DNA of 64,000 nt, taken from a virus (lineage: Duplodnaviria; Caudoviricetes). The DNA lies in IMG/VR virus record IMGVR_UViG_3300027563_000005, positions 1 through 64,000 of that record. One strand, given 5' to 3'. Every line of letters begins with the position of its first letter. Positions within the stretch are counted from its first letter, which is position 1. Below, one piece after another: positions 1 through 64,000 of the stretch. Made by a program: the position numbers and the translations under genes. The notes under the pieces were generated by a model. The model was not told the origin of the DNA and made no database searches. It saw only the letters and a list, made by a program, of their open reading frames with translations.

Positions 1-19
1 ATTTATGTAGTAAAATAAT

Positions 20-256
20 CTATTTTTCACCTGGTGCCCCAGCCTCTACTAACTGCTGGACATACTCTGAAAAATGTTTTCTTATACTTCCCATGGGCCT
101 GGACCCGTACGCTTCCCATATTCTTTTATATTCTAGTATATTGGCAAAAGTTGTTGGGCATACTACTGTGCCGTTGTACTCTCTCAAAACAGTAGGGAGC
201 GGCACATGCTTGCCGCAACATTTACAGTCTTTTGCTCTCTCTTGGTATTCACTCAT
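20..256 (-). CDS. small hypothetical protein with Cys motifs (possible Zn-binding)
   Basis: 78-aa ORF with CKCC and a later Cys; start overlaps the terminase stop (ATGA coupling). Confidence 0.7.
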   Translation of the reverse strand: MSEYQERAKDCKCCGKHVPLPTVLREYNGTVVCPTTFANILEYKRIWEAYGSRPMGSIRKHFSEYVQQLVEAGAPGEK

Positions 257-2055
257 ATTATTTGCATCCTGTCCATTGCTTCCTTTAAATCTTCAGGCAT
301 TCTTGGCGCCCTAATCATATTGTAAGATGTTGTGTCTGGGTCATCCTTAGACCCAAAATCATTGTCGTAGTTCATTGACTCATAGGTATGTATATTAATT
401 TCTTGGTTTCCATCGAACCTAGTTCTGCTTATTGAATTAAATATTGCTCCGCATGTAGCATCTGCTAAATCCTTAGATCCTTTTCTTGGGTGATCTACTT
501 TATCTCGCATGATTCTAAGCTGGCACAGCTCATCTATAAGCAGGGGTATGTGAGGACCAATTAGCCTTTCTTCCGCCACTACCATTGCCATATCGTCATA
601 ATGTTTTTTAGCGACAGATAGAATCTCTGTATTGATGCCATATTGTTTTAGTTGTTGCATCATATCATGAGAGTTCCATCTGTCAAAGGTACATACTGCA
701 ATATTAAATCCTCTTGTTTTAAGAGAAAGAATATAATCTTTTACTTCAGTAAAATCAACAGATTTATCTTTTGTTGGTGTCCAAAATCTTACTGCATCTA
801 CTTCTACTATGGGGGCTGGTTGGGAGTATGTGTCAGTTACTTTAACATTTACCCATTTATTAATATGTGCCATTGTTACTGCACAATGATCATGTTTTTG
901 TGCTAAGTCTACGTGTATATAATATTTTTTGTCTGGGTCTGGTAAAAACCACTCCTCTAGTCTGCCGAAGTTGTCTACGGCAATAGCACCAACATTAAAA
1001 GCTTTTTCTACTTTTTCTCTTGATTTAAAGAATGCGTCAACTGCGTCTGGTGGCATGCAGGCAAATCTTGAAAGGGCATCGGTTGGATTTGTGTAGAATG
1101 CTGTTTTAAAATCATCAATTTTTCTAACTGGGTTTACTTCCCAGGTTGGGCGCTTAAGGGCATAAACCTTAGGTATCTTGTAAGATAGGATATGGTCTTC
1201 TTCCCATTGAATTTCAAATTCATTTCCAACTGTTCCGTCTGCGAGCTCCTCGTACATCTTGAACTTATGGTCTCTAATTACTGTTTCTTTTTCTCCAATT
1301 ACAGCATCATATCTTTGTTGAATATAATCATTCTTAAATCTAGGGAATGATAGGAGTATAACTTTTCCAAAATCTGGAAAGCGGGAGTCTACGGATGCCC
1401 TGTACATATCATATACTGCGCTACCTGTTTTTGCTTGATCGTGACCAGTTGTATTTTCAATTGCAAATCCAGAAATTTCATCCAAGATAACAACTATAAC
1501 GTTATATCCTTCCCAGGCTTCTCTCTCTGAGTGGCCCGAGTGAACCGTTATAGCCTTGTTAAACTGGATTTCAGATGCTTTCGAATAGTACTTGCCAACA
1601 AACCATGGAGACTTGTCTATGCGGCTCCTGAAGCCCTTAAAAAATACGTTGGTTGCCTGCTGAGAGTTAATTGCAATATTAATAATATCAATCGAGTCAC
1701 CAGGGGGCTTGCCGTAATATGTCGCTGGATCCTTTAAACACAACAGTAGATAAACTATGTATGCCACAGCAATTGTAGAGCAATAGTCTTTACCAGAGCC
1801 TTTTCCTAATTGAGCTACAACCTCATTAGCAGTTTGTTTAAATCTTATATGACCTTCATCTTCACCAAATAATTTTTTTAAAGTAGACTCTTTATATATT
1901 TGTGAACTTTTTTCAATCAAAATGTATTGATAGTCTGAAAGCGGGGGTAGTCCTAGATAGTTGGGGTTATTTACAAATGTACGAAGATCGACTGGCTTTT
2001 CTTCAAACTCTTCGCCATCTAATATGTCAATTAAATCTGAAAAATCAAACGACAT
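253..2055 (-). CDS. terL: terminase large subunit
   Basis: Walker A-like GKGSGKD, Walker B VVILDE, RNase H-like nuclease motifs HVDLAQKHD, FDRWNS and KDLADA; ATG at 2055 preceded by GAGG. Confidence 0.93.
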   Translation of the reverse strand: MSFDFSDLIDILDGEEFEEKPVDLRTFVNNPNYLGLPPLSDYQYILIEKSSQIYKESTLKKLFGEDEGHIRFKQTANEVVAQLGKGSGKDYCSTIAVAYIVYLLLCLKDPATYYGKPPGDSIDIINIAINSQQATNVFFKGFRSRIDKSPWFVGKYYSKASEIQFNKAITVHSGHSEREAWEGYNVIVVILDEISGFAIENTTGHDQAKTGSAVYDMYRASVDSRFPDFGKVILLSFPRFKNDYIQQRYDAVIGEKETVIRDHKFKMYEELADGTVGNEFEIQWEEDHILSYKIPKVYALKRPTWEVNPVRKIDDFKTAFYTNPTDALSRFACMPPDAVDAFFKSREKVEKAFNVGAIAVDNFGRLEEWFLPDPDKKYYIHVDLAQKHDHCAVTMAHINKWVNVKVTDTYSQPAPIVEVDAVRFWTPTKDKSVDFTEVKDYILSLKTRGFNIAVCTFDRWNSHDMMQQLKQYGINTEILSVAKKHYDDMAMVVAEERLIGPHIPLLIDELCQLRIMRDKVDHPRKGSKDLADATCGAIFNSISRTRFDGNQEINIHTYESMNYDNDFGSKDDPDTTSYNMIRAPRMPEDLKEAMDRMQII

Positions 2056-2581
2056 CTGCATCCTCAATTACAATAGCTTCAACTATGCCAGTAATTTGAG
2101 AAAGTTTTTTTGCAACATCCATTTTACATTTAGGACAAGATGCGGTTGTTTCTTTTAATATTCCGACTAATATTTCTTGCTTGCGTTCTGTTTCTGCAAT
2201 CTGTGATGCTATCTGTGTATTTTCTAAAACGCCAACCGACTGAAGCATTGCTATTCTTTTAGTTTCTATATCTGCAATTAACTTTAAAGCCCCTGCCTTT
2301 ACATTAAGTTGTCCCTGCGTGTCTGCATCTTCTACAGTTTTCCAGGCTTCTTTAATTAACATTGCGTAATGTTGATCTGCTCCAGAGATTGCTTCTCTTG
2401 CTCGATCACGAATGTTGCTATCATTGTGGACTACAGACTTCCACTCATCAACGTGCTCTAAAACTTCTTTACGGGAGAACCCAGTAATTGTGGCTATTTG
2501 GGTTGCTGAGTTGCCCTTTAAAAGCTCTTCTACTACCTTATTCATACGGTCAAAATGTACTGCTGGCTCTAATTCGCTCAT
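2045..2581 (-). CDS. HTH protein, probable terminase small subunit
   Basis: N-terminal HTH-like segment (SATQIATITGFSRKEV), helical body, directly upstream of and overlapping terL. Confidence 0.6.
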   Translation of the reverse strand: MSELEPAVHFDRMNKVVEELLKGNSATQIATITGFSRKEVLEHVDEWKSVVHNDSNIRDRAREAISGADQHYAMLIKEAWKTVEDADTQGQLNVKAGALKLIADIETKRIAMLQSVGVLENTQIASQIAETERKQEILVGILKETTASCPKCKMDVAKKLSQITGIVEAIVIEDADVV

Positions 2582-2587
2582 GTTTAA

Positions 2588-2596
2588 ATTATACCA
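2588..2596 (-). promoter_or_regulatory. extended -10 promoter (TGG-TATAAT), probably leaderless
   Basis: TGGTATAAT lies exactly 6 nt upstream of the ATG at 2581, with no Shine-Dalgarno between. Confidence 0.65.
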
Positions 2597-2608
2597 TGTT
2601 TTAGTTGA

Positions 2609-2935
2609 CTAAGACTTATTGGCAATTTTAAGAAGAATTAAATACCCTATTAAATCATCAATGTCATTATCTCCAGGGAATGCCTTATCATTTTGAATTC
2701 TATTTAATTTATCATCAATACGAACACGAATCTGTTCTGTTGAATCCGCCTTTGAAAATATACGAATTGGATCCAAGGCCGAGTTTCCATAAGATATATT
2801 TTTCTTTATAAGCATCTCTGCTGTTTCAAGGCACTCCACTATAATCTTAGGGCCTGACGGTGCATCGGTTGCAATTAATTGAAGGTCTGTTATCCATGCT
2901 TGGTATCCGCCATCTTTATTTGGGTATTCGCTCAT
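2609..2935 (-). CDS. DUF1599 / nucleotide-modification-associated domain (Nmad1)-like protein
   Basis: Motifs KKNISYGNS, RIDDKLNRI and DDLIGYLILL; probable start MSEYPNK at 2935. Confidence 0.65.
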   Translation of the reverse strand: MSEYPNKDGGYQAWITDLQLIATDAPSGPKIIVECLETAEMLIKKNISYGNSALDPIRIFSKADSTEQIRVRIDDKLNRIQNDKAFPGDNDIDDLIGYLILLKIANKS

Positions 2936-3078
2936 TTTTTTCTTAACAATCCAAACTGTTGTAAATATCTCTGTATGGTCATAGCAGAGACTCCGCACTC
3001 TTTACCTATTTCTGTGACTGTTTTCTTTTGTACTACGTACCTTCTATATAGCCAATCCTTACTCTGATAAAGCTTCAT
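2932..3078 (-). CDS. small helix-turn-helix protein (48 aa; not in the supplied ORF track)
   Basis: Reads MKLYQSKDWLYRRYVVQKKTVTEIGKECGVSAMTIQRYLQQFGLLRKK; ATGA overlaps with both neighbours. Confidence 0.75.
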   Translation of the reverse strand: MKLYQSKDWLYRRYVVQKKTVTEIGKECGVSAMTIQRYLQQFGLLRKK

Positions 3079-3641
3079 CGCTTAGTAAGCACCTGGTTAC
3101 TATAATGTGCAATACCAAAACTATCTGCAACATCAAAATCCACAATTTCTAAACCGTATTTCTTATTAAAGTAGTCAGCAGTTCTTTGCTTTCTCATATT
3201 TCTTAATTGATTTTTATACCAGGATTCCGCATACCCTGGGTTTAATAATCTTATTGCAGACTTCTCATCTTTTGTCGGATTTTTGTTACCAATGTACGCC
3301 TGCCACGAGGATGGGCTAATTGTAATAACCTTAGCGCCAGTAGACATAAGCTCAGCAATAACAACTCCATATACATAGGATAATTTTATCACAGCATCTG
3401 GTGATCTGACAAGTATAGCTCCTTCTACAGCAATATAATCACTCTTAAGTTCATCTAACATCATAGCCATTTTGTTTTTTGCGTCATAAATTTTTTCATA
3501 TATGTCTTCACCAACAAGATTTATTTTGCCCCATTTTAAAGGAATGTCGTCCTCCATCAAACAAAAAGCTATAGAGTTTGTAGAAGCATCTATACCCAAA
3601 ACTCTATTTGCTTTTGTTTTAATCAGGCTAGCTAATTTCAT
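3075..3641 (-). CDS. ruvC: RuvC-like Holliday junction resolvase
   Basis: VLGIDASTNS, IAVEG and DVADSFGIA supply the RNase H-fold acidic residues of RuvC. Confidence 0.85.
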   Translation of the reverse strand: MKLASLIKTKANRVLGIDASTNSIAFCLMEDDIPLKWGKINLVGEDIYEKIYDAKNKMAMMLDELKSDYIAVEGAILVRSPDAVIKLSYVYGVVIAELMSTGAKVITISPSSWQAYIGNKNPTKDEKSAIRLLNPGYAESWYKNQLRNMRKQRTADYFNKKYGLEIVDFDVADSFGIAHYSNQVLTKR

Positions 3642-3906
3642 CAATAATGTCCTGTAGAAGTTTTTTAGATCTTGGATTTGTTTCCTTTAAACAAGAAGAG
3701 CATATGTTTTCTGCGTTGTATCTACTGAGCTGGGACTTGCATTCTTTGCACAATCTGCTAGCTCCATTTTTTATTGCTTTTTTTTCATAATATTTTTGCA
3801 TAATTCTTTTGTTTGTTGCAACCCTGCAACATTCATCAGAACAATATTTTTGATTGTGTGTCTTAGAGTCAAATTTTTTAGTGCATTCGGTGTTAGCACA
3901 AATCAT
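3628..3906 (-). CDS. Cys-rich zinc-finger protein
   Basis: CxxxxC ... YCSDECC ... CKEC ... CSSC pattern in 92 aa. Confidence 0.7.
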   Translation of the reverse strand: MICANTECTKKFDSKTHNQKYCSDECCRVATNKRIMQKYYEKKAIKNGASRLCKECKSQLSRYNAENICSSCLKETNPRSKKLLQDIIDEIS

Positions 3907-4694
3907 ATTTTTGGAACCTTATAAAGATCTATCTCAACAGTACCCAGGGGTCCAGATTTGTCATAGCATGCCTTTTTAACTGGGCAGTAGGTGCATGGCA
4001 TCTTGGATTTAGTTGATCCTGCTGGTCTTACTGGGAGGTCTCCATTTTGAAAGTTGTCCCAAACCTGCTGCATCCAAGCAAATGCTTCTTCAATAATTGC
4101 TTTATTCTTTTCATTCATTGAAATTGGAATAATCAATATCTCTTGAGTGTTCTTATTTTCATACAGGAAGAATCCTTCTTTGGCATTCTTTAATTTCATA
4201 TAGGTTAATAACTGAAGCATGTGGTTTGCCGAAGACTTCATCTCCGATTGCCTTGTATCCCATACCTCTTGTTTTGCCGTCTTGATTTCTCCTATAACGG
4301 TTTCGCCATCATACTCCATGATTAGATCTATAAAGCCTCTAATAGGAGGATACTCATTAATGATCTCCTCTTCTTCCGCTTTCCACTCTGGCATTGTAGA
4401 AATAAGCTTTTGAAGTCTTTCGTGGGCTTGAGTTCCCTGTGCCATATTGGCGACTGCAACGGCATCATTATCATCAACAAATACCGCACCAGAAAAAGCC
4501 ATGTACCAATATCTAGGGCATGTTCCGTGCCCATATCCAAGTGAGCTTGGGCTAAATGACTTCTTTGTCATCTGTCCATCTGCTCTTTTAGTATTACGAT
4601 ATGACTCGTCAAGCAATGACGCAAACTTTTCTGGGTCAAAAAACTTTCCAGTATGTTTCTTAAACTTAAGGTTCTTTACAATATCTCTAGCCAT
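3903..4694 (-). CDS. Cas4-like / PD-(D/E)XK exonuclease with 4-Cys cluster
   Basis: N-terminal CPR, IDLI...EIKT nuclease motif, QLLTY, C-terminal CTYCPVKKAC. Confidence 0.85.
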   Translation of the reverse strand: MARDIVKNLKFKKHTGKFFDPEKFASLLDESYRNTKRADGQMTKKSFSPSSLGYGHGTCPRYWYMAFSGAVFVDDNDAVAVANMAQGTQAHERLQKLISTMPEWKAEEEEIINEYPPIRGFIDLIMEYDGETVIGEIKTAKQEVWDTRQSEMKSSANHMLQLLTYMKLKNAKEGFFLYENKNTQEILIIPISMNEKNKAIIEEAFAWMQQVWDNFQNGDLPVRPAGSTKSKMPCTYCPVKKACYDKSGPLGTVEIDLYKVPKI

Positions 4695-5033
4695 TTATGA
4701 GTTGTACCTAACGACATACTTAAGTGCATCTACAAGTTTGTCTATGGACTCCTTTACTGAATAGTAAACGTTCTTCTTATTGTTATTTACAGTTCCCGCT
4801 TTATCTTTAGCAATGGTTGAATACACGGAAGACATTACGGCAAATTTTGTAGACATTGCTTGAAGCTCCATTATTAACATAGGAGCTTTTGCAGAAGGAA
4901 CGTCTGGGTTCATTAAAAGCTTTACAACAATAGCCAATGCTTTGTCTAAGTGCTCATCTTGCATATATTCATGAAGATCATTAAACTCAGTTATATCACT
5001 AATGAGCTGCAGGGTGTTCTTATCTTCCGTCAT
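4695..5033 (-). CDS. hypothetical protein
   Basis: 112-aa helical ORF abutting the nuclease gene. Confidence 0.75.
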   Translation of the reverse strand: MTEDKNTLQLISDITEFNDLHEYMQDEHLDKALAIVVKLLMNPDVPSAKAPMLIMELQAMSTKFAVMSSVYSTIAKDKAGTVNNNKKNVYYSVKESIDKLVDALKYVVRYNS

Positions 5034-5124
5034 TTTTTATCCCTTTGTCTAATTGATCTATAAATAGACCGAGTGGGTACCCAATTGATAAACCCACCAA
5101 TAATCCTAATAAAAATATTGTCAC
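5020..5124 (-). CDS. small membrane peptide (34 aa; not in ORF track)
   Basis: GTG start overlapping the upstream stop; MTIFLLGLLVGLSIGYPLGLFIDQLDKGIKNDGR has one hydrophobic helix and fills the gap between genes. Confidence 0.5.
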   Translation of the reverse strand: MTIFLLGLLVGLSIGYPLGLFIDQLDKGIKNDGR

Positions 5125-6092
5125 TACATTATCCTTCCGTCTATATAAACATCATTTCCTTCGTGAACATATAGTGGAATTAAATTTCTTTGTTCGGAGA
5201 AAGTTTGGCCTGCTCTTACTACTTGCCTTCCAACCTCCCCAGAGTCAACAATCTTTTTTGCATTTTCCATTTCGATTGCATCCCATTGTTCTTTGCCATA
5301 TTTCTTGACTCCTTCACGATATTCCTCTGATCCTTCGTAATCCCACACAGCAAAAACTCTTAAAAATGTTTTATTGTTTCCGCTTCTGACTGATTTTGCT
5401 GAGTGCCAGTAGGGAAGACCCGCTGGGAATGCGGTTACATCTCCAGCTTGTGGCTTATATGTTACGAGACGATCACCAGCATCATCTATAAACTCTATCT
5501 CTCCGCCCTCGTAATCATCGTTAAGATACATTGTATAAGTTATGATCTGCTTTATACCTGCCATATGTATTCTATGTTCATGAGTATCGGTATGAAATTG
5601 TAAAGCATGCTCTTGATTAGCATCTGTTATCATCTTGTGCTTTAGTATTTCTATATCGCATAAGGTTAATAGGTGCCCAGGGTCTGTGTTTGGGGTCCAT
5701 CTGTTTACAAAATCTGGCCATCCTTTGGCGTCTTTCCATTCATTAATATAATCAGCATGAATTTTATCATAAGCTCCATACACTGCAGTTCTAAACTTAA
5801 ACTGGTCTATGTTGCTGTCCTGTTGTTTTTTACTAAGTGGCTTTCTGTTCATCTTTGATCTTGAGCCAAATGTATACCACGGAGTCCAAATATTAATTAT
5901 ACTTGAGTCCTCTTTCACTATTGGAGCTTGTCCGTGTGTGTCCGTGTAGGCTGAATCTTCTGGTGCTGTTTTTGTCATATCTTCTATTGAATTTTCAGAC
6001 TTTCTAATAACATCCATAAAAAAATCTAGCTCTTCTTTTGTAAATACATCTTTATACACTGTTACTTTTGGCATAATTTCAATGCTTCTCAT
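5124..6092 (-). CDS. 2OG-Fe(II) oxygenase (prolyl-4-hydroxylase-like)
   Basis: HTD ... MYLNDDYEGGEIEF ... WHSAKSV facial-triad pattern. Confidence 0.85.
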   Translation of the reverse strand: MRSIEIMPKVTVYKDVFTKEELDFFMDVIRKSENSIEDMTKTAPEDSAYTDTHGQAPIVKEDSSIINIWTPWYTFGSRSKMNRKPLSKKQQDSNIDQFKFRTAVYGAYDKIHADYINEWKDAKGWPDFVNRWTPNTDPGHLLTLCDIEILKHKMITDANQEHALQFHTDTHEHRIHMAGIKQIITYTMYLNDDYEGGEIEFIDDAGDRLVTYKPQAGDVTAFPAGLPYWHSAKSVRSGNNKTFLRVFAVWDYEGSEEYREGVKKYGKEQWDAIEMENAKKIVDSGEVGRQVVRAGQTFSEQRNLIPLYVHEGNDVYIDGRIM

Positions 6093-6390
6093 TATTATTC
6101 TCCCAACATTCTATTAGTTCTTCTAGTACTGACCATTCTATTATACCAAGCCTTACCTTTGAATCTGTTCCTATAATAATTTTTAGTGCTGGGTGCATGT
6201 CTCTATTAACTTTAAACGTATCAGTACATATCTTTGCCCAGTTGTCTTTGTTTAAGGTAAAAGAAGACCCTGCTTCTTTATAGTCTACAAGGAACTGCTT
6301 CCACTGTGCGTCACCCTTTTGATAGTCGCCACGCCCAGAATTCTTTTGAGCCTTTGCTCCGTCTCTTTTAACTTCTGATCTTTCTGACAT
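6079..6390 (-). CDS. PD-(D/E)XK Holliday junction resolvase-like protein
   Basis: MSERSE...NSGRG...KGD...LVDYK pattern of small phage Hjc-type nucleases; probable start at 6390. Confidence 0.65.
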   Translation of the reverse strand: MSERSEVKRDGAKAQKNSGRGDYQKGDAQWKQFLVDYKEAGSSFTLNKDNWAKICTDTFKVNRDMHPALKIIIGTDSKVRLGIIEWSVLEELIECWENNNEKH

Positions 6391-6587
6391 TAACTTACAC
6401 TGTACCTTGTCTCGTGTCCGTCTTTGCACTGCCAGTACATTTCTAAAGTCTGACTATTGAATTGATAAGAGTCTACATAAAGATCACATTTAGAACAAGG
6501 TCTCATTTGTTCTATGATTTCTGTATTAGCATCTAGGGTGGTGATCTCAGCATTAAATTTTTTTAAAAACTCGTTAAGATTTGGCAT
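6390..6587 (-). CDS. small Zn-ribbon protein
   Basis: CSKC ... CKDGH. Confidence 0.65.
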   Translation of the reverse strand: MPNLNEFLKKFNAEITTLDANTEIIEQMRPCSKCDLYVDSYQFNSQTLEMYWQCKDGHETRYSVS

Positions 6588-7572
6588 CAATATCCTCAAT
6601 AAGACTTTTGACTACATCGGGATTATCCCTTAAGTATGCAACAGCCTTTGCACGACCCTGTAGTCTTTCTCCATTTACCGTGTACCAAGCTCCACCTTTT
6701 TCAATTGCACCAACCATTTCTGCAACATCAAGAGTTTCTCCAACCAGGTCTACTCCTAAAGATTCTCCTTGGTAATAGAAGTCGTATTGTCCAGATAGGT
6801 TAGGGGGGCCGAGCTTGTTGTAATCAATAATCCAATTGACTGGTCTGCCAACCCTTTGTTCAATAATCTTGTCGCCAACTTTAATGCCAGCTTTGATAGC
6901 ATTAGCTTCAGCCTCAGAAGACCAAAGTTTAATGACGGTGGAAGAGAAGAACTTGACTGCCATTCCTCCTGTCGGTATATGGGAGGCATGCATAGATCCA
7001 AACTGATTTCTTTGTTGTGAGATGAGTACCAATAATGTGTTTTTATTTGCATAGTTTAACATTTTGACTGCGTGTGTCATATCCTTTGCTTCAGCGCCGA
7101 TTTGCTTTGTGTCTTGCAAATCTTTCATTTCATTTCCGTCTTTTTCAAAATAGATTGCAGGTAACAGTGCAGATATAGAATCTACAACAATAATATCTAT
7201 CCCAGCGTCCATTAACTTTGTAGCAACATCAACCATATCGTTAACTGTTTTTGCTGTAGAGTAGATAAGGGAAGATGAATCTACTCCTAGCATCTCTGCC
7301 CATTGCTGGTCATAAGAAGCCTCAGCATCAATCCAAGCACAAGTTTTTCCTTCTTTTTGTGCAAGCGCAATCATCTGTAAGCAGAATGAAGATTTTCCAG
7401 CAGACTTATTTCCCCATACCAAAACTTGCCTTCCATAGCCCAGACCACCTTTTAAAGCCATGTTTAACCCTATGCTTGGGGTCTTTTGTTTTTCGACCTT
7501 TACATCTTGTGCGGCTTTTACTCTTGCCCTTGTTTTTGGATCAAGCTTTGATAATATTGATTCTATGTCCAC
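6574..7572 (-). CDS. recA: RecA/UvsX-like recombinase
   Basis: Walker A GNKSAGKS, WIDAE, IIVVDSISAL, TGGMAVKFFSS, KGGAWY. Confidence 0.95.
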   Translation of the reverse strand: MDIESILSKLDPKTRARVKAAQDVKVEKQKTPSIGLNMALKGGLGYGRQVLVWGNKSAGKSSFCLQMIALAQKEGKTCAWIDAEASYDQQWAEMLGVDSSSLIYSTAKTVNDMVDVATKLMDAGIDIIVVDSISALLPAIYFEKDGNEMKDLQDTKQIGAEAKDMTHAVKMLNYANKNTLLVLISQQRNQFGSMHASHIPTGGMAVKFFSSTVIKLWSSEAEANAIKAGIKVGDKIIEQRVGRPVNWIIDYNKLGPPNLSGQYDFYYQGESLGVDLVGETLDVAEMVGAIEKGGAWYTVNGERLQGRAKAVAYLRDNPDVVKSLIEDIDAKS

Positions 7573-7578
7573 TGTTCA

Positions 7579-7911
7579 TCATTTCTTATAATATGGGCTA
7601 TCGTAATCTACATGCCCAACTTCTGTTGTTCCTCTTACACACAAGTACCCTAGTTGATCTCTTAAATTTCCCTCAGAGGGATACCTGGGCTCAAAAATAA
7701 ATTCTCCAGAACTTTGGTCGTGTCTCATTACAAACATTGCTACATTTTTTGTAACAAAATCATTTGGAAAGGTTTGCTCTTCCGTAAGCAAATCATCAAA
7801 AATATTGTCTGGCAGGCGAAGCTCTCCGTAATGACCAAGCACAGCAGAAAATATAGTTGTTGCGCTTATTCTGTTAAATATATTTAACGTATCTATATAT
7901 TTTTTCATCAC
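7579..7911 (-). CDS. hypothetical protein, paralog of 8270-8521 and 8521-8862
   Basis: Shares EQxFPxDF, FxFE and GxxCVR with 8521-8862; preceded by TGA-TATAAT 6 nt before the GTG. Confidence 0.75.
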   Translation of the reverse strand: MMKKYIDTLNIFNRISATTIFSAVLGHYGELRLPDNIFDDLLTEEQTFPNDFVTKNVAMFVMRHDQSSGEFIFEPRYPSEGNLRDQLGYLCVRGTTEVGHVDYDSPYYKK

Positions 7912-7926
7912 AATATCATTATATCA

Positions 7927-8316
7927 TTAAAATAAATGACCGTGTTTTTGCGGCCTAAATTTATTTATTTCTATTTTTTTAAACAAAATCTCATCTAGAC
8001 TGTGCTCTACAAATCCAGCATTACGCATTGACGCATAAAGATCTAATGTTCTAATTAAAACATCAACCATCTCTTCTACAATCTGTTCCGATCCTTTATT
8101 TTTTCTAATTGCTTCAAGGATTTCTGTAACCTCTGAGTGCACAAGTGCCAGCTTATTGCCGAATACATCAAAGTTTTTTGGGCTTCCCCAAAATCCTTTT
8201 TCTACAGCAGTCTCATGTAACAATGCCGCCAGAACATCTAGCCCATAATCAGTGACTAGCTCTACGTCTTTATTCGAAGTCTGTAATGAGTTGGTTGTTA
8301 TTTGTCCCTGGTTCAT
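7927..8316 (-). CDS. mazG: MazG-like NTP pyrophosphohydrolase
   Basis: LALVHSEVTEILEAIRK and EEMVDVLIR give the ExxE...EExxD all-alpha NTP-PPase motif. Confidence 0.85.
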   Translation of the reverse strand: MNQGQITTNSLQTSNKDVELVTDYGLDVLAALLHETAVEKGFWGSPKNFDVFGNKLALVHSEVTEILEAIRKNKGSEQIVEEMVDVLIRTLDLYASMRNAGFVEHSLDEILFKKIEINKFRPQKHGHLF

Positions 8317-8521
8317 CTTTGCCCTTCAGTGTAAATGTAAACATTTGATTGTCTGAGTTATAATCAACCTTTAACTCCTGGTCTTCTGTTGCTGCTGCCA
8401 TAAATACATCTGTCGGTACATTAATTTCTCCAAGAGTTTCGATTGCTGCAATTAAAATTCTTGAAACATTTAATGAAGCAAATACCTCTTCAACTGTTGA
8501 CACCTTTATATCTTCTGACAT
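8270..8521 (-). CDS. hypothetical protein (short member of the three-gene paralog family)
   Basis: Probable start MSEDIK at 8521 (TAATG overlap); N-terminal pattern shared with neighbours. Confidence 0.7.
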   Translation of the reverse strand: MSEDIKVSTVEEVFASLNVSRILIAAIETLGEINVPTDVFMAAATEDQELKVDYNSDNQMFTFTLKGKDEPGTNNNQLITDFE

Positions 8522-8862
8522 TATTTGACCGCCCATTCTGGTCTGACATCGCTGTACTGGATGTCTCCATTTTCTGGATGCTGTCTTACGCAAACGTGCC
8601 CCATGATATGGTCCCCAGGAGTAATTGGGTCATCTACGTAAGCAAGCTCAAAATTAAATTTACTTAAATCGTCATTGTGAGACACTCTCATAATACTTCC
8701 ATTTCTTGAAATAAAATCAGTTGGGAACAGCTGTTCATAGTCACTAAGTTCTTCTAGTAAAGATGAGGAAACACTTAGCTTTCCATTTTCTCTCAACAAG
8801 GCAACCAGAACATTGTTGCCCTTTAGTCCTGCAAATACTTTTTCTATTTTTTTATTATCCAT
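8521..8862 (-). CDS. hypothetical protein, paralog of 7579-7911
   Basis: Coupled to the dnaE stop; shared motifs with 7579-7911. Confidence 0.75.
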   Translation of the reverse strand: MDNKKIEKVFAGLKGNNVLVALLRENGKLSVSSSLLEELSDYEQLFPTDFISRNGSIMRVSHNDDLSKFNFELAYVDDPITPGDHIMGHVCVRQHPENGDIQYSDVRPEWAVK

Positions 8863-11800
8863 TACTTGATCTCCTTTATATTTAACGTTCCATCATCTAG
8901 TTTAGATAGTGTAACTTTGCACTTCATTCCTTCACGCATTTTTGCCAAAGTCATTTTATACATTGCTGGGAAGGCAATGGCTCTGGTCAAATTTTTATCT
9001 TTATCAGCAAGAACTATATGGCTCATTTGCTTACCAGCTTTTGTTGTATATGGGGTAAAGTTTACCACAATGTACTGGTCTTCTTCAAGATCATATTCTT
9101 TTCTGTATAGGTAGTCAACAAATAAATCATTAGAGTCTGGCTTAATGTCTGACACCTTTACGTACCTGGCAATTCTATTATCCCCTACAAGAATAAAGTA
9201 CATTTGTCCAGTTTCAATTTGAGTTTGTTCCGTATGAAATAAACCGACAGATCCAGTCTCATCTACTAGCTCTACTCTTGCCCACCCATTTCCTCGCTTT
9301 ATAGATTTAACCATACCAAACATTACAAACGAACCAAGGTCATCAAAATCATCAATTGGTTTTGCCTGAGACTTAATTCTTGGTGGGATTCCTTCAAGGT
9401 TAAAAGTTGGGATATTTAAATATTCGTAGTAATTGTCTTTTTCATTTCCTTGCCTTTTGTTATCATTAAACGCAGCACCGCCGATGGAGTTAAGAGCAGC
9501 AATAGCACGGCTATTAATCCCAGAACCTTTTTTCGATGCTTTATCAATAAAGTCAGCATAGTCACTGAACGGTCTTCTTTCTATTATTTTATTAGCAATG
9601 CTATCTGAAATAAATTTTACTTCAGCTAGGCCAAATCTAATTGCATTGTCTTGAAGAGAAAAATAAACTTGAGATTCATTAATATGTGGGAGCAGTACCT
9701 TTAGGCCTAATCGCTTTGCTTCAATTAAATATTCTGTTCTTGCGTCTTTGTCATTTTCGTTTTTAAGAATTGAGAACATAAATTCCAAAGGATAATAAGT
9801 TTTGAGCCAAGCAGTATAATAAGAAAGCATAGAGTAAGCAACAGCATGGGAACGATTAAAAGAATACCCTGCGTGAGCTTCAAAATCATGCCAGAGCGCT
9901 TCTGCTTTTTTCTTAGTAATGTGCTCTGAAGCCCCAGCAATAAACTTATCTTTGAACTGGTCGAACTCTTTTGCATCTTTTTTCTTTCCAATAATCTTGC
10001 GGACCTTATCAGCCTCTGCCCAAGTCATGCCGCCCAAGTGTACACATGCTTGCATAACTTGCTCTTGATATATGATAACACCATATGTGTTCTCGGTAAA
10101 TGGCTTCATGATTGTGTGCATGTAATCTACAGCCTCGTTGCCTTTTTTGCGATTAATATATGCAGCGCCCACCGTATTCATTGCACCTGGTCGAACAAGT
10201 GCATTGGAAGCAGCAAGATCTTCAAATTTATCTATGCCCATTTTGATTAAAAGATTTGTGTAGGGAGTTGCTTCTGCCTGGAATACGCCTCTCGTGTAAC
10301 CTTCGTTAAGCATCTTGTAAACATTGGCATCTTCCATAGTCATTTCAGAAAGATTTATTGTTTTGCCGTGCCTATCTTTAATTGATTTTAAAGTGTCAGA
10401 AATTACAGATAAGGTTTTAAGTCCTAGTGCATCTAGTTTAATAAGACCTATATCCGCAACCGTATCCATGTCGTATGCGACGACTGGAATTCTTCCTGAT
10501 ACTTTATCTTGGGAGTCTTCACGAGATTCTACTGGCGCAAACTTTCTTAAATCATCTTTGGCTACCACAACTCCAGCAGCATGTACTCCAACCGATCTAA
10601 TTCTTCCACGAAGTCTATCCGAAAGCCAGACTACTTCTGGGTATCTCAGCCTAAACTCTTTTGTGTTTGAAGAATCAATAAAATCTTCAAATGTATCTAC
10701 AGATTTTAGTGCACGATTAACTTCTTGAAGTGGAACCATAAACACTCTAGAGGCATCTCTAATAACACCCTTGTCTTTAAAGTAAGTGTATGTTGAAATA
10801 GATGCAACGTGCTTAAACTTTTTCTTTAAATAATCTTTAACTTCTTTTCTGCGACGATCTTCAAAGTCTGTATCGATATCTGGGAAATCGTTACGCTCCT
10901 CATTAATAAATCTAAAAAATAGAAGGTCATATTTAATTGGATCTACATCAGTAATTCCTAATGTATAACAAACTAAAGATCCAGCAGCGGAGCCACGCCC
11001 TGGGCCAACCATAATATTATTTTCTTTAGCCCAGTTAATCATATCTCCAACAACAAGGAAGTATGATGCAAAATTTTTCTTAGCAATAATGCCAAGCTCT
11101 TCGTTAAGCCTGTCTATATAAATAGGGTCTGAAGCCTTCTGAAGCCTCTCTAAGCCCTTTTCAGCCAATCCCCTTAGTCTTTCATCGGCATCGGTCTTTG
11201 GGACTGGCAGGAGGTCTAGGCCCTGATAGAAGTCATAGTCTTCAACCTTGGTAGCAATTTCCATTGTATTTTCATAAATGTCTGTTCGATTAATTCCAGT
11301 TTTATTAAAGTCTGCTTCTATCTCGGAACGGCTTTGAATAAATAAATTCATGTCTTGAAATGATATTCTACGGTCAGGATAAAGATAGTTAAATCTATCT
11401 AACATATCTTTCATATTTCTAGACATGTCAAAGTCCATGTCTTTATCTGCTTTTGGAGATGTGGATAAAATTAATAGTGCTTCTTCTAATATTCTGTCTT
11501 CTTCTTTAGCAAAGTGAGCATCCCCTGTTGCCACCGCCTTAATTCCAAGCCTGTCTGATAACTCTAGAAGGGCGGAGTTGATCTCCATAGGGTTATGTGA
11601 TTGCACTTCCACGTAAAAATCTTGTCCGAAAGTTTGTTTAAAGCCTTTGAGAAGAAGTTCTGCTTCCTCCATGTTACCTTTATCGATAGCCTTACTAATG
11701 AGTCCATTAAGACATCCGCTGAGAACGATAATACCTTCGCTATAATCATTTAAAATCTCCCTATCAATACGTGGCTTATGATAAAAGCCTTCATTCCAAG

Positions 11801-12137
11801 CAAGCTCTTGTAAAATATTTATATTCTCCAGCCCCTTTTTATTTTTTGCTAGCAAAATAATATGGTTGTAGGCTTGAATAGATTTATCTGTTTTAGAAGA
11901 TCTATCAAACCTATCGGTTGGAGATATGTACGCCTCAACACCAAGAATTGGCTTAATGCCAGTTTCCTTTGCGGCAATCTGCATATCTCTGTGTGAAGAG
12001 AGAGTACCATGGTCTGTGATTGCAATCGCAGTTTGCCCAGCATCTAGCGCTGCTTGGCATAATTCTTTAGGTGAATTTAGTCCATCCATTAACGAATAAT
12101 ATGAATGAACGTGTAGGTGTGTAAAGTTGTTTGTCAT
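8862..12137 (-). CDS. dnaE: DNA polymerase III alpha subunit (family C, DnaE-like)
   Basis: PHP domain HLHVHS...TDHG, GPGRGSAAGS, PDIDTD catalytic motif, HAAGVV, KLDALGL, YSFNRSH, C-terminal OB folds. Confidence 0.97.
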   Translation of the reverse strand: MTNNFTHLHVHSYYSLMDGLNSPKELCQAALDAGQTAIAITDHGTLSSHRDMQIAAKETGIKPILGVEAYISPTDRFDRSSKTDKSIQAYNHIILLAKNKKGLENINILQELAWNEGFYHKPRIDREILNDYSEGIIVLSGCLNGLISKAIDKGNMEEAELLLKGFKQTFGQDFYVEVQSHNPMEINSALLELSDRLGIKAVATGDAHFAKEEDRILEEALLILSTSPKADKDMDFDMSRNMKDMLDRFNYLYPDRRISFQDMNLFIQSRSEIEADFNKTGINRTDIYENTMEIATKVEDYDFYQGLDLLPVPKTDADERLRGLAEKGLERLQKASDPIYIDRLNEELGIIAKKNFASYFLVVGDMINWAKENNIMVGPGRGSAAGSLVCYTLGITDVDPIKYDLLFFRFINEERNDFPDIDTDFEDRRRKEVKDYLKKKFKHVASISTYTYFKDKGVIRDASRVFMVPLQEVNRALKSVDTFEDFIDSSNTKEFRLRYPEVVWLSDRLRGRIRSVGVHAAGVVVAKDDLRKFAPVESREDSQDKVSGRIPVVAYDMDTVADIGLIKLDALGLKTLSVISDTLKSIKDRHGKTINLSEMTMEDANVYKMLNEGYTRGVFQAEATPYTNLLIKMGIDKFEDLAASNALVRPGAMNTVGAAYINRKKGNEAVDYMHTIMKPFTENTYGVIIYQEQVMQACVHLGGMTWAEADKVRKIIGKKKDAKEFDQFKDKFIAGASEHITKKKAEALWHDFEAHAGYSFNRSHAVAYSMLSYYTAWLKTYYPLEFMFSILKNENDKDARTEYLIEAKRLGLKVLLPHINESQVYFSLQDNAIRFGLAEVKFISDSIANKIIERRPFSDYADFIDKASKKGSGINSRAIAALNSIGGAAFNDNKRQGNEKDNYYEYLNIPTFNLEGIPPRIKSQAKPIDDFDDLGSFVMFGMVKSIKRGNGWARVELVDETGSVGLFHTEQTQIETGQMYFILVGDNRIARYVKVSDIKPDSNDLFVDYLYRKEYDLEEDQYIVVNFTPYTTKAGKQMSHIVLADKDKNLTRAIAFPAMYKMTLAKMREGMKCKVTLSKLDDGTLNIKEIK

Positions 12138-12161
12138 GTCCGCCTTATTCTACTAAATATA

Positions 12162-12189
12162 ACAGGGGCAGTCAATAGACTGCCCCTGT
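12162..12189 (-). terminator. probable intrinsic terminator / hairpin after ssb
   Basis: Perfect 12-bp stem ACAGGGGCAGTC-aata-GACTGCCCCTGT followed on the minus strand by TATATTT. Confidence 0.7.
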
Positions 12190-12200
12190 GTTTAATTTAA

Positions 12201-12869
12201 TTACCAGTCAAGGTTGCTGCTTGTAGCTGAAGGCTCATCTGCATGAGTACTCTCTCCAGCGAAGAAGGCTTCTTGTTCTGTGTAAGGCATGTCACGAACT
12301 GCTGCGGTTTCAAGTTCAAACAGTTCTAATGCTGAAGCATCAAATGGTGCTTCATCTTTTGCTAATGGAATGATTGTGTAGCTTGTATCTGTTTTTGTTC
12401 CAGAACGCTTAACACGCCACATCAGATTAGTAATGCTTCCCATCTCGCCAGCATATTCAATTAATGTTGGGGTAATTGTTTTACCGCTTGAACCTTGAGA
12501 AAGAATAGCCACGTATGGGTCTTCTTTGCCATCATCAACAAGAACATTAATGTAAAGTCGTGAACGACCCTTCCATCCAGCCTTGTAGTCCTTGCGGTGC
12601 TGTTCACACCCGTAGCACTTGCCTTGATCTTCCATTATGCAAAGACCTTTTCGGCGGTAATCTTTTGGATTAGTATGCTCTACGGCAATAAATCCAAGAC
12701 CAGCTTTTTCATTGTATGTAGGTGAGTCGGGATCAAGCTCTTGCAAGAAACGAATCTTAACGCTTTCTGCATCCTCTAGCTTTACCCAACGACCTTTTGC
12801 TCCATCGCCATTTGATTGAGGCTTGTCCATAACCTTATTAAGGTCTTTCAGACCCTTTACTATTCCCAT
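12201..12869 (-). CDS. ssb: single-stranded DNA-binding protein (gp32-like)
   Basis: KIRFL, Zn ligands H...C...CYGC, KRSGTKTDTSY, acidic C-terminal tail ending in W; sits between primase and polymerase. Confidence 0.8.
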   Translation of the reverse strand: MGIVKGLKDLNKVMDKPQSNGDGAKGRWVKLEDAESVKIRFLQELDPDSPTYNEKAGLGFIAVEHTNPKDYRRKGLCIMEDQGKCYGCEQHRKDYKAGWKGRSRLYINVLVDDGKEDPYVAILSQGSSGKTITPTLIEYAGEMGSITNLMWRVKRSGTKTDTSYTIIPLAKDEAPFDASALELFELETAAVRDMPYTEQEAFFAGESTHADEPSATSSNLDW

Positions 12870-12911
12870 ATGTTTCTCCTTTGTAGTTGATGGTATACAT
12901 CCATCTGTTTA

Positions 12912-13916
12912 TTATTTATCATGGGCCCAAGATTGATATTCAATATTGGAAACTGCGTTTTTAATACAGGCTTTAATTTCCTCTTCGGTCATGTCGCCAG
13001 CATCTTTTGCATCATGTGGATATATCTTACCATATTCATACGAAGCCCACAAGAGGTCTTTATTCTTTAATCTGGCGGCTATGCTGTTGGCAAGCTCACG
13101 GCCAGCGTGATCAGAATCAGTCATAAAAGTAACTTTATTAAAATATCTATTTATTAATGCAATATTTTCTGTTGATATATTGCCACCAAGTGTTGCAATT
13201 ACATTGGGGAATCCAGCCTGATGCACACGGATTGCATCAAAGCTAGACTCTACAATAATAACATTGTCACCTATTTTTTTAGCACGGTGAATGTTAAACA
13301 TAGTTTTACTTCTTGGTAAATTGGTACTGTTCTTAAATTTCTTTTCTGATATTGATCTACCAACAAGACCTACTGGAAGGCCGTCTGGGCTGTGCACTGG
13401 TACTGTTACCATGTCTTGCTTTGGAGAGTAACCTAAAGAAAAATGCGCCATTGAAGACATATCAATTCCCCTAGACTTAAAATAACTTTGTGCTTTAGGA
13501 CTTGCAACTAAATCATTATATAGGTTTTTTAATATCTCTTCTGGAAATTCTACAAAGTCTGGCTTGTCTTCTAGCATATCGCTTAGGAGATCATCAAAGT
13601 TTTCTAAAGTCTCGGCCTCTTTTGAATATACATATCTCATTGCCTCAAAATCATTTTTATGCAGAACTCTTTTAACCAATTCTATTAATGATCCAGTTTC
13701 CCCACACGCTGGATTAAAGCATAGCCATGCACCAGTTGTTTTACTTATACTACAACTTGCGCTGTGTCGATTAGAATGGAATGGGCAATAGAAAGAAATC
13801 TCTATGTCTGTTTCACCAGCTACCTGTAAGCCAAGGCTTTTTACTATTGCCTTTATATGCTGCTTAGAGTATTGCGTGGTATCAGCTTTCCTTGCGTAAT
13901 TGCTTCGTGCCGCCAT
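12912..13916 (-). CDS. dnaG: DNA primase (CHC2 zinc finger + TOPRIM)
   Basis: CPFH...CFNPAC, IIVESSFDAI, DSDHAG, KDAGD; probable start MAARSNY at 13916. Confidence 0.93.
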   Translation of the reverse strand: MAARSNYARKADTTQYSKQHIKAIVKSLGLQVAGETDIEISFYCPFHSNRHSASCSISKTTGAWLCFNPACGETGSLIELVKRVLHKNDFEAMRYVYSKEAETLENFDDLLSDMLEDKPDFVEFPEEILKNLYNDLVASPKAQSYFKSRGIDMSSMAHFSLGYSPKQDMVTVPVHSPDGLPVGLVGRSISEKKFKNSTNLPRSKTMFNIHRAKKIGDNVIIVESSFDAIRVHQAGFPNVIATLGGNISTENIALINRYFNKVTFMTDSDHAGRELANSIAARLKNKDLLWASYEYGKIYPHDAKDAGDMTEEEIKACIKNAVSNIEYQSWAHDK

Positions 13917-14143
13917 GCCGTCTTCTTTCCTACATAGGTTCCATAGAGTGTCATTAAGAACATCCATGTTGTGCCATCAAATTCTACCGAAAAGTTAGTG
14001 TCTATGTCAAGTACCCTAAGGTAGCCTTTATCTCTCATTTGGTGCGTAAGCATACTTTCATATTGATACTTAACGCGAACCATATCAGAGTCATCTAAAA
14101 ATTCAACTCTAACCTGGAATCTTTTTATCGGCTTGTGATTCAT
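13853..14143 (-). CDS. hypothetical protein
   Basis: ORF overlapping helicase and primase genes; probable start MNHKPIKR. Confidence 0.65.
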   Translation of the reverse strand: MNHKPIKRFQVRVEFLDDSDMVRVKYQYESMLTHQMRDKGYLRVLDIDTNFSVEFDGTTWMFLMTLYGTYVGKKTAWRHEAITQGKLIPRNTLSSI

Positions 14144-15371
14144 TATTTTGGAACGGATTCTCATAAATCTCTTTGACGATACCCCTGTTGATATCCCAAT
14201 CTAAGTATAAACCAAATTCATGTCCATGTCGATTTTTGCGAGAAACAATCTCAATCATATTTGTTCCTGGGTACTTATGGACAGCCATTGCCATGTCTGC
14301 ATCATACTCAATAGCTTTTGACCAAGCAACCTGAGACATCATTGGTGGGTTGTCTTGATCCGACACATCATCAGCGGTTGCTGCTGTAATATCAATGATA
14401 GGGATATTATTAGAAACAGCTAACATTTTAAATTCACGAGAAACGTTTCTATTTCTTTCAACTTCAGAGTTGCTTCTCTTATTATCATTAAATAGTTGAT
14501 GGTAATCAAGAATAACTAAATCTGGCTTGTGCTGATCAATCTTTCCTTGAATTGTTGCTGGGGTTACTTCTGTAGTTCCTTCGCTTGAAATTAAAATAAA
14601 ACCATTTTTATCTGCAAACTTGCTAGATGACCATGAACGGAAACTATCAATATTAATATCTCCCCTAGAAAAATCAGATGCTTTAAATAAACCAGAGCCA
14701 AGCATTGTATAAATGCGATCTCGCATATTTTCTGGTGACATTTCAAGAGACACAATCATTGGTTTAAATCCTTGTTCCCAAGCCTTACACGCAAGATAAG
14801 AAGTAAACCAGGTCTTACCACGGCCTGGCCAGCCAATAGCAACGATAAGGTGTCCTGGAGCCATACCTGTTGGGTATGCCAAATCTATTGCCTCAAAACC
14901 AGTCTTGATGCCTGGAGATCCTCCCATTTCGGCAGAGCGTACCCTTAATAACTCCATGTGTCTAATTGCTGCATCTGCATCTGTGATGTCTAGGTCTCGC
15001 ACGTTATTTGTAAATCTACTAAGACCAGCCAATTGAGACTGCATATTCTCAAGAACTCTTGAGGCAGCATCTTCTTTAAGTGATGATCCAGCACGGAGAA
15101 TAATAGTCTTAAGTTTGTTTGAAATAAATTCATTCTTAAGTGTGTCTAGGTAGTATCCTGTTTGGCCTTTAACATCTACTGGCTCAAAGTCTTTAAACTT
15201 TTCTTGTAGGATTCCTGCTTCTGGAACGGCTTTAAACTTATAGTAGTATGACTTTAGACCGTCCCAAATATCTTTATGTGATGTAAATAGATCATCTACG
15301 TTATCCGCAAGGAGTGTACTAATGTCTTTATTTTTGCATACCGCTGAGATTAACTCTGCTTCTGTATTCAC
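14109..15371 (-). CDS. dnaB: DnaB-like replicative helicase
   Basis: GWPGRGKT Walker A, SLEM, VILDYHQL, IEYDAD, KNRHG arginine finger. Confidence 0.95.
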   Translation of the reverse strand: MNTEAELISAVCKNKDISTLLADNVDDLFTSHKDIWDGLKSYYYKFKAVPEAGILQEKFKDFEPVDVKGQTGYYLDTLKNEFISNKLKTIILRAGSSLKEDAASRVLENMQSQLAGLSRFTNNVRDLDITDADAAIRHMELLRVRSAEMGGSPGIKTGFEAIDLAYPTGMAPGHLIVAIGWPGRGKTWFTSYLACKAWEQGFKPMIVSLEMSPENMRDRIYTMLGSGLFKASDFSRGDINIDSFRSWSSSKFADKNGFILISSEGTTEVTPATIQGKIDQHKPDLVILDYHQLFNDNKRSNSEVERNRNVSREFKMLAVSNNIPIIDITAATADDVSDQDNPPMMSQVAWSKAIEYDADMAMAVHKYPGTNMIEIVSRKNRHGHEFGLYLDWDINRGIVKEIYENPFQNNESQADKKIPG

Positions 15372-15691
15372 TCTAGTCCGCCTTGCTCTACCATCTTCTT
15401 CGTTTCCTCTAGTAACAAACGACGCTTTGCCTTATCCTTTTCAATCTCAGTCCTGACTGTATCCATCTTGTCAAAGTTGTATAAAAAGAACTGGATAGTA
15501 TGTCCGTGCTTTGTTAGATTGAAATAGTATTCAAGCAACTCTTTAGCACGATCAAATCCTACACTATCAATCACATCTTGCATAGCCCATTTTTCACGGA
15601 ACTTGTTTATTGATGGAGCCTTACCATACTTCTCTTTGTAAAGGTTTTGATAGAGAGAGAGAAGGATATATGGCTCTTTGCTATTTGCCAC
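15368..15691 (-). CDS. hypothetical protein (replication-associated)
   Basis: 107-aa ORF coupled to dnaB. Confidence 0.7.
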   Translation of the reverse strand: MANSKEPYILLSLYQNLYKEKYGKAPSINKFREKWAMQDVIDSVGFDRAKELLEYYFNLTKHGHTIQFFLYNFDKMDTVRTEIEKDKAKRRLLLEETKKMVEQGGLE

Positions 15692-15884
15692 GCTTTAGCT
15701 CTTCCTCAACCTCTTCTGTTTTTTGAATTAGTTTGTTCTCAACAAAAGCATATACTCGCTCTGTTGCAGCTTCTACTGTCTCGCCTTGCCTTACATCATC
15801 TTCAATGCCTACACCAATCTTAATGCTTTCATAGTTACCAAGATTTCTAGTAAAGGAAAGATCTACTTTTACTCTCGTTGTCAT
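15681..15884 (-). CDS. hypothetical protein
   Basis: 67 aa with TRNLGNYESIKI motif typical of a small phage protein family. Confidence 0.7.
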   Translation of the reverse strand: MTTRVKVDLSFTRNLGNYESIKIGVGIEDDVRQGETVEAATERVYAFVENKLIQKTEEVEEELKRGK

Positions 15885-15994
15885 TTGTGTTCCGCCTTCT
15901 TATGTCTACTAAGTGTATCGCTAGCAAATATGCCCCAACGAACTTCTATTTCCCGCTTACAGATATCGCAAGTCACCGATCTACTTTTTTCCAT
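15881..15994 (-). CDS. 37-aa C2H2/BED-like zinc-finger microprotein (not in ORF track)
   Basis: MEKSRSVTCDICKREIEVRWGIFASDTLSRHKKAEHK; C-x2-C-x18-H-x4-H; stop overlaps next ATG. Confidence 0.6.
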   Translation of the reverse strand: MEKSRSVTCDICKREIEVRWGIFASDTLSRHKKAEHK

Positions 15995-16112
15995 CTTCAA
16001 CCTTTTTTACTATCACAGGGCCGTTCTTAGAATTCCAGTATTCAACTTCTGCTTCACGCTTGCGTTTTTTTGCAGCGCCTGTCTCAAGTGTATAACGTGC
16101 CATTTCAGCCAT
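15981..16112 (-). CDS. 43-aa basic microprotein (not in ORF track)
   Basis: MAEMARYTLETGAAKKRKREAEVEYWNSKNGPVIVKKVEDGKK; TAATG overlap with upstream gene. Confidence 0.55.
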   Translation of the reverse strand: MAEMARYTLETGAAKKRKREAEVEYWNSKNGPVIVKKVEDGKK

Positions 16113-16597
16113 TACTCCGCCTTCCATACTGGGACAAACTTTCCGTCTTCTGTCTTAGTATACAATACTAAGTTGTTTTTGAGAAGGGCTTGAACCTCTG
16201 CCTTTGAAGGAATTTCTTTTGAGTGTCCTGAATCTAATATGTGTTGGTGTATATCTAATATGTTCTTTTGATTAAACATATACTGAGACCAATTTTCGCT
16301 ATCTGGTTGTCCTATCGGATATATCTTTTGAGGGGTGGAAACCTTTTCATTTAATATATATTCTTGTATAGTTACCCTATGCTTGTTAAGCATAGAGGCA
16401 ACTTCTACAACAGTGTATGCTGTTTCCATATTCTTTTTAACTTGAGAATATGAATACATAACTCTCTTTTTGTCTGGGTAGCACCAAGCAATCATTTCAT
16501 CCTTTGATCTGGATGCTTTTAAAACCTTATGTATCTTATCGTTTAAGAAGAAATACCGTAAGCTTTTTGATTTGCCGTCTCTTTTGATTCCAGCCAT
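16112..16597 (-). CDS. HTH (MerR/excisionase-like) DNA-binding protein
   Basis: AYTVVEVASMLNKHRVTIQEY winged-HTH-like segment. Confidence 0.7.
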   Translation of the reverse strand: MAGIKRDGKSKSLRYFFLNDKIHKVLKASRSKDEMIAWCYPDKKRVMYSYSQVKKNMETAYTVVEVASMLNKHRVTIQEYILNEKVSTPQKIYPIGQPDSENWSQYMFNQKNILDIHQHILDSGHSKEIPSKAEVQALLKNNLVLYTKTEDGKFVPVWKAE

Positions 16598-16728
16598 TTT
16601 CCGAAAGCACTCGTTTCTTTATTGCACATCCAGCGTTTGCCGCACATGATACAGAATAATTCCATATGTAGTTTTTGAGAAAACACTCTGTCTACAAAAA
16701 CTCTTCCACCACATTTTCCGCACCACAT
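16543..16728 (-). CDS. small Zn-ribbon protein
   Basis: CGKCGG ... CIMCG. Confidence 0.7.
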   Translation of the reverse strand: MWCGKCGGRVFVDRVFSQKLHMELFCIMCGKRWMCNKETSAFGKWLESKETANQKAYGISS

Positions 16729-17528
16729 TATAGTGTAATCAGCTTCCCGTCAACAACACATGAATAGTCTGGGGCAACATGTATCATGTTGATGTGTGGA
16801 TAATCATTAACTATATGTGCTACGGCAAAACCTTTTTGCCAGTCGTGGTGTTGCATATACTTCATTCCTGGACCCTTTTCGTCACACATATGACCAAGTT
16901 CATAGCCTCGAAGTGTTTCTCCTTCTCCGCCGTTTCGTAATTCATAAGTAACTAGGTGGGATGCAATTCTGTGAGAGTGACCTCGAATTAAAGATACCTG
17001 TAGGTCTTCCATGTCCTTGCGAACAGAACCAGTCGCTGCAATTGAGAGTCCATGGTGTACGTGGATATCTCCGAAACGGCGCTTAGGCAATTCGTTATAG
17101 TGAATATATTCATAACCCAAAGAGTCTAATCCCCAAAGTGCTTCTGGAGTTACCTCATTAATATAGTCAGGAAGCTTTGCATCTACATAATTAAAAATTC
17201 TAACATCGTGGTTTCCTAGTGCTGAAAACAGTTGCGCTTCTGGCAACATCTCTCGTGTCTTTGTATAAAAATCTCTTGCACCTTTTGCTTCATGGCGCAT
17301 CATTGGAACAATTAGATCTCGACTATCTGTCTTATGAAGATTTAAAAATTCTGCAGATCTACCTTCTGTGTACTTGCTATAGCATGCCTGATCATCTGTA
17401 TCTCCTAGGTAGTCAACGACATCTGGCTTAAACCATTTCATTACTTTAAACCAAAGTGCGATCATCTTGTCATCCTGATATGGGAACTGCTGGTCGGATG
17501 AAATCATCCACTTTAAATCGTTGCTCAT
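16728..17528 (-). CDS. calcineurin-like metallophosphoesterase
   Basis: SDQQ, LGDTDD, GNHD, HHG, GHSH motifs. Confidence 0.9.
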   Translation of the reverse strand: MSNDLKWMISSDQQFPYQDDKMIALWFKVMKWFKPDVVDYLGDTDDQACYSKYTEGRSAEFLNLHKTDSRDLIVPMMRHEAKGARDFYTKTREMLPEAQLFSALGNHDVRIFNYVDAKLPDYINEVTPEALWGLDSLGYEYIHYNELPKRRFGDIHVHHGLSIAATGSVRKDMEDLQVSLIRGHSHRIASHLVTYELRNGGEGETLRGYELGHMCDEKGPGMKYMQHHDWQKGFAVAHIVNDYPHINMIHVAPDYSCVVDGKLITL

Positions 17529-17544
17529 TGTCTACCTTAATATG

Positions 17545-17570
17545 TAAAAAAGTCACGGGTACGTGACTTT
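17545..17570 (-). terminator. hairpin plus U-tract (terminator/attenuator or operator)
   Basis: Minus strand AAAGTCACG-tacc-CGTGACTTT followed by further Ts. Confidence 0.5.
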
Positions 17571-17582
17571 GATGTTACATTT

Positions 17583-17610
17583 ATTGTAACATATTGGTGA
17601 TGGTTGTCAA
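17583..17610 (-). promoter_or_regulatory. near-consensus sigma70/HrdB-type promoter for the replication module
   Basis: TTGACA-16 nt-TACAAT with extended TG; -10 overlaps the inverted repeat ATGTTACA-N5-TGTAACAT (17572-17592). Confidence 0.7.
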
Positions 17611-17616
17611 TAGGTT

Positions 17617-18057
17617 TTATATGGCGTCTGTTGCAAAAACATCAAAATATAATGTTGCTTTTGTTCCGCCAGAACCACTTCTCATATAAAAAACAGCCTT
17701 GTCTTTGGTTACAGAAAAAGTTGTTGGGTGAATTCTAAGCTGTGTTTGATCTAGTTTTTGCTTGTTAACATTTACTTGTAACCAAACTCTAGGAGCTTTT
17801 GTAAATAGGCCAGTTGGGAACGTTACTTCAATTTTTCCAGATGGGTAATTTGTAGGAATAATGTCACATTTTACAAGTCCTTGGCTCCAGATTCTACCTG
17901 AAACGGATTGATCTTTTCCTTCTTCTTCAGCATTTTGCAATATAATGCTTTGTGCTGTGCTTTGTTTATTAACTGCCTCTAAATCTATAATAAGATTATT
18001 AATGATCTCTGCTGTTACTGGGTCTCCCGCAGTTATAGCCCTTGACTTTATTGCCAT
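17617..18057 (-). CDS. small tail-associated / fibre-tip-like protein
   Basis: GDPVTAEIINNL N-terminus and VTFPTGLFTKAPRV beta-rich C-terminus; end of tail operon. Confidence 0.55.
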   Translation of the reverse strand: MAIKSRAITAGDPVTAEIINNLIIDLEAVNKQSTAQSIILQNAEEEGKDQSVSGRIWSQGLVKCDIIPTNYPSGKIEVTFPTGLFTKAPRVWLQVNVNKQKLDQTQLRIHPTTFSVTKDKAVFYMRSGSGGTKATLYFDVFATDAI

Positions 18058-18059
18058 TA

Positions 18060-18212
18060 TTACTCCTTTATTGGTTCCGCTGGAACTTCTTGTTTTGCTT
18101 CTGTAAGCTGTGTTATCTCAGCACGAAGAATTGCAATATGGGTCTCATATTGTGAGACAATCTCTCCAATGCGTTGCTGTAACGCAGTTATAACTAGTTC
18201 TGTTTTATCCAT
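18060..18212 (-). CDS. 50-aa coiled-coil protein (not in ORF track)
   Basis: MDKTELVITALQQRIGEIVSQYETHIAILRAEITQLTEAKQEVPAEPIKE with AAGGAG RBS. Confidence 0.75.
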   Translation of the reverse strand: MDKTELVITALQQRIGEIVSQYETHIAILRAEITQLTEAKQEVPAEPIKE

Positions 18213-18240
18213 TATATCTCCTTGATAGATTTAAAGTATA

Positions 18241-21240
18241 TCATTTTGCTTCTAGGGCGTCAAGCCTGTCTAACACTCTTTTTACTACGCTGATTATTAT
18301 AGGGGCAAGACTGTTGTAGTTAATATTTTCTGGGGTTGAGTCATCATTATATTCAACTATGTTTTCTAAACCGACTATGTCTGCTACCTCTTCAGCAATT
18401 AAACCTATTCTGTATGTAGTGTCACCTCTTTCTGAATCTGCTATACCCTGAAACTTAACTGGCCTCAAAGCTCTTAACTGATCGTCAGTAAAATCTACAC
18501 TTTCAATATTAGTTTTATATCTTCTTGAAGACGTAGATCTTGCAATAAGCCCACTCGAAGAGTTTAGGTATGCGTTAGCTCCAGCTGTTGTTGTGCTTGC
18601 TAAAGTGCCTAAAGATGTAGTGGTTCTTTGAAAATAAACTTGTCCTCGATCTTGTCCAATTGAGGCATTAAATACAACTCCATTTGCTCCAGCATCTATG
18701 GCAAATTGATCACCCTTCATTTGAACTTGGGTTGTGCTACATATAAGATAATTTGAATTGTCTGCTGCCATAGTAACACCATTAGCATAAGCATGAAATA
18801 GTCCATAAGTTGTAGCATTTGCATTTGCTGTTGCTCCCGCATGCATTGCTATTCCAGTGCTTGCTGTTGCAAGCACGTGACCCCTGGTGGTGCTTCCATA
18901 AATAACTCTTAAAGAGTCAGTTGTTGCATCAATCATTTCAACTCTATTAGCAGATGTACTTGTTTGAATTTTAGTTCCAACAATTGTTCCACCCGTAATA
19001 GTATTACCAGTGATTGTATTTCCTTCAATTGATGTACCAGAAATTCTTCCTCCAGAAATTGATCCGTTCCATCCGTCAAGAGTAATTTGGGTGTACCCGT
19101 CAGCATAATAACTTCTAGACCTTATGTATCTATTGCCAACAGTCCAACCGTTGGTAGTATCTCCTAAAGATATAGTTCCATTTGATGCTATATTTATAGT
19201 TTGGTTTGATCCGTTGTATGCTCTTATTCCATTTCCATCTACAACAAAGCCGTTTACATCTGCTGTTCCGCCCGTAATATTTAATCTTGCAAGATTTATT
19301 GTGCCAGTTGTAATAGCGCTTCCATTAATTATTGTAGTGTCTGAGGCCAATACAGTGTTTACTTGATCCCTTGATATTTTAAGAACTGCTATTGCTTCTG
19401 CATCCTCAGCTTTTTTCTTTGCAGCAGCTGCACTCAGTCCTGCTTCAATTGCTTTATCGTATGCCTCTACACCCTTTAATCTTGCTGCTTCTGCTTTGTC
19501 TGCGGCGGCACTAGCTGAACCAATGGCTGCAAGTGCGTTTGACCTAGTTTGATCTAATGTTGTTCCGTCAGATAGCTTTGTACCTATTGTTAAAGTTCCA
19601 GTAAATGATGCGTCACCATCAATCACCGCACCATTTGCATAAACAATTCCGTCTACTCCAACCTTAAACTTAGCATTTGTTGCTAATTGGCTCCCTACCC
19701 AAATTCTATATGTGGGATCAGTTGAACTTAATTTAACAATAGATGCAAGCGTTCCTGTCGTGTCTCCTAAAACTATGCTTCCATCGCTACCAAAGGATGT
19801 TCCATTTTTTGAAATTGTTCCTACTGTTTTCGATGTTCCTTTAATTTCCCATCCGCCAATAAATCCTTCACGAGCATCAATTTTTCCATCTGCTGCTGTT
19901 AATGCAAAAGTTTGTCCAGTTGTATTACTTGTGCTTGTTGCGTCATATCCAAACAAACCTGCGCTATCGAATCTAACTCTTGCGCCAGCTAAAGGTGTTG
20001 GACCAGTATATAAAGTTCCGCCATTTAATCTAACATCTCCCGTAAATGATCCACCAGTTGCATTGATTTTTCCTGTTGTGTATACATCAGATCCATCCCA
20101 ATAAAAAAACGCTGACGCACTTCCTACTCTAAACTGACCAGTATTTAACCAATAGTTGTGACCATAGTTTGTCGTTGATCTATCTAAAATTATTCCATTA
20201 TAGGTTCCAATAGTTTGAGATGGAGAAATTGTTGTTGATGTATTTATTGTTTGTGTAATTCCTGTTCCTATTTTAAATAGGTCTGCTGTTTTGCCACCGA
20301 TAGAAATAATGGATCTTAATTGAATATTTCCTGCTGGGGCATTGGGATCTGATATCGGGCCAAACTGACCAGAAGCAACTTGCCCAGTCACCGATTTATC
20401 CCAAGAGATTGCATTGAAAGGGCTCTTTGCTGTAACCTGCCAATAATAAACTGTATTGGGGGTTAAGCCTGTTATAGAAAATTTGTTTGTTGCTCTACCG
20501 TCTACCTGGCCATATTCCCACAATGGGTTTGCAACAGTTGAGGGATCGTTTGCAGACCATCTTATTACATAGCCGTTTGTATTAGAATCAGTGCTTGCGG
20601 TCCAAGAAACATCCATCTGTATGCTAAATCCGCTTTTATCTTGTGGGTCAATTACTCCACTAACAGAGACGCCAGTTGGTGCTTTTGGAGGAGTTGAAGT
20701 ATCTGGGTCGTTTGCTAAAATATTAACAGGGCCAGCAGTTACTGAAGACCTGTTTGCATCTAGCCAGTTATCTCTTACTGTAACCTTTACCCATCTTGGA
20801 GCAAAGCTATCTACTTGCACAGTTATATTTGTTGAAGTTCCAGTATAAACTATGTACTCTTCACCAGTAAACGATCCAGTAAGACTTTCAAATATTAAGA
20901 TATCTGTTTGTACGCTTGCTGGATTTACATTAAACTTTACTCCATATGATTTAATTCCAGAAGTTAAAACTAAATCTGTTACTGGTAAGGTCTCATTAGG
21001 AATTGCAAATGAAGTTGAAAATATAGGAGAGTTTGCACTTTCTGTTACCTGTTTAGTTTCTGGATCTTCGTATAAGTAAGTAAACCAAAACTTATATGTT
21101 TTCCCAACAACAGGAACCATCTTTATAACTTTTGTATATGATTGTGCAGACGTAGTGGATGCCGAAGCTGCGGCTGCTACTGGATCTTTTTCAAAATCTG
21201 CGGGGATTCCTCCTCCGTCGTGCATCATATTTTCTCTCAT
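18241..21240 (-). CDS. tail fibre/spike with FN3 domains and C-terminal intramolecular chaperone (peptidase S74-like)
   Basis: FN3 signature (ITGLTPNTVYYWQVTA), Gly/Thr-rich beta repeats, SSRRYKTNI ... GLIAEEV ... terminal coiled coil. Confidence 0.8.
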   Translation of the reverse strand: MRENMMHDGGGIPADFEKDPVAAAASASTTSAQSYTKVIKMVPVVGKTYKFWFTYLYEDPETKQVTESANSPIFSTSFAIPNETLPVTDLVLTSGIKSYGVKFNVNPASVQTDILIFESLTGSFTGEEYIVYTGTSTNITVQVDSFAPRWVKVTVRDNWLDANRSSVTAGPVNILANDPDTSTPPKAPTGVSVSGVIDPQDKSGFSIQMDVSWTASTDSNTNGYVIRWSANDPSTVANPLWEYGQVDGRATNKFSITGLTPNTVYYWQVTAKSPFNAISWDKSVTGQVASGQFGPISDPNAPAGNIQLRSIISIGGKTADLFKIGTGITQTINTSTTISPSQTIGTYNGIILDRSTTNYGHNYWLNTGQFRVGSASAFFYWDGSDVYTTGKINATGGSFTGDVRLNGGTLYTGPTPLAGARVRFDSAGLFGYDATSTSNTTGQTFALTAADGKIDAREGFIGGWEIKGTSKTVGTISKNGTSFGSDGSIVLGDTTGTLASIVKLSSTDPTYRIWVGSQLATNAKFKVGVDGIVYANGAVIDGDASFTGTLTIGTKLSDGTTLDQTRSNALAAIGSASAAADKAEAARLKGVEAYDKAIEAGLSAAAAKKKAEDAEAIAVLKISRDQVNTVLASDTTIINGSAITTGTINLARLNITGGTADVNGFVVDGNGIRAYNGSNQTINIASNGTISLGDTTNGWTVGNRYIRSRSYYADGYTQITLDGWNGSISGGRISGTSIEGNTITGNTITGGTIVGTKIQTSTSANRVEMIDATTDSLRVIYGSTTRGHVLATASTGIAMHAGATANANATTYGLFHAYANGVTMAADNSNYLICSTTQVQMKGDQFAIDAGANGVVFNASIGQDRGQVYFQRTTTSLGTLASTTTAGANAYLNSSSGLIARSTSSRRYKTNIESVDFTDDQLRALRPVKFQGIADSERGDTTYRIGLIAEEVADIVGLENIVEYNDDSTPENINYNSLAPIIISVVKRVLDRLDALEAK

Positions 21241-22197
21241 TTAAAATGAAAGTCCTAATCTATACTCAATATCCATTTGCTTTCCTAGAGACTTAGTAAT
21301 TAAATTGCTTGGCGAAAGTACTGACCTGCTTATCATTCCATAGTCTACTCTAAATGTATCTTCGTCATTTATTCTAAGACCATCTAGTAAAACAGTTGTT
21401 GCGCCAGAACTTTTTGCTTTAGCTCCGACTGATATTTTTACAATAGAATTTTTATCTGGTGTGCCAGATGTAAATCCGCTGCTATATAGGCTGCTTAGAT
21501 TCAACGATTTTACCTTATAGCCTACAGTAGCTTCTGACGGATACCTTATTTCATAGTAATTATTATTTGAGTCATATGCTCTAAGGAACACGTAGTCTAG
21601 ATTTAGATCGCTTTGATAGTAGGCCATCGTCATACTGTCATTTGCGCTATATCCAGAAATGTCTAGATTAAAATCATAGAAATAATTTTTTGATTGTGAA
21701 GACGCAGCTACTACTGACATGTAGTATGGTCCTATTTTAGGAGACGAGACAGTAACTAGGGCTGGGTAGTTGCCTTCGCTATCTAGCCAAGACTGATTGT
21801 CTTCAAAAGAAGATATAGATCTACTTCCAAAATCAGTTGTACCAAGAGTTATGCTTGGGAACAGGCCAATCTCATTTATTATTCCAGAGACATCTACTGG
21901 TATCGTTGTTTTATATACAACGCCATATGTAGTCAATCCAGTTGAGGTACTTGTTTGTATATCTACGCTTGTAATATTTACTTCCGACCTATAAAATTCA
22001 AAATTTAATTGAGTGTCATTTACCGTGGCTGGGGTTGAACCTATTCCCAAAGCAATATCTTTTGATGAGGTGTTGGACTGACCAGCTAAGAACTGGGTTA
22101 TATATCTTTTACCAAACTTGGTTAAAATATTTTTAGATCTTGCAATCTCTTTGCCATCTTCATAAAAAATGTATTCTCCGTAAATTTTATTTTCCAT
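21241..22197 (-). CDS. minor tail / baseplate protein
   Basis: NILTKFG...IALGIG...INEIGLF pattern of tail-tip proteins; position in tail operon. Confidence 0.65.
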   Translation of the reverse strand: MENKIYGEYIFYEDGKEIARSKNILTKFGKRYITQFLAGQSNTSSKDIALGIGSTPATVNDTQLNFEFYRSEVNITSVDIQTSTSTGLTTYGVVYKTTIPVDVSGIINEIGLFPSITLGTTDFGSRSISSFEDNQSWLDSEGNYPALVTVSSPKIGPYYMSVVAASSQSKNYFYDFNLDISGYSANDSMTMAYYQSDLNLDYVFLRAYDSNNNYYEIRYPSEATVGYKVKSLNLSSLYSSGFTSGTPDKNSIVKISVGAKAKSSGATTVLLDGLRINDEDTFRVDYGMISRSVLSPSNLITKSLGKQMDIEYRLGLSF

Positions 22198-22528
22198 ATC
22201 CTCTTACCCCCACAACTTCATCTCCTACGTGATTTTTAATATTAAAAATAAATTCAACGTATTGATTTTTATCTTTATCTGTAATAAGTTTCTTGCTTAC
22301 TAAAGTAATGTCTTCAAGATTTGGAGGTCCAAATTCTCCTGGTGGCGGAGGAAGCGGCTCTTCCCCACCGTCATCCCCAGATACAACTCCACTTTGCTGA
22401 AAAGAATATGGAGATACTATTACATAGTAGTCTGGCTTTAAAATTTTAATTAACGGGTCGCCTGGAAAAAGAAAAAGCTTTTGGGGCTTTGCATTTGAGG
22501 ACGAAGGCTGTCTTGGGTTATAGGTCAT
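22187..22528 (-). CDS. hypothetical tail-region protein with polyproline stretch
   Basis: EEPLPPPPPGEFGPP; preceded by TGG-TAGAAT 6 nt before ATG. Confidence 0.7.
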   Translation of the reverse strand: MTYNPRQPSSSNAKPQKLFLFPGDPLIKILKPDYYVIVSPYSFQQSGVVSGDDGGEEPLPPPPGEFGPPNLEDITLVSKKLITDKDKNQYVEFIFNIKNHVGDEVVGVRGYGK

Positions 22529-22545
22529 ATTTACATTCTACCATT

Positions 22546-25500
22546 TCATCCAGTATAAATCGATCTGCAGACTATACTTGTAGTTGGCGGGGAAGCGGAA
22601 TCATAAGTGTTGTCTAATGACAATATAACAAATTTACTAGCAGAATATCCTGTAGGAATCCCAACGTCCTCTGTTGAATATATCTTATTCTCTGGGTAAG
22701 ATACCTGAATTACATCTCCAACCTGCAAGAGTGGGTTAATAAAAGTTTGAAGAGTCAAAACCTTTTGTTGTTTTGACCACTGGTTTGTCATCCATTTTGC
22801 AAGAGACTTTGCTTCATCTTCTCTTTGGATCCAGGTAGAATCAAATGCAACCTGCTCTTTTTTGTCTTCGTCTGTAAGGTCAGGGTCAATATATTCAAAT
22901 TGATCAGAAGGAGTTATAAAGTCTCCAACTACAATAAATTGTTTTTCTTCTCCGTTGGCAAGCGATGTAAAGGCACCAGTATTATTTAATACAAAAGTGT
23001 CCATGGTAAATGGATCCAAGGCTGTTCCAACAATTGTTACATCGTCATTGTTTACTAGCTGTGCATATCTTGGAAAGCCTGGCGTTGTATATCTAGCCTT
23101 GATTCTTCTTAGCTCTCTAGCCACTGGCCCAAATTCTTTTAGCCACGACACGGTTGATACCGTCTCGCCTTTATTAAATATAAAGTCTCCAAAAGTTTTT
23201 ATTACAGAGGATGTACCTCCTACAAAACCTTTATATAAATCATATTCGTCTTTTGCAAGAAATTCTTCTTTTGCAATTGATGTTGTATATACATAGTCAA
23301 ATGCTGATATTCCCTGGAGGGATAGCAAACCAATTTTTTCTACTATTGTTAATGGGTTTGTATCAAGCACAGCAATAACTGCATTGTTAATTGATATCTT
23401 AAGAGCCAAAGCTTTTTTTGTTTCACCTGCTGGCTTTGACCAGTTCCCCTTTATGTCAATTCTATAAAGTTCTCCTCCATTAATGTTTGTTATAATTGTT
23501 CCATCTGATTCTTTTTGTGATGTTGTCATTTTAACAATCTTGCCTGCTACTATTTTATAAAAATTAACATCTCTGTAATTTTTATCTACAGTGGCATTTT
23601 GAGAAGTTCCTATTGTAAGTAGGTATCCACTGGTGTTGTCGGCACTTAAAGAGAATGCAATCCCAGATATTGTTTTTTGGTTTCCTGTTGCTTTTTGAGA
23701 CACATCGTCTACTAATAATGGGAAATACATATTTGTTCCTATTGCAAAGCTGTTGTTACTGTCTGCAGTTACTTCTCCTAAAAATTTAGGACTATCGTGT
23801 GTGACTATTGAGTATATTTCATTTGGGGTAATAATCTTTGGTTTTGATGGAACGTCGTTATCTTTTTCTGTGTGCAGTGGTGCATAGATTGTCATCATTG
23901 ATCTTGGTATAGAGTTTAAAAGGTTATCTTTATTTTTTATAAGATTTCCTTTCTCGTCTTTTTCTACTTTTACCTGGTCTAATGTAAATAGAGAAGGCTT
24001 TTCTGCACCGAACGTTCCTGCTTTATGAGTCCATTCTCTTGCTTTCCACTCAGCAGTAAGGCTATCTAGTTTTACTTTGTGAGTTAAAGACTCTGTATCT
24101 GTAGGCTTTACTACCTCAAAAACATTTCTAGATTTTATTCTATACACACCAGTTGGTTTAAATGAGTTTGGCATCGCTAACCCTTGATATTTTTGAATAT
24201 CGGCTTCAGATGTTACCCATTTCCACTCTAGGATTCCTGGAGATGTTTCAGATTTAGTTCCAATTTTAATAAATTCATACAGTATTGCATCGTATTCAAT
24301 AATTTCTTTTTCTACAACTAGATACCCAGTAAATGAATAAAATTGTTTTTCGTATCCCGATATAACAACTGGCTCTAACTTAATTACTCCTTTAGGGCTG
24401 CTTAGGTCTGGCCTTTCAGGCTTCCAGTTTTCTGGCGCAACTGGTTCCAGATCATGTGTTAAAGCCGCAGCTCCTAGTGTTACTACTGGAGATGTGTATA
24501 GGTTGTCTGCATTTACTAAATAAGATGAGCTTAGCTGCGGGCTATATAAAACTTTAATTGCTTTCACTGAAGGAACGTTGTCAATAGACAAAGAAGATAT
24601 GTTTGCTAGGTTTGTAACGGTCCCATTAATTTTTGAAGAGTACCTAAAAGAAGCATTAATGGGATTATCTTTTGCAAATATTTTATCTCTAGGATAAAAC
24701 TGCAGTACGTCATTGTGGTCAAATATTGCTATCATTTGTGTGTCTTTGCATAAGTCCTGTATGTGTTGCCAGACTGTTTTTTCTTTATCCGTATACCAAT
24801 GGAAGGGTGTTATCGTTGAATCATCTTCATCGGCTAAATTAAAAATATAGTTTGTAAATCCAACTGAATCTAAAAGCCTTCTAATTATTGCAACCGAAGA
24901 CATGTCTGTTGTAACTATGTCTGGCGGCTTGATGTACTGCAACTCTTTGGCCCCATCTAATGACATTATGTCAACTAGGCCAAACTCATCAGCACTGTAG
25001 GAGTCTATATAAAATGTTCCAAGCTTAACAATTTCCATATCTACTCTTACATACGGCCTAGCAATAACGTTTTTGTATAAATTAATTTTGTTTTTATTAA
25101 ATGAATTTACCTTGTCATAATTTTCATAAGCTTTATCGTATGCGTTTATTGAAATTCTCATTGAGTTTGCTGTTACGTCTCCGACTGGAACTAGGCCGTC
25201 AACCTTGTCAGATGAGTTTGCCGATATATTAAATGACTCTACTCTATCGCTTACATCAATAACATATCTTGCCGATAGCTCTACCATACCAAGAAATCCT
25301 AATTTAGGAGCAGTGCTTGTATCTGGCTTGGTTGATATAGGTACGCTAATTTTCTTTACTTGTAATTTTAATTTATGTATATCAATAGATTTTTCGGTAT
25401 CTAGATCTGCTTCAACGGTTGTCCATAGAGGAAGACCTTTGTAGTATAAGTTTATTACTCCATTAACTATTCCAGCAGAAGTTCCATTATATATTACTGT

Positions 25501-26115
25501 CTCTGCTCCAAGTTTATCTGTTGTAGTTAAAGTCCATTCTGTTGGGGTTGAATGTGATGTTTCAAATTTAACAACTATCTTATTGGTTGCCGCTGTTTTT
25601 AAAATAGGGTACTCAACGGTTAATGTGCAATTAGTTAAAGTAGTATCTCCAGTGGCACTGAGAACAACGGAGGGGGATACCCAATATTTATATGGCAGCT
25701 GCAAGCTTGAAAAGTATAGTCTTTTATCAAAAGAACTTGATGATGCATAAGATTGTTTAGACCCTATTCCGCTTTCTAGGTTTGCCCTTACGCTTCTATC
25801 TCCATCAATCATATACTGAATGCCCGCCAACTTTGGTCTTCTTGGATCAATTATACTTGTTATTGGAAATAGCTTTTCAAATGGCTTGTATGTATTGCCA
25901 TACGAATCTGTTTTTGTTACTTGTAGGTCTCCCGCAGGATTTGCGGCTGTTCCGTTTGGTCCACGCATGGTGACTCCATCAATTAAATCATTCATGTTGT
26001 ATTCTAATGTGCACCCATTAGTCATCTTAAATGACTTTGATGTATTAATGTAGCTAAGCAGCCCTGGAGATCCTGTAATCATTAAACTTCTTCCAGTGCT
26101 ATAGATACATCCCAA
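22546..26115 (-). CDS. large minor tail protein (tail-tip hub-like)
   Basis: About 1180 aa, second gene after tape measure, C-terminal NPLLQVGDVIQV motif. Confidence 0.75.
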   Translation of the reverse strand: MGCIYSTGRSLMITGSPGLLSYINTSKSFKMTNGCTLEYNMNDLIDGVTMRGPNGTAANPAGDLQVTKTDSYGNTYKPFEKLFPITSIIDPRRPKLAGIQYMIDGDRSVRANLESGIGSKQSYASSSSFDKRLYFSSLQLPYKYWVSPSVVLSATGDTTLTNCTLTVEYPILKTAATNKIVVKFETSHSTPTEWTLTTTDKLGAETVIYNGTSAGIVNGVINLYYKGLPLWTTVEADLDTEKSIDIHKLKLQVKKISVPISTKPDTSTAPKLGFLGMVELSARYVIDVSDRVESFNISANSSDKVDGLVPVGDVTANSMRISINAYDKAYENYDKVNSFNKNKINLYKNVIARPYVRVDMEIVKLGTFYIDSYSADEFGLVDIMSLDGAKELQYIKPPDIVTTDMSSVAIIRRLLDSVGFTNYIFNLADEDDSTITPFHWYTDKEKTVWQHIQDLCKDTQMIAIFDHNDVLQFYPRDKIFAKDNPINASFRYSSKINGTVTNLANISSLSIDNVPSVKAIKVLYSPQLSSSYLVNADNLYTSPVVTLGAAALTHDLEPVAPENWKPERPDLSSPKGVIKLEPVVISGYEKQFYSFTGYLVVEKEIIEYDAILYEFIKIGTKSETSPGILEWKWVTSEADIQKYQGLAMPNSFKPTGVYRIKSRNVFEVVKPTDTESLTHKVKLDSLTAEWKAREWTHKAGTFGAEKPSLFTLDQVKVEKDEKGNLIKNKDNLLNSIPRSMMTIYAPLHTEKDNDVPSKPKIITPNEIYSIVTHDSPKFLGEVTADSNNSFAIGTNMYFPLLVDDVSQKATGNQKTISGIAFSLSADNTSGYLLTIGTSQNATVDKNYRDVNFYKIVAGKIVKMTTSQKESDGTIITNINGGELYRIDIKGNWSKPAGETKKALALKISINNAVIAVLDTNPLTIVEKIGLLSLQGISAFDYVYTTSIAKEEFLAKDEYDLYKGFVGGTSSVIKTFGDFIFNKGETVSTVSWLKEFGPVARELRRIKARYTTPGFPRYAQLVNNDDVTIVGTALDPFTMDTFVLNNTGAFTSLANGEEKQFIVVGDFITPSDQFEYIDPDLTDEDKKEQVAFDSTWIQREDEAKSLAKWMTNQWSKQQKVLTLQTFINPLLQVGDVIQVSYPENKIYSTEDVGIPTGYSASKFVILSLDNTYDSASPPTTSIVCRSIYTG

Positions 26116-26768
26116 AATTCTTGCGGTTCTGGCAATACCGTGATGGCAGATGCTGTTGATGAAGTAGGTGTTCCAGCTATAGTCCCTGCAACAGTAAATG
26201 ATGTTGGGGTAGCTGCGGTAACAGTAAATACTCCATTATATGCTGCAAATGTTGCTCCAGATATGCTAACTTTATTTCCAACCGCAAAACTATTTTTACC
26301 AGTATATGTTGTTACTGCGCTGGCGTATGATATTGCAGTTATACTTGAATTTTTAAATACCCCGCCTGTTCTTAAATTTCTTTTTGTAACGGTAAAGGTG
26401 CAAGAGGTAAATGACATCATCATTGTTTTCTCTCTTGAAGCCACTCCATTTGGAGAAACCTTTACATTAAATGCACCTTGTCCAGCAGTTGATTCATAAA
26501 ACTCTTTAATGTTCATAGCTCCCCAAGCCCCATCTACTGTCATAGAGGCATAGGTTGGTAAGCCTGTCCAGCTGACCGAGAGCATGTCTTTGTCAGCAAT
26601 AAATATTTTTCTTAATGTTCCATTTGACATTCTCTGGGTTTTTTCAATTCTCTGTATATCTAATGTGGCGCTTGCTCTATTGTGTTCACTTAATGGCTGC
26701 CAGACTGCAGGGGTAACTGATGAGTTTTCAAATGTTATAAGGGATCCAAGCGGAAGTGTCATTGCCAT
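26082..26768 (-). CDS. distal-tail-like minor tail protein with inserted beta-rich domain
   Basis: First gene after tape measure; RMSNGTLRK and terminal WDVSIALEEV; insert GNKVSISGATFAAYNGVFTVT. Confidence 0.65.
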   Translation of the reverse strand: MAMTLPLGSLITFENSSVTPAVWQPLSEHNRASATLDIQRIEKTQRMSNGTLRKIFIADKDMLSVSWTGLPTYASMTVDGAWGAMNIKEFYESTAGQGAFNVKVSPNGVASREKTMMMSFTSCTFTVTKRNLRTGGVFKNSSITAISYASAVTTYTGKNSFAVGNKVSISGATFAAYNGVFTVTAATPTSFTVAGTIAGTPTSSTASAITVLPEPQEFWDVSIALEEV

Positions 26769-29700
26769 TATTTAGCTCCTACAGTAAATGATGGGCCAGC
26801 CATTTTAGCGTTACGTGAATCAAGGCTCTTAATTGCTGTAATTGTTTTCTGAGTTACCATGCTAGACAATTGCTCCAAGTTTCCATCATATCCATTAATA
26901 TTATTTGTAATATTATATACGCCTCCACCCATTGTAGCATTATTAGCGTTTGGATTAAATGGGTTCATGTTAGCAGGAACTACTGCTTCATTCTTATGAA
27001 GCATGGCAAGCATATCAGCTGGTACGTTATTTATTCCAGTTTTTAATTGAGGTATGCCATATGTAGATCCTATGCCATTACCACTATATTCAAGAATTTT
27101 CTTAAAACCAGCAACTAATTTTTCTGGGTCCAGCATCGCTAGAACATTGTGAAGTTCTGCCCCTGGATTTACCTGCATTCCTCCAGTGTGAAGTATTGAA
27201 TCAAGCTTTGATCTAATTAAAGCCTCTGCAGTTTCAGTTCCCTGGCTAAAAGCTTGTGCTCTTGCATCGGAAGCAGTGCTACCAATCTTTCTTAATTCGG
27301 ATCCACCTTCTTGCAAAAGGAATTCAAATGCTTCTCTATGTTTTCCAGCTTTTAATAATGTCTTTATATAAGTTCTCAAGAATTTAGGATTTGATATAGA
27401 TAGTGCAGGTATTCCATGTCTAATATCTAAAGGCTTGGCAGATTTTATTCTTAAGGCTAACTCAAATAAACTAGACAATGGGTTGGTTTCTAAATTTTTC
27501 TGTCTATAAGCTTTTCCAACGCTCTGGCTGGATGTAGTGAAGAGGTCTAAGCCAAACCAGTTTTTAGCTGGGTTGATTGCTTGCCCTTTAAATAATTTGC
27601 CAGCCTCACCTACTGGTCCAGAACTTAAAACTCTATTTGCTATCTCTGACAGTGCGCCTCCATGGAAAGAGGTTGTTCCTAATGCGTCTTGAATTGAAGA
27701 CATTGGTAGTCCTGGGGGGAATACTCCAATTACATCATCACTGGCATTTTTTACCATAAAGTCTGTAAATTTTTTACCAAAGAATCTGTTAACCATAAGT
27801 TTTGATACGATTGGGTTTGATTTTACAGCTTTGCTCTTAAGGAACTTTATAATTCGGTCTTCTATATTTTTTACTTTTGCTCCAACAGCGCTTCCATAGT
27901 GATACCTTCCTCTTCCATGAACTATTGGATTAAAATCATACATACCTCTATTTAGCTGACCTAAGATGTCATACAACGTACCATCTCTCTCGCTCAAAAA
28001 GTCGCTGGTCTTTGGATGCTGGGGGTCAGTGCCTTTTCTTACCCAACCACTTCCATAATCATTAGGTTCATATCCAGCTTCGTCTAATATTTTAATAAGC
28101 GGTGCTTCATAGTCTTTTCTTGCTTTTAATTGTTTTGGATCTAGTAGTAAGTCTGTCTGTGCTTGACCAGACTTTCTTCCGTACTGATAGCCATGTTTTA
28201 AAGTTTCGTTTTCAAGTTTATTCGGAAGGCGTAGTTCTTTTATTCTGGCTGGGATTCCTGTAACGCCACTCTTAATCTTAGAAAGCAGTCCCTTTGCCTT
28301 AGCAAGTATTCCCTTAGCGGCAAAAGGAATTTTTCCTAAATCATTTTTTAATCCAAATCCTGGGTATCCTACGTTCCAATTTGTTACAATGCCATCTTCT
28401 GTTTTATAGCCAGAGTATCCTCTTTTGCGAAGGTAATTAGCGAAATCGTCACTTATGTATGTCGGCTGAGAGACTCCAAATTTATTGGCATAGCGTAATT
28501 TTTCCGCTGCCATTTCTGGGCCATCTGTTATTGCGCCTTTGCCAAATGCAGTTTTAAGCCAAGCGAGAGGAGAGAGGCTAAGCTTGTGTGCGTTAGTTGA
28601 AAATTGATCACTTGCATATGTTGTGCTATCAAGGGCACCGTAGGTACCAGGTCCATAAGTATGCATTGCATCTGTTCGTCTTCCTATGTTAGGAGTTAGA
28701 GCATCTGGTGAATTATGTGCAAAGTGCGTCCAGGCTTTTGCATCCTTTACCCTTTGTACTATTTTACTTATATGAGGAGCTATTTTATTTCCAGCAAATC
28801 CAAATGGTACTGACAGTCCTGCTGTTAATGCAACATTTTGTGCGGACTTAGAGAAGCTCATATTCTTTAATTCTTTATTGGCATTAAATCCCTTAACTCC
28901 AGACTGAGTTCCGCCCTTTACTCCATACTGAGATCCGTCTTTAATTAGGCCAGCCAGTCCTTCAACTAGCCCTATTCCAACTCCTGCAAGGCCTCCTGGC
29001 CCCCCAAATGTTAATCCAGAAAGACCACCTTGCGCCGTGTTGAATGCGACTCTACCTAGTGCTCTACCCCATTTAGATAGCCCAGATGCATTTTCATTTG
29101 CACCCCATTTTAATGAAAGTCTTTTTTCAATTTCTTCCATTGATTGCCAGATTGCAGCAGAGCCCATAATCTGTGGCATCTTTTTAAATCCAGACTTAAC
29201 CCATCCTCCAAAACCAAATTTCTTTATTCCGCCTAGTGGGTGATTTTTTCCAAACCCAGTAAAGAATGGTGCGAATTGTCCTGCAGTTGGATTATTTATA
29301 TTTAATTTTGTTCCAATAAATCCATCTTGTATAGCCTTCTGTATCCCTTCGTCAGTAAACTTTGCTCCATACATACTTCCTGGATATCCATACTGACCCA
29401 TTTGTGATGGATTAAGAAACCCTTTACTTTTAAGTATGGCAAGAAAAGCTTTAACCCCTAGCTTTGGCTTATAAACATTAGGTCCATATTTTGGCTGCCC
29501 AGCCTGATACATTGGATTTGCTGCAAAGTGTGTGAAGTTTCCTAGTGTCTGTTCCTTGCCAGCTTGGTAAGACATTGGATCTAGGAGATCATCAACTAAA
29601 TTTGGGTTGGGTGAATTATGAGTTCCTCTCTTCATTAACTTTAATGCTTCACGAACTTGAGGATTCATAAGTCCTTTTATTAATTTAGGAATTGATGAAA

Positions 29701-32700
29701 CGCCCTTGGCTATCGGTCCGCCTGCAAACGTTGATCCTATGCTTGTGTAGTCGTTCCATTTTCCTTCGCCTGCATATATATTAGTCGCAGACTGCTGAAG
29801 GTATTTGCCAAAAAGTTCATATAATATTGGGCCGCCAGGATTCATATGTTTCATAGCTGGTGTCATTGTATTAGAGAATGAATGCACAAGATTAGACCAA
29901 CCAGATCTCTTGCTTGGATCTGAAACTTCTCCTGGTTCTAAGAACTTAAGCCAATTGGTGCCTCCAGAATTTCCAGTATCTGAAGTGTTACCAAGATCCA
30001 TTCCTTGCTCTTCACGATATTGATCTACGCTCTTATACTTACTCTTAGTCTGTGGCAGATTTCTTCCGTGACGATGAGGCCCAACTGATCCACCTGTGTG
30101 GAATCCAATAGCTTTTTTAATTTTCTTAAATAGCTTACCCCAGTTAATAGTTGACTGCATAGATCCGCCAGAAACTAATGTTCCATTAGTACCAATCAAT
30201 TGGCCATTTGTGCCAAGAATTTCTCCTCCACCTTCAAGTTTACCTTTACTTAAAAAGTATTCATGTTTTTCGGGAACATACTCTGGATAGATTGTTTTAT
30301 ATTTATCAGGCAGGAATAATTCTGCTCTTCTGTTTTTGGCTCTGTTCTCAGCAGTTGTATTTGGAACAAGAGGTCTGTACTCCCCGTATCCCACTGGCGT
30401 AAATGCTGTACCAGGAACAAACTTTGACATATATTCTGCAATAGCATTTGCTCTATTTTGTGAAAGGATCTTATTGTCTTTTCCTTTACCTACAGAGTCT
30501 GTGTGTCCTTGAACAACTATTGATGCCAGCTTATGTTTAATAAGATCTTTAGCGATTGCCTGAAGTTCTAGTCTTTGTTCTTTATTTAATGTGTAAGAGT
30601 TTGTAGCAAAATTTGCTGTGATCGGCGGAACTTCAATTTTAATAACCTGCTTATTAGCATCTTGCCATGCTTCTATTGGGCCCATCAATTTTCCGCCTCG
30701 ATGATTTACGTCTACAGTGGTTGATCCATTTCCAAATGAACTAGTGTGTGTAGATAAAGGAGTTGGCTTTATAGGTCCACCCCCTGCATATTTACCAGCA
30801 TTTAGTGCATCAAAATGATCTACTCCATACTTAGCTACGGAGTCTGCCTTAATTACATATTCGCCATTTGATAAGTAGGCTGGAATAGAATCAGATGTTG
30901 CAGTTCCTGCTCCTCTAATGTATCCGCCATCTGCTTTGTTGTATGGGTCGGTTATTTCCGTGATCTGGCCTTTGTCACCCATCTTGTATACAAATATTTT
31001 TCCTTCGCCATCAGTTAATGAGAAAAATTGTCCAGGCAAAATTCCTCTTTCTACTGCAATGTCCTTAACTTTTTGTCTAGTTCCTAACTTGCCAAAACCA
31101 CCAATACCAGACCAATCTGCCAGAGTTGTTTTGCTTATAGTGTTTGTTCCGACACCAGCTTTTCCTAAATCATAAGGAGCATCTTTTGTTCCAGATCCTT
31201 TTCCACCAATTTCAAACTTTTTGCCATCGACATAGATGCTAACATTTCCTTTAACATCTATAGTGCTCATTGCGCCTAATTTATTTTGAAGTCCATCTGT
31301 AAGGGCCTTTGCTAGGTCAAGATCTTTTAATCCATTAAGTTTAATTCCTGCATCTTTGGCGGCAGATGCAACAGCGGCAAGCATTGTTTCAGATTGCTTG
31401 CCTGCTTTCCACTGTGCTCTTTCTTGTTCTGGCTGCTTTAATAATTCAATCTCCCAGTTTAACATTGCAGTATTAACTGCGCTGATTGCGCTTTCTTGAT
31501 TAGTAATTGTCTTAGAAAGGTCTCCTAATTTTTCACCTGCAAGCGCTGCTTTATCTGCTATACCCTGCTGCTTGCCTTGAATTGCTTCAATTAGTTTTTG
31601 CAGCGGTAAGTTCTTTAAAATATTTGAGTCTTCAAGAGATTTCTTTTGTGAATTATATTGAAGTTCGCTTTGGTACCCTTGGATATCTAGGCTTGCTTGC
31701 TGTGCACCAGCTATGTTTCCAGTTGCAAGCGCTGCATCATATTCTGCCTGCTTCTTTGCAATTTCTCTACCAATATCGCCTTCTTGTTTTGCAGCATCTA
31801 GAGCCTTTAATCTTGACTCGGTTAGCTTGTTGTTAGCATCTATTTGTTTTTGGATAGAGTTTATCTTATCTCTATCTGATATTTGCTGTGCAACTGATTG
31901 GCCTTTTGCTGCTTTTTCATACGCTGCTTGTAGTTTTTTATTCGCATCTAATGCTTTATATTGCTTTTCTAGCGCACCACCAGGAGCTCTATTTGCAGCC
32001 TCTATTGATTTGCCTAAAGCTATTTGCAGGTTGTACAAGTCATTTGTCTGTTGAGCATTTAGCGCTCTAAGGTCTCCTGTGTATCCCTTAACTTGAATTC
32101 TTGTTTTTTGCCATAGAGACAAAGCAGTTTCTTGCTCATTAGCAATTTGTCTAATGGCTGGGTCTATCTTTGCCATTTCATCTACAACTTCTTCAGTTAA
32201 ATATACTTGATTTTGTACTTTAGAATTAATAGCATCGATAGCAGCTTGTTCTTGATCAAGCATTATTTGTTTTTCGTCACCTGTTGAAAGATAGGTTCCA
32301 TCTTTGTTAGCCTGTTTACGTGCTTCTTTTAATGCCTTTGCCTGCCTAGCTTCTACATCAGTAGATAATGCCATCATGGCTGTATTGAGTTGGTTTGCCT
32401 GCTCTGTTGCATCACGATTGGTTGCCATTGCAGTAGTTAAGCTATCTATTGCGCTAGCTGCAGCTGAGGCTGTATCTTTTATATCATTAAATCCTTTTGA
32501 ACTGATTGTATAAGCTGCTGCATTTGGAGCAAAGTCTGAAGCCGCATACATTGTGTATATCTTTTTAGCTGCATCTTCTGCAGACATTCCCATAGCAATT
32601 AGCTGCTCTTTGAGTCTTATAGCCAAAGCTTTCTGATCTTCTGCATTGTCTCCAGTTTGATTGATAAGGGCAACCTGATCAGAATAGTTTTCTTTAACTT

Positions 32701-35700
32701 CTTTTTTCAATTTCTTGTATTCTTCAATTGTAATCTTTAAAGGAGTGCCAGATCCCTTCATGCTTTCATAAAGAAGAGTATTTTTTTCTCTTAATGCTTT
32801 TGCATTATTAATTGCTTCTTTAATCTTGTCATTAAAGTTTGTAAACTTAAGTCCTGCTTTTTGTGCAGCCTCGGCTGTCATTCCATATCCTAAAGCATTT
32901 AATCTAAGAGCTTCCTTGTGAGCCTGCCATTTATCCCAGGCAAACTTTACTACTGCTGCGCTACTGCCGAGTGCAAGATTAAATCTTGTAAATATGCTTA
33001 GTGAGTGTCCAAGTGCTTTGCTTAAAAGATTTGAGCTTCCTGTAAGCTTGCTTAACATTGTTCCGTATTTAGTTAACTGCGGTACACCAGTAACTTTATT
33101 AACTCCTACTGCACCAATTGGAGTTGTAGCTTTAGGGAACATGTTGCTAATTCCTTTGCCACCGCCCTTTGGCATCATGTTACCCATTAATAAAAATGGA
33201 AGGAAGGATCCCATTGTGGTAATTGCGTTTCCAGTAGTTCCGCCAACCTTTTCACCAGCATACTTTGAACCTTCGCTTAAACCCATAATTAAAAGCAATT
33301 GTTTAAGCATTGGAATGAGGCCGCCTGGATTAAACCCGTTAATAGGTCCGCCAGCCTTATATCCATTTGGAATTATGCCGCCAGCATTTCTTGGAACAAA
33401 TAGCTCTGGCCCCTTTTCTCCAACAATGTATGGCTGGCCCGCATTAACTGGCCCACCCATTTCTCTTTTTTCTATTCCAAATACTAACTGCTTTAAAGTT
33501 TCTGTTAATGGGGTGTCTTTTTTAGATTCCCAGTTTGCAAACTTTTTTCTAAGAATTTCTCTATCTATAGCAGAAAGAACTTTTCTTCCTTCTGGTGCAG
33601 ACAATGTTGAGGAGGCCGCAGATCTTATTACAGAATCCATAACATCTGGCTCTACTGCTCTTATTAAGTGGCCCTGTGCGTTCTTGGTATATCCATATGG
33701 CATTTCTTTAGCAAGAGCTGCAGCAAATTTATCATATAGAATTTTTTGCGTTCTCTTTGTTAACCCAGTAGATCCAAAAAGTTTTTCAGCCATTCCTATC
33801 TGTAATGATGTTACTCCCCATGGGGCTGACTCATACGTGCTTGGTTTAGGTGCACCTGTTGGTCCAAATCCTGCGCCAATTCTATGCATTGCTTTGCTCT
33901 TTGTAATTGCTTCAAGCAATCCACCAAATCTAAATCCGTTTGCATCAGTTTTAAATGCATTGTCTGACAGGCTTGCTGAATGGCCAGTTTGTCTGCGCTT
34001 TAGTTCGTCTGCCGCTACCATCTTTGCTATAGCCGCTGGCGTCATTTGTTTTTCTGGTGACATCTGTAAACCAGAGTGAATTCCATGAAGCTCTTTCCAA
34101 TTTACGCCTCTTGCATCAGATAGCCTTTTAATCATTGCTTCATAAACAACTTTTTCTTCTGGGTTTAAATCAAATCTTGAAACTGTCTGCTTAAGCTTTG
34201 GTAAAGCGCTTTCAATCTCTTTAAGCATACGGCTATGATATTCATCAGCTGTCATTCCTTTTGGTATCTGGTGGGTTGACTCAGCAAAGAATTTCTTAGC
34301 TCCGCTGCCTTTTTTCCCTAATAGATTTATATAAGCCTGATCTTTTACTGAGGGCATAACTGATGCGTATCCTCTAAGCCCAGATGCTGCTGAGAATACT
34401 CCAGCTGGTCCTACGTCTGAAAGAACGTTTCCAGATAAATTACCTCTTGCCAAATCTTTGTCTCCACGTAAAGCTGATGCGACTAGCTGTCTAAAATATT
34501 CGTCTGTAGTAAATTTAGCATCTGTCGCTGCAACTTTGGGATCAAATTTAGACTCAAGTGCTAATAGCTTTCTTCTACCAGTTGGATCGGTAGGGTCTCT
34601 CATTACAACAACTTTTTGTGTTGGAGCATGTAATCCATGAACCTCACGAGCAATTTGTGTTGCTCTCATTTCTGCAACTGCTGCTCTCTCGTCTAACACT
34701 GGCTTTACAAATACTTTTTCATCGCCCTTCATATAAAGTCCGCCAACTCCTGGAACAGGGAAGCTACGGCCTGAAGTAGGAGAGAGAAGCTCTCCGTATT
34801 GAGTTACTGGAGTCTTTGCAAATCTAGAATCAGTAACTGCCTGGTCTGCTTTTTCCATGGCAACTCTTTTTGCTCTTTGTTCTTCAACTTGTTTTATAGT
34901 TTTAGGCATGCCAATAAAGAAAGGCTTACCGTATCCATATCTTCCTGGCTCTACAGTTCCTCCAGGAATAGATCCTCCAGCATTTCTTTTAAGAAATGCT
35001 CTTGACATCATTATGGCAAGTCTTTGTCTGCTTGCATTAAACGAGCTTCCGCTGAATGTTCCAAGCATTCCTTTTGCAAGGCCAGCCAACTTTGAATTTT
35101 CAATTGTAGTTAAGCCATTTCTGGATTTAACAAGTGTTTCTAATGCCGCAATAGGCTTTCCGTCTCTTGGCCCCATAGGCTGTAGAACTGAATTAAATAT
35201 TGATCTAAAAGACCTGTCTCCAACTCTTATATCTTTAAATGATTTAGAACCAATTACTTCTTTTTCAAACCATTTTTCAAATGTCATGGCTCCATTTTTA
35301 CCACCAAACACTCTACTATCTTTTTCAAGATTTCTAAGCATTTCATTAAACACTTTATTAAATTGAGTATTATTTCTTGGGTCTCCACCTAAACCTTGAG
35401 CTGCAGTCATCCATGGCTCAAATGGGTGTCTTCCTGCTGCAATTGCTTTTCTAAATTCTTTTGCTAGCTGTGGACCAGTCATTCCGCTGCCTACTGATCG
35501 AGTTTGTTGATTTGCATCTCTGCTCATCCAAATTGGAATTCCTCTACCAACACTTACAGTGTTAGCATATCCTCTTGTTGCCCGCACCCTTTTAAGATCA
35601 GCAGAAGATGCTTCAGATACGTGGCTTCTTTCAAAAGCTGTCTCTCCGCCAAATTCGTGCATACCGCTTCCAGATGTATTTCCAGGTCCGCCATTTAATT

Positions 35701-38644
35701 CATACATCAAAGGCATATTTCTTTTTGCAATATTCGCTGGTATGACTGCTTCTCCAGGTGTTAATACAACTGGGACTTGTCCGCCTTCTTGTGCATAATA
35801 AGACTTGCCTCCAAGTATATTTGTTATTAACGGAAGATGCTTTTCAGTTGCAGCTTTATTAATTACAAATGCGCCAGGCTCTGCTGTGGTGTGGTAGGTA
35901 TCCGTGTCACCAGTTCCTGGGACAAAGCCTCCTTTTGCAAACCTTGGCTTTGTTGTTTCAATGTTATATCCAGCACCTGATGTTCTTACGCCACCGAGAG
36001 CTCTTGCAATTCTATCAACCATTGCTTTTGTAGGTCCCTTATGAAACATTTCTTTCATATTAGACTTGCCTGTAGATGGATCTACCACTGGCTGTGATGT
36101 TAGTGGAACCGTTGTTAAGTTAGCTGTTCTGCCCATTGTTGCTGCAGTTAGTCTTGTTGTTTCTGCAAGCATTGCTTCTACGGTTGCATTTAATGAAATT
36201 ATTTTTGCTCTGGCCTGTTCTACCGTTATCTTGCTTGCTTGAACCTGCTGAACAATTGCTGCAGTTTCTTTTGCTGCAAGGTCTGTTATTTGGCTAAACT
36301 CTGGCAACAATGCCTTATACGAATCAGATAAGCTTGATGTAACAGTTCCTGTTGCCATAACTTCTGCTTTTAATATTTTAAGTTCTGCTTCAGATTGCAT
36401 AGCAATAGCAGCTGTCATAGCATGCCATTTTGCAGCCTCTGCTGCAACAATTCCTGTAGAGGTTCCACCTACTGATGTTAGGCCAGGTATCTTTGGAAGA
36501 TCTCCATCCATATAGGCCTGTGGGTTTCTACCAACTCTTATGTTTACTGGCTTTGCTCCTGGAACTGTTCCAAATATTGTTCCTTCTTGGGGATTGCCAG
36601 AAGGGATCAAATGAGACATATCTCTTGAATATGGTCTACCGACTAGGGGGTTATTTTTATCTACTACTCTGCCTGAACCGCCTGCTGCCATAATTACTCC
36701 GCCTGCAACTGTTGATACTGCTGGCTGAACTGCTACCTTTGCTGCATTTGCTTTTGTTTCTAAGTTTATAAAAGACTGAGCTAAAGTATTTACTGCATTA
36801 GATAAAACAATAGTTGCTTCTGTGTCTGAGTAGAATGAGGTGGCTAATCCTTTAGCTGCAGCATCTGCGGCTATGATCTCTGGCGTTAGAAGCCTGAACC
36901 CTTGACCGCCTTTTGCAAGTTGTCTTAAGTGGAATATTCCCTTAACTACGTAACCAATAAAGTTACCCATTACACCAGCCATCATAATTAGTGGACCAGC
37001 TATTGCAGTTAATCCTCCCAATACGTTTAGTAATGTTTTAACTGGCTCGGGAAGCTTTTGGAAAAACTTTATAATTGCGTCAACAACTTTTAAGACCTTT
37101 GTGCTTATTCTTAAAAATTGCTCTCCTGCTCCAGCAAGATCTGCTTGTACTGATGCCCAGGCTCTTTTAAATTGTCCAGAGGCTGACTCTGTCATCATCT
37201 TTAATTCTCGCTCTGAGATTGCTGCTAAATCTGTCACGCTTGCTTTCATTAAGTCCATAACCTGAAGTGTCTGTGATCCAGACTTTCCTAGGTTTTCAAA
37301 CAGAGCTGACATTCTTGCAAACTGGAACTTACCAAATAGTTGTTCAATTGCTCTAGATTTATCTAGCGGATTAAGATTGTCTAGTGCGGCCTGCAATGAT
37401 AATATTGTTGCAGTTAGATCACCAGCATTATCATTTACAATACCCTTTAGATCAATTCCAAATCCCATAAACTGCTCTGTTGCAACTTTAGTTGGGTTAA
37501 TGAGAGATGCCATTGCTGACTTGATTGCATTTGCGCCTTCAGAAGCATTTACTCCGCCTTCTTTCATTGCTGTGAGGTAAAGAGCTAAATCTTTTACATC
37601 TCCGCCAAGAGATTTAATTACGGGACCAGCTTTAGGAATTGCTTCAGTCAAATCTGCAAGGCTTGTTGATGTCTGGTTTTCAACTGCGTTAAGGAAGTCA
37701 ATCGATTGTGCTAGTTCATCAGTGCTCTGCTTAAAAGCATTTTGAATTGCAAGAGTTGCCTTCATTGCATCTTGTCTATCAACTTCACCAAGCACGGCAA
37801 GTCTTGTTGTTTGCTGTGTGGAGGCAATTAAATCATTGCCCTGTTGTCCTGTTGCTGCTAAGTCTGCAGCGAGTGCAATTGTTTCTTTATATGCAACACC
37901 ATAAGAGCCAGCAATTTCTCTAGCTGTTGCGGTAACGTCTTTTCTTACTTGTGCTAAATCTGCAGATGAAGTTGCGGCAAGACCACCATAAACCTTTGTT
38001 AGTCTTACTAACTCTGCATCTGCTTCTCTAAATGCTTTTTGTGCTGCCGCTCCAAACATAACTAGCGGGACAGTTAGTCCTACTGTTAGCTGGCGTCCCG
38101 CCCACTGTGTATTTTTACCCCAGTTAATAAGTCCTGTTGATCCATCAAGCATGACCTTATTCATGATTGCAGCTTCTTGTCTAGCAATCGCCATCTTGTT
38201 TTTTATTTCATCAAGACCTTTTGCAACCATTACGTTATATTGCATATGGCCTTGTGCGTTTTTACCCACAGGCTGTACTATTGCTTGCTGAAGCATTACT
38301 TGCTGCTTAGCAAGATCTCTAATTAATGAGCTTGTTTTCTTTGTATGGCCGCTCCAAGCATTATAATAATCGTTGAGCTTGAGGCGACCTCTATCTAAGT
38401 TCTTACCGAACTTGTCTACGTCTGAAGATAGTGATACAAAGTGTTGAGAGAACTGGCCTGTTGATGTAAGCGTTGTAGCAAACGACTTGTTCATCACTGC
38501 AATTTGGTTTGCAAGCTTTGCGTTTGTTCCCGCTGTTGTTTCTTGTAACTTTACGAGTTGGGCAGTAACCGCAGCTAGTTGAGCTCTTAAGCTCGTGAAG
38601 TCTGCGTGGGCGGTAATATTGGTCGTTATTATATTATCTGCCAT
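26768..38644 (-). CDS. tape measure protein (3958 aa) with embedded cargo domains
   Basis: N-terminal TP901-type TMP core (GRQLTVGLTVPL, LNAVENQT, ASEGANAIKS), follows tail chaperones; contains OmpA-like, kinase-like and ART-like segments separated by xxGG motifs. Confidence 0.92.
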   Translation of the reverse strand: MADNIITTNITAHADFTSLRAQLAAVTAQLVKLQETTAGTNAKLANQIAVMNKSFATTLTSTGQFSQHFVSLSSDVDKFGKNLDRGRLKLNDYYNAWSGHTKKTSSLIRDLAKQQVMLQQAIVQPVGKNAQGHMQYNVMVAKGLDEIKNKMAIARQEAAIMNKVMLDGSTGLINWGKNTQWAGRQLTVGLTVPLVMFGAAAQKAFREADAELVRLTKVYGGLAATSSADLAQVRKDVTATAREIAGSYGVAYKETIALAADLAATGQQGNDLIASTQQTTRLAVLGEVDRQDAMKATLAIQNAFKQSTDELAQSIDFLNAVENQTSTSLADLTEAIPKAGPVIKSLGGDVKDLALYLTAMKEGGVNASEGANAIKSAMASLINPTKVATEQFMGFGIDLKGIVNDNAGDLTATILSLQAALDNLNPLDKSRAIEQLFGKFQFARMSALFENLGKSGSQTLQVMDLMKASVTDLAAISERELKMMTESASGQFKRAWASVQADLAGAGEQFLRISTKVLKVVDAIIKFFQKLPEPVKTLLNVLGGLTAIAGPLIMMAGVMGNFIGYVVKGIFHLRQLAKGGQGFRLLTPEIIAADAAAKGLATSFYSDTEATIVLSNAVNTLAQSFINLETKANAAKVAVQPAVSTVAGGVIMAAGGSGRVVDKNNPLVGRPYSRDMSHLIPSGNPQEGTIFGTVPGAKPVNIRVGRNPQAYMDGDLPKIPGLTSVGGTSTGIVAAEAAKWHAMTAAIAMQSEAELKILKAEVMATGTVTSSLSDSYKALLPEFSQITDLAAKETAAIVQQVQASKITVEQARAKIISLNATVEAMLAETTRLTAATMGRTANLTTVPLTSQPVVDPSTGKSNMKEMFHKGPTKAMVDRIARALGGVRTSGAGYNIETTKPRFAKGGFVPGTGDTDTYHTTAEPGAFVINKAATEKHLPLITNILGGKSYYAQEGGQVPVVLTPGEAVIPANIAKRNMPLMYELNGGPGNTSGSGMHEFGGETAFERSHVSEASSADLKRVRATRGYANTVSVGRGIPIWMSRDANQQTRSVGSGMTGPQLAKEFRKAIAAGRHPFEPWMTAAQGLGGDPRNNTQFNKVFNEMLRNLEKDSRVFGGKNGAMTFEKWFEKEVIGSKSFKDIRVGDRSFRSIFNSVLQPMGPRDGKPIAALETLVKSRNGLTTIENSKLAGLAKGMLGTFSGSSFNASRQRLAIMMSRAFLKRNAGGSIPGGTVEPGRYGYGKPFFIGMPKTIKQVEEQRAKRVAMEKADQAVTDSRFAKTPVTQYGELLSPTSGRSFPVPGVGGLYMKGDEKVFVKPVLDERAAVAEMRATQIAREVHGLHAPTQKVVVMRDPTDPTGRRKLLALESKFDPKVAATDAKFTTDEYFRQLVASALRGDKDLARGNLSGNVLSDVGPAGVFSAASGLRGYASVMPSVKDQAYINLLGKKGSGAKKFFAESTHQIPKGMTADEYHSRMLKEIESALPKLKQTVSRFDLNPEEKVVYEAMIKRLSDARGVNWKELHGIHSGLQMSPEKQMTPAAIAKMVAADELKRRQTGHSASLSDNAFKTDANGFRFGGLLEAITKSKAMHRIGAGFGPTGAPKPSTYESAPWGVTSLQIGMAEKLFGSTGLTKRTQKILYDKFAAALAKEMPYGYTKNAQGHLIRAVEPDVMDSVIRSAASSTLSAPEGRKVLSAIDREILRKKFANWESKKDTPLTETLKQLVFGIEKREMGGPVNAGQPYIVGEKGPELFVPRNAGGIIPNGYKAGGPINGFNPGGLIPMLKQLLLIMGLSEGSKYAGEKVGGTTGNAITTMGSFLPFLLMGNMMPKGGGKGISNMFPKATTPIGAVGVNKVTGVPQLTKYGTMLSKLTGSSNLLSKALGHSLSIFTRFNLALGSSAAVVKFAWDKWQAHKEALRLNALGYGMTAEAAQKAGLKFTNFNDKIKEAINNAKALREKNTLLYESMKGSGTPLKITIEEYKKLKKEVKENYSDQVALINQTGDNAEDQKALAIRLKEQLIAMGMSAEDAAKKIYTMYAASDFAPNAAAYTISSKGFNDIKDTASAAASAIDSLTTAMATNRDATEQANQLNTAMMALSTDVEARQAKALKEARKQANKDGTYLSTGDEKQIMLDQEQAAIDAINSKVQNQVYLTEEVVDEMAKIDPAIRQIANEQETALSLWQKTRIQVKGYTGDLRALNAQQTNDLYNLQIALGKSIEAANRAPGGALEKQYKALDANKKLQAAYEKAAKGQSVAQQISDRDKINSIQKQIDANNKLTESRLKALDAAKQEGDIGREIAKKQAEYDAALATGNIAGAQQASLDIQGYQSELQYNSQKKSLEDSNILKNLPLQKLIEAIQGKQQGIADKAALAGEKLGDLSKTITNQESAISAVNTAMLNWEIELLKQPEQERAQWKAGKQSETMLAAVASAAKDAGIKLNGLKDLDLAKALTDGLQNKLGAMSTIDVKGNVSIYVDGKKFEIGGKGSGTKDAPYDLGKAGVGTNTISKTTLADWSGIGGFGKLGTRQKVKDIAVERGILPGQFFSLTDGEGKIFVYKMGDKGQITEITDPYNKADGGYIRGAGTATSDSIPAYLSNGEYVIKADSVAKYGVDHFDALNAGKYAGGGPIKPTPLSTHTSSFGNGSTTVDVNHRGGKLMGPIEAWQDANKQVIKIEVPPITANFATNSYTLNKEQRLELQAIAKDLIKHKLASIVVQGHTDSVGKGKDNKILSQNRANAIAEYMSKFVPGTAFTPVGYGEYRPLVPNTTAENRAKNRRAELFLPDKYKTIYPEYVPEKHEYFLSKGKLEGGGEILGTNGQLIGTNGTLVSGGSMQSTINWGKLFKKIKKAIGFHTGGSVGPHRHGRNLPQTKSKYKSVDQYREEQGMDLGNTSDTGNSGGTNWLKFLEPGEVSDPSKRSGWSNLVHSFSNTMTPAMKHMNPGGPILYELFGKYLQQSATNIYAGEGKWNDYTSIGSTFAGGPIAKGVSSIPKLIKGLMNPQVREALKLMKRGTHNSPNPNLVDDLLDPMSYQAGKEQTLGNFTHFAANPMYQAGQPKYGPNVYKPKLGVKAFLAILKSKGFLNPSQMGQYGYPGSMYGAKFTDEGIQKAIQDGFIGTKLNINNPTAGQFAPFFTGFGKNHPLGGIKKFGFGGWVKSGFKKMPQIMGSAAIWQSMEEIEKRLSLKWGANENASGLSKWGRALGRVAFNTAQGGLSGLTFGGPGGLAGVGIGLVEGLAGLIKDGSQYGVKGGTQSGVKGFNANKELKNMSFSKSAQNVALTAGLSVPFGFAGNKIAPHISKIVQRVKDAKAWTHFAHNSPDALTPNIGRRTDAMHTYGPGTYGALDSTTYASDQFSTNAHKLSLSPLAWLKTAFGKGAITDGPEMAAEKLRYANKFGVSQPTYISDDFANYLRKRGYSGYKTEDGIVTNWNVGYPGFGLKNDLGKIPFAAKGILAKAKGLLSKIKSGVTGIPARIKELRLPNKLENETLKHGYQYGRKSGQAQTDLLLDPKQLKARKDYEAPLIKILDEAGYEPNDYGSGWVRKGTDPQHPKTSDFLSERDGTLYDILGQLNRGMYDFNPIVHGRGRYHYGSAVGAKVKNIEDRIIKFLKSKAVKSNPIVSKLMVNRFFGKKFTDFMVKNASDDVIGVFPPGLPMSSIQDALGTTSFHGGALSEIANRVLSSGPVGEAGKLFKGQAINPAKNWFGLDLFTTSSQSVGKAYRQKNLETNPLSSLFELALRIKSAKPLDIRHGIPALSISNPKFLRTYIKTLLKAGKHREAFEFLLQEGGSELRKIGSTASDARAQAFSQGTETAEALIRSKLDSILHTGGMQVNPGAELHNVLAMLDPEKLVAGFKKILEYSGNGIGSTYGIPQLKTGINNVPADMLAMLHKNEAVVPANMNPFNPNANNATMGGGVYNITNNINGYDGNLEQLSSMVTQKTITAIKSLDSRNAKMAGPSFTVGAK

Positions 38645-38653
38645 ATATATATG

Positions 38654-39028
38654 TTACTCTATAGAGTATCCTAATCCCGCTCCGACACCGAATCCAGCTT
38701 CCGCTGCTAAGCCACCTTGTAATGAAACAACATCGTCTGCTGATGCATTAATACCTAGTGCTCTTCTTCTAATGTCTTCGAAGGATGATCCCTCCTTATT
38801 TTCATTACTGCTTTCATTTAACTCAACGCCTTGTATTAAAGCTAAGAACTTTCTTTTCTCTTCTTCAGTTTTTTGCATTGATTTAAAAGTCTGGACCATC
38901 TCTGGCATCGAAAGACTATCTTCTAATTCTTCGTAATTTTTCCAATTACCTAGTAGAAAGACTTCCCCTTCTAAAGCGGCTAAATCTAGTTCTGTCCAGC
39001 CAGTACCGTTGCCGCTAGAAGGTTTGGG
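38654..39028 (-). CDS. tail assembly chaperone, -1 frameshift extension
   Basis: The -1 frame is open from the slippery site (PKPSSGNGTGWTELDLAALEGEVFLLGNWKNYEELEDSLSMPE...) into the 84-aa ORF at 38654-38908. Confidence 0.8.
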   Translation of the reverse strand, partial: PKPSSGNGTGWTELDLAALEGEVFLLGNWKNYEELEDSLSMPEMVQTFKSMQKTEEEKRKFLALIQGVELNESSNENKEGSSFEDIRRRALGINASADDVVSLQGGLAAEAGFGVGAGLGYSIE

Positions 39029-39318
39029 TCGTCCATCTTAATTCCACCGCATACTTCAAGAATGCGATTGATTGTTGGAACGTCAAGTGTGTCTTCAAAT
39101 GCGTCAATGTCTTTAACTAGCTCTGGTAGTTGCTTTTCTAAAGCCACTGCACACGCTTCAATTAAAATTGTTAGTGTCTCGTCTTCTGACGTTACTTCTG
39201 CTGTCTTTTGAATGACTACCATAAACTTGCGAAGCTCTTTAATTGTTAAAGGCTTAAGCTTAACGGTTGCGCCATTTTGTAGTTGAATCTCTTCAACGTC
39301 GTATACTGTAGTTGCCAA
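38986..39318 (-). CDS. tail assembly chaperone
   Basis: Between tail tube and tape measure genes; GGAGG RBS; TTG start. Confidence 0.85.
   Translation of the reverse strand: MATTVYDVEEIQLQNGATVKLKPLTIKELRKFMVVIQKTAEVTSEDETLTILIEACAVALEKQLPELVKDIDAFEDTLDVPTINRILEVCGGIKMDDPNLLAATVLAGQN
39022..39028 (-). other. programmed -1 ribosomal frameshift site (C CCA AAC)
   Basis: Canonical X XXY YYZ heptamer, in the correct phase near the 3' end of the chaperone gene. Confidence 0.8.
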
Positions 39319-39379
39319 TTTAATCCTCCTAGGATCTTGTCTTAATTATTGTATCATATTCAAAATACAAGAGCAATAG

Positions 39380-39403
39380 AAAACCCCCCAATTTCTTGGG
39401 GGG
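39380..39403 (-). terminator. intrinsic terminator after tail tube gene
   Basis: CCCCCCAA-gaaa-TTGGGGGG stem followed by TTTT on the minus strand. Confidence 0.8.
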
Positions 39404-39428
39404 CAATCTATTAATTAAATTAAATTAA

Positions 39429-40127
39429 TTATGCTACTAGGACACGGTCAACAATAACGCCGTATTCCTTGCCTGCCTTTGCTTCTACTGGAAGCAAACG
39501 GAAGGTTACTGGGAATGTTGTTGCTGCGTTACGTGATAGTGAGAACTGTGACTGTTGTACAGAAAGAACACGACGAGCATAATATACACGCTCTGCCTTT
39601 GTTGCAGATTCTGTAGGTGCCTGTCCAACTGCTACTAGCTGACGCTCTGTTGGTGCAATACCAAGAGCTCCTGCTTCCATACCAATTGTAGATGTCTTTG
39701 AGTCTGTCGTTCCTGCTACTGTTGGTGTTCCTGACTGTCCGAATACTGCAAGAACGTTCTCAAGAGTACCTTCTGCAAGCTCTGTTGCAATCATAACTTC
39801 CATTGACTCTTTGAAAAGCTTTGCTGAGTCAAGAAGCTGATCTACTGTTACTGAACCGTATGATGGGTTGTAAGTAATCTGAAGACCGTTGTTTGTAAAT
39901 CCTACGTTTCTCCACTTTGCTGATGCTCCTGCTGCGTTTGCATTTAGAGTATCTGTGTATGAAACTGTTGCTGGAATTGCTGGTGTAGCTGCTGTATTTT
40001 TTGTAACAAAATTTACACCGTCGGTTGAACCTGGCTCCATGTCATCCTTGTAGCCTGCTGATGTTGAATCAAGTGCTGACAAGAATAGTGGAGAAGCTCC
40101 AACTAGAATATTTTTGGCTGATGCCAT
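39429..40127 (-). CDS. major tail tube protein
   Basis: NILVGA...VGFTNNGL...VDQLLD...T.LAEGTLEN...FPVTFRLLP; GGAGG RBS before ATG at 40127. Confidence 0.85.
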   Translation of the reverse strand: MASAKNILVGASPLFLSALDSTSAGYKDDMEPGSTDGVNFVTKNTAATPAIPATVSYTDTLNANAAGASAKWRNVGFTNNGLQITYNPSYGSVTVDQLLDSAKLFKESMEVMIATELAEGTLENVLAVFGQSGTPTVAGTTDSKTSTIGMEAGALGIAPTERQLVAVGQAPTESATKAERVYYARRVLSVQQSQFSLSRNAATTFPVTFRLLPVEAKAGKEYGVIVDRVLVA

Positions 40128-40245
40128 TTGTATTACCTCCATTAAATAAATATATATATTGACTTACTTTTAAATCTAAATCAAAGCTGGCTAGGCTCTC
40201 TTTTTCCTCTTGCCTAATTTTACTGGATAACTATCCTAAAAGCAA

Positions 40246-40755
40246 CTAGTTGAATCTTCCGCTTTTGTCTGTAGTCCTTGAATACTTGACTTCTAGGATC
40301 ACATCCGTGGACATAAAGCCCTTTAGCTCTATGGACGGATCTATAGGGGATGTCTCTACAATATGGATGCTGTGAAACTTTAGCTTGCTGGGCCTATTTT
40401 GATCATTTACATCTACTGCCGATTCGTCCATTCTTCTAAATAGATCAGTCATGAGGTTTCTAATCTCATATATTTCCGTAACGTCTGTGGAGTATATTGT
40501 AAATAAGATCTTCTCGCAGCATATTAACCAGTTCTCTTCATATGACATTCCTATCTTGTCATAGATTATATGCTTTTTTCCATTTAAAAATTGATCCATT
40601 TCTGGGGATTGCTGTACTGGGATGATTGGAATTATTTCTTTTCCGAGATTATCTGAATAGTAGTCATAGGCATTAAATATAAAAGAATCTTTTAGTTCTT
40701 TCCACAAAAATTTACGGAGCTCAAACATTGCGTCTATTTTATAGTCTACGGTCAT
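40246..40755 (-). CDS. probable tail terminator protein
   Basis: Size and position directly upstream of the tail tube gene. Confidence 0.55.
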   Translation of the reverse strand: MTVDYKIDAMFELRKFLWKELKDSFIFNAYDYYSDNLGKEIIPIIPVQQSPEMDQFLNGKKHIIYDKIGMSYEENWLICCEKILFTIYSTDVTEIYEIRNLMTDLFRRMDESAVDVNDQNRPSKLKFHSIHIVETSPIDPSIELKGFMSTDVILEVKYSRTTDKSGRFN

Positions 40756-41540
40756 AGTGAGCCTCCAAATGCTGCATCCAAGGATGCGTCTGCCTGTATC
40801 CTTATTTTACCAGGGGTAAAGCTATATTGCACTTTTTTAATATTCATAGGTACTCCCAGAGCCCTTGCCATTTTTAAATTAAATATTCTTTGTAGGCCTG
40901 ATGATTTTATTGAAGAGTTTACTAATTGCCCGCCAAAAAATCTTCCATAAGATAGTGAGAACTGGTGAGATGCTTGTGCCCCACCAGGCTTCCTAACGGT
41001 CACTGAGGTGCCTTTGGGCATAAAGACTGTTTCACCATCCATCTCGAATACAAGGCGCTCAGCGGACCTTGGGCGGATTACTATGGGCATCCCAGCTTCC
41101 ATCACGTCAGCTTTGTTTCCAAATACATATTTTTTCTTTTGTTTTTTATTTTTGGTGGGCACAGATGATTTTGATAATTTAAAATTATAGTTTATTCTAA
41201 ATGATAAGCCTTCCATCTCAATTGCATAAAGATGAAATAATCTAGAAGAAGGTATGCCTGTTTTATTCCATTCATAAACATGATGCAATGATCTGGGCCT
41301 TGTTCTTGCTTGGGAATCCATATATAGCCCAAAGTCTTTTTCTATCTGATTAAAGATAGTTGTTTTAAATAGATTTTTAAATGATTCGTTTGTGGTTAAT
41401 TTTGAAAGGACTGCAGCCTCATAATATAAGAATGCTGATATTTGTGCAACCGTACTGTCCTTGATAACTCCTGGGACTGAGCCTGCCATTAATCTTTCTA
41501 GGCCGCTTGCTGTTTGAATTAAAGCTACGCTAGAATCCAA
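40752..41540 (-). CDS. neck/tail completion protein (putative)
   Basis: Position in head-tail connector block; GGAA RBS-like site before TTG at 41540. Confidence 0.55.
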   Translation of the reverse strand: MDSSVALIQTASGLERLMAGSVPGVIKDSTVAQISAFLYYEAAVLSKLTTNESFKNLFKTTIFNQIEKDFGLYMDSQARTRPRSLHHVYEWNKTGIPSSRLFHLYAIEMEGLSFRINYNFKLSKSSVPTKNKKQKKKYVFGNKADVMEAGMPIVIRPRSAERLVFEMDGETVFMPKGTSVTVRKPGGAQASHQFSLSYGRFFGGQLVNSSIKSSGLQRIFNLKMARALGVPMNIKKVQYSFTPGKIRIQADASLDAAFGGSL

Positions 41541-41955
41541 TTTCCTGATTCTCCGATCTCTTTGCAATAGAGTTGTATGCAAGGACATTACCGAATGGAT
41601 CGGTAATCGGGGTAGAGCTTATAACTTCAAATACTGTTGGGGTATTGTTTGGATAGTTTATTTCTTTCCACACTACGTTGCCATTCATATCTCTAACGTT
41701 AGTAATTTTTTCTCTATACGTTATTGGGTCTGGTGTTCTTATCTCAAGCATCTGCTCATTCATATACTTGTTGTTAAACGTTTGCTTGTCTCCGCCTCTT
41801 CCTGTGCCAGAATTTGAAATCATTCCTTTTGCGGAACATGGAACAGACCTAGTAAATATCCACTCTTTTTTAATAGCACCAGTATTTTCATCTTGAGTGT
41901 CTAATTGAAGATAGATGTCTAGCTTCATTGGCATTAATGAAGTTGCCAGGCTCAT
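41530..41955 (-). CDS. head-to-tail stopper (putative)
   Basis: QDENTGAIKKEW motif and position after adaptor. Confidence 0.65.
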   Translation of the reverse strand: MSLATSLMPMKLDIYLQLDTQDENTGAIKKEWIFTRSVPCSAKGMISNSGTGRGGDKQTFNNKYMNEQMLEIRTPDPITYREKITNVRDMNGNVVWKEINYPNNTPTVFEVISSTPITDPFGNVLAYNSIAKRSENQEIGF

Positions 41956-42924
41956 TTAGAATACGACCATGCCATTTGTTACATATGGCGCAAGCAGTTG
42001 ATCTGCGTACAAGTTTCCAGTTCCTCTGTGTGCGTCTTCCATGAACTCAAACTTCCAGTCAAACGTGCTTATGTTTTTTACGTATTTATCTTTCCATGCA
42101 CGATCTTGCTCAAAGTATTGTTTCATTAAAATTTTACAGGCTTCTTTAACATTGTCTGGCACATAGTTCCAGCCAAATAAACCTTCAACCTGATATCTCA
42201 GGTCTTTCTTAAATGTTCCAGAATGGCCCCTGCTATTAACTGATGGGGTAACCATTCCGTTTGCTGAGTATATTGTGTCGTCTTGAAGATCTTGTAGATT
42301 AACTCTGACTCCATAATTTGATTCAGAAACTATTGGTATATAGAACCAGTTGTTTACGGAAAGCGCAGAATCAAATACTTTAACGTCTTGCTCATAAAGT
42401 TTTGTAATTTGCTCTATTCTAATTGGAAGTGGGAGAATGTCTGACCCATGGCCTTGTGCAATTTGTGTACCAATATAACTATGAAAAAATTGATTTGTAT
42501 ACGCTTCAATTAATTTTCTAGCATACTTCTCTGCTTGCTGTAGATCATTATATGTTTTATGATTTGGGTCAGAAGGGTCCGTCCCAATATTTAAATCGTC
42601 AATTACATCGTATATATTTACATACGGCGTAACAATATCTACCATTTGAATGTTTGAAGAAGATACGCCAGAGACTGAATAAGTCCATTCAATTCTAAGC
42701 TTTTTAGGTTGGCTTGCAATTGTATGTGGAATTATAATCTCATAAGTTCCAATATCTGTATCTAGTTTTGTGGCAGTATAAGTTGCTATTGTAGCGCTTA
42801 GAGTACCAGATGGCAATGCTTCTTTTACTACTGCAGTTACATTACCAGTTGCATCTGTTATTTCTCCACCCCAATATAATTTAAATCTTATTGGTGAAGC
42901 TTGCTTTACATATATTTCTGCCAT
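41956..42924 (-). CDS. head-to-tail adaptor
   Basis: ARKLIEAYT, GLFGWNYVPDNVKEA, ADQLLAPY; N-terminal Ig-like extension. Confidence 0.75.
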   Translation of the reverse strand: MAEIYVKQASPIRFKLYWGGEITDATGNVTAVVKEALPSGTLSATIATYTATKLDTDIGTYEIIIPHTIASQPKKLRIEWTYSVSGVSSSNIQMVDIVTPYVNIYDVIDDLNIGTDPSDPNHKTYNDLQQAEKYARKLIEAYTNQFFHSYIGTQIAQGHGSDILPLPIRIEQITKLYEQDVKVFDSALSVNNWFYIPIVSESNYGVRVNLQDLQDDTIYSANGMVTPSVNSRGHSGTFKKDLRYQVEGLFGWNYVPDNVKEACKILMKQYFEQDRAWKDKYVKNISTFDWKFEFMEDAHRGTGNLYADQLLAPYVTNGMVVF

Positions 42925-42940
42925 TAACTTATGTTAACGT

Positions 42941-43333
42941 TTAGTTATAGAAGTCTTGAACTTCCTTTGGTGTCGCTAAACGAAAACCCTCCTCTGTATC
43001 AAAGATTTTTTGAGCGTCATCTTCAGACATTGCTATAAAAGGATGATCTTTTGTAAAGGTGTATCCGTGAATATCATATCTGTGATTATCTCTTGTCATT
43101 CTTACAAGCAGGGTATCTTCTGGTTGCGCTTTTGGATCAAACTTTGGAAGAATTTCAACTTCTTCTGTGTCTCTTTCAATTGCCTCTACCGTACTTTGAT
43201 ATACACTCCAGGTAACGCCTTCTTCTGCTAGAGCTGCAATAATGTCTTTTTTATTCTTTAGGCCTTCTGAATCAACTGCAAAATCTGTTGCAATTACTTT
43301 TAATTCAGCCACTTTTAATGTGTCAAACGACAT
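42941..43333 (-). CDS. hypothetical protein with N-terminal SAP/Rho-N-like helix motif
   Basis: LKVAELKVIA...KKDIIAAL; AGGAG RBS; own TGC-TATAAT box. Confidence 0.65.
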   Translation of the reverse strand: MSFDTLKVAELKVIATDFAVDSEGLKNKKDIIAALAEEGVTWSVYQSTVEAIERDTEEVEILPKFDPKAQPEDTLLVRMTRDNHRYDIHGYTFTKDHPFIAMSEDDAQKIFDTEEGFRLATPKEVQDFYN

Positions 43334-43387
43334 ATTTTATTTCTCCTTTTTCTAGGTCCTTTAATTATAGCATTGTTAAATTTAAAT

Positions 43388-43414
43388 GAAAAGCCCCCAA
43401 AATTAATTGGGGGC
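43388..43414 (-). terminator. intrinsic terminator after major capsid gene
   Basis: GCCCCCAA...TTGGGGGC stem followed by TTTT on the minus strand. Confidence 0.8.
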
Positions 43415-43440
43415 CTTTCTGTGGTCTAATTCTTAATTAA

Positions 43441-44490
43441 TTAAGAAGCAACCTTAACGTTCTTTACAACGACCCAAGCGTCTGCCTGCTCGATTTGAAC
43501 GCCAACACGAGTATACATTGTGTACTCAATTGTGTCCTTACGTGGCTGGAAGAAACGGTAAACAGTTACATCGCGCTTGATACCAATAACTACGTTATTT
43601 GGGAATGTCAAGTGGACGTCTCCGTGTGAACCTGATGGGCTTGCGTATGTACCTGTCTGTGTCTCAGGAAGCAATGGAACTTCAACGATTGGAATACCAA
43701 ATGCGTATGGAGCTACATATCCTGCTGGACCTCCAAGAACAGGAACATCACCACGGATAATGCCAGAGGCAATATCTTGTGGAGTAACGTTCTGGATGTT
43801 CTGTGAGTTAGAGAACAAGTAATCTTGGATCAAGTTTGATCCAGAAAGGAAGCGAAGGTCTGTACGACGTTGCTTGTACTTACGTGGCATAGCCTTTAGT
43901 GCTGAGTTAAATACGTTACGGGAAATTCCCGCACCTGCTGCATCTACTACGCGACCATGTGTCTTTGCCTTCTTAACTGCACCGTCAAATGACTTGTACA
44001 GCGCATCGGTTGAAAGTGATGTATCACCGTTAAGAATAAGATCTTCGATGTCATTTCCAGCCTGTGTTGCCATCATACGTGCAATATGATCTTCAAGATC
44101 TGCACCTTCGATGTTGTCTTCTAGAGACTCAGTTGAAAGTTCCCAGTCCATGCGGAGCTTCTTTGTTGTTAGAGAAATTTTTGAGAAAGTAACACCCTGG
44201 TTTATAGCTGTGTTTTCGCCTTCGGATGCAAGCTTTACAAGCTTCTCTCCTACTGACATACGATCAATTTCTGTTGTGTCGGATTTCATACGGACCGTAC
44301 GTGCAACTTTACCAATTACGGTAGCATCGAACATATAGTCCAAGAATCGTGCTGATTGTTCTGGGTTTAGAAGTCCACCGTTGCCATTTTCTGAAGCAAC
44401 ATGAACGCCTGAACCACCTGTTGAGGAACCGAATCCAGTTGATACTGTTGTACCAGCTGCTGCGGCCTTTTCTAATAATTCATTACTCAT
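43441..44490 (-). CDS. major capsid protein (HK97 fold)
   Basis: GGLLNPEQSARF, ELSTESLEDNIEG, DIEDLILNGD; follows protease/scaffold, followed by a terminator. Confidence 0.93.
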   Translation of the reverse strand: MSNELLEKAAAAGTTVSTGFGSSTGGSGVHVASENGNGGLLNPEQSARFLDYMFDATVIGKVARTVRMKSDTTEIDRMSVGEKLVKLASEGENTAINQGVTFSKISLTTKKLRMDWELSTESLEDNIEGADLEDHIARMMATQAGNDIEDLILNGDTSLSTDALYKSFDGAVKKAKTHGRVVDAAGAGISRNVFNSALKAMPRKYKQRRTDLRFLSGSNLIQDYLFSNSQNIQNVTPQDIASGIIRGDVPVLGGPAGYVAPYAFGIPIVEVPLLPETQTGTYASPSGSHGDVHLTFPNNVVIGIKRDVTVYRFFQPRKDTIEYTMYTRVGVQIEQADAWVVVKNVKVAS

Positions 44491-44511
44491 TTTTATTTCA
44501 CCTACCTTATT

Positions 44512-45051
44512 TTAGTTAAAGATTTCATTTACGGAACCGAGGAAAGCTCCAGACCATTTTGATTTTGATTTAGTAAAAACCTCAGACCCGCCAAGGTCAG
44601 AGGACTTCTTGATTGCGGTATCGCCTTCTACGGCATCTACCTGCTTTTGAACACCTTCAATGGTGCCCTTTATTTCTGTCACAGCAGCACTAAGTGCGCT
44701 GTGCTTTTCTGCCAACTCAGAAATTCTATCATCTACGCTTTTGCTGAAAGCTTCAACAGATGTTTTAATCTCTGTGACCTGTGCAGCATTCGCTTCTGTA
44801 GCCTTTGTGAGTGTCTCTGCGAAAAAGCCTTTTAGATCGCCTAACATCTTTGCAAAATCAGGTTCATCAACCATGACCTCAGCATTATCGAGTTCGGCTG
44901 CTTTTTCAACGGAGTCGGCAGGAGCTGTATCTTCTGCTGTTTCTTCAACAATTACATCTGTAATTGGGGCTTCTACAACATCGACAGACTTTTCAATAAT
45001 TGTTTCTGCTTCTACGGCTTCGACAACTACATCATTTGTTACGTCTGACAT
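44512..45051 (-). CDS. probable nested scaffolding protein (internal in-frame start)
   Basis: GAAGGAGGT strong RBS precedes in-frame ATG (MSDVTNDVV) at 45051. Confidence 0.6.
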   Translation of the reverse strand: MSDVTNDVVVEAVEAETIIEKSVDVVEAPITDVIVEETAEDTAPADSVEKAAELDNAEVMVDEPDFAKMLGDLKGFFAETLTKATEANAAQVTEIKTSVEAFSKSVDDRISELAEKHSALSAAVTEIKGTIEGVQKQVDAVEGDTAIKKSSDLGGSEVFTKSKSKWSGAFLGSVNEIFN

Positions 45052-45837
45052 CTCATTACCTCCTTCTACGTTTGCCTGTTTTGCTAATTGTGTTTCAGGC
45101 AACGGTAATCTTGACTTCTTAAATGAAGCAAGAATCTTATCTATTTCTTTTGACTTATTTATATCTGAACTTTCTACCCAGCCTATTAGCGAAGCTGGCT
45201 TTCCAGATATTGGTGAATCAAAAGTTTTTTCTGTGGACATGAAAACTGAGTCGCTGTCTTCGCAATAAAAAATATTTTCTGTTACTACATTTGCAGCAAG
45301 GCCTTTGTAAATCATTTGTCCGTTAACTTTTTCTATTGACAAAATATTACATAGCTCGTTTGCTGGTGAATCAACAATTGAAAGTTCAACTAAATCGTAG
45401 TCCTTGATAAATCTAACCGCTTCTCCCGTTGCTTTGTTAACTTCGTTGTCTGACTCTTTAATTTTTCCGCCAATTGAAAAACCAGAAAGAGTGCCATCAA
45501 GAACTTTTTCCCAAGTATCTTGTGCACCCTTTGAAATGTATGAAGTTACATAAACTCCATTGTAAAAAGTTTGAGACTTTTGATCGTAATATGTTTCTGG
45601 CTTAAATGAAACAACTTTACCTACTGCATTTGACTGATGCATCTCACGAAGATTTCCTCTGAAGTTTTCAAAAGCTTTTACGCTTGCTTCTGCCGTGACT
45701 ACATCGCCTGTCTGGTCAACATTATCTAATGTTGCAAAACCAGATACAGTTCTATTTTCTCGATTGACCTTAGTAAACGGAATCGACAAATGTAGCTTGT
45801 CGCCATTACTAGACCAATGGCCTTTTTCAATGTTCAT
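44512..45837 (-). CDS. prohead protease fused to scaffold-like domain
   Basis: REMH, GFSIGG, ELSIVDSPAN (HK97 protease family); acidic coiled-coil C-terminal half. Confidence 0.9.
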   Translation of the reverse strand: MNIEKGHWSSNGDKLHLSIPFTKVNRENRTVSGFATLDNVDQTGDVVTAEASVKAFENFRGNLREMHQSNAVGKVVSFKPETYYDQKSQTFYNGVYVTSYISKGAQDTWEKVLDGTLSGFSIGGKIKESDNEVNKATGEAVRFIKDYDLVELSIVDSPANELCNILSIEKVNGQMIYKGLAANVVTENIFYCEDSDSVFMSTEKTFDSPISGKPASLIGWVESSDINKSKEIDKILASFKKSRLPLPETQLAKQANVEGGNEMSDVTNDVVVEAVEAETIIEKSVDVVEAPITDVIVEETAEDTAPADSVEKAAELDNAEVMVDEPDFAKMLGDLKGFFAETLTKATEANAAQVTEIKTSVEAFSKSVDDRISELAEKHSALSAAVTEIKGTIEGVQKQVDAVEGDTAIKKSSDLGGSEVFTKSKSKWSGAFLGSVNEIFN

Positions 45838-45890
45838 ATGCTTAATTTTAGTGGTTTATCTACTATAACGCAAATAACAGTTGATTAAAC

Positions 45891-47480
45891 TTATTTGACT
45901 TTTGGACCATCGCCTTTGGGGTTTCTGGCTTCTCCGCTTTTATCTGGGGCATTGGCTGATCTTTGCTGATCTCGCTTTTTATTTCCAGTAGATTTTGCCT
46001 TCTGGTCAGCCACCTGCTGTGGCTTTAAATCTACCATTTCGTCCCCTCCGTCAACCGTTGTCATATTCTTTCTAATACGAACTTCGTTTGGAGTTATTAC
46101 CTGCATTCTTAAATAAATTTCGTCAATACGGCTTTGGGTTTCTTCATCAGTAAGGCTTAATTCATTAAATTTTAATTGTACAACGTCTGTCTTTTCTGCA
46201 ATTAAATAATTTAATTTCTTTTCAAGTCTATCTTGTGAAGGTCTGCAAACCTGCTCTTTAAATGTTTTGTCTGCGTCTCTGGCAGCCGCTAAGTTGATTC
46301 CTTCTGGGATACCTATCTTGCTAATTGGAACACGGTGAGCTAAAAGAATTTCATCTCTATTAGATTTACGATAGATATTAAATGAAGACTCTTGCTCTCC
46401 TGCTTCAATTGGCTCCATTTTAAATTCTGTTTTTGAGTCTGGTGTATCCGCTGGAAGTGGGATATATAGGGATCTGTGATTCTTGCCCTTTAGCCCAACC
46501 TGAAAAAACTCAAGCAATTTTCTTTCTGACTCTGGGGAAAGCTTTGCTCCCTTTACTGTAATAATATATCTTGGGACCGCTTTATTTTCAAAGTAGTCTA
46601 AGTTATATCTACCAGCAAATTCATTTCCTGCCAGCGCTTGTTGTGCTGCAATAATGTCTGGGACTCCGTAGTAATTATTCATTGGAGTATATTTCTTTAA
46701 ATGGATAATTTCATTTGGTCGATCTTCTTGGGCGGCAATTGGGCTTGGTGTTTCCAGATCTCCAAAATTGCGGAAGTAGACTGCCTTGCCGTAAAGTAAT
46801 TGAATAAACCCGTCACGGAACCTACGCACACGCATTGTTTTGGCTGGTATATGGCCGATGTAGCCTATGTCTCCAGCGGTTGTACGTCCAACCTCTATGT
46901 AACCGTTTCCAGTTGCCTCAAGGTCCGTGTAGGCCTTTATAAGGGTCTCTGTAAATGATTCCTCTTCGTTGCAATCATCAAGCCAGCGATCTAGCTGTGT
47001 TTTAATTCTATCAATTTTTGCACGTGCTCTGTCCACCTGCTTCTGATCGGTGATGGCGTCCATGGCGTCTTTGGCTTTTGATGTTTCTGTAAACATGTAT
47101 CCGAGACCAACAATATTTGAAACCTTGGCGTTAATTGCTGCGTAGTTATATGTTGAAACCTCATAAATTTTTGAAAGGTATTCTAGGTTATAAGTTGGTT
47201 CTACAAGATCAAATAATGCATATCCGCTAATAGCTTGTTGCAAAAGATTTTGCTGTGTTTCGGCTCCGTCTTTACCAACAAATGCTTTTGAAAAATCACG
47301 GTTGATTTTACGTTTAAAGTTTGTTCCTAGGCCTCTAAGCTTTTTAATTTCTTCTAGGCCCATTTTAAATGGGTCTTCGGAGTCTTCCGCTTTTTGGAAA
47401 TGAAACCAGTCGGATGTGTTTGAAATATCAATTGTATTAGATGACTCATCGTCTTCTAAAACTTCTATATTGCGTGTCAT
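45891..47480 (-). CDS. portal protein
   Basis: DLEATGNGYIEV, EIIHLK, YYGVPD, YFENKAVP, ITPNEVR. Confidence 0.93.
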   Translation of the reverse strand: MTRNIEVLEDDESSNTIDISNTSDWFHFQKAEDSEDPFKMGLEEIKKLRGLGTNFKRKINRDFSKAFVGKDGAETQQNLLQQAISGYALFDLVEPTYNLEYLSKIYEVSTYNYAAINAKVSNIVGLGYMFTETSKAKDAMDAITDQKQVDRARAKIDRIKTQLDRWLDDCNEEESFTETLIKAYTDLEATGNGYIEVGRTTAGDIGYIGHIPAKTMRVRRFRDGFIQLLYGKAVYFRNFGDLETPSPIAAQEDRPNEIIHLKKYTPMNNYYGVPDIIAAQQALAGNEFAGRYNLDYFENKAVPRYIITVKGAKLSPESERKLLEFFQVGLKGKNHRSLYIPLPADTPDSKTEFKMEPIEAGEQESSFNIYRKSNRDEILLAHRVPISKIGIPEGINLAAARDADKTFKEQVCRPSQDRLEKKLNYLIAEKTDVVQLKFNELSLTDEETQSRIDEIYLRMQVITPNEVRIRKNMTTVDGGDEMVDLKPQQVADQKAKSTGNKKRDQQRSANAPDKSGEARNPKGDGPKVK

Positions 47481-47815
47481 TGTACTTTACCGCCTCTTGA
47501 TACAGAGTCCTTGTAAACCCCTATGTCGTATGGATCTGGGGGGAGTCCCCATCTAAGTCTTTGTTCTTGCTCTTCAAGCTCTTCGTTGTTAATTTTTCTG
47601 CGCCCTGAAAGGAATTTAGGTTGGCCCTCACGAATACCGTATGAGCGAACCTCTCTAGCCAAAGCATCGATTTTGGATCTATTGCCTTTGATTGCCGTGA
47701 TCGAAAGAAAATTGCCATCATCATCTCCAATCCATCTGCCATCAGGCATTTCCCAGACATATATGCCAAGGGTTGTCTCTTCGACAATTTTAGTGTTTTT
47801 CTTTAAGATATCCAT
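47477..47815 (-). CDS. hypothetical protein
   Basis: GIYVWEMPDG...; coupled to portal start. Confidence 0.75.
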   Translation of the reverse strand: MDILKKNTKIVEETTLGIYVWEMPDGRWIGDDDGNFLSITAIKGNRSKIDALAREVRSYGIREGQPKFLSGRRKINNEELEEQEQRLRWGLPPDPYDIGVYKDSVSRGGKVQ

Positions 47816-47877
47816 AGACCACAATCATACCATTATCTGAGACCAAAGTCCAGATTTATGCCATACCTTTGCAAATA

Positions 47878-49683
47878 TTAAAGACTTACTGACAGGGGCT
47901 CTACAGAAGTCAATGTGAATGAAGTAGAGTCATTCCCGTTTGTTGCCTCAGATATAGTCATATTGGTGTCATCTATAAGGTTTACAATATTTCCAGTATA
48001 TAGCAAATAGTGTTGGGCTATTTTGGCCTGTGTGAGTGCCTCTTGATATATAGCCAAATTGTTATACATGCTTCCAATTCCTGATTTTGAATCTGTCTGG
48101 TTTTGATTAAATTTTAAGTTAGATGCAGCCGAAGTAAAGGTTATAACAACATGGTGGGGAAGCCCTGCTGACATAAAGTCAAAAACATTTGTCTCGGCTG
48201 TCCTATTTATGCCATTTACATATATTGAAGAAATTGCTGTTTTAGATATAGCCCCAGAAGATGACCATTCATATATTTTTGAAGAAGCAGATACCAATAC
48301 ATTTTCTCCCAATTCTGGGGTAAATATCATTTCAACTGATCTAACATCTGGTATGTTGTTTAAGCTAAACCCATGCCCATTATGCATCTTTAATCCATTG
48401 CTCTTATTGTAAGATAGAATTCTTTCATTGTTTCTTGGCAAAGCATAGTCAAAATTTGATGATACATAATACCCAGAGTTGTCGCTATAAAAATTTTTTG
48501 AACTATAAAACAATATCTCTAGATTTCTTAATATAGGCTGATACTTGCTTGTGTCATCTGATGACATGGTGACTCTTAACTCTAATATATCTGCTATCTG
48601 ATTATCATTTTTATTATAGTATGGGAGGGAGCTTCCGTTTTTACACTCTTTCCATTCCGCCCCATCTATTTTTACCTCGACCTTAATTCCTTTTACATTA
48701 TTAGACCAGTATATTTGACTGGTGGATATGTCTAAGTAATCAGGGACAATAAAATAATCTGTAAAGGAATGGCTTACTGCAACTGGCTCGGTGGTTTCTG
48801 GTAAATATAAATAAGATCCATCATTAGACAAAGACATTCCACTTGCAAATACGTCTGCCCAGGATCTTGATTCTGGATAGGAGAACTTAAACTTTGGTTT
48901 AATTGCAGAGGAGTTCATACTAAACATGTACCCGCCATCTGAATCAACTATCTGAGATGAATTAATTTCTTTTATTCCTTCAAGGTAATGCTGCTTGATT
49001 TGATTTGGGGAAAGATTAAATTTATAAAACCCTACACAGTCAATAACAAATTTTCCATCCGCTGGACCTGTTTTAAAGTTAATAGCTGCGTTAGAGAATC
49101 TATATCCTTCTACTGAAGCCGTGTCAACAATATATCCGTTTACATAAAGAGAGATTGATGAATTTTGAAATATACCAACTACATACAAAGACTCTGCGTT
49201 TGATGCAGTATAATGAGCTTCGGCTGAGCCAACCATAAAAACAATATTTCCATTTTTATAAAAAATACCTGCATTAATAGATGTGTCTGCGACTATTGTT
49301 ATATCGCTTTCAATTGGTGGAAGGGAGCACCAAGCTTCAAGCGTAAAAGAATCATCGCTATTGTATTCATTTGCAATACCCTGAGAAATATAATTAATAG
49401 ATGTATAAGGAAGAACCTGAGTGCCTCTTATTCCACCAGAAATTAATGGCATTAACTCTTTTGTTGAAGAGTTTACTGCATATCCATTGTTTAAATTTCC
49501 AGAGTAATCATATACAGGCAAACCGCTTAATGCAGAGTATGTTAACCCGCTGTCCTTTAGTTGCTGATATGTTGCAAATTGAGAAGTTAGTCCCGAGTAA
49601 GATGCTATGTTGCCTGATGTAACTTCGTCTAACAAATAAAATGATGTTGGATGGTCATTTAAGACTACGCTTTTGTATGACAT
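47878..49683 (-). CDS. LamG/concanavalin A-like domain structural protein
   Basis: VLNDHPTSFYLLDE, DYSGNLNNG, FTLEAW, SLYVNG, LSPNQIKQHY; second partial LamG at C-terminus. Confidence 0.75.
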   Translation of the reverse strand: MSYKSVVLNDHPTSFYLLDEVTSGNIASYSGLTSQFATYQQLKDSGLTYSALSGLPVYDYSGNLNNGYAVNSSTKELMPLISGGIRGTQVLPYTSINYISQGIANEYNSDDSFTLEAWCSLPPIESDITIVADTSINAGIFYKNGNIVFMVGSAEAHYTASNAESLYVVGIFQNSSISLYVNGYIVDTASVEGYRFSNAAINFKTGPADGKFVIDCVGFYKFNLSPNQIKQHYLEGIKEINSSQIVDSDGGYMFSMNSSAIKPKFKFSYPESRSWADVFASGMSLSNDGSYLYLPETTEPVAVSHSFTDYFIVPDYLDISTSQIYWSNNVKGIKVEVKIDGAEWKECKNGSSLPYYNKNDNQIADILELRVTMSSDDTSKYQPILRNLEILFYSSKNFYSDNSGYYVSSNFDYALPRNNERILSYNKSNGLKMHNGHGFSLNNIPDVRSVEMIFTPELGENVLVSASSKIYEWSSSGAISKTAISSIYVNGINRTAETNVFDFMSAGLPHHVVITFTSAASNLKFNQNQTDSKSGIGSMYNNLAIYQEALTQAKIAQHYLLYTGNIVNLIDDTNMTISEATNGNDSTSFTLTSVEPLSVSL

Positions 49684-49690
49684 CCCAAGC

Positions 49691-50839
49691 CTACTTTTCT
49701 TCTAGTGATTTTACTCTTGCCGTAAGCTCTTGTACCGCTTTAATTAAAGGAGAAATAAACTCTTCATATCTTAATGCTTGTTGGCCTTCTGGATCTGCAA
49801 TATCGGATATAACCCATCCACCAAAATCTGAAACATTTGCTTGATCTAAAACAGATTTAACCTGCTGGGCAATTAATCCGTAGTGAGTTCTATTTCCATC
49901 AATTTTATTATACTTTACTGGCTCAAGACTATTTATAAAAGATAGCCCAAGGTCAGAAGGCAAAATATTTTCTTTTGTTCTTTGATCTGATATAACAGTA
50001 GCTGCTGAATTTAAATATATATTTTTCCAGCCTCTTGTTACGTTATCTGGGCCAGAGTTTATTGGTCCAAGTAAACCTAAACTAAAGCTGTTAGTTACAA
50101 ACGGATACCAAGAAGAGTTAACACCAGTAGACGAAGTGGCCGTGGCTACCAATGAAATTCTTGTTGCAATTGGATCTATGCTAGGAGATGGGCCTGTTGC
50201 GCCTGTTGCGCCAGGAGCGCCAGCAGCGCCAGGAGCGCCATCTGCGCCTCTTGGAATAGTAAAGTTTAAAACAACATCATTAGCTGTTCCAGAATTTGTT
50301 ACTGCAGCTTGGGAACCAGCAGCAGCTGTTGTGACTGTCGGGGATATTGCAATTGTTGCCGCAGGAAATCCCTGTAAGCCTCTTTCGCCAGTATCTCCCT
50401 TAGCTCCGTTTGTCCCATTTGTTCCTGGGGTTCCAGGTTCGCCTTTGTCACCTTTGGGAAGTATTAGGTTTAAAATTTGTGACGGAGAGGATCCAGTAAT
50501 TGTTGCAGATGCGCTTAATCCTGAATCTACTGTTCCTATTGATAAAATATTAGAGGGTCCTGGTCCGCCTAAAATTCCGTCTTGACCTCTTGGTATATTA
50601 AATGTCAAAGATTGTGTAGGTGATGTTCCGCTAATTGTTACTGAGGCACTCTGTCCAGCATTAAGTGTATTTGTTGCGGCTACGCTTAGTGTATTGGATG
50701 GACCCGTTAGGCCTTGTGGTCCAGGATTTGCTGCAATAAAAGCAGCGATGTCTGTTCCTAAAATACCAAGATCTCTAGGTACGTCGGGTGAGTCCGAGTA
50801 ACTTGGGAAACGCCATCCATTAACGCCTACTGTTGCCAT
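49691..50839 (-). CDS. collagen-like fibre protein with C-terminal intramolecular chaperone (peptidase S74-like)
   Basis: Gly-X-Y runs (GDKGEPGTPGTNGTNGAKGDTGERGLQG), repeated LxFxIPRG, SDQRTKENI...HYGLIAQQV...LRYEEFISPLIKAVQEL. Confidence 0.85.
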   Translation of the reverse strand: MATVGVNGWRFPSYSDSPDVPRDLGILGTDIAAFIAANPGPQGLTGPSNTLSVAATNTLNAGQSASVTISGTSPTQSLTFNIPRGQDGILGGPGPSNILSIGTVDSGLSASATITGSSPSQILNLILPKGDKGEPGTPGTNGTNGAKGDTGERGLQGFPAATIAISPTVTTAAAGSQAAVTNSGTANDVVLNFTIPRGADGAPGAAGAPGATGATGPSPSIDPIATRISLVATATSSTGVNSSWYPFVTNSFSLGLLGPINSGPDNVTRGWKNIYLNSAATVISDQRTKENILPSDLGLSFINSLEPVKYNKIDGNRTHYGLIAQQVKSVLDQANVSDFGGWVISDIADPEGQQALRYEEFISPLIKAVQELTARVKSLEEK

Positions 50840-50845
50840 TTTTTA

Positions 50846-50854
50846 ATTATACCA
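50846..50854 (-). promoter_or_regulatory. extended -10 promoter, probably leaderless
   Basis: TGGTATAAT 6 nt before ATG at 50839. Confidence 0.65.
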
Positions 50855-50856
50855 CC

Positions 50857-51519
50857 TTAGATCTTATATGCAGATAAGTGTGAAGTATATCTTTCGCCAG
50901 ACACAACTTCTTTAACTTCATGAAGATACGGCTCTTGGCTTGGAAAAATAACAAGACTTCCTGGTGCTGGCTTTAACGATATGTTATGGTTTGGGAAGCT
51001 TATTTCTCCACCTTCATATTCATCGTTTATGTAAGTTATCATAGAAAATGCTAGGTCTGTGTCTCCGTCGTAGCTATCGCAATGTGGACCCATTGCAGAT
51101 CCTTTTACCCAGCGCCTTAATGGAATGCTTTGCATCTTAAGGCTATATGAATTCTTGTCTAGCTGGTGCGAAGCCAAATACATTTCAAAAGACATCTGTG
51201 CTGCCATTTCAAAACTGTTTTTAATATAAAGTATTTTTTGGTTTAGCTTTTCATCATCTGTTTTATTCAATACATTTTCTGTTAAAATATTTTTGTTGTT
51301 TCCATAAATAAGAGAGGCGTCATTGCTTGCTGTCCAGTCTTCCCACTTTGTAATTGCCTGGTGGCTTCTTTCGTCTGCATCCACAAGATGTATAAACTTT
51401 AATAGCTCTTCTGGGTAGCTTAAAACATTTTTAAAGTACCATATGTCTTTTTCAAGAATTTGTACGTCAAACATGTGATACATGTCGTTTGGGTTAAATG
51501 TTTCTTTTGATATTTCCAT
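50857..51519 (-). CDS. 2OG-Fe(II) oxygenase, prolyl-4-hydroxylase-like
   Basis: HCD, YINDEYEGGE, HEVKEVVSGERY. Confidence 0.9.
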   Translation of the reverse strand: MEISKETFNPNDMYHMFDVQILEKDIWYFKNVLSYPEELLKFIHLVDADERSHQAITKWEDWTASNDASLIYGNNKNILTENVLNKTDDEKLNQKILYIKNSFEMAAQMSFEMYLASHQLDKNSYSLKMQSIPLRRWVKGSAMGPHCDSYDGDTDLAFSMITYINDEYEGGEISFPNHNISLKPAPGSLVIFPSQEPYLHEVKEVVSGERYTSHLSAYKI

Positions 51520-52277
51520 TAAATATTCTCCACTTCAGACGCTGGGATATTATACCCATCGGGGGTTAATCTTAACCCTTTGTCACGAACTTTTTTCCAG
51601 TCTTCTTGTTCGCCTTTTTGCATTGCTCTAACTTCTGCTAATTCTTTTGCCCATTCGTCACGGACTTCTTGTGGGTAATCTGATTCTTCTCTGTCGTCCC
51701 AGAATGATCCAAGTGTATATCTTGGACTACCTTTTACTACTGTTACTTCGTGCATATTTTTATGCCCGCCGTGAAAAATTAAAAATGATCCAGCTTTTGG
51801 AACAATTTCCATTGGAAGGTTTCCGTGATCAGCGTCAAATTTTAATGTCCCTCCTTCAAAGTCATCATTCAGGTATAAGAATCCAGCATATCTACTTCTA
51901 GTAAATGCTCCCATCTTACCTTTATTGTCACTGTTGTCGGAATGCTTTGGGGCAAATGCTCCTGGCAACCATCTCTGCACGTGAAAACTTATTTTTGACA
52001 TATCTGAAACATTTTTATTTGCAACTTCAGATGCAGCTACTTTAAATTTTTCTTGTATGTCTGTAAACCAAGTATTTGATAAATTAAATTTTTCTAGTAT
52101 TGGCTCTCCATCGTAAGGATACCTAGCAGAATAAGATTCATAAAAAGAAATTCCTTTCCAGTAATCCTCATCAGTTTCCTCTAATTCTTTTAAAACATTA
52201 ATTACAGAAGTGCATTCCTCTGGTGTAATAAAACCTTCATATAAAAATATATCATCAGATAGCTTTATTAGATTCAT
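51519..52277 (-). CDS. 2OG-Fe(II) oxygenase, prolyl-4-hydroxylase-like
   Basis: HSD, YLNDDFEGG, HEVTVVKGSPRY. Confidence 0.9.
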   Translation of the reverse strand: MNLIKLSDDIFLYEGFITPEECTSVINVLKELEETDEDYWKGISFYESYSARYPYDGEPILEKFNLSNTWFTDIQEKFKVAASEVANKNVSDMSKISFHVQRWLPGAFAPKHSDNSDNKGKMGAFTRSRYAGFLYLNDDFEGGTLKFDADHGNLPMEIVPKAGSFLIFHGGHKNMHEVTVVKGSPRYTLGSFWDDREESDYPQEVRDEWAKELAEVRAMQKGEQEDWKKVRDKGLRLTPDGYNIPASEVENI

Positions 52278-53095
52278 TACATTGCACCAGGTCCCGATTT
52301 GTCTCCAACCAAATCGTCATACTCTACTGGCTTTCCGTCTTGCAAATATCTCATATTTCTTGCATCTTCAAAATCAATTCTTTTTGATTCTTTTTTCATC
52401 CAGTTGTATGCTCCAAAAGTAAGTTGGTTTTGTAGCCATTCTTTTGAGCCAGCATATCTGTGCATTACAAAGTTTCTAACAAAAAACTTTTCTCCATTGT
52501 AAATTGTTTTAACTCCATGAAAATATGGTTCGTCTGAAGGAAACACTAAAATGTCTCCAGCCTTTGGCTTGTGATTTACTATCTTGCCATCAACAACAAA
52601 CTCAATGTCTCCGCCGTCATAATCATCATTGATATACATTGTGCATGTAAGTAAGAATTTTGGTCCAGGCATTTCTCTTTGAGAAATAATATAGTCTGTG
52701 TGGTACTGCATTGTCATTTTGTTTTCTAAAACATCAACCTGGTCGTTATATTTTGAGAATGAGGATCCAGTAAAATACCAGTCTTCTGGTAGCTCAACTC
52801 CGTGTCTGGTGATGTAGTCACTTAAAACTAGGTCGTAGGCATCTTGAACCTGTTTAGCAAAATCTTTTTCTTCGATAAACATTGGGTCCTGATTGTCTTG
52901 ATTTATTTCAGCAGTATCTTTTATTTGTGTATATGTTCCAAAAGATGCCCACTTATCCCAATTTTTTAAATAATGCTTTCCTTCAGATGTTCTTTCTGAT
53001 TTTTTCATTGTTTCGTATAAAGCTTTTGGGTCACGCAAAACATTTCTGTATACATCTACTTTTGGGTATAACTCTACATATTCTAAATTACTCAT
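52277..53095 (-). CDS. 2OG-Fe(II) oxygenase, prolyl-4-hydroxylase-like
   Basis: HTD, YINDDYDGGD, HGVKTIYNGEK; probable start MSNLEY at 53095 (ATGA overlap). Confidence 0.9.
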   Translation of the reverse strand: MSNLEYVELYPKVDVYRNVLRDPKALYETMKKSERTSEGKHYLKNWDKWASFGTYTQIKDTAEINQDNQDPMFIEEKDFAKQVQDAYDLVLSDYITRHGVELPEDWYFTGSSFSKYNDQVDVLENKMTMQYHTDYIISQREMPGPKFLLTCTMYINDDYDGGDIEFVVDGKIVNHKPKAGDILVFPSDEPYFHGVKTIYNGEKFFVRNFVMHRYAGSKEWLQNQLTFGAYNWMKKESKRIDFEDARNMRYLQDGKPVEYDDLVGDKSGPGAM

Positions 53096-53781
53096 GGTTG
53101 CTTGTCTCCAGTATGCTTTTGTATTGTCCAAAAAAACGGCGATGTAAATCTATTACCAGATTTTACTGGGCGGACTCCGTGTGTATAAAACCTATCTCCT
53201 GGGAAGAAATAAGCAGCTCCTGCTTTTGGCTTAAACTCTATTCCGTGTTGCGGAAAATAAAGTTCTCCGCCTTCGTAATCATCATTAAAATAAAATAATC
53301 CCGATAAATCGTACCAAGGAAAATCATTTGCTCTTCCCTGTTCAATTCCTGTGTGGAATTCTTTATCAGCATGTGGCTCTTGTCTTGCACCTATTGGCCA
53401 CCTTACAATTGCTGGGCCAGTTTCTTTTGCATCAACATCAAAAAATTTGTCTACTTCAATTTTTAATCTTGCAATCATGCTATTTATTAACTCAAGAATT
53501 GTTGGGTCTGACGCCATGAGGGAATTGTATGTACATACCCTATCCTTCCAAATGTCGGCGTCGTATAAAACAAGACCATCTTCATCTGCATGGGTTTCTG
53601 TGTGGTCCCAAATTTTATTATTTAAAGCAAAACTAATAAGTCTTTCTCGCTCTTCTGTGGTTAAAAAATTCTCTAACTCTACGATGTTATCGGAAGAGTC
53701 TCCAAAAAAACCAGATGGAGTTATTGACTTGGGGGCGTTATGCTTATTCCAGTCGTTTGCTATTGCTTGATTATTATTCAT
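53092..53781 (-). CDS. 2OG-Fe(II) oxygenase, prolyl-4-hydroxylase-like
   Basis: HAD, YFNDDYEGGELYF, HGVRPVKSGNR. Confidence 0.9.
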   Translation of the reverse strand: MNNNQAIANDWNKHNAPKSITPSGFFGDSSDNIVELENFLTTEERERLISFALNNKIWDHTETHADEDGLVLYDADIWKDRVCTYNSLMASDPTILELINSMIARLKIEVDKFFDVDAKETGPAIVRWPIGARQEPHADKEFHTGIEQGRANDFPWYDLSGLFYFNDDYEGGELYFPQHGIEFKPKAGAAYFFPGDRFYTHGVRPVKSGNRFTSPFFWTIQKHTGDKQP

Positions 53782-53787
53782 ATTATT

Positions 53788-53796
53788 ATTATACCA
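53788..53796 (-). promoter_or_regulatory. extended -10 promoter, probably leaderless
   Basis: TGGTATAAT 6 nt before ATG at 53781. Confidence 0.65.
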
Positions 53797-53803
53797 TTTC
53801 TAT

Positions 53804-54514
53804 TTATTTACTAATATCACGAACATTTAGTATTATTTTTTTGGCCTGGTGGGACCCAAGAGAATTTCCTTTATGATCAACAGCATTTTTATATAGGCCA
53901 GCCCAATCCCCATCTTTTTGTCTTCTAGTAACATACTCGGTATATTCTGGATCGTTCTGTACTTCATCTAGGGGCAAATCCAATCCGTTGCTTATTATGG
54001 CAGTAGAGTGATTTATTTGTGCTAGATCTATTGGTAATACTGAAACTACTGGTGTGCCCGCTTTTATTGTTATTGGAACATCTTTTTTTGAAATTTTCCA
54101 CGCTGGGCTTAGCTGACCTTTTAAAAACGAAGCATTTAATAAAACTTCTAAAACATGAACTCCGTCTATAAATTGGTTTGGAACTCTTTTTACCCACAAG
54201 GTTAAATTCTCATCTGTTTTAAACATCAGCCCAGTGTTAAATGTAATTATATCATTTCTGCTATCAATGTATAGGTACTCTTCTCCAGAAATTACTTCTA
54301 TATATTTTTGCTGTGGTTTTGGATTTGAGTTGCAAATAAAAGTTATATCTTTTGGAAAAGATATTCCCCATCCAAGATTATTTACTAGGCCAAGCGGAAA
54401 ACATCTGTATGCGTGTTTTTCTGGCGTGTCGTCCATCCAGTCTCTTTTAGTTTCCAATGCAGTTAAATTTCCTAGGCTATCTGAAAGCCTATATACATTA
54501 AATTCAATTGGCAT
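53804..54514 (-). CDS. DUF6065-like protein
   Basis: KRDWMDDT...HAYRCFPL...N.LGW N-terminal signature; paralog of next gene. Confidence 0.7.
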   Translation of the reverse strand: MPIEFNVYRLSDSLGNLTALETKRDWMDDTPEKHAYRCFPLGLVNNLGWGISFPKDITFICNSNPKPQQKYIEVISGEEYLYIDSRNDIITFNTGLMFKTDENLTLWVKRVPNQFIDGVHVLEVLLNASFLKGQLSPAWKISKKDVPITIKAGTPVVSVLPIDLAQINHSTAIISNGLDLPLDEVQNDPEYTEYVTRRQKDGDWAGLYKNAVDHKGNSLGSHQAKKIILNVRDISK

Positions 54515-55214
54515 CTGTACCGCCCTTTAATCTTATTGATTTTAGTTGATGCTCTCCTATTTTGTTTCCAAGATTATCAACGGCGTCTCTGTAAAAATTT
54601 GACCATTCCCCAGACTGATTAATTTCTTCAAGCGCTATTGAATATGCTGGAGTAAGAAATTCTGTTTTTGGTACTTCATGAATATCTCGCAATTCCATTT
54701 CTGAATTTTGTAATTCCATTAAATTCATTGGTACGACTGATATTATTGGGGTATTAGCTTTTATTGTTATTTCTACATTTGGCCTTGTAATTCTCCAAGC
54801 ACATGGAAGGTCTCCCCTAAAAAATGATGTTGAAACAAGCGTTGTAAATGGAACAACACCATCAATAAATTGATTTGGCACTGGCATTGAAAGCAAAGTT
54901 TCTTCTGGGTCTGTGATAAACATCACTCCAGTACGAAAGCTTACAGTCGCATTTGCACGATCTGGATAGGCGTATTTTTCACCTTTAAGAATTTTTACAT
55001 GCTCTCCAGATGTATCAGAAATTCCGTCCCATATAAAAGTTATGTCTTCTGGGAAAGATACGCCCCAGCCAAGCTGATTAGTTAGGCTGACGGGGAAGCA
55101 TTTGTATGCATGAGCCTTCCAAGTATCATCCATCCAGTCTCTTTTAACAGACAGAGGAGATACGTTTGCAAGACCGTCTCTAGTTTTGTATACCTTTATG
55201 TTTTTCACGTTCAA
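54504..55214 (-). CDS. DUF6065-like protein
   Basis: KRDWMDDT...HAYKCFPV...NQLGW; C-terminal FYRDAVD. Confidence 0.7.
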   Translation of the reverse strand: MNVKNIKVYKTRDGLANVSPLSVKRDWMDDTWKAHAYKCFPVSLTNQLGWGVSFPEDITFIWDGISDTSGEHVKILKGEKYAYPDRANATVSFRTGVMFITDPEETLLSMPVPNQFIDGVVPFTTLVSTSFFRGDLPCAWRITRPNVEITIKANTPIISVVPMNLMELQNSEMELRDIHEVPKTEFLTPAYSIALEEINQSGEWSNFYRDAVDNLGNKIGEHQLKSIRLKGGTDAN

Positions 55215-55869
55215 CCCTTTCGGCTCTCATTTGCATAAACTCTTGGTTGTGTGCGTGATCATTATAATCAAGCATTGTTACAATTGAATATTTTCTACCA
55301 GAATTTACTGGTGCGGCTAAGTGAGAGAAGAGATAGGTTGATGGGAATATGTATAGGTCTCCAGCCTGTGGCTTAATGCTTAAGTTTAATTTTGGAAAAA
55401 CAAGTTCTCCGCCTTCATACTCATCGTTTGGGTAAGCAACTAAGGAAACGGTGGCGCTGTAAGAAAATCCATGGTCTGCATGCTCTTGAAAATGTTGTCC
55501 TGGACCATACTGAATAAAGTTCATTACTTCCCAGTAATTCATTCTAACGTTATATGCAGCACAATAATCTTCAACTGCTGGTATCTGTGCGTTGTAAGAG
55601 TCTTGCCAAATTGTAGCAAGTGTGGCTTGATCATCGTTTATTGGATTAGTAATTTCTCCAATTTTAAAATCTCTGCAGTCTCTATAGCTTGGCTTCTTTT
55701 CCATGTATCCTACTGTGGCGTCCTGCCATGACAAGCCACTTGAATTATTTTCTAGCAAGACACTTACTCTGTTCATGATGTCAAGCTCTGGGGTAAATAC
55801 GTTGCGGTATACCCACATGCCTGGAAATAGCATTTCTTTTGATGACCAATTTTGACTAATGTTACTCAT
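55180..55869 (-). CDS. 2OG-Fe(II) oxygenase, prolyl-4-hydroxylase-like
   Basis: YGPGQHFQEHAD, YPNDEYEGGEL, HLAAPVNSGRKY. Confidence 0.9.
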   Translation of the reverse strand: MSNISQNWSSKEMLFPGMWVYRNVFTPELDIMNRVSVLLENNSSGLSWQDATVGYMEKKPSYRDCRDFKIGEITNPINDDQATLATIWQDSYNAQIPAVEDYCAAYNVRMNYWEVMNFIQYGPGQHFQEHADHGFSYSATVSLVAYPNDEYEGGELVFPKLNLSIKPQAGDLYIFPSTYLFSHLAAPVNSGRKYSIVTMLDYNDHAHNQEFMQMRAERVEREKHKGIQN

Positions 55870-56466
55870 TTATTCTCCTAGTTTAGTATAGTTTAACATA
55901 TCATCAGGTAGTATGTCAATAATTAAATGGGTTCTGTCTTCACTGCTTTTATTGCTAACGGCATGCGGTAGCATATTATTTATTTCGTAGATACCAAACT
56001 CTTCCATATGAATGGTATTATTAAAGACCGTAAAGGTAACGTCTTTATTAGTAATGATTGGGATGTGGACTCTCCTAGAAAAATTTAATAGGGGGCCTGC
56101 ATCAACATGCTTATGAACTTCTGAATTTGCGTGTAGCTTAATTATCTCACATCTAATTACTTTTCCGCAATAGCGTTCTTCCAGATAATTAAAAAGTTTA
56201 TCTAATTCTTCTTGGGCTTCTTTTGTTTTTAGAGAATTTTCATAAGTTGTAACAATCTCTAGGTCTGGGGTCCATTCGTATGGGGTTGAGCATATTCTAA
56301 ACATTTCTGTATTTGTGTGAACAAGTCCATGATTTTGTCTTGTAGTATTTAAAAGCCACTCATCAGAAAAATTAGAAACTTCTGCTTTTATCATTTTTAT
56401 ATCACAAAAGCCTAAATGTTTAATTGACCATTTGGTATCTTTTTTTATTCTTTGATACATACTCAT
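55870..56466 (-). CDS. aspartyl/asparaginyl beta-hydroxylase-like 2OG oxygenase
   Basis: HKHVD, RVHIPIITN, EINNMLPHAVSN...RTHLIID. Confidence 0.85.
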   Translation of the reverse strand: MSMYQRIKKDTKWSIKHLGFCDIKMIKAEVSNFSDEWLLNTTRQNHGLVHTNTEMFRICSTPYEWTPDLEIVTTYENSLKTKEAQEELDKLFNYLEERYCGKVIRCEIIKLHANSEVHKHVDAGPLLNFSRRVHIPIITNKDVTFTVFNNTIHMEEFGIYEINNMLPHAVSNKSSEDRTHLIIDILPDDMLNYTKLGE

Positions 56467-57142
56467 ACACCTCCATGTCCATTTTATTTAAATCTTCTAT
56501 TTTACTTATTTGAGATTTTGTTAAATTTAACTCTAGCCCTGGGGATCTATTTGCTGGGTCTGACCTGTGTTTAAACGACTCAAAACCAAAATTATTTTTT
56601 AATGCCTTATTTAAATCTTCTTTAAACAAGGATATATCCTCAAGTGTATAATAGTAAAAATTTTGTAAATTGTCAATTGCTTTTTGAGGCCCGCCCTCTA
56701 TTCCTTCCAAGTACCACCCGCTATCAATAGTATGCTGAAAATAATTAAAGTGTTTATTAAACTGATCAATGTTTGTTTTTCCAATTAAAAATTTAGTCTG
56801 AAGGTTTGACTGCATTTCGGACTGTTCTCCATATAGCCAGCTCTCAAGCTTTTCTTCAGATTCTTTGCCCGCCCTTATTAAACCAGTTGTATATTTAAAA
56901 TAGCTTACAAATCTATCTACTGGATTTCTTATTATTGTAAATACTTCTGGGTTGTTCATATAATCTAAGGGCATGGTTCCAAAATGTCCGCCAACAAATA
57001 AACTTTTATTTATAACAGATGGTTCTATTATTGTTCTATTTGAAACAAAATGTGAAACCCCACCAGTAATTAGGTGGGGCAGCACATGATTCTTTATATG
57101 TATTCCAGCAGTGCGTGGGATATGTAGGTGGTAAATAGACAT
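56420..57142 (-). CDS. sulfotransferase-family protein
   Basis: HIPRTAG (5'-phosphosulfate loop-like), GH, RNPVDRFVSYF (3'-phosphate-binding-like), terminal NKMDMEVYEY. Confidence 0.8.
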   Translation of the reverse strand: MSIYHLHIPRTAGIHIKNHVLPHLITGGVSHFVSNRTIIEPSVINKSLFVGGHFGTMPLDYMNNPEVFTIIRNPVDRFVSYFKYTTGLIRAGKESEEKLESWLYGEQSEMQSNLQTKFLIGKTNIDQFNKHFNYFQHTIDSGWYLEGIEGGPQKAIDNLQNFYYYTLEDISLFKEDLNKALKNNFGFESFKHRSDPANRSPGLELNLTKSQISKIEDLNKMDMEVYEYVSKNKKRYQMVN

Positions 57143-58624
57143 TTATGCAAAATATTTTCTATTATGTACTACTAATCCTCCCGCTATTAAAATGTCATTA
57201 GGAGCTGCATCGAACTCATAAACATTTCTGTTTTCATCGATAATTTGAATTTCATTTACTAGAATAGAAGAGAAAGATCCATCTTCATTTCTAGAAATTA
57301 CTTCGTCTCCTGGCTCTAAAATTCCAGTTACTCCAAAGAAATATGTGTTATTTCTTTTCACAAGAATTGTTTGTTCTAGAGAGAATCTGTGAGCAGGGTT
57401 ACCGTTAATACATAGTGTAACTTCTTTAACAGAAGGAATTATGTTTGTTATAACAGTTGGAACAATTGCTAGATTGTTTAGTTCTGAGCTGGACCATGTG
57501 TAAGGGTCTACTGAGAATTCGCTATCTAGTCCGTCCCAAGTTACACCCCAAACATTATCTCCAATTTGAACATCTGAAGCTTTTTTGTATTCTATTGTAT
57601 TGTTTTCTCCGATTATTGTAATCAGTGTATCTTGATCAATACAGAAACCTGGAGGTGAGAAGAATCCTGGAGGTGAGAAGAACCCTGGAGGTGAGAAGAA
57701 TCCTGGAGGTGAGAAGAACCCTGGAGGTGAGAAGAACCCTGGAGGTGAGAAGAACCCTGGAGGGCTAAAGAAGTTTGGTGGCGCAAAGAAGCCTGGTGGG
57801 CTAAAGAACGACGGTGGGCTAAAGAACGCTGGTGGCGAGAAGAAGCCTGGTGGGCTAAAGAACGCTGGTGGCGAGAAGAACGCTGGTGGCGAGAAGAAGC
57901 CTGGTGGGCTAAAGAACGCTGGTGGCGAGAAGAACGCTGGTGGCGAGAAGAATGAAGGTGGCGAGAAGAAGCCTGGTGGGCTAAAGAACGCTGGTGGGAA
58001 GAACGGCGGGAAGAACGGGGCTAGAGTTGTTACAGAATTTGAACTTCCAGAGTAAGCAGAATTTTGATTTCCGTTTACAGCAAGTACTTGATATGTCTGT
58101 GCAGTATTTGCTGTTTCTGGTACAGTGTATGAAGTTCCAGTTGTTGAATAAGTTGGTCCATCAGAAGACTTAAGTATGTAACCAGTTACAGATGAGCCTC
58201 CATTATTTTCTGGTGCTGACCATGTAACATAGTCTTGATTTGTTTGCGCTGTTGCTACTGGAGCCGCTGGTGTTGAGGTAACTGTTGTTACTGTAACTGA
58301 ATTAGATGCGGCAGAAGGAAGGGATGTTCCGTTATCATTACTTGCTGTTACTGTTATGGTTGGCGTAGCGCCTACACCAAAACCTGTAATTGTTATTGGT
58401 GAGGCTGACCCTGTTGCTGTGTGTATTGTGTTGTGAACGCTACAAAAGCCAGAAGCCGTAAATGATGTTGCAGCATTTCTGTCGTCTGGGGTAAATGTTA
58501 TTGTAACTGCGCCGTTGTTGTACGGACGATTAGTTCCAACATTTGTTGCTGTACCAATAATTGGTGCATATGGTGCCAGGAAGTCATTAGCTCCCTGGCT
58601 CATTCTACCTGCTTGTTTTGACAT
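57143..58624 (-). CDS. FN3-domain protein with (xFFSPP)19 repeat and C-terminal Hint domain
   Basis: Two FN3-like units (VTWSAPENNGGSSVTGY, YQVLAVN), Pro/Phe repeat, then CIDQDTLI ... LEPGDEV ... VYEF ... LVVHN and tail RKYFA. Confidence 0.85.
   Translation of the reverse strand: MSKQAGRMSQGANDFLAPYAPIIGTATNVGTNRPYNNGAVTITFTPDDRNAATSFTASGFCSVHNTIHTATGSASPITITGFGVGATPTITVTASNDNGTSLPSAASNSVTVTTVTSTPAAPVATAQTNQDYVTWSAPENNGGSSVTGYILKSSDGPTYSTTGTSYTVPETANTAQTYQVLAVNGNQNSAYSGSSNSVTTLAPFFPPFFPPAFFSPPGFFSPPSFFSPPAFFSPPAFFSPPGFFSPPAFFSPPAFFSPPGFFSPPAFFSPPSFFSPPGFFAPPNFFSPPGFFSPPGFFSPPGFFSPPGFFSPPGFFSPPGFFSPPGFCIDQDTLITIIGENNTIEYKKASDVQIGDNVWGVTWDGLDSEFSVDPYTWSSSELNNLAIVPTVITNIIPSVKEVTLCINGNPAHRFSLEQTILVKRNNTYFFGVTGILEPGDEVISRNEDGSFSSILVNEIQIIDENRNVYEFDAAPNDILIAGGLVVHNRKYFA
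57161..57643 (-). other. Hint (intein-like) autoprocessing domain, 161 aa, no homing endonuclease
   Basis: Begins with Cys (CIDQDTLI), ends with His-Asn (LVVHN); +1 residue is Arg. Confidence 0.85.
57650..57991 (-). repeat. 19 x 18-bp coding tandem repeat encoding (A/G/S/N)FF(S/A)PP
   Basis: Counted directly; preceded by APFFPPFFPP (57992-58021); synonymous variation between units. Confidence 0.95.
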
Positions 58625-58648
58625 TTATATATTCTCCCTTAATCCGAA

Positions 58649-61600
58649 TTACGCTGAAAGGTCTCCAAAGACCAACCATCCGCTTGATATTTTCATTGCT
58701 GTTACAACTGAGTTAGTTGTTCTAAACTTAAGTCCTGGTGTTCCAACGACTCCATTAGTTGTTTCAAAACGTGCTCCTGTGGATGATGCCTGGTGGAAGT
58801 CGATTGACTGTCCAGTTACGTATCCTGTTGCTGGTAGAGTAATTACTACTGCTCCAGTTAGTGGTATAAACTGATCTGCCCGATCCGCTCCAATTGTAAC
58901 TGCTCCTGCTGCTAATGCAGTTGGAATGTTAGTAATAGAAGGGACGCCAGCCTTAGTCTGTGTACCGTCTGTAAAGACTACGCCAGATGCTGCAACTGTT
59001 ACTGCTCCAGTAAATGTTGGTGAAGCAATTGGAGCGAATCCTGCAATACTTGCGCCTGCTGGGATTGTAACTGTTCCTGTAAATGTAGGAGACTCAATGC
59101 CTGCTACTGTAGAGTAGTTTGTTCCATCATTTGTAAATTCCCATTTATCAGTAGACTCATTCCAGCGAACCTGAACTGCGTTTAAGTCTCCACGAACAAC
59201 TCTTATTCCTGAGTTTTCTGTTGGAGTACCAGTAGTAAAGTTGCTGTTTAAGTCAATAATATTATCGGCTAAAGAAATTGTTTCTGTGTTAATGCTTGTA
59301 GTTGTTCCGCTTACTGTTAAGTTTCCACCAACAACAAGGTTTCCATTTACTTCTGCATTATCATTAAGGTAAACTTTTCCTGTACCGTTTCCAGATAATG
59401 ATAGGTCTGTATTTAGTGTCTTGCTTGTAACGCTATCAGTTTTTACTCCATTGCTAAAGGCAATTCCATTACCGTCTGCGCTTGAGAAGTTGGCCCCTGC
59501 TTCAACTACTAGAGGTCCCTTGATATTAACAGAGCCAGTTCCTGTTGGATCTAGTTCAATGTTACCGCTTCCGCTTGTTCTTAGGCCAAGGTTTTCATCA
59601 ATGTCGGCAGAAACAACAATTGCTCCTGATTCATCTTGAATAACCTTCTGACCGTTAACGTATAGTGATCCTGGACCTACGTAAATATCTTTCCACATCT
59701 TTGTAGGAGAACCTAAGTCAAATGTGTTGTCAGTTGCAGGAACTATGCTTCCACCTGCAGTAACTGTTGGCAAAACTACAGTTCCTGTAAATGTTGGTGA
59801 TGCAAGTGGTGCTTTAAGATTGTCATTTGTAATAGTTGCATAAGTTGTGGCAGCTGTTGCGCTAGCAAGGTAGGTTGAAGATGCTGTACCTATCGCTAGC
59901 TTTGAATCTAATTGTGTTTGTATTGCTGAAGTTACACCATCAACATATCCAATTTCATCTGCTGAAACGTTTCCGATTGATGTAGTTGCTGGCAATACTA
60001 CTGTGCCAGTAAATGTAGGTGCTGCTGATGGGGCTTTTGCTGCAAGGTTTGAAACCAAGTCTGTAATTTTAGACTGATCAATAAATCCTGCAAGCATTAC
60101 GTTTGTAATTCCACCAGTGTTAGTTTTTACTATTGCCTCTCCAGCAATTTTTAGTGGAGAAATTTCTGCTGTGTCGCTAATATCTAAATTAGATATTGCT
60201 CCGTTTGCAATTTTTTCTGAAGTTACTGCATTATCCGCTAGTTCGCTTGTTCCTACAGAAGATGCTGCGATCTTTGCTGCTGTTACTGAATCATCGGCTA
60301 GCTTTAAAGTTGTTATTGTTAATTCTGCAATCTTTGCTGCTGTTACTGCGTTATCGGCTATCTCGCTGGTTCCTACAGCAGATGCTGCGATCTGTGCTGC
60401 TGTTACTGAATCATCGGCTAGCTTTGAACTTGTTACTGAATCGTCAGCCAACTTTGCGGTTGTTACTGCAAGATCTGCAACCTTTAACGTTGTTACTGAG
60501 TCATTAGATAATTTTTGATTTGTTACTGCTGCGTCGTCAATCTTTAAAGTTGTTACTGCGTCGTCGGCTAGTTTTAAAGTTGTTACTCCTTGGTTTGCAA
60601 TCTTTGCGGTTTCCACTGCAAGGTCTGCTAGCTTTGTAGCTCCAACAGCACCATTTGCAATTTTTGCTGAATTGACTGCTAGGTCTTCAATTTTACTTGG
60701 AGTGACTGCTGCGTCTGCAATCTTTGTTGCAATAACTGCTGCGTCTGCAATCTTTGTAGTTATTACTGAACCAGAAACAATTGCTCTAGATCCTACTGAG
60801 CTTACGTTCATCATTGGTTCTGTAACTGCAGAGTCAGGCAAAGTTACTGTTCCTGTAAATGTTGGACTAATAATAGGAGCTTTTAGGTCTATTTGTCCGT
60901 ATACCTGAGATATGTTTGCTGCATCGTATTTTGAATTAAGTTGTGTTTGTATGGCTGAAGTAACTCCATTTAATGTCTGAAGTTCAGCATTTGAAACATC
61001 TCCAATTGATGCACGGTCTGCAAATAGTCCTCCGAGTTGAAGGTCGTCTTTTGTGTATGTTGTAAAGTCTACTACTGTTGTAGGCTCTGCGGTAACACCA
61101 GAAAATAGTTTCCATCTTCCGCCATCAGATGCATCACGAACAAGACCAGAATGCTGGTATGTTCCGTCATTAAATGCTGCAACGACTCCAAGGTCAAGTG
61201 CGTTTGATTGGTTGCCATCTCCAATATAAATCATTGGATCGTCTATTGTTACATTTGTAGAATTTACTGTAGTGCTAGTTCCATTAACTGTCAGGTTGCC
61301 TGAAATGGTTACGTTATTAGCTGTGAGGCCTGTTGCAACATCTAGGTTAATTGCATTAAGTGTGGTGGCATTTACTGTTCCAGAAAAATTTGGAGAATTT
61401 GAAACTGCTATATCTAGGTATCCGCCTGCATCGTCATAAGTTTTAACAATGTTTGTGCCAGCAGTAATTTCAGCGGCTACAACATCTTGAATTGTTTCTG
61501 TTATGTCTAGCTCTGATGCTGGAACTTTACCGCTGCTGTTAAGTGATGCTACTCCAAGCGCTGTGCCGCGATCAGAAAGTGGTATAAATCCATCGTCAAC

Positions 61601-61948
61601 TGTATTTGATAATGCCAGTACGGTTTCCTGTACGTAATTTTTAGTTGCAATAATGCTTGAATCGACATTTATTGTAATGGTATTAGATCCATCGTTATAT
61701 GTCTTTGTTAGTCCCGCTCCCATTGTAAGTGCGGTGTTAATTGCGTCTTGGGAAATTTCACCAATCGCTACATCTGAATTATTTGCATATGCAAGGGCGG
61801 TCCAGGTAGAAGATCCGTTACCGAACTTAAATAGGTTTGAGTCTGACTCTACACCCATTTCTCCTGCTGCCAAAATTGGATTTACTGAGGTCCATTGTGA
61901 AGCTGTACCTCTTCTTACTTGAATTCTTACTGTTGACATATTTGCCAC
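58649..61948 (-). CDS. long fibre protein with Mtd-like N-terminal domain and 10-aa repeats
   Basis: IQVRRGTASQWTSVNPILAAGEMGVE N-terminus; (A/S)VTxxK(I/L)ADx repeats; recurrent SPTFTGTV motifs. Confidence 0.8.
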   Translation of the reverse strand: MANMSTVRIQVRRGTASQWTSVNPILAAGEMGVESDSNLFKFGNGSSTWTALAYANNSDVAIGEISQDAINTALTMGAGLTKTYNDGSNTITINVDSSIIATKNYVQETVLALSNTVDDGFIPLSDRGTALGVASLNSSGKVPASELDITETIQDVVAAEITAGTNIVKTYDDAGGYLDIAVSNSPNFSGTVNATTLNAINLDVATGLTANNVTISGNLTVNGTSTTVNSTNVTIDDPMIYIGDGNQSNALDLGVVAAFNDGTYQHSGLVRDASDGGRWKLFSGVTAEPTTVVDFTTYTKDDLQLGGLFADRASIGDVSNAELQTLNGVTSAIQTQLNSKYDAANISQVYGQIDLKAPIISPTFTGTVTLPDSAVTEPMMNVSSVGSRAIVSGSVITTKIADAAVIATKIADAAVTPSKIEDLAVNSAKIANGAVGATKLADLAVETAKIANQGVTTLKLADDAVTTLKIDDAAVTNQKLSNDSVTTLKVADLAVTTAKLADDSVTSSKLADDSVTAAQIAASAVGTSEIADNAVTAAKIAELTITTLKLADDSVTAAKIAASSVGTSELADNAVTSEKIANGAISNLDISDTAEISPLKIAGEAIVKTNTGGITNVMLAGFIDQSKITDLVSNLAAKAPSAAPTFTGTVVLPATTSIGNVSADEIGYVDGVTSAIQTQLDSKLAIGTASSTYLASATAATTYATITNDNLKAPLASPTFTGTVVLPTVTAGGSIVPATDNTFDLGSPTKMWKDIYVGPGSLYVNGQKVIQDESGAIVVSADIDENLGLRTSGSGNIELDPTGTGSVNIKGPLVVEAGANFSSADGNGIAFSNGVKTDSVTSKTLNTDLSLSGNGTGKVYLNDNAEVNGNLVVGGNLTVSGTTTSINTETISLADNIIDLNSNFTTGTPTENSGIRVVRGDLNAVQVRWNESTDKWEFTNDGTNYSTVAGIESPTFTGTVTIPAGASIAGFAPIASPTFTGAVTVAASGVVFTDGTQTKAGVPSITNIPTALAAGAVTIGADRADQFIPLTGAVVITLPATGYVTGQSIDFHQASSTGARFETTNGVVGTPGLKFRTTNSVVTAMKISSGWLVFGDLSA
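60190..60790 (-). repeat. degenerate 30-bp / 10-aa coding repeats (AVTTAKIADx)
   Basis: Roughly 20 consecutive decapeptide units visible in translation. Confidence 0.85.
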
Positions 61949-62000
61949 CCCTTGTTTAGATTTATTTGTTAATTATAGCACTACAATAATTCCAAAACAA

Positions 62001-62372
62001 TTACGAAATTGTTCCAGAATCAAAGGTCATGCTGTATATATCTGTTGAGTAATCTCCACCATCCGCAAACTTTGTGGCTGCTGTATTTACTCCATTTGCA
62101 AAAACTGTATATACTGGCTGGCCGTCATAATCTATTGCCAGTCCAATATCCATAAATGTTAAAGCACCTAGATCTTCCGCCGCATCTGTAAGGAGGGCGA
62201 TTTCCTTCCAAGCACCATTTATCTGGATCTTTAATCTTCCAGTTGATGAGTCGAAGGCAAGGGGGGTTGAATTTAAGACTAAGTTGTCTACATTTACTGC
62301 TGCATCGAATGTTGCAGGTCCTGCTACGTTAAGGCCATTTTTAACCTTGAAGTTTTTATTTACTATTGCCAT
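62001..62372 (-). CDS. small virion-associated/hypothetical protein
   Basis: NKNFKVKNGL N-terminus, DGG and terminal DSG motifs common in phage fibre-block genes. Confidence 0.6.
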   Translation of the reverse strand: MAIVNKNFKVKNGLNVAGPATFDAAVNVDNLVLNSTPLAFDSSTGRLKIQINGAWKEIALLTDAAEDLGALTFMDIGLAIDYDGQPVYTVFANGVNTAATKFADGGDYSTDIYSMTFDSGTIS

Positions 62373-62435
62373 TTAAGTTCACATATCCCCTAATGTTTTG
62401 GTGGGGTTTTGAAAGGACCCCATACCTTTTATTAA

Positions 62436-63998
62436 TTATTTAATTAGTGTTGCATAAACCATTACATCTGTTGATGCGTAGGTTGTTGTTACTGATATTG
62501 ATACATCTCCTGAAACGTATGCTGCTGATACTGTTCCAAGGTCGAGTCCTGTTGTGATTGAGCCAAACTCTGTTATTGCTACGTTATTGCTTGTATCTAA
62601 TGTAAGTAGTACTTCAGAAACCTGAGTATTGACTCCATTTTTTAATTTAACAATTGCTTTAGCTGTTCTGTAGTCTGCCGCTGCCCATGTAAGAGCATTA
62701 ACAGTTGCTGCTGATGCTACGGTTGAAGTTGCTGCCTGTACTGCTGCTACATCATTTACGTTGACCTTTGTAAATGGTGTTGTACCATTTTTTACGCTTG
62801 TAAGAGCGCTTGCTGCTGTTGATTCTGCTGAAGATTGTGCTGCTGCTTGTGCAGTTGCAATTGCTGAGGTACGGGCTGTTGCTTCACCTGAGATTGCAGT
62901 TGAAATTGCTGAGTTACGTGCTGTAGCTTCTGCAGCAACCTTTGACGTTGCATCCGCTGCTGCGGTTGCTACTGAGGCTGAATCGCCTGAAACTCTTAGA
63001 GCTGCTTCTGCTGCGACCTTAGCGGTTGCATCGGTTGCTGCCGTCGCTACTGAGGCTGCATCGCCTGATACTCTGAGGGTTGCTTCTGCTGCTACCTTAG
63101 ATGTAGCATCTGCTGATGCTGTGGCTTCTGCTGCTGCTTGAGCGGCGTTTGCCTTAGTTGTAGCATCTGCTGAAGCAGTTGATGCTGCGGCTGCTATATC
63201 TGTAGCAACTTGTGCTGAAGTAGCTTTTGTTGCCAAAGCTGTTGTAATGGTTGTTGTGTAGTTAGCATCGTTATTTATTGCTGCTGCTAATTCATCTAAT
63301 GTATTAAGAAGGTTTGGTGCGCCATCTACTAATGAATCTACTGCTGCTCCAATTGCTATATTACGGTTTGAAACCTCTGTTGAGATTGCTGTTGTAAGTG
63401 CTGCTGCTGCTGTTGCTTCTGCTCCAGCCTTTGCTGCATTAGCCTTTGTAGTTGCGTCTGCTGATGCTGCAGAGATAGCGGCTGCTTGAGCGGCATCTGC
63501 CTTGGTTGTTGCATCTGCTGCTGCAGTTGATACTGAGGCTGCGTCGCCTGATACTCTAAGTGCTGCTTCTGCAGCAACCTTTGACGTTGCATCCGCTGCT
63601 GCGGTTGCTACTGAGGCTGAATCGCCTGATACTCTGAGGGTTGCTTCTGCTGCTACCTTAGATGTAGCATCTGCTGATGCTGTGGCTTCTGCTGCAGTCT
63701 TTGCTGTTGCAATTGCTGCATTTCGGTCTGTAACCTCTGTTGCAATTGCTGTTGCAATTGCTGAGCTACGGGCTGTTGCTTCTGCGGCTACCTTAGATGT
63801 AGCATCTGTTGCTGCATTTGCTTGTGCGCTTGATGCTGCACCTGCTGCATCGTATGCTGCAGCTGTTGCTGCTAATGCACGAGCATTTGTGAAATATAGA
63901 TTTGATCCTTCTGCAAGATCGGCAGTATCATGGTTTGAAAGACTTGAAACTGTTCCTGTTACGTTACCAGTTAAGTTACCAACAATAGATGCTGTAAT
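62436..63998 (-). CDS. Ala-rich fibre protein (5' end lies beyond the window)
   Basis: Frame is open to the window edge (...GNLTGNVTGTV...DLAEGSNLYFTNAR...APNLLNTLDELAAAINNDANY...), longer than the 266-aa ORF listed. Confidence 0.85.
   Translation of the reverse strand: MTASIVGNLTGNVTGTVSSLSNHDTADLAEGSNLYFTNARALAATAAAYDAAGAASSAQANAATDATSKVAAEATARSSAIATAIATEVTDRNAAIATAKTAAEATASADATSKVAAEATLRVSGDSASVATAAADATSKVAAEAALRVSGDAASVSTAAADATTKADAAQAAAISAASADATTKANAAKAGAEATAAAALTTAISTEVSNRNIAIGAAVDSLVDGAPNLLNTLDELAAAINNDANYTTTITTALATKATSAQVATDIAAAASTASADATTKANAAQAAAEATASADATSKVAAEATLRVSGDAASVATAATDATAKVAAEAALRVSGDSASVATAAADATSKVAAEATARNSAISTAISGEATARTSAIATAQAAAQSSAESTAASALTSVKNGTTPFTKVNVNDVAAVQAATSTVASAATVNALTWAAADYRTAKAIVKLKNGVNTQVSEVLLTLDTSNNVAITEFGSITTGLDLGTVSAAYVSGDVSISVTTTYASTDVMVYATLIK
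62926..63695. repeat. identical internal direct repeats within Ala-rich fibre gene
   Basis: 62926-62990 equals 63565-63629 (65 bp); 63060-63134 equals 63621-63695 (75 bp). Confidence 0.85.
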
Positions 63999-64000
63999 TG

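Follow-up and report, generated by a model that had tools for sequence, protein, structure and literature searches.

A giant siphovirus tape measure protein with two exchangeable cassette slots is a candidate carrier of cargo domains

A giant tape measure protein (TMP) from an uncultured siphovirus lineage, encoded in a 64,000-nucleotide stretch of viral DNA (the window), is on balance probably a mosaic carrier, in which a conserved scaffold holds two slots, cassettes are exchanged at Gly-Gly motifs and the cargo is delivered. This proposal builds on the observed architecture of the protein, the exchange of its modules among relatives and the motifs at their junctions, together with a domain of the OmpA family and a domain of kinase fold. 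The slot borders appear to be conserved Gly-Gly motifs such as an ordinary TMP bears once, near the C-terminus. Tape measure proteins are usually seen as rulers that carry at most one wall-degrading domain, and no precedent for a cassette-bearing or kinase-bearing TMP was found in the freely accessible main texts of the literature.

Identity and integrity of the tape measure gene

The gene occupies positions 26768-38644 of the window on the minus strand, as do all features described below, and encodes 3958 amino acids plus stop in a single unbroken frame of 11,877 bases. An earlier note had taken this ORF for a TMP, and family searches agree: PhageMin_Tail (Pfam PF10145) matches aa 239-438 at 90.8 bits (cut-off 33.2), TIGR01760 matches aa 192-548 at 100.6 bits (cut-off 28.8) and TMP PHROGs span aa 1-846. 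A scan of the protein against NCBIfam gave nothing beyond TMP and OmpA-type models among the 25 families listed of 32. The surroundings are those of a siphovirus tail module, with the ORF lying downstream of the major tail protein gene (from ORF order and PHROG matches) and flanked on one side by a pair of small tail-chaperone-like ORFs, whose chaperone identity is taken from position only, and on the other by distal-tail and Tal-like genes.

The first 880 residues (aa 1-880; 36005-38644) form a TMP core of helical, ruler-like composition, which contains the PhageMin_Tail domain and a hydrophobic stretch at aa 535-571. The estimate of a normal TMP core of about 650 residues proved too short, as the block conserved among relatives reaches aa 1000. 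A second helical ruler region, rich in A, E, L, K and Q and poor in G and P, spans aa 1900-2470 (31235-32947), and the protein closes with a conserved TMP C-terminal tail (GINNVPADMLAMLHKNEAVVPANMNPFNP...; aa 3864-3958; 26771-27055) that is common to TMPs of many sizes. BLAST detected no internal repeats at E<0.005, just short motif likeness. The DNA of the gene has no match among GenBank phage records, and tblastn matches of aa 1-2967 to cultured phages are confined to aa 6-669, at approximately 31-34% identity. The viral contig is approximately 71% complete according to CheckV, and no terminal repeat was found on it.

It is extremely unlikely that the size of the protein is an artefact, whether of chimeric assembly or of several successive genes mistaken for a single ORF. 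Nothing was found in favour of such an origin, and it is opposed by the uninterrupted frame, by colinear full-length relatives of 81-94% identity from several sources and by IMG/VR, where many of 79 loci contain a long match in a single frame. Short proteins carrying the same modules begin at internal Met residues of the TMP sequence and resemble contig-edge fragments rather than separate genes. The kinase-like domain described below was also met in 14 short proteins (194-620 aa), of which 11 are encoded on contigs shorter than 2.2 kb and three on contigs of 5-11 kb. Because these stand-alone and short forms look like fragments, they provide no evidence for split genes.

Conserved scaffold and exchangeable slots

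Judged by sequence similarity, the TMP belongs to an uncultured siphovirus family of giant TMPs in which two slots receive cassettes, at least 853 of which TMPs (2176-6927 aa) were recovered at E<=0.001 among 2083 candidates scored. The conserved scaffold comprises aa 1-1000, 1221-2622 and 3864-3958, and the slots correspond to aa 1001-1220 and 2623-3863. Across 118 relatives, slot 1 (34985-35644) holds cassettes of 220-310 aa that fall into seven clusters; the cassette present here, one of these seven unrelated types, is modelled at low pLDDT and has no Pfam match. The left border of slot 1 ends in GG in 98% of cases, and the right border opens with NxGGx[IV]PG (N 95%, G 99%, G 99%, P 95% and G 92%). 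Slot 2 (27056-30778) is a putative multi-cassette cargo region. In 82 relatives its equivalent is between 3 and 1864 aa long, and in 24 of them it does not exceed 25 aa. The FAxGG motif at its left border is conserved in 76-80%.

The TMP had been described as modular and cassette-like, with modules that might swap at xxGG boundaries. Alignment of related TMPs upholds this description: relatives swap, gain and lose modules in the two slots, and the top junctions carry xxGG. The relative P0005 is 92-100% identical elsewhere and lacks aa 2856-3129, reading FHKGG-HVGG-IPKFGFGG at that place. The scaffolds of P0088 and P0122 are 34-64% identical to that of the query, yet module S10 of slot 2 is 72-75% and module S11 61-68% identical; from such comparisons, cassettes appear to pass between diverged scaffolds. 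A scan of IMG/VR with aa 2850-3865 retrieved only two loci. Pfam searches of P0122, P0123 and P0137 recovered PhageMin_Tail alone, and the weak APH and ABC1 matches of P0016 (16 bits, short of the cut-off) fall in the slot 2 of that protein, outside the conserved kinase-like domain.

Junction motifs and breakpoints of homology

All eleven xxGG motifs listed in the earlier note are present in the TMP, namely FAKGG (aa 902), AQEGG (951), HEFGG (996), RNAGG (1220 and 1752), FRFGG (1571), REMGG (1727), YKAGG (1762), KADGG (2570), YAGGG (2618), FHTGG (2848) and FGFGG (3143). An enrichment of the GG dipeptide as such was rejected, with 52 copies seen and 42 expected from composition. An accompanying element, [GN]E[AYFW]V[IV], occurs at aa 964, 2594 and 3885, and none of 2000 shuffles yields three or more copies. 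The occurrence of such GE(A/Y)V(I/V)-type elements after xxGG, as previously noticed, is real, with an element within 30 aa of three motifs (902, 951 and 2570). Their attribution to the ends of ordinary TMPs is also correct, since PHROG TMP profiles put the same elements near the C-terminus (positions 1258-1304 of 1379 in phrog_23013; positions 708-741 of 811 in phrog_1538).

Several of these motifs are grouped. Junction cluster J1 (aa 895-1000; 35645-35962), which is predicted to be disordered, ends conserved block 1 with FAKGG...GAFVI, AQEGG...GEAVI and ...NGGPGNTSGSGMHEFGG. The invariant motif REMGGPVNAGQPYIVGEKGPELFVPRNAGGIIPN, together with YKAGG and FNPGG (aa 1727-1776; 33317-33466), is an element of TMP-C-terminus type that is internal here. 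A small module followed by KADGG...SDSIPAYLSNGEYVI...YAGGG (aa 2482-2622; 30779-31201) ends conserved block 2 and provides the left border of slot 2. PDB sequence searches with J1 and with the C-terminal tail gave no match.

The non-random feature appears to be where the homology of relatives ends, not the frequency of GG. Breakpoints of homology in the query, defined by HSP ends, accumulate at aa 1000 (n=79), 1221 (n=87), 2480 (n=26) and 2625 (n=55), each 0-3 residues from GG. Eight of the 22 recurrent clusters (n>=3) are no more than 3 residues away from GG (chance 8.4%; binomial P=2.8e-4), as are four of the eight largest (n>=10; P=2.7e-3), HSP ends not being independent events because relatives share ancestry. 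The remaining 14 query clusters are away from GG, including those at 3864 (n=32), 3896 (n=23), 2608 (n=13) and 3300 (n=12), and also 3032. Family-wide, in 160 proteins, GG is close to 506 of the 1801 strict breakpoints on the right and to 180 of the 489 on the left, with a background of 9.7% (background window of 10 aa, test window of 11 aa), and no GG is nearby in 72% and 63% of these breakpoints, respectively; BLAST alignments tend to run on into a GG wherever it is conserved, making the apparent coincidence sharper. The proposal that xxGG motifs mark recombination junctions thus stands for the most-used junctions, which bear conserved xxGG, and fails as a general rule, as REMGG and AQEGG sit within invariant motifs and neither has a breakpoint cluster with at least three supporting relatives. 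Within this limit, the alignments support a role of xxGG motifs as module junctions.

Kinase-like domain of the scaffold

An atypical protein-kinase-like domain (aa 1256-1528; 34061-34879) is kept across the family. Its predicted model has a pLDDT of 62-93 by 10-residue block, and the earlier description of this module as kinase-like is borne out at the level of fold by VIA, Foldseek and conserved residues. The best VIA match is to CotH kinase (Z 11.4, rmsd 4.0, 213 residues aligned), and all 50 matches listed are kinase-fold proteins by their titles, including CylM, KEOPS and NuA4 entries that we take to have a kinase-like fold. Foldseek searches of pdb and BFVD also matched kinases; among the BFVD fold matches are phage proteins that bear the names PI3K/PI4K-like, portal protein (one) and ADP-ribosyltransferase (two). 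Residues K1314, E1325, D1397, N1402 and D1410-x-G1412 do not vary across 35 sequences and, from their spacing and secondary structure, would represent the beta-3 Lys, the helix-C Glu, the catalytic Asp with the Asn five residues on and the metal-binding Asp-x-Gly.

The bilobal fold of the model places the domain, as predicted, in the protein-kinase-like superfamily. It resembles CotH, CtkA, PI4K type II and HipA in fold (Z 11.4, 10.6, 9.6 and 9.0, respectively; 188-213 residues; rmsd 4.0-4.5) and in the conserved positions of Lys, Glu, Asp...Asn and Asp-x-Gly, but differs from them in sequence, with 9-13% identity and no Pfam or PDB sequence match of its own. Specifically, no Pfam family, of kinases or otherwise, matches aa 1222-1575 at E<=10, a PDB sequence search with a profile of aa 895-1780 gave no match, and the module has no match in cultured phages at E<=1. 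A conserved helical module, delimited by alignment and model, follows the FRFGG motif (aa 1576-1726; 33467-33919).

OmpA-like domain and other modules of slot 2

Slot 2 carries an OmpA-type peptidoglycan-binding domain (aa 2679-2772; 30329-30610), with PF00691 scoring 62.7 bits (cut-off 27.2) and NCBIfam models of OmpA/Pal/MotB type matching the same stretch, so that the OmpA-like module of the earlier reading is secure. Pfam searches with ten TMP segments gave nothing over cut-off. Module S8b (aa 2977-3142; 29219-29716) makes up, with aa 2853-2976, the cassette that is missing in P0005 between FH(T/K)GG and FGFGG. It is followed by S9 (aa 3148-3296; 28757-29203), a Gly-rich module that is hydrophobic over aa 3216-3234 and whose place in the protein differs among other giant TMPs, and by S10 (aa 3297-3445; 28310-28756), a paralogue of S8b (hhalign 98.5%, E 2e-15) with no Pfam match and no match in cultured phages at E<=1. 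The last module, S11 (aa 3453-3858; 27071-28288), has a low-confidence fold and lies mid-protein in the relative P0123.

Three modules had been called ART-like (ADP-ribosyltransferase-like), and this assignment did not hold: no ART family matches aa 2850-3865 at E<=10, and two of the three are the paralogues S8b and S10. ART-PolyVal (PF18760) gave nothing on the whole contig at E<=10, and hhalign of the C-terminal modules with the ART segment of P0207 gave a probability of less than 6%. The nearest Atlas clusters carry ART-PolyVal, with scores of 0.85 (S10) and 0.79 that lie below the 0.9 line and count as weak language-model leads. A true ART domain appears to be carried only by P0207, a fragment of another protein that shares the C-terminal tail; there, ADPrib_exo_Tox (PF03496) scores 25.4 bits (cut-off 23.4) directly before KFADGG and the tail. 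A Foldseek search with the low-confidence model of aa 2850-3958 (mean pLDDT 46) returned nothing below E 0.3. Both structure models of the TMP (mean pLDDT 51 and 46) are poor outside the kinase domain, and therefore the proposal that inter-motif modules are globular cargo stands, on structure prediction, Foldseek and Pfam, for just two of them, the OmpA-like and kinase-like modules, and not for those called ART-like.

Delivery of the cargo and alternative explanations

If the TMP is a mosaic carrier, its xxGG motifs are most likely module boundaries, that is, flexible and functionally required ends of scaffold blocks, and recombinants joined at these boundaries would survive. The scaffold would carry the atypical kinase-like domain as family-wide cargo, and slot 2 would here add the OmpA-type domain, the Gly-rich hydrophobic module, the duplicated domain and the 400-aa module S11. 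In phages such as T5 and lambda, TMPs exit the tail tip-first at infection. Given this order of exit, the C-terminal modules of slot 2 may be the first to reach the envelope, where peptidoglycan would provide an anchor for the OmpA-like domain and the membrane would take up the hydrophobic parts. The kinase-like domain, whose activity is predicted, may serve as a pre-made effector in the cytoplasm, because it would need ATP. By analogy with known TMPs, the kinase-like and cell-wall-binding domains are probably delivered into the host at infection, and we infer, as the earlier note did, that effectors could be injected before gene expression.

It is rather unlikely that the protein is instead purely structural, its extra segments serving tail-length measurement and envelope crossing as anchor, channel and spacer, with no host-acting enzyme and the kinase-like domain as a scaffold or pseudo-enzyme. 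The OmpA-like and hydrophobic modules would suit envelope crossing, and this explanation also gains from the two long ruler-like regions, from the low-confidence or helical character of approximately half of each model and from the fact that OmpA is the sole module matching a Pfam family. However, the invariance of the kinase-fold Lys, Glu, Asp...Asn and Asp-x-Gly in 35 sequences and the ADP-ribosyltransferase domain of the related C-terminal fragment P0207 argue against it, and the spread of slot 2 lengths among relatives (3 to 1864 aa) does not sit easily with a device of fixed span across the envelope.

The suggestion that the TMP is a polyprotein, its xxGG motifs being cut by a phage or host protease at tail assembly or after ejection so that the modules are freed as separate proteins, is speculative and, in our view, unlikely. 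Cleavage after Gly-Gly occurs in the structural polyproteins of adenovirus and ASFV, and the motifs at module borders are strongly conserved. Processing is also known for TMPs, in T5 pb2 after R1127 and in lambda gpH (PMC10038345), but the known T5 site follows Arg, not GG. Moreover, the position four before the presumed cut is not constant in residue (F, A, H, R, F, R, Y, K, Y, F and F), and some xxGG motifs lie inside longer invariant motifs of structural look. No GG-specific cysteine protease was found among the 25 Pfam families listed of 32 for the 57 other ORFs, nor within the TMP. The only peptidase family seen in these ORFs, among the same 25 of 32, was Peptidase_S74, in a scan that left the head maturation protease ORF outside and on a contig that is approximately 71% complete. 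Neither Pfam nor NCBIfam (the latter among the 25 families listed of 32) revealed a zincin-like or other peptidase embedded in the TMP.

An extension of the mosaic carrier, tentative but possible, is a polymorphic effector system borne on the TMP. The TMP would act like the plunger of a syringe loaded in advance. Its slots would be restocked by recombination at GG junctions with kinases, ADP-ribosyltransferases, wall-binding domains and new folds, which would be cleaved free and act in the periplasm and cytoplasm before phage expression, as weapons in an arms race against host defences. Tail length would in that case no longer be tied to TMP length.

Comparison with known systems

Polymorphic toxin systems (Rhs, CdiA and MuF toxins) comprise a conserved carrier and exchangeable modules that start at a short conserved junction motif. 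The TMP shares with them a conserved carrier with modules exchanged at a junction motif, but exchange here is internal and occurs in two slots rather than at the C-terminus alone, no immunity genes are expected or seen, and most cassettes are without a known toxin fold. The close known systems among tape measures are T5 pb2 and, presumably, the TMP motifs of mycobacteriophage TM4. From the available part of the source, T5 pb2 is cleaved, with processing between a hydrophobic stretch and the C-terminal enzyme, which is expelled into the periplasm (PMC10038345). It resembles the present TMP in joining a ruler to hydrophobic stretches that insert into membranes and to a C-terminal domain aimed at the cell wall, its expulsion being tip-first into the envelope (PMC10038345). 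In contrast to T5 pb2 and TM4, the wall-directed part here is a binding domain of OmpA type rather than a hydrolase, and there are approximately ten modules instead of one, exchanged among relatives.

The TMP of Thermus phage P23-45 (5002 aa) contains a fused virion RNA polymerase that enters the cell before phage gene expression (PMC10770324). Both are giant TMPs with an enzyme that acts, or here would act, in the cytoplasm, delivery in the present case being a supposition; the P23-45 enzyme is, however, an N-terminal RNA polymerase, and cassette slots or junction motifs are not described in the available part of that source (PMC10770324). The polyvalent proteins are huge, virion-delivered proteins with disparate domains, including kinases and ARTs, and there are indications that cassettes have recombined in them (Iyer et al. 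2017; PMC5512222, available part). The TMP may be similar in joining several disparate domains in one large protein, of which the kinase-like and OmpA-like domains are identified here, with delivery suggested by TMP biology. It differs in that the zincin-like peptidase, the commonest domain of polyvalent proteins in the part of the source available, was not found in the TMP by Pfam (PMC5512222). The word 'tape' is absent from the main text of that paper. The present protein is best regarded as a probable tape-measure-borne 'polyvalent' cargo carrier.

Significance

In a large uncultured phage family, the tape measure would thus serve as an exchangeable cargo rack, with a cargo region that ranges from nothing to 1864 residues. 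This makes several questions testable, among them how tail length relates to TMP length, how folded domains travel in or through the tail tube and whether pre-made host-modifying enzymes are injected. The cassettes would constitute a reservoir of domains that are restricted to the lineage and have no known fold, and the junction motifs may offer a simple rule by which to find such cassettes in metagenomes.

Gene, genome and family of the tape measure protein

The gene at 26768-38644 is a single open frame of 3958 codons on the minus strand. Because its product is matched by Pfam PhageMin_Tail (aa 239-438), TIGR01760 (aa 192-548) and at least eight tape measure PHROGs (across aa 1-846), it is, on sequence grounds, a phage tape measure protein (TMP). 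The surrounding gene order is that of a siphovirus-type late module, comprising the portal (45891-47480), protease (44512-45837), capsid (43441-44490), an Ig-bearing tail protein (39429-40142) and two small minus-strand ORFs in the tail-chaperone position directly upstream (38986-39318 and 38654-38908); a 228-aa ORF and then a 1189-aa minor-tail (Tal-like) protein follow the TMP gene. The source record (76,006 bases, GC about 38%) is linear. Given that it lacks a terminal repeat, is estimated by CheckV to be 71% complete and has relatives on contigs of up to about 120 kb, the full genome probably exceeds 100 kb, and the missing portion may encode a protease.

Elsewhere, the replication module includes a 1091-aa DNA polymerase (8862-12137, minus strand; phrog_405), and the contig's ORFs also match RecA, DnaB-type helicase, Toprim primase and ribonucleotide reductase families. 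No integrase family occurs among the 25 Pfam families listed of 32 found in the 57 ORFs scanned. Fibre-like proteins with many tail-fibre PHROG matches are encoded at 49691-50839 and 58649-61948 (both minus strand), and there are two ORFs each with a match to Collagen, to Peptidase_S74 and to Mtd_N (the N-terminal domain of the major tropism determinant); the last could point to the target of a diversity-generating retroelement. Nine consecutive ORFs of 198-284 aa lie at 50857-57142 (minus strand), five of them mutual paralogues (50857-53781 and 55180-55869) and two others 43% identical (53804-54514 and 54504-55214). These are probably the ORFs matched by 2OG-FeII_Oxy_3 (6 of 57) and DUF6065 (2 of 57).

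A family search limited to proteins of 2176-6927 aa returned 853 relatives at E ≤ 0.001 among 2083 scored candidates, all metagenomic, the named ones being annotated as TP901-family TMPs; IMG/VR yielded 79 loci. Similarity to GenBank phage records is limited to aa 6-669 (about 31-34% identity).

Two slots of exchangeable modules

Ruler-like helical composition is found in two stretches (aa 1-880 and 1900-2470), outside which Gly, Pro and aromatic residues are more frequent; three segments (535-571, 637-655 and 3216-3234) are hydrophobic, and BLAST detected no internal repeats. Comparison with relatives shows two slots in which whole modules are exchanged. In slot 1 (aa 1001-1220), the 118 relatives with both anchors carry inserts of 220-310 aa falling into seven mutually dissimilar clusters, between a left border PGNTSGxGxxxGG (second G in 98%) and a right border NxGGx[IV]PGxFAQRLFG (N 95%, GG 99%, P 95%, G 92%). 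Slot 2 (aa 2623-3863), between FAxGG and the C-terminal tail, ranges from 3 to 1864 aa in 82 relatives, 24 of which have at most 25 aa; by the anchors used for that comparison it measures 1273 aa here.

Identity was compared module by module. P0005 is 92-100% identical throughout save aa 2853-3142 (2%), where it reads FHKGG-HVGG-IPKFGFGG and, by its sequence, is an empty site between the two motifs framing the query's insert. P0007 differs in slot 1 only (24% identity), and P0009-P0011 are 83-97% identical through the OmpA module while modules S8 to S11 of slot 2 are only 19-29% identical. The scaffolds of P0088 and P0122 are 34-64% identical to the query, yet S10 (3297-3445) is 72-75% and S11 (3453-3858) 61-68% identical; cassettes therefore move between lineages. 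In P0123, S11 lies mid-protein. When aa 2850-3958 were searched against 1.84 billion representatives, 225 proteins matched; the slot-2 modules were found in other giant TMPs or fragments thereof, unlike the C-terminal tail, which is widely shared.

Motifs at the module borders

The earlier note held that eleven xxGG motifs mark cleavage or recombination junctions. All eleven were located. GG as such is not enriched in the protein (52 observed, 42 expected). The accompanying GE(A/Y)V(I/V) element is genuine, with exact copies at 964, 2594 and 3885 (three or more copies in 0 of 2000 shuffles); PHROG TMP profiles place it, with a GEKGPE motif, near the C-terminus of ordinary TMPs.

When the ends of BLAST homology in 119 relatives were mapped onto the query, they concentrated at few positions. 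A GG lies within three residues at 1000 (79 ends; last G of HEFGG), 1221 (87; N of RNAGG), 2480 (26; first G of FEIGG) and 2625 (55; I of YAGGGPI), but not at 2608 (13), 3300 (12), 3864 (32) and 3896 (23). Of clusters with at least three relatives, 8 of 22 fall within three residues of GG against 8.4% by chance (binomial P = 2.8e-4), as do 4 of 8 with n ≥ 10 (P = 2.7e-3); these counts are of sequences rather than independent events, and the coincidence looks sharper because BLAST alignments tend to extend into a shared GG. All-against-all comparison of 160 family members places 28% (right) and 37% (left) of strict breakpoints near GG against a 9.7% background, a roughly three-fold enrichment and not a rule.

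Kinase-like, OmpA-type and 'ART-like' domains

The OmpA-like module was confirmed as an OmpA-type domain at aa 2679-2772 by Pfam and NCBIfam models. The kinase-like module also stands at the level of fold. A structure model of aa 895-1780 (35-sequence alignment, mean pLDDT 51) is confident only at aa 1256-1528, a part that Foldseek matched to kinases only, with weak E-values. VIA-align found CotH kinase best (Z 11.4, rmsd 4.0, 213 aligned), followed by CtkA (10.6), MavQ (9.8), PI4K IIalpha (9.6) and HipA (9.0), all 50 matches listed being kinase-fold proteins. BFVD returned phage PI3K/PI4K-like proteins (E 1.5e-6), as well as large phage proteins annotated as portal protein or ADP-ribosyltransferase. 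Catalytic-type residues K1314, E1325, D1397, N1402 and D1410-x-G are invariant in the 35 sequences, and no curated family matches the domain (Pfam; PDB sequences by profile). As 135 distinct sequences of the compared set cover at least 70% of it, the domain belongs to the scaffold rather than to a slot. In P0016, slot-2 cargo at aa 2092-2132 gives weak APH and ABC1 matches (16 bits, below cut-off), and this TMP may carry a second kinase-like cassette.

The ART-like character of the three modules was not confirmed: none has a Pfam match, and PF18760 has no match in the contig. The C-terminal-region model (mean pLDDT 46) is unusable for fold assignment, and the sole ART leads are weakly scoring Atlas ART-PolyVal clusters (0.85 and 0.79). 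By profile comparison, S8b (2977-3142) and S10 are paralogues (98.5%, E 2e-15, 125 columns); S11 shows no relationship to either, and none of the three resembles the ART of P0207. This 370-aa fragment holds the sole true ART found (ADPrib_exo_Tox, 25.4 bits, cut-off 23.4), directly preceding KFADGG and the family's common C-terminal tail.

Comparison with known systems and proposed mechanism

The nearest known kinds are polymorphic toxins and TMPs with embedded enzymes (T5, TM4 and P23-45). Polyvalent proteins, which bear kinases and ARTs according to Iyer et al. (2017; PMC5512222), are also close; the main text of that paper does not mention tape measures. In the main texts of freely readable papers, no TMP was found to be described as carrying swappable cassettes or a kinase domain.

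The most fitting reading of the junction motifs is that they form conserved ends of scaffold blocks, where recombinants stay functional. They may also be cut; no GG-specific protease family occurs among the 25 Pfam families listed of 32 found in the 57 other ORFs, and no peptidase domain was found in the TMP itself. The T5 TMP, as described in PMC10038345, fills the tail tube with its C-terminus at the tip, is cleaved during assembly and is then expelled tip-first, whereupon hydrophobic segments enter the membrane and a wall-acting C-terminal piece is released; that of P23-45 carries RNA polymerase into the cell (PMC10770324). By analogy, slot 2 would leave the tail first and act in the envelope, the OmpA-type domain would grip peptidoglycan, and the kinase-like domain would act in the cytoplasm.

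What the first reader, a model, noticed from the sequence alone, without database searches (positions are those of the whole stretch)
50857..58624. Candidate phage-encoded protein-modification system: FN3-(xFFSPP)19-Hint substrate followed by nine tailoring-enzyme genes
Seen: a gene for two FN3 domains, 19 tandem xFFSPP units and a C-terminal Hint domain is followed with zero gap or overlaps by a sulfotransferase-like gene, an Asp/Asn beta-hydroxylase-like gene, a P4H-like oxygenase, two DUF6065-like genes and four more P4H-like oxygenases, all inside the virion fibre block. Known: prolyl 4-hydroxylases and AspH act on peptide residues, sulfotransferases transfer sulfate from PAPS to hydroxyls, Hint domains self-cleave via a thioester, and Ser-Pro-Pro repeats are the hydroxylated motif of plant extensins. 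Inference: the layout is that of a precursor plus tailoring enzymes (RiPP-like logic), in which the repeat is hydroxylated on Pro (perhaps also Phe), possibly sulfated, and released or ligated by the Hint domain to give a chemically decorated virion appendage or a set of modified peptides. Such oxygenases are usually written off as auxiliary metabolic genes; here a plausible dedicated substrate sits at the head of the operon.
Basis: partly seen in the sequence, partly recalled or inferred. Interest (0 to 1): 0.92.

Follow-up and report, generated by a model that had tools for sequence, protein, structure and literature searches.

The report
Phage fibre protein with tailoring-enzyme cassette
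An uncultured phage encodes a virion-block protein with a Phe/Pro-rich repeat and a self-cleaving Hint domain, followed by a run of prolyl-hydroxylase-like genes, a layout that suggests, but does not prove, that the phage chemically modifies its own appendage.

Summary
The gene at 57143-58624 (- strand) encodes FN3-like domains, 19 xFFSPP units plus 2 FFPP units, and a C-terminal Hint domain. The Hint domain was confirmed by a profile search of solved structures and by predicted fold; it is of the bacterial-intein-like type and is not a splicing intein. Nine tightly packed genes follow: a sulfotransferase, an AspH-like gene, five 2OG oxygenases whose nearest solved relatives are prolyl 4- and 3-hydroxylases, and two DUF6065 genes.

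The gene belongs to a large, unnamed family of uncultured phages: 358 proteins and about 140 viral loci. In that family the repeat comes in three types, and the downstream enzyme set differs with the type. Of 49 distinct Pro-Pro-type proteins with at least 5 kb downstream, 46 are followed by 5-8 oxygenases. All 13 GAF-type proteins are followed by none. All 11 FSPF-type proteins are followed by 1-2.

On a portal tree, however, the Pro-Pro/oxygenase link is a single evolutionary event, so linkage or shared ancestry is not excluded. Relatives also carry a GT60-type polypeptide GlcNAc-transferase-like gene beside other Pro-rich repeat/Hint proteins.

Against the reading: DUF6065 folds like a dUTPase, the same genomic interval holds a ribonucleotide reductase in the sister clade, and nothing biochemical is known. 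"RiPP-like" is not apt; modification of a structural protein is the better model. My confidence in that model is about 0.5.

The parts
57143..58624 (-). REP: 493-aa protein made of a conserved N-terminus, FN3-like domains, an (xFFSPP)19 repeat, a Hint domain and an RKYFA tail.
   Evidence: ORF. 358 homologues, all named 'hypothetical protein' or unnamed. Found at a conserved position after the Mtd_N fibre in 63 + 79 viral loci.
58019..58624 (-). REP residues 1-202: conserved N-terminal segment and two FN3-like domains.
   Evidence: phmmer hits to titin FN3, 3e-21. PF00041 is precomputed on most homologues. Direct Pfam scans of this protein give no fn3 hit.
57644..58018 (-). REP residues 203-327: 2 FFPP units plus 19 xFF[S/A]PP units.
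   Evidence: Tandem Repeats Finder, 18 nt x 19.4 copies. Unit list and codon analysis.
57161..57643 (-). REP residues 328-488: Hint (bacterial intein-like) domain, running from Cys328 to His487-Asn488.
   Evidence: Profile versus PDB: 2lwy at 4.9e-8. AlphaFold2 pLDDT 92. Foldseek: BIL2, inteins, Hedgehog. Residue table.
57146..57160 (-). Five-residue tail RKYFA after the Hint Asn. There is no Cys/Ser/Thr at the +1 position.
   Evidence: Translation. Tails of the form HN-x-K-x-F occur only in loci that also carry the sulfotransferase/AspH pair.
56420..57142 (-). Sulfotransferase-like gene.
   Evidence: Pfam Sulfotransfer_2, 1.7e-7, 32.1 bits against a cut-off of 22. PHROG 3347.
55870..56466 (-). 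Asp/Asn beta-hydroxylase-like gene.
   Evidence: Pfam Asp_Arg_Hydrox, 1.7e-11.
55180..55869 (-). 2OG-Fe(II) oxygenase OXY1, P4H-like.
   Evidence: Pfam 2OG-FeII_Oxy_3, 2.2e-13. Best solved relative is B. anthracis prolyl 4-hydroxylase 3itq/5hv0 at 2e-8. H126/H130/D132/H183 are invariant in 13 orthologues.
54504..55214 (-). DUF6065 protein a.
   Evidence: Pfam DUF6065, 9.7e-31. AlphaFold2 pLDDT 85. Foldseek top hits are all dUTPases, E ~1e-4.
53804..54514 (-). DUF6065 protein b.
   Evidence: Pfam DUF6065, 2.8e-28.
53092..53781 (-). 2OG-Fe(II) oxygenase OXY2.
   Evidence: Pfam 2OG-FeII_Oxy_3, 5.2e-9.
52277..53131 (-). 2OG-Fe(II) oxygenase OXY3.
   Evidence: Pfam 2OG-FeII_Oxy_3, 1.1e-8.
51519..52277 (-). 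2OG-Fe(II) oxygenase OXY4, P3H-like.
   Evidence: Pfam 2OG-FeII_Oxy_3, 1.5e-10. Best solved relative is human prolyl 3-hydroxylase 1, 8k0e, at 4.9e-5.
50857..51519 (-). 2OG-Fe(II) oxygenase OXY5.
   Evidence: Pfam 2OG-FeII_Oxy_3, 1.2e-11.
49691..50839 (-). Context: collagen-like fibre with a Peptidase_S74 chaperone domain, a possible alternative hydroxylase substrate.
   Evidence: Pfam Peptidase_S74, 6.7e-12; Collagen, 3e-5, below the cut-off.
58649..61948 (-). Context: 1099-aa fibre with an Mtd_N N-terminus, always the gene upstream of REP.
   Evidence: Pfam Mtd_N, 1.2e-12. Synteny.

Best explanation
REP is a late, virion-block protein. It has a conserved N-terminal body and FN3-like domains, carries a ~125-residue Phe/Pro-rich low-complexity stalk, and ends in a bacterial-intein-like Hint domain.

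Proposed mechanism:
- The co-transcribed P4H/P3H-like 2OG oxygenases hydroxylate prolines of the (xFFSPP)n stalk, and possibly other residues, during assembly. This would be a structural-protein modification of the collagen/extensin kind, not a RiPP pathway.
- The Hint domain then processes the C-terminus. An N-S acyl shift at Phe327-Cys328 would give a thioester that is hydrolysed or passed to a nucleophile. Cyclisation of Asn488 would free the RKYFA tail.
- The roles of the sulfotransferase, the AspH-like enzyme and the two DUF6065 proteins are open. The sulfotransferase/AspH pair tracks the Hint subtype rather than the repeat.

Shown: the gene identities, the Hint fold, the operon-like packing, and the family-wide pairing of repeat type with enzyme set.

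Inferred: that the enzymes act on REP at all, which residues they modify, that the Hint is active, and that REP is in the virion.
For: 1. Packing. The ten genes are on one strand with 0-22 nt gaps or overlaps, inside a block of fibre genes just upstream of portal, protease and capsid.

2. Enzyme type. The nearest solved relatives of OXY1 and OXY4 are peptidyl-prolyl hydroxylases. The HxD...H residues are kept in 107-110 of 112 family members.

3. Family-wide pairing. Counts are of distinct REP sequences with at least 5 kb downstream:
- Pro-Pro type, 49 sequences: 46 are followed by 5-8 Oxy_3 genes, 2 by 3 (contig end or fragmented ORFs), and 1 by 0. The last is a second, upstream PPx6-Hint protein whose next gene belongs to the PF11397 glycosyltransferase-like family (phmmer 2.5e-223 to the 394-aa L120 protein, which scores 2.3e-41 in Pfam).
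- GAF type: 13 of 13 are followed by 0 Oxy_3 genes.
- FSPF type: 11 of 11 are followed by 1-2 Oxy_3 genes, and 10 of 11 by the separate u.10 family.

4. The Hint domain lies between the repeat and the enzymes yet varies independently of both. It occurs as Cys/HN, Cys/YN or Ser/[HYF]D forms, or is absent, and each form occurs within the Pro-Pro type. The repeat-enzyme pairing therefore survives shuffling of the intervening module.

5. L038 has the clade-A architecture (short UP1, COLL, LamG) but an FGFTP repeat, together with the u.28/u.3/u.10/u.29 enzyme set of clade-B FSPF phages. L064 is in clade A by its portal and lacks both REP and the cluster.

6. Relatives carry a PF11397 gene beside other Pro-rich repeat proteins (VTP/TPTAP or FFAPP, with or without Hint) and a P4H-like gene. 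A paper passage annotates PF11397 as GT60 (PMC6418280). The family of the Skp1 Hyp-GlcNAc transferase is my recollection. One clade-A locus, L100, has such a gene inside the REP-oxygenase cluster (1.1e-15).

7. The repeat is conserved at the peptide level.
Against: 1. Ancestry. On the portal tree (42 rows, 30 different) all Pro-Pro-type phages form one deep clade. Pro-Pro type versus 5 or more oxygenases gives only 1 independent pair on supported branches. FSPF versus GAF gives 3 pairs, all in the expected direction, with sign-test p 0.25. Adjacent genes also co-vary by linkage alone.

2. The REP-to-portal interval is a mixed cargo site. In clade B it holds a class II ribonucleotide reductase and a 1249-aa protein with no Pfam hit.

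3. DUF6065 has a dUTPase-like predicted fold. Its distant relatives (u.3, hhalign probability 89) sit next to the reductase, so they may serve nucleotide metabolism.

4. A sixth Oxy_3 gene lies in the replication module at 5124-6092, so these oxygenases are not tied to REP alone.

5. The sulfotransferase does not follow the Ser content of the repeat.

6. The window's Hint has Gln where block B normally has His (S-L-E-Q), so N-terminal cleavage is uncertain.

7. Precedent for caution: the chlorovirus PBCV-1 P4H has been known since 1999, yet passages of PMC7019647 say that its role is unknown and that hydroxyproline was not detected in virion proteins.
Confidence: 0.5

Rival explanations
1. The oxygenase/DUF6065/sulfotransferase run is an accessory gene island that acts on something other than REP, such as host proteins, small metabolites or nucleotides. 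It sits next to REP only because the junction between the fibre and head modules is a permissive insertion site that is inherited as a block.
For: - The same interval holds a class II ribonucleotide reductase in the sister clade.
- DUF6065 folds like a dUTPase.
- PHROGs files the oxygenases under 'moron, auxiliary metabolic gene'.
- A sixth Oxy_3 gene lies in the replication module.
- The Pro-Pro/oxygenase link is a single event on the portal tree.
Against: - The enzyme set changes with the repeat type in every contrast available: 3 of 3 within clade B, plus L038 and L064.
- The pairing persists across an independently varying Hint module.
- The nearest solved relatives of the oxygenases are protein prolyl hydroxylases.
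- GT60-type polypeptide glycosyltransferase-like genes accompany other Pro-rich repeat proteins in relatives.
Confidence: 0.28
2. The hydroxylases modify other virion fibres rather than, or as well as, REP. The obvious candidates are the collagen-like fibres: 49691-50839, and a 792-aa collagen-like fibre upstream at L153:5123-7501.
For: - The collagen-like/S74 fibre follows the last oxygenase after a 17-nt gap.
- OXY1's best solved relative is the B. anthracis P4H. That enzyme acts on collagen-like peptides (recalled).
- A second long Gly-X-Y fibre lies upstream.
Against: - The collagen-like gene is absent from most Pro-Pro-type loci that still carry 5-8 oxygenases, for example L004-L015, L017 and L026/27.
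- It is present in L038, which has only 2 oxygenases.
- Most Pro residues in the Gly-X-Y runs stand in the X position rather than the Y position (read; the site rule is recalled).
Confidence: 0.12
3. A true RiPP-like pathway: the repeat is a concatenated precursor from which small modified peptides are released, the RKYFA tail among them.
For: - The Hint Asn488 could release a 5-residue tail.
- The sulfotransferase/AspH pair occurs only with Hint tails of the form HN-x-K-x-F, in 4 lineages: the window group, L016, L128 and L141.
Against: - There is no leader/core organisation, no recognition element and no protease between units.
- REP has a conserved multidomain N-terminal body and a fixed place among the fibre genes.
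- The sulfotransferase abuts the Hint 3' end, so linkage explains the association.
Confidence: 0.03

Closest known systems
Chlorovirus PBCV-1 prolyl 4-hydroxylase and viral proline-rich repeat proteins (Eriksson et al. 1999, cited through passages of PMC7019647)
   Same: A virus-encoded P4H-type 2OG oxygenase, together with virus-encoded Pro-rich repeats as candidate substrates.
   Different: - PBCV-1 is a eukaryotic giant virus with one enzyme that is not adjacent to a substrate gene.
- Here a phage has five paralogues packed directly behind one repeat gene, plus AspH-like, sulfotransferase and DUF6065 genes and a Hint domain.
- In PBCV-1 the role is still unknown, and no Hyp was found in virions (passage seen).
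Bacillus anthracis P4H (PDB 3itq, 5hv0) with collagen-like surface proteins
   Same: It is the best solved sequence relative of OXY1 (2e-8), and it is a bacterial-type monomeric P4H.
   Different: - The target here would be xFFSPP, which does not have Gly at every third residue.
- There are several paralogues, and the setting is a phage. The enzyme's collagen-like substrate is recalled, not checked.
Hydroxyproline-rich glycoproteins and the Skp1 PhyA-Gnt1 pathway (passages of PMC3515798)
   Same: The logic is Pro hydroxylation of a protein followed by sugar addition. Relatives of this phage pair a P4H-like gene with a PF11397/GT60-like gene next to VTP/TPTAP or FFAPP repeat proteins.
   Different: - No PF11397 gene was found in the held 76 kb of this genome.
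- The repeat has only Pro-Pro, not the Ser-Pro(3-5) of extensins.
- That PF11397 includes the Hyp-GlcNAc transferase is recalled. Only the GT60 label was seen in print (PMC6418280).
Bacterial intein-like (BIL) domains, the Tetrahymena BUBL BIL2 domain, and the Hedgehog C-terminal autoprocessing domain
   Same: The Hint fold, a Cys at position 1, a C-terminal His-Asn, no +1 nucleophile and no endonuclease insert. These fit autoprocessing or transfer rather than splicing.
   Different: - The domain sits at the C-terminus of a phage fibre-block protein, directly after a low-complexity repeat. This is seen directly in 37 of 40 distinct Hint ORFs, and for 2 more by near-identity to the window.
- The window copy lacks the block-B His.
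C-terminal intramolecular chaperone of phage fibres and endosialidases (Peptidase_S74)
   Same: A self-cleaving C-terminal module on a phage fibre. One is present two modules downstream, at 49691-50839.
   Different: The fold and chemistry are unrelated. This is a functional analogy only, and it is inferred.
RiPP biosynthetic clusters
   Same: A ribosomal substrate gene heads a run of tailoring-enzyme genes.
   Different: The substrate is a 493-aa multidomain protein with a conserved structural body. There is no leader peptide or recognition element, and no evidence that small peptides are released.

Membership tests
Hint superfamily (intein / BIL / Hedgehog) | Hint fold | tested here: met
   The AlphaFold2 model has pLDDT 92. 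Foldseek against PDB gives BIL2 6y75 at 1.5e-7 and 47 matches at E<=0.001; those listed are inteins, BIL and Hedgehog domains. The profile hits 2lwy at 4.9e-8.
Hint superfamily (intein / BIL / Hedgehog) | Cys/Ser nucleophile at position 1 | tested here: met
   Cys328 in the window. Cys or Ser in 78 of 78 distinct family Hint domains.
Hint superfamily (intein / BIL / Hedgehog) | Block B Thr-x-x-His | tested here: not met
   The window has S-L-E-Q. His is present in other family members, for example T-L-E-H in L019/L020. The motif definition is recalled.
Splicing intein | C-terminal His-Asn followed by a Cys/Ser/Thr +1 residue and a C-extein | tested here: not met
   His-Asn is present, but it is followed by R-K-Y-F-A and the stop codon. 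This is therefore not a splicing intein. It is BIL-like.
Prolyl 4-hydroxylase-type 2OG-Fe(II) oxygenase (PF13640) | Pfam model above the gathering score | tested here: met
   Five genes score 36.4-51.4 bits against a cut-off of 27.
Prolyl 4-hydroxylase-type 2OG-Fe(II) oxygenase (PF13640) | His-x-Asp...His iron triad | tested here: met
   H130, D132 and H183 are kept in 110, 107 and 109 of 112 family members. H130, D132 and H183 are invariant in 13 OXY1 orthologues.
Prolyl 4-hydroxylase-type 2OG-Fe(II) oxygenase (PF13640) | Hydroxylation of peptidyl proline | not testable with these tools
   Only the nearest solved relatives are known: P4H at 2e-8 and P3H1 at 4.9e-5. The co-fold gave no verdict.
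Fibronectin type III domain | Match to an FN3 model or to solved FN3 domains | tested here: inconclusive
   Direct Pfam scans give no fn3 hit. phmmer against PDB hits titin FN3 at 3e-21 for the whole sequence, with single stretches at 8e-4 to 0.02. PF00041 is precomputed on most homologues.
RiPP precursor/tailoring cluster | Short precursor with leader and core, a recognition element, and proteolytic release of a small product | tested here: not met
   The substrate is a 493-aa multidomain protein with a conserved N-terminal body. No protease or recognition-element family was found among the nine genes.
Collagen / extensin-type repeat | Gly at every third residue (collagen), or Ser-Pro(3-5) (extensin) | tested here: not met
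   The units are x-F-F-S/A-P-P, where x is G, A, S or N. The definitions are recalled.
Sulfotransferase (PF03567) | Pfam model above the gathering score | tested here: met
   32.1 bits against a cut-off of 22. The acceptor is unknown.
DUF6065 (PF19541) | Pfam model above the gathering score | tested here: met
   107.5 and 99.5 bits against a cut-off of 26.6. The predicted fold is closest to dUTPases, but there is no sequence-level match to solved dUTPases.
GT60 / PF11397 polypeptide GlcNAc-transferase | Presence in this genome | tested here: not met
   There is no match in the 76-kb record, but the control genomes did not ring either, so the search is weak. The family is present in relatives.

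The most novel reading that the evidence does not exclude
A widespread group of uncultured phages builds an extensin- or mucin-like appendage on its virion. The appendage would be hydroxyproline-rich, glycosylated in some lineages and perhaps sulfated in this one.

It would be made by a dedicated multi-oxygenase cassette whose composition is matched to the sequence of a Phe/Pro-rich repeat. A bacterial-intein-like Hint domain would then use its thioester to shed itself, or to ligate the modified stalk covalently to another virion protein or to the host envelope.
Probability: 0.3. Interest if true: 0.9.

Novelty: new variant of a known kind. Interest (0 to 1): 0.75.

Why it matters
2OG oxygenases are among the commonest unexplained genes in aquatic phage genomes and are usually filed as auxiliary metabolic genes. 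Here they come with a concrete, testable substrate candidate, and with a family of about 140 loci in which repeat type and enzyme set can be compared.

If the model is right, three things would follow:
- It would show enzymatic post-translational chemistry (Pro hydroxylation, perhaps glycosylation or sulfation) on phage virion proteins.
- It would give a function to DUF6065 and to several unnamed families.
- It would add a new biological role for Hint/BIL domains, namely maturation or ligation of phage fibres.

It would also supply compact hydroxylases and a self-processing repeat scaffold of interest to protein engineers.

Tried and rejected
Searches that found nothing:
- megablast of the region and tblastn of REP against 50,697 deposited phage records gave no match, so no cultured relative carries REP.
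- Single-sequence searches for the Hint domain failed: Pfam Intein_splicing at E 0.078 and no PDB hit. Only the 29-sequence profile and the fold succeeded.
- NCBIfam gave nothing useful for REP, Hint, DUF6065, the AspH-like gene or the sulfotransferase.
- The promoter/terminator scan of 47500-62500 gave no more sites than shuffled sequence.
- Literature searches found no description of this arrangement: DUF6065 in 0 papers; phage/P4H/tail fibre; bacterial intein-like + phage; freshwater actinophage/oxygenase; hydroxyproline/bacteriophage; Hint domain/tail fibre. The one phage hit was an ordinary terminase intein.

Tests that gave no support or no answer:
- Complex prediction of OXY1 (13-row alignment) with REP residues 205-264 returned 'no answer'. 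The score was 0.00 in both runs and the controls were not run. I count this neither for nor against binding.
- The idea that the sulfotransferase tracks Ser in the repeat was rejected. Loci with the sulfotransferase have Ser fractions of 0.90, 0.57 and 0.36, while loci without it range from 0 to 1.0.
- The idea that the collagen-like fibre is the main substrate was rejected as the sole explanation, because that fibre is absent from most Pro-Pro loci.
- The idea that DUF6065 is an oxygenase was rejected. It has no HxD...H motif, and its fold is dUTPase-like.
- hhalign found no link between the u.10 family and either the Oxy_3 or the DUF6065 families. The Atlas feature search points u.10 to 2OG-FeII_Oxy_5 (score 0.97). 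That is a lead only, and Pfam found nothing.
- The u.3 profile against solved structures gave no dUTPase match at sequence level.

Scope limits:
- The genome-contig scan with DUF6065 found only 3 short MAG contigs, all of the same phage type.
- Rows dropped before the counts: of 99 distinct REP-type sequences, 73 were counted. They have at least 5 kb downstream and count as the main REP gene (a fibre gene just upstream, or the conserved N-terminus). The other 26 were left out.
- The second viral scan kept 80 of 144 relatives. The other 64 were not seen.

Full report
WHAT IS THERE

The window belongs to a 76-kb viral record judged 71% complete. Almost all of its genes are on the - strand.

At 57143-58624 lies a 493-aa ORF. 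Nine ORFs follow it on the same strand, with gaps of 0-22 nt or overlaps of 1-47 nt. Pfam places them above its curated cut-offs, in transcription order, as follows:
- Sulfotransfer_2.
- Asp_Arg_Hydrox.
- 2OG-FeII_Oxy_3.
- DUF6065, twice.
- 2OG-FeII_Oxy_3, four times.

The block sits among fibre genes:
- Upstream are an Mtd_N-headed 1099-aa fibre and, beyond the window, further fibres, one of which is a 792-aa collagen-like fibre.
- Downstream are a collagen-like fibre with a Peptidase_S74 domain, a LamG protein, then portal, prohead protease and capsid.

THE REPEAT PROTEIN (REP)

The repeat:
- Tandem Repeats Finder reports an 18-nt unit in 19.4 copies.
- The protein has two FFPP units and then 19 x-F-F-S/A-P-P units.
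- The Phe and Pro codons of the units differ only at third positions, and Ser is written with two unrelated codon families. Selection therefore acts on the peptide, and the array is not a fresh slippage product.

The FN3 part:
- Pfam finds neither fn3 nor Hint on this protein.
- The FN3 reading rests on phmmer hits to titin FN3 domains and on PF00041 being on record for most of the homologues.

The C-terminal 168 residues gave nothing as a single sequence. An alignment of 29 family C-domains (A1) gave three results:
- It hits the solved bacterial intein-like domain 2lwy at 4.9e-8, and phage and archaeal inteins.
- It folds with pLDDT 92.
- The model's best structural matches are the BIL2 domain of Tetrahymena, mini-inteins and the Hedgehog autoprocessing domain.

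The catalytic positions of the window copy are as follows:
- It begins with Cys328 and ends His487-Asn488, followed by R-K-Y-F-A and the stop codon.
- It has no +1 nucleophile, so it is not a splicing intein.
- It has Gln where block B usually has His.
- Across 78 distinct Hint domains of the family, position 1 is always Cys or Ser. Block B and the C-terminal dipeptide fall into a few subtypes.

THE ENZYMES

- The nearest solved relative of the first oxygenase is the Bacillus anthracis prolyl 4-hydroxylase (2e-8).
- The nearest solved relative of the fourth is human prolyl 3-hydroxylase 1 (4.9e-5).
- The iron-binding His-x-Asp...His residues are kept in 107-110 of 112 family members.
- DUF6065, modelled from 30 sequences (pLDDT 85), resembles dUTPases in fold (E about 1e-4). 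It has no oxygenase triad and no sequence-level match to solved dUTPases.
- The Atlas clusters of DUF6065 are almost all viral, and no paper in the library mentions the family.

THE FAMILY

REP is not an orphan:
- The protein search gave 358 relatives, all unnamed or 'hypothetical'.
- Two scans of the viral contig collection gave 63 and 79 loci.
- No deposited phage genome has it.
- The portal is about 55% identical to those of large Streptomyces siphophages.
- Three MAG contigs that carry the same cluster are all titled as Bacteroidota bins. The host is open.

I called ORFs in all loci, annotated them with the window's proteins and with family profiles, and clustered the rest. REP always follows the Mtd_N fibre. 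Its N-terminal body is conserved, but its low-complexity segment comes in three types: xFF[S/A]PP, FSPFGVFG-like and GAFGAF.

The genes that follow differ by type. Counts are of distinct REP sequences with at least 5 kb downstream:
- Pro-Pro type, 49 sequences. 46 are followed by 5-8 Oxy_3 genes and 2 by 3 (truncated or fragmented contigs). One is followed by none: it is a second, upstream Pro-Pro/Hint protein whose own neighbour is a PF11397-like glycosyltransferase gene. DUF6065 proper is present in 48 of the 49.
- GAF type, 13 sequences. None has an Oxy_3 gene. All 13 have one distant DUF6065 relative (family u.3; hhalign probability 89), lying just before a class II ribonucleotide reductase.
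- FSPF type, 11 sequences. All have 1-2 Oxy_3 genes. 10 have another small family, u.10, with conserved HDH...GHPH motifs. A language-model search places u.10 near 2OG-FeII_Oxy_5. That is a lead only, and Pfam finds nothing.

HOW MUCH DOES THE PAIRING PROVE?

A portal tree (42 rows, 30 different) splits the phages into two deep clades. All Pro-Pro types are in one clade and all FSPF and GAF types are in the other. Pro-Pro type versus 5 or more oxygenases is therefore one independent contrast. Within the second clade there are three FSPF/GAF contrasts. All three go the expected way, but three cannot reach significance. Neighbouring genes also travel together.

Three observations go beyond plain linkage:
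- The Hint module lies between the repeat and the enzymes, yet it varies independently of both. It occurs as Cys/HN, Cys/YN or Ser/[HYF]D forms, or is absent, all within the Pro-Pro type. The window's Hint is closest to that of an FSPF-type phage of the other clade.
- L038 has the gene architecture of the window's clade but an FGFTP repeat, together with the enzyme set of the other clade's FSPF phages.
- L064 is in the window's clade by its portal and lacks both REP and the cassette.

A SECOND, RELATED MODULE IN RELATIVES

The Hint profile finds further proteins in which a Hint domain follows a different low-complexity repeat (PVVPP, AVTPEVTP, FFAPP, TIATIN) on different N-terminal bodies.

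Several of these proteins, and Cys-rich proteins with VTP or TPTAP linkers, are followed within a few genes by a set of small genes:
- a small DUF6171 protein;
- a P4H-like oxygenase;
- in about half of the distinct gene strings, a 289-402-aa protein of Pfam family PF11397 'Glycosyltransferase (GlcNAc)'.

Six of these PF11397 proteins were checked in Pfam (1e-15 to 2e-41); the others rest on similarity to them. A paper passage equates PF11397 with glycosyltransferase family 60 (PMC6418280). That this family holds the hydroxyproline-GlcNAc transferase of the Skp1 pathway is my recollection. The pathway itself (PhyA, then Gnt1) is described in passages of PMC3515798.

One clade-A locus, L100, has such a gene inside the REP-oxygenase cluster. 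The held part of the window's own genome has none (a weak search). Its counterpart of the 'second protein' lacks both the repeat and the Hint domain.

READING

The best-supported model is modification of a structural protein. REP would be a fibre-block protein whose Phe/Pro-rich stalk is hydroxylated by the adjacent prolyl-hydroxylase-like enzymes, and whose C-terminal Hint domain processes the end of the stalk. I put this at about 0.5.

The main rival (0.28) is an accessory island that shares an insertion site with REP. In its favour:
- the ribonucleotide reductase in the same interval in the sister clade;
- the dUTPase-like fold of DUF6065;
- a sixth Oxy_3 gene in the replication module;
- the single-event phylogeny.

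A third reading (0.12) makes the collagen-like fibres the substrate. Most Pro-Pro loci lack that fibre.

The RiPP reading (0.03) fails the defining features. Its only hint is that the sulfotransferase/AspH pair occurs exactly with Hint tails of the form HN-x-K-x-F, in four lineages. Linkage explains that equally well. The sulfotransferase shows no relation to the Ser content of the repeat.

The chlorovirus precedent is a warning. Its P4H has been known for decades, yet its role is still unknown and no hydroxyproline was found in virions (passages of PMC7019647).

NOVELTY AND LIMITS

Each part is of a known kind: P4H-type oxygenases, BIL/Hint autoprocessing, and Pro-rich repeat proteins. The combination is not described in anything my searches reached. 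That combination is a Hint-terminated Phe/Pro repeat on a phage fibre-block protein, heading a cassette of five prolyl-hydroxylase-like paralogues, with family-wide matching of repeat type and enzyme set.

The following limits apply:
- No biochemical or expression evidence exists.
- The enzyme-peptide co-fold gave no verdict.
- Motif definitions for inteins, sulfotransferases, GT60 and collagen/extensin sites are recalled, not taken from a call.

Noticed in passing
window 5124-6092 (- strand): A sixth 2OG-FeII_Oxy_3 gene (322 aa, 3.2e-12) lies far from the cluster, in the replication module. Its neighbours look like a recombinase/ATPase and a DNA polymerase III alpha subunit; I read this from the translations only.
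   Followed up: partly
L108, L120, L121, L125, L142 (394-aa gene after a PPx6-Hint protein); L023:1199-2152, L044:2141-3097, L056:1989-2921, L048:1932-3137; L100:9042-10046: PF11397 'Glycosyltransferase (GlcNAc)' (GT60-like) genes sit next to Pro-rich repeat proteins and P4H-like genes in relatives. In some of them the gene is fused to a DUF6171-like N-terminus. None was found in the window's own 76 kb.
   Followed up: partly
L016, L019, L020, L022, L030, L034, L035, L038-L042, L048, L052 (family u.10, ~200-235 aa): An unnamed family with conserved HDH...HGYY...GHPH...R-x-T-x-AYD motifs accompanies FSPF-type repeat proteins. Pfam finds nothing, and the Atlas feature search points to 2OG-FeII_Oxy_5.
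   Followed up: partly
window 56420-57142 and 55870-56466; L016, L128, L141: The sulfotransferase/AspH-like pair occurs only where the Hint domain ends ...VVHN-x-K-x-F. This holds in four lineages, across both the Pro-Pro and the FSPF repeat types.
   Followed up: partly
L143, L144, L145: Three short MAG contigs carry the same oxygenase/DUF6065 cluster, and all three have record titles naming Bacteroidota bins. The portal, in contrast, is ~55% identical to those of large Streptomyces phages. The host is unresolved.
   Followed up: no
L064: A phage of the window's portal clade has three FN3 + Gly-rich proteins where REP would be, and no oxygenase cassette at all.
   Followed up: no
window 26768-38644 (- strand): A single 3958-aa ORF. 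I did not examine it.
   Followed up: no
L153:5123-7501 and L153:10311-12245 (record bases 67022-69400 and 72210-74144): Beyond the window lie a 792-aa fibre with a long Gly-X-Y collagen-like run and a 644-aa ORF that resembles the class II ribonucleotide reductase of the relatives. I judged the latter from its translation and length only.
   Followed up: no
L035:2329-3640: The REP homologue is split into two overlapping ORFs (252 and 262 aa). This is either a frameshift or an assembly error inside the repeat.
   Followed up: no
L017, L038, L097, L101-L104, L144 (family u.32): A short-chain dehydrogenase (adh_short, 4.5e-39 in L038) sits inside some of the oxygenase clusters.
   Followed up: no
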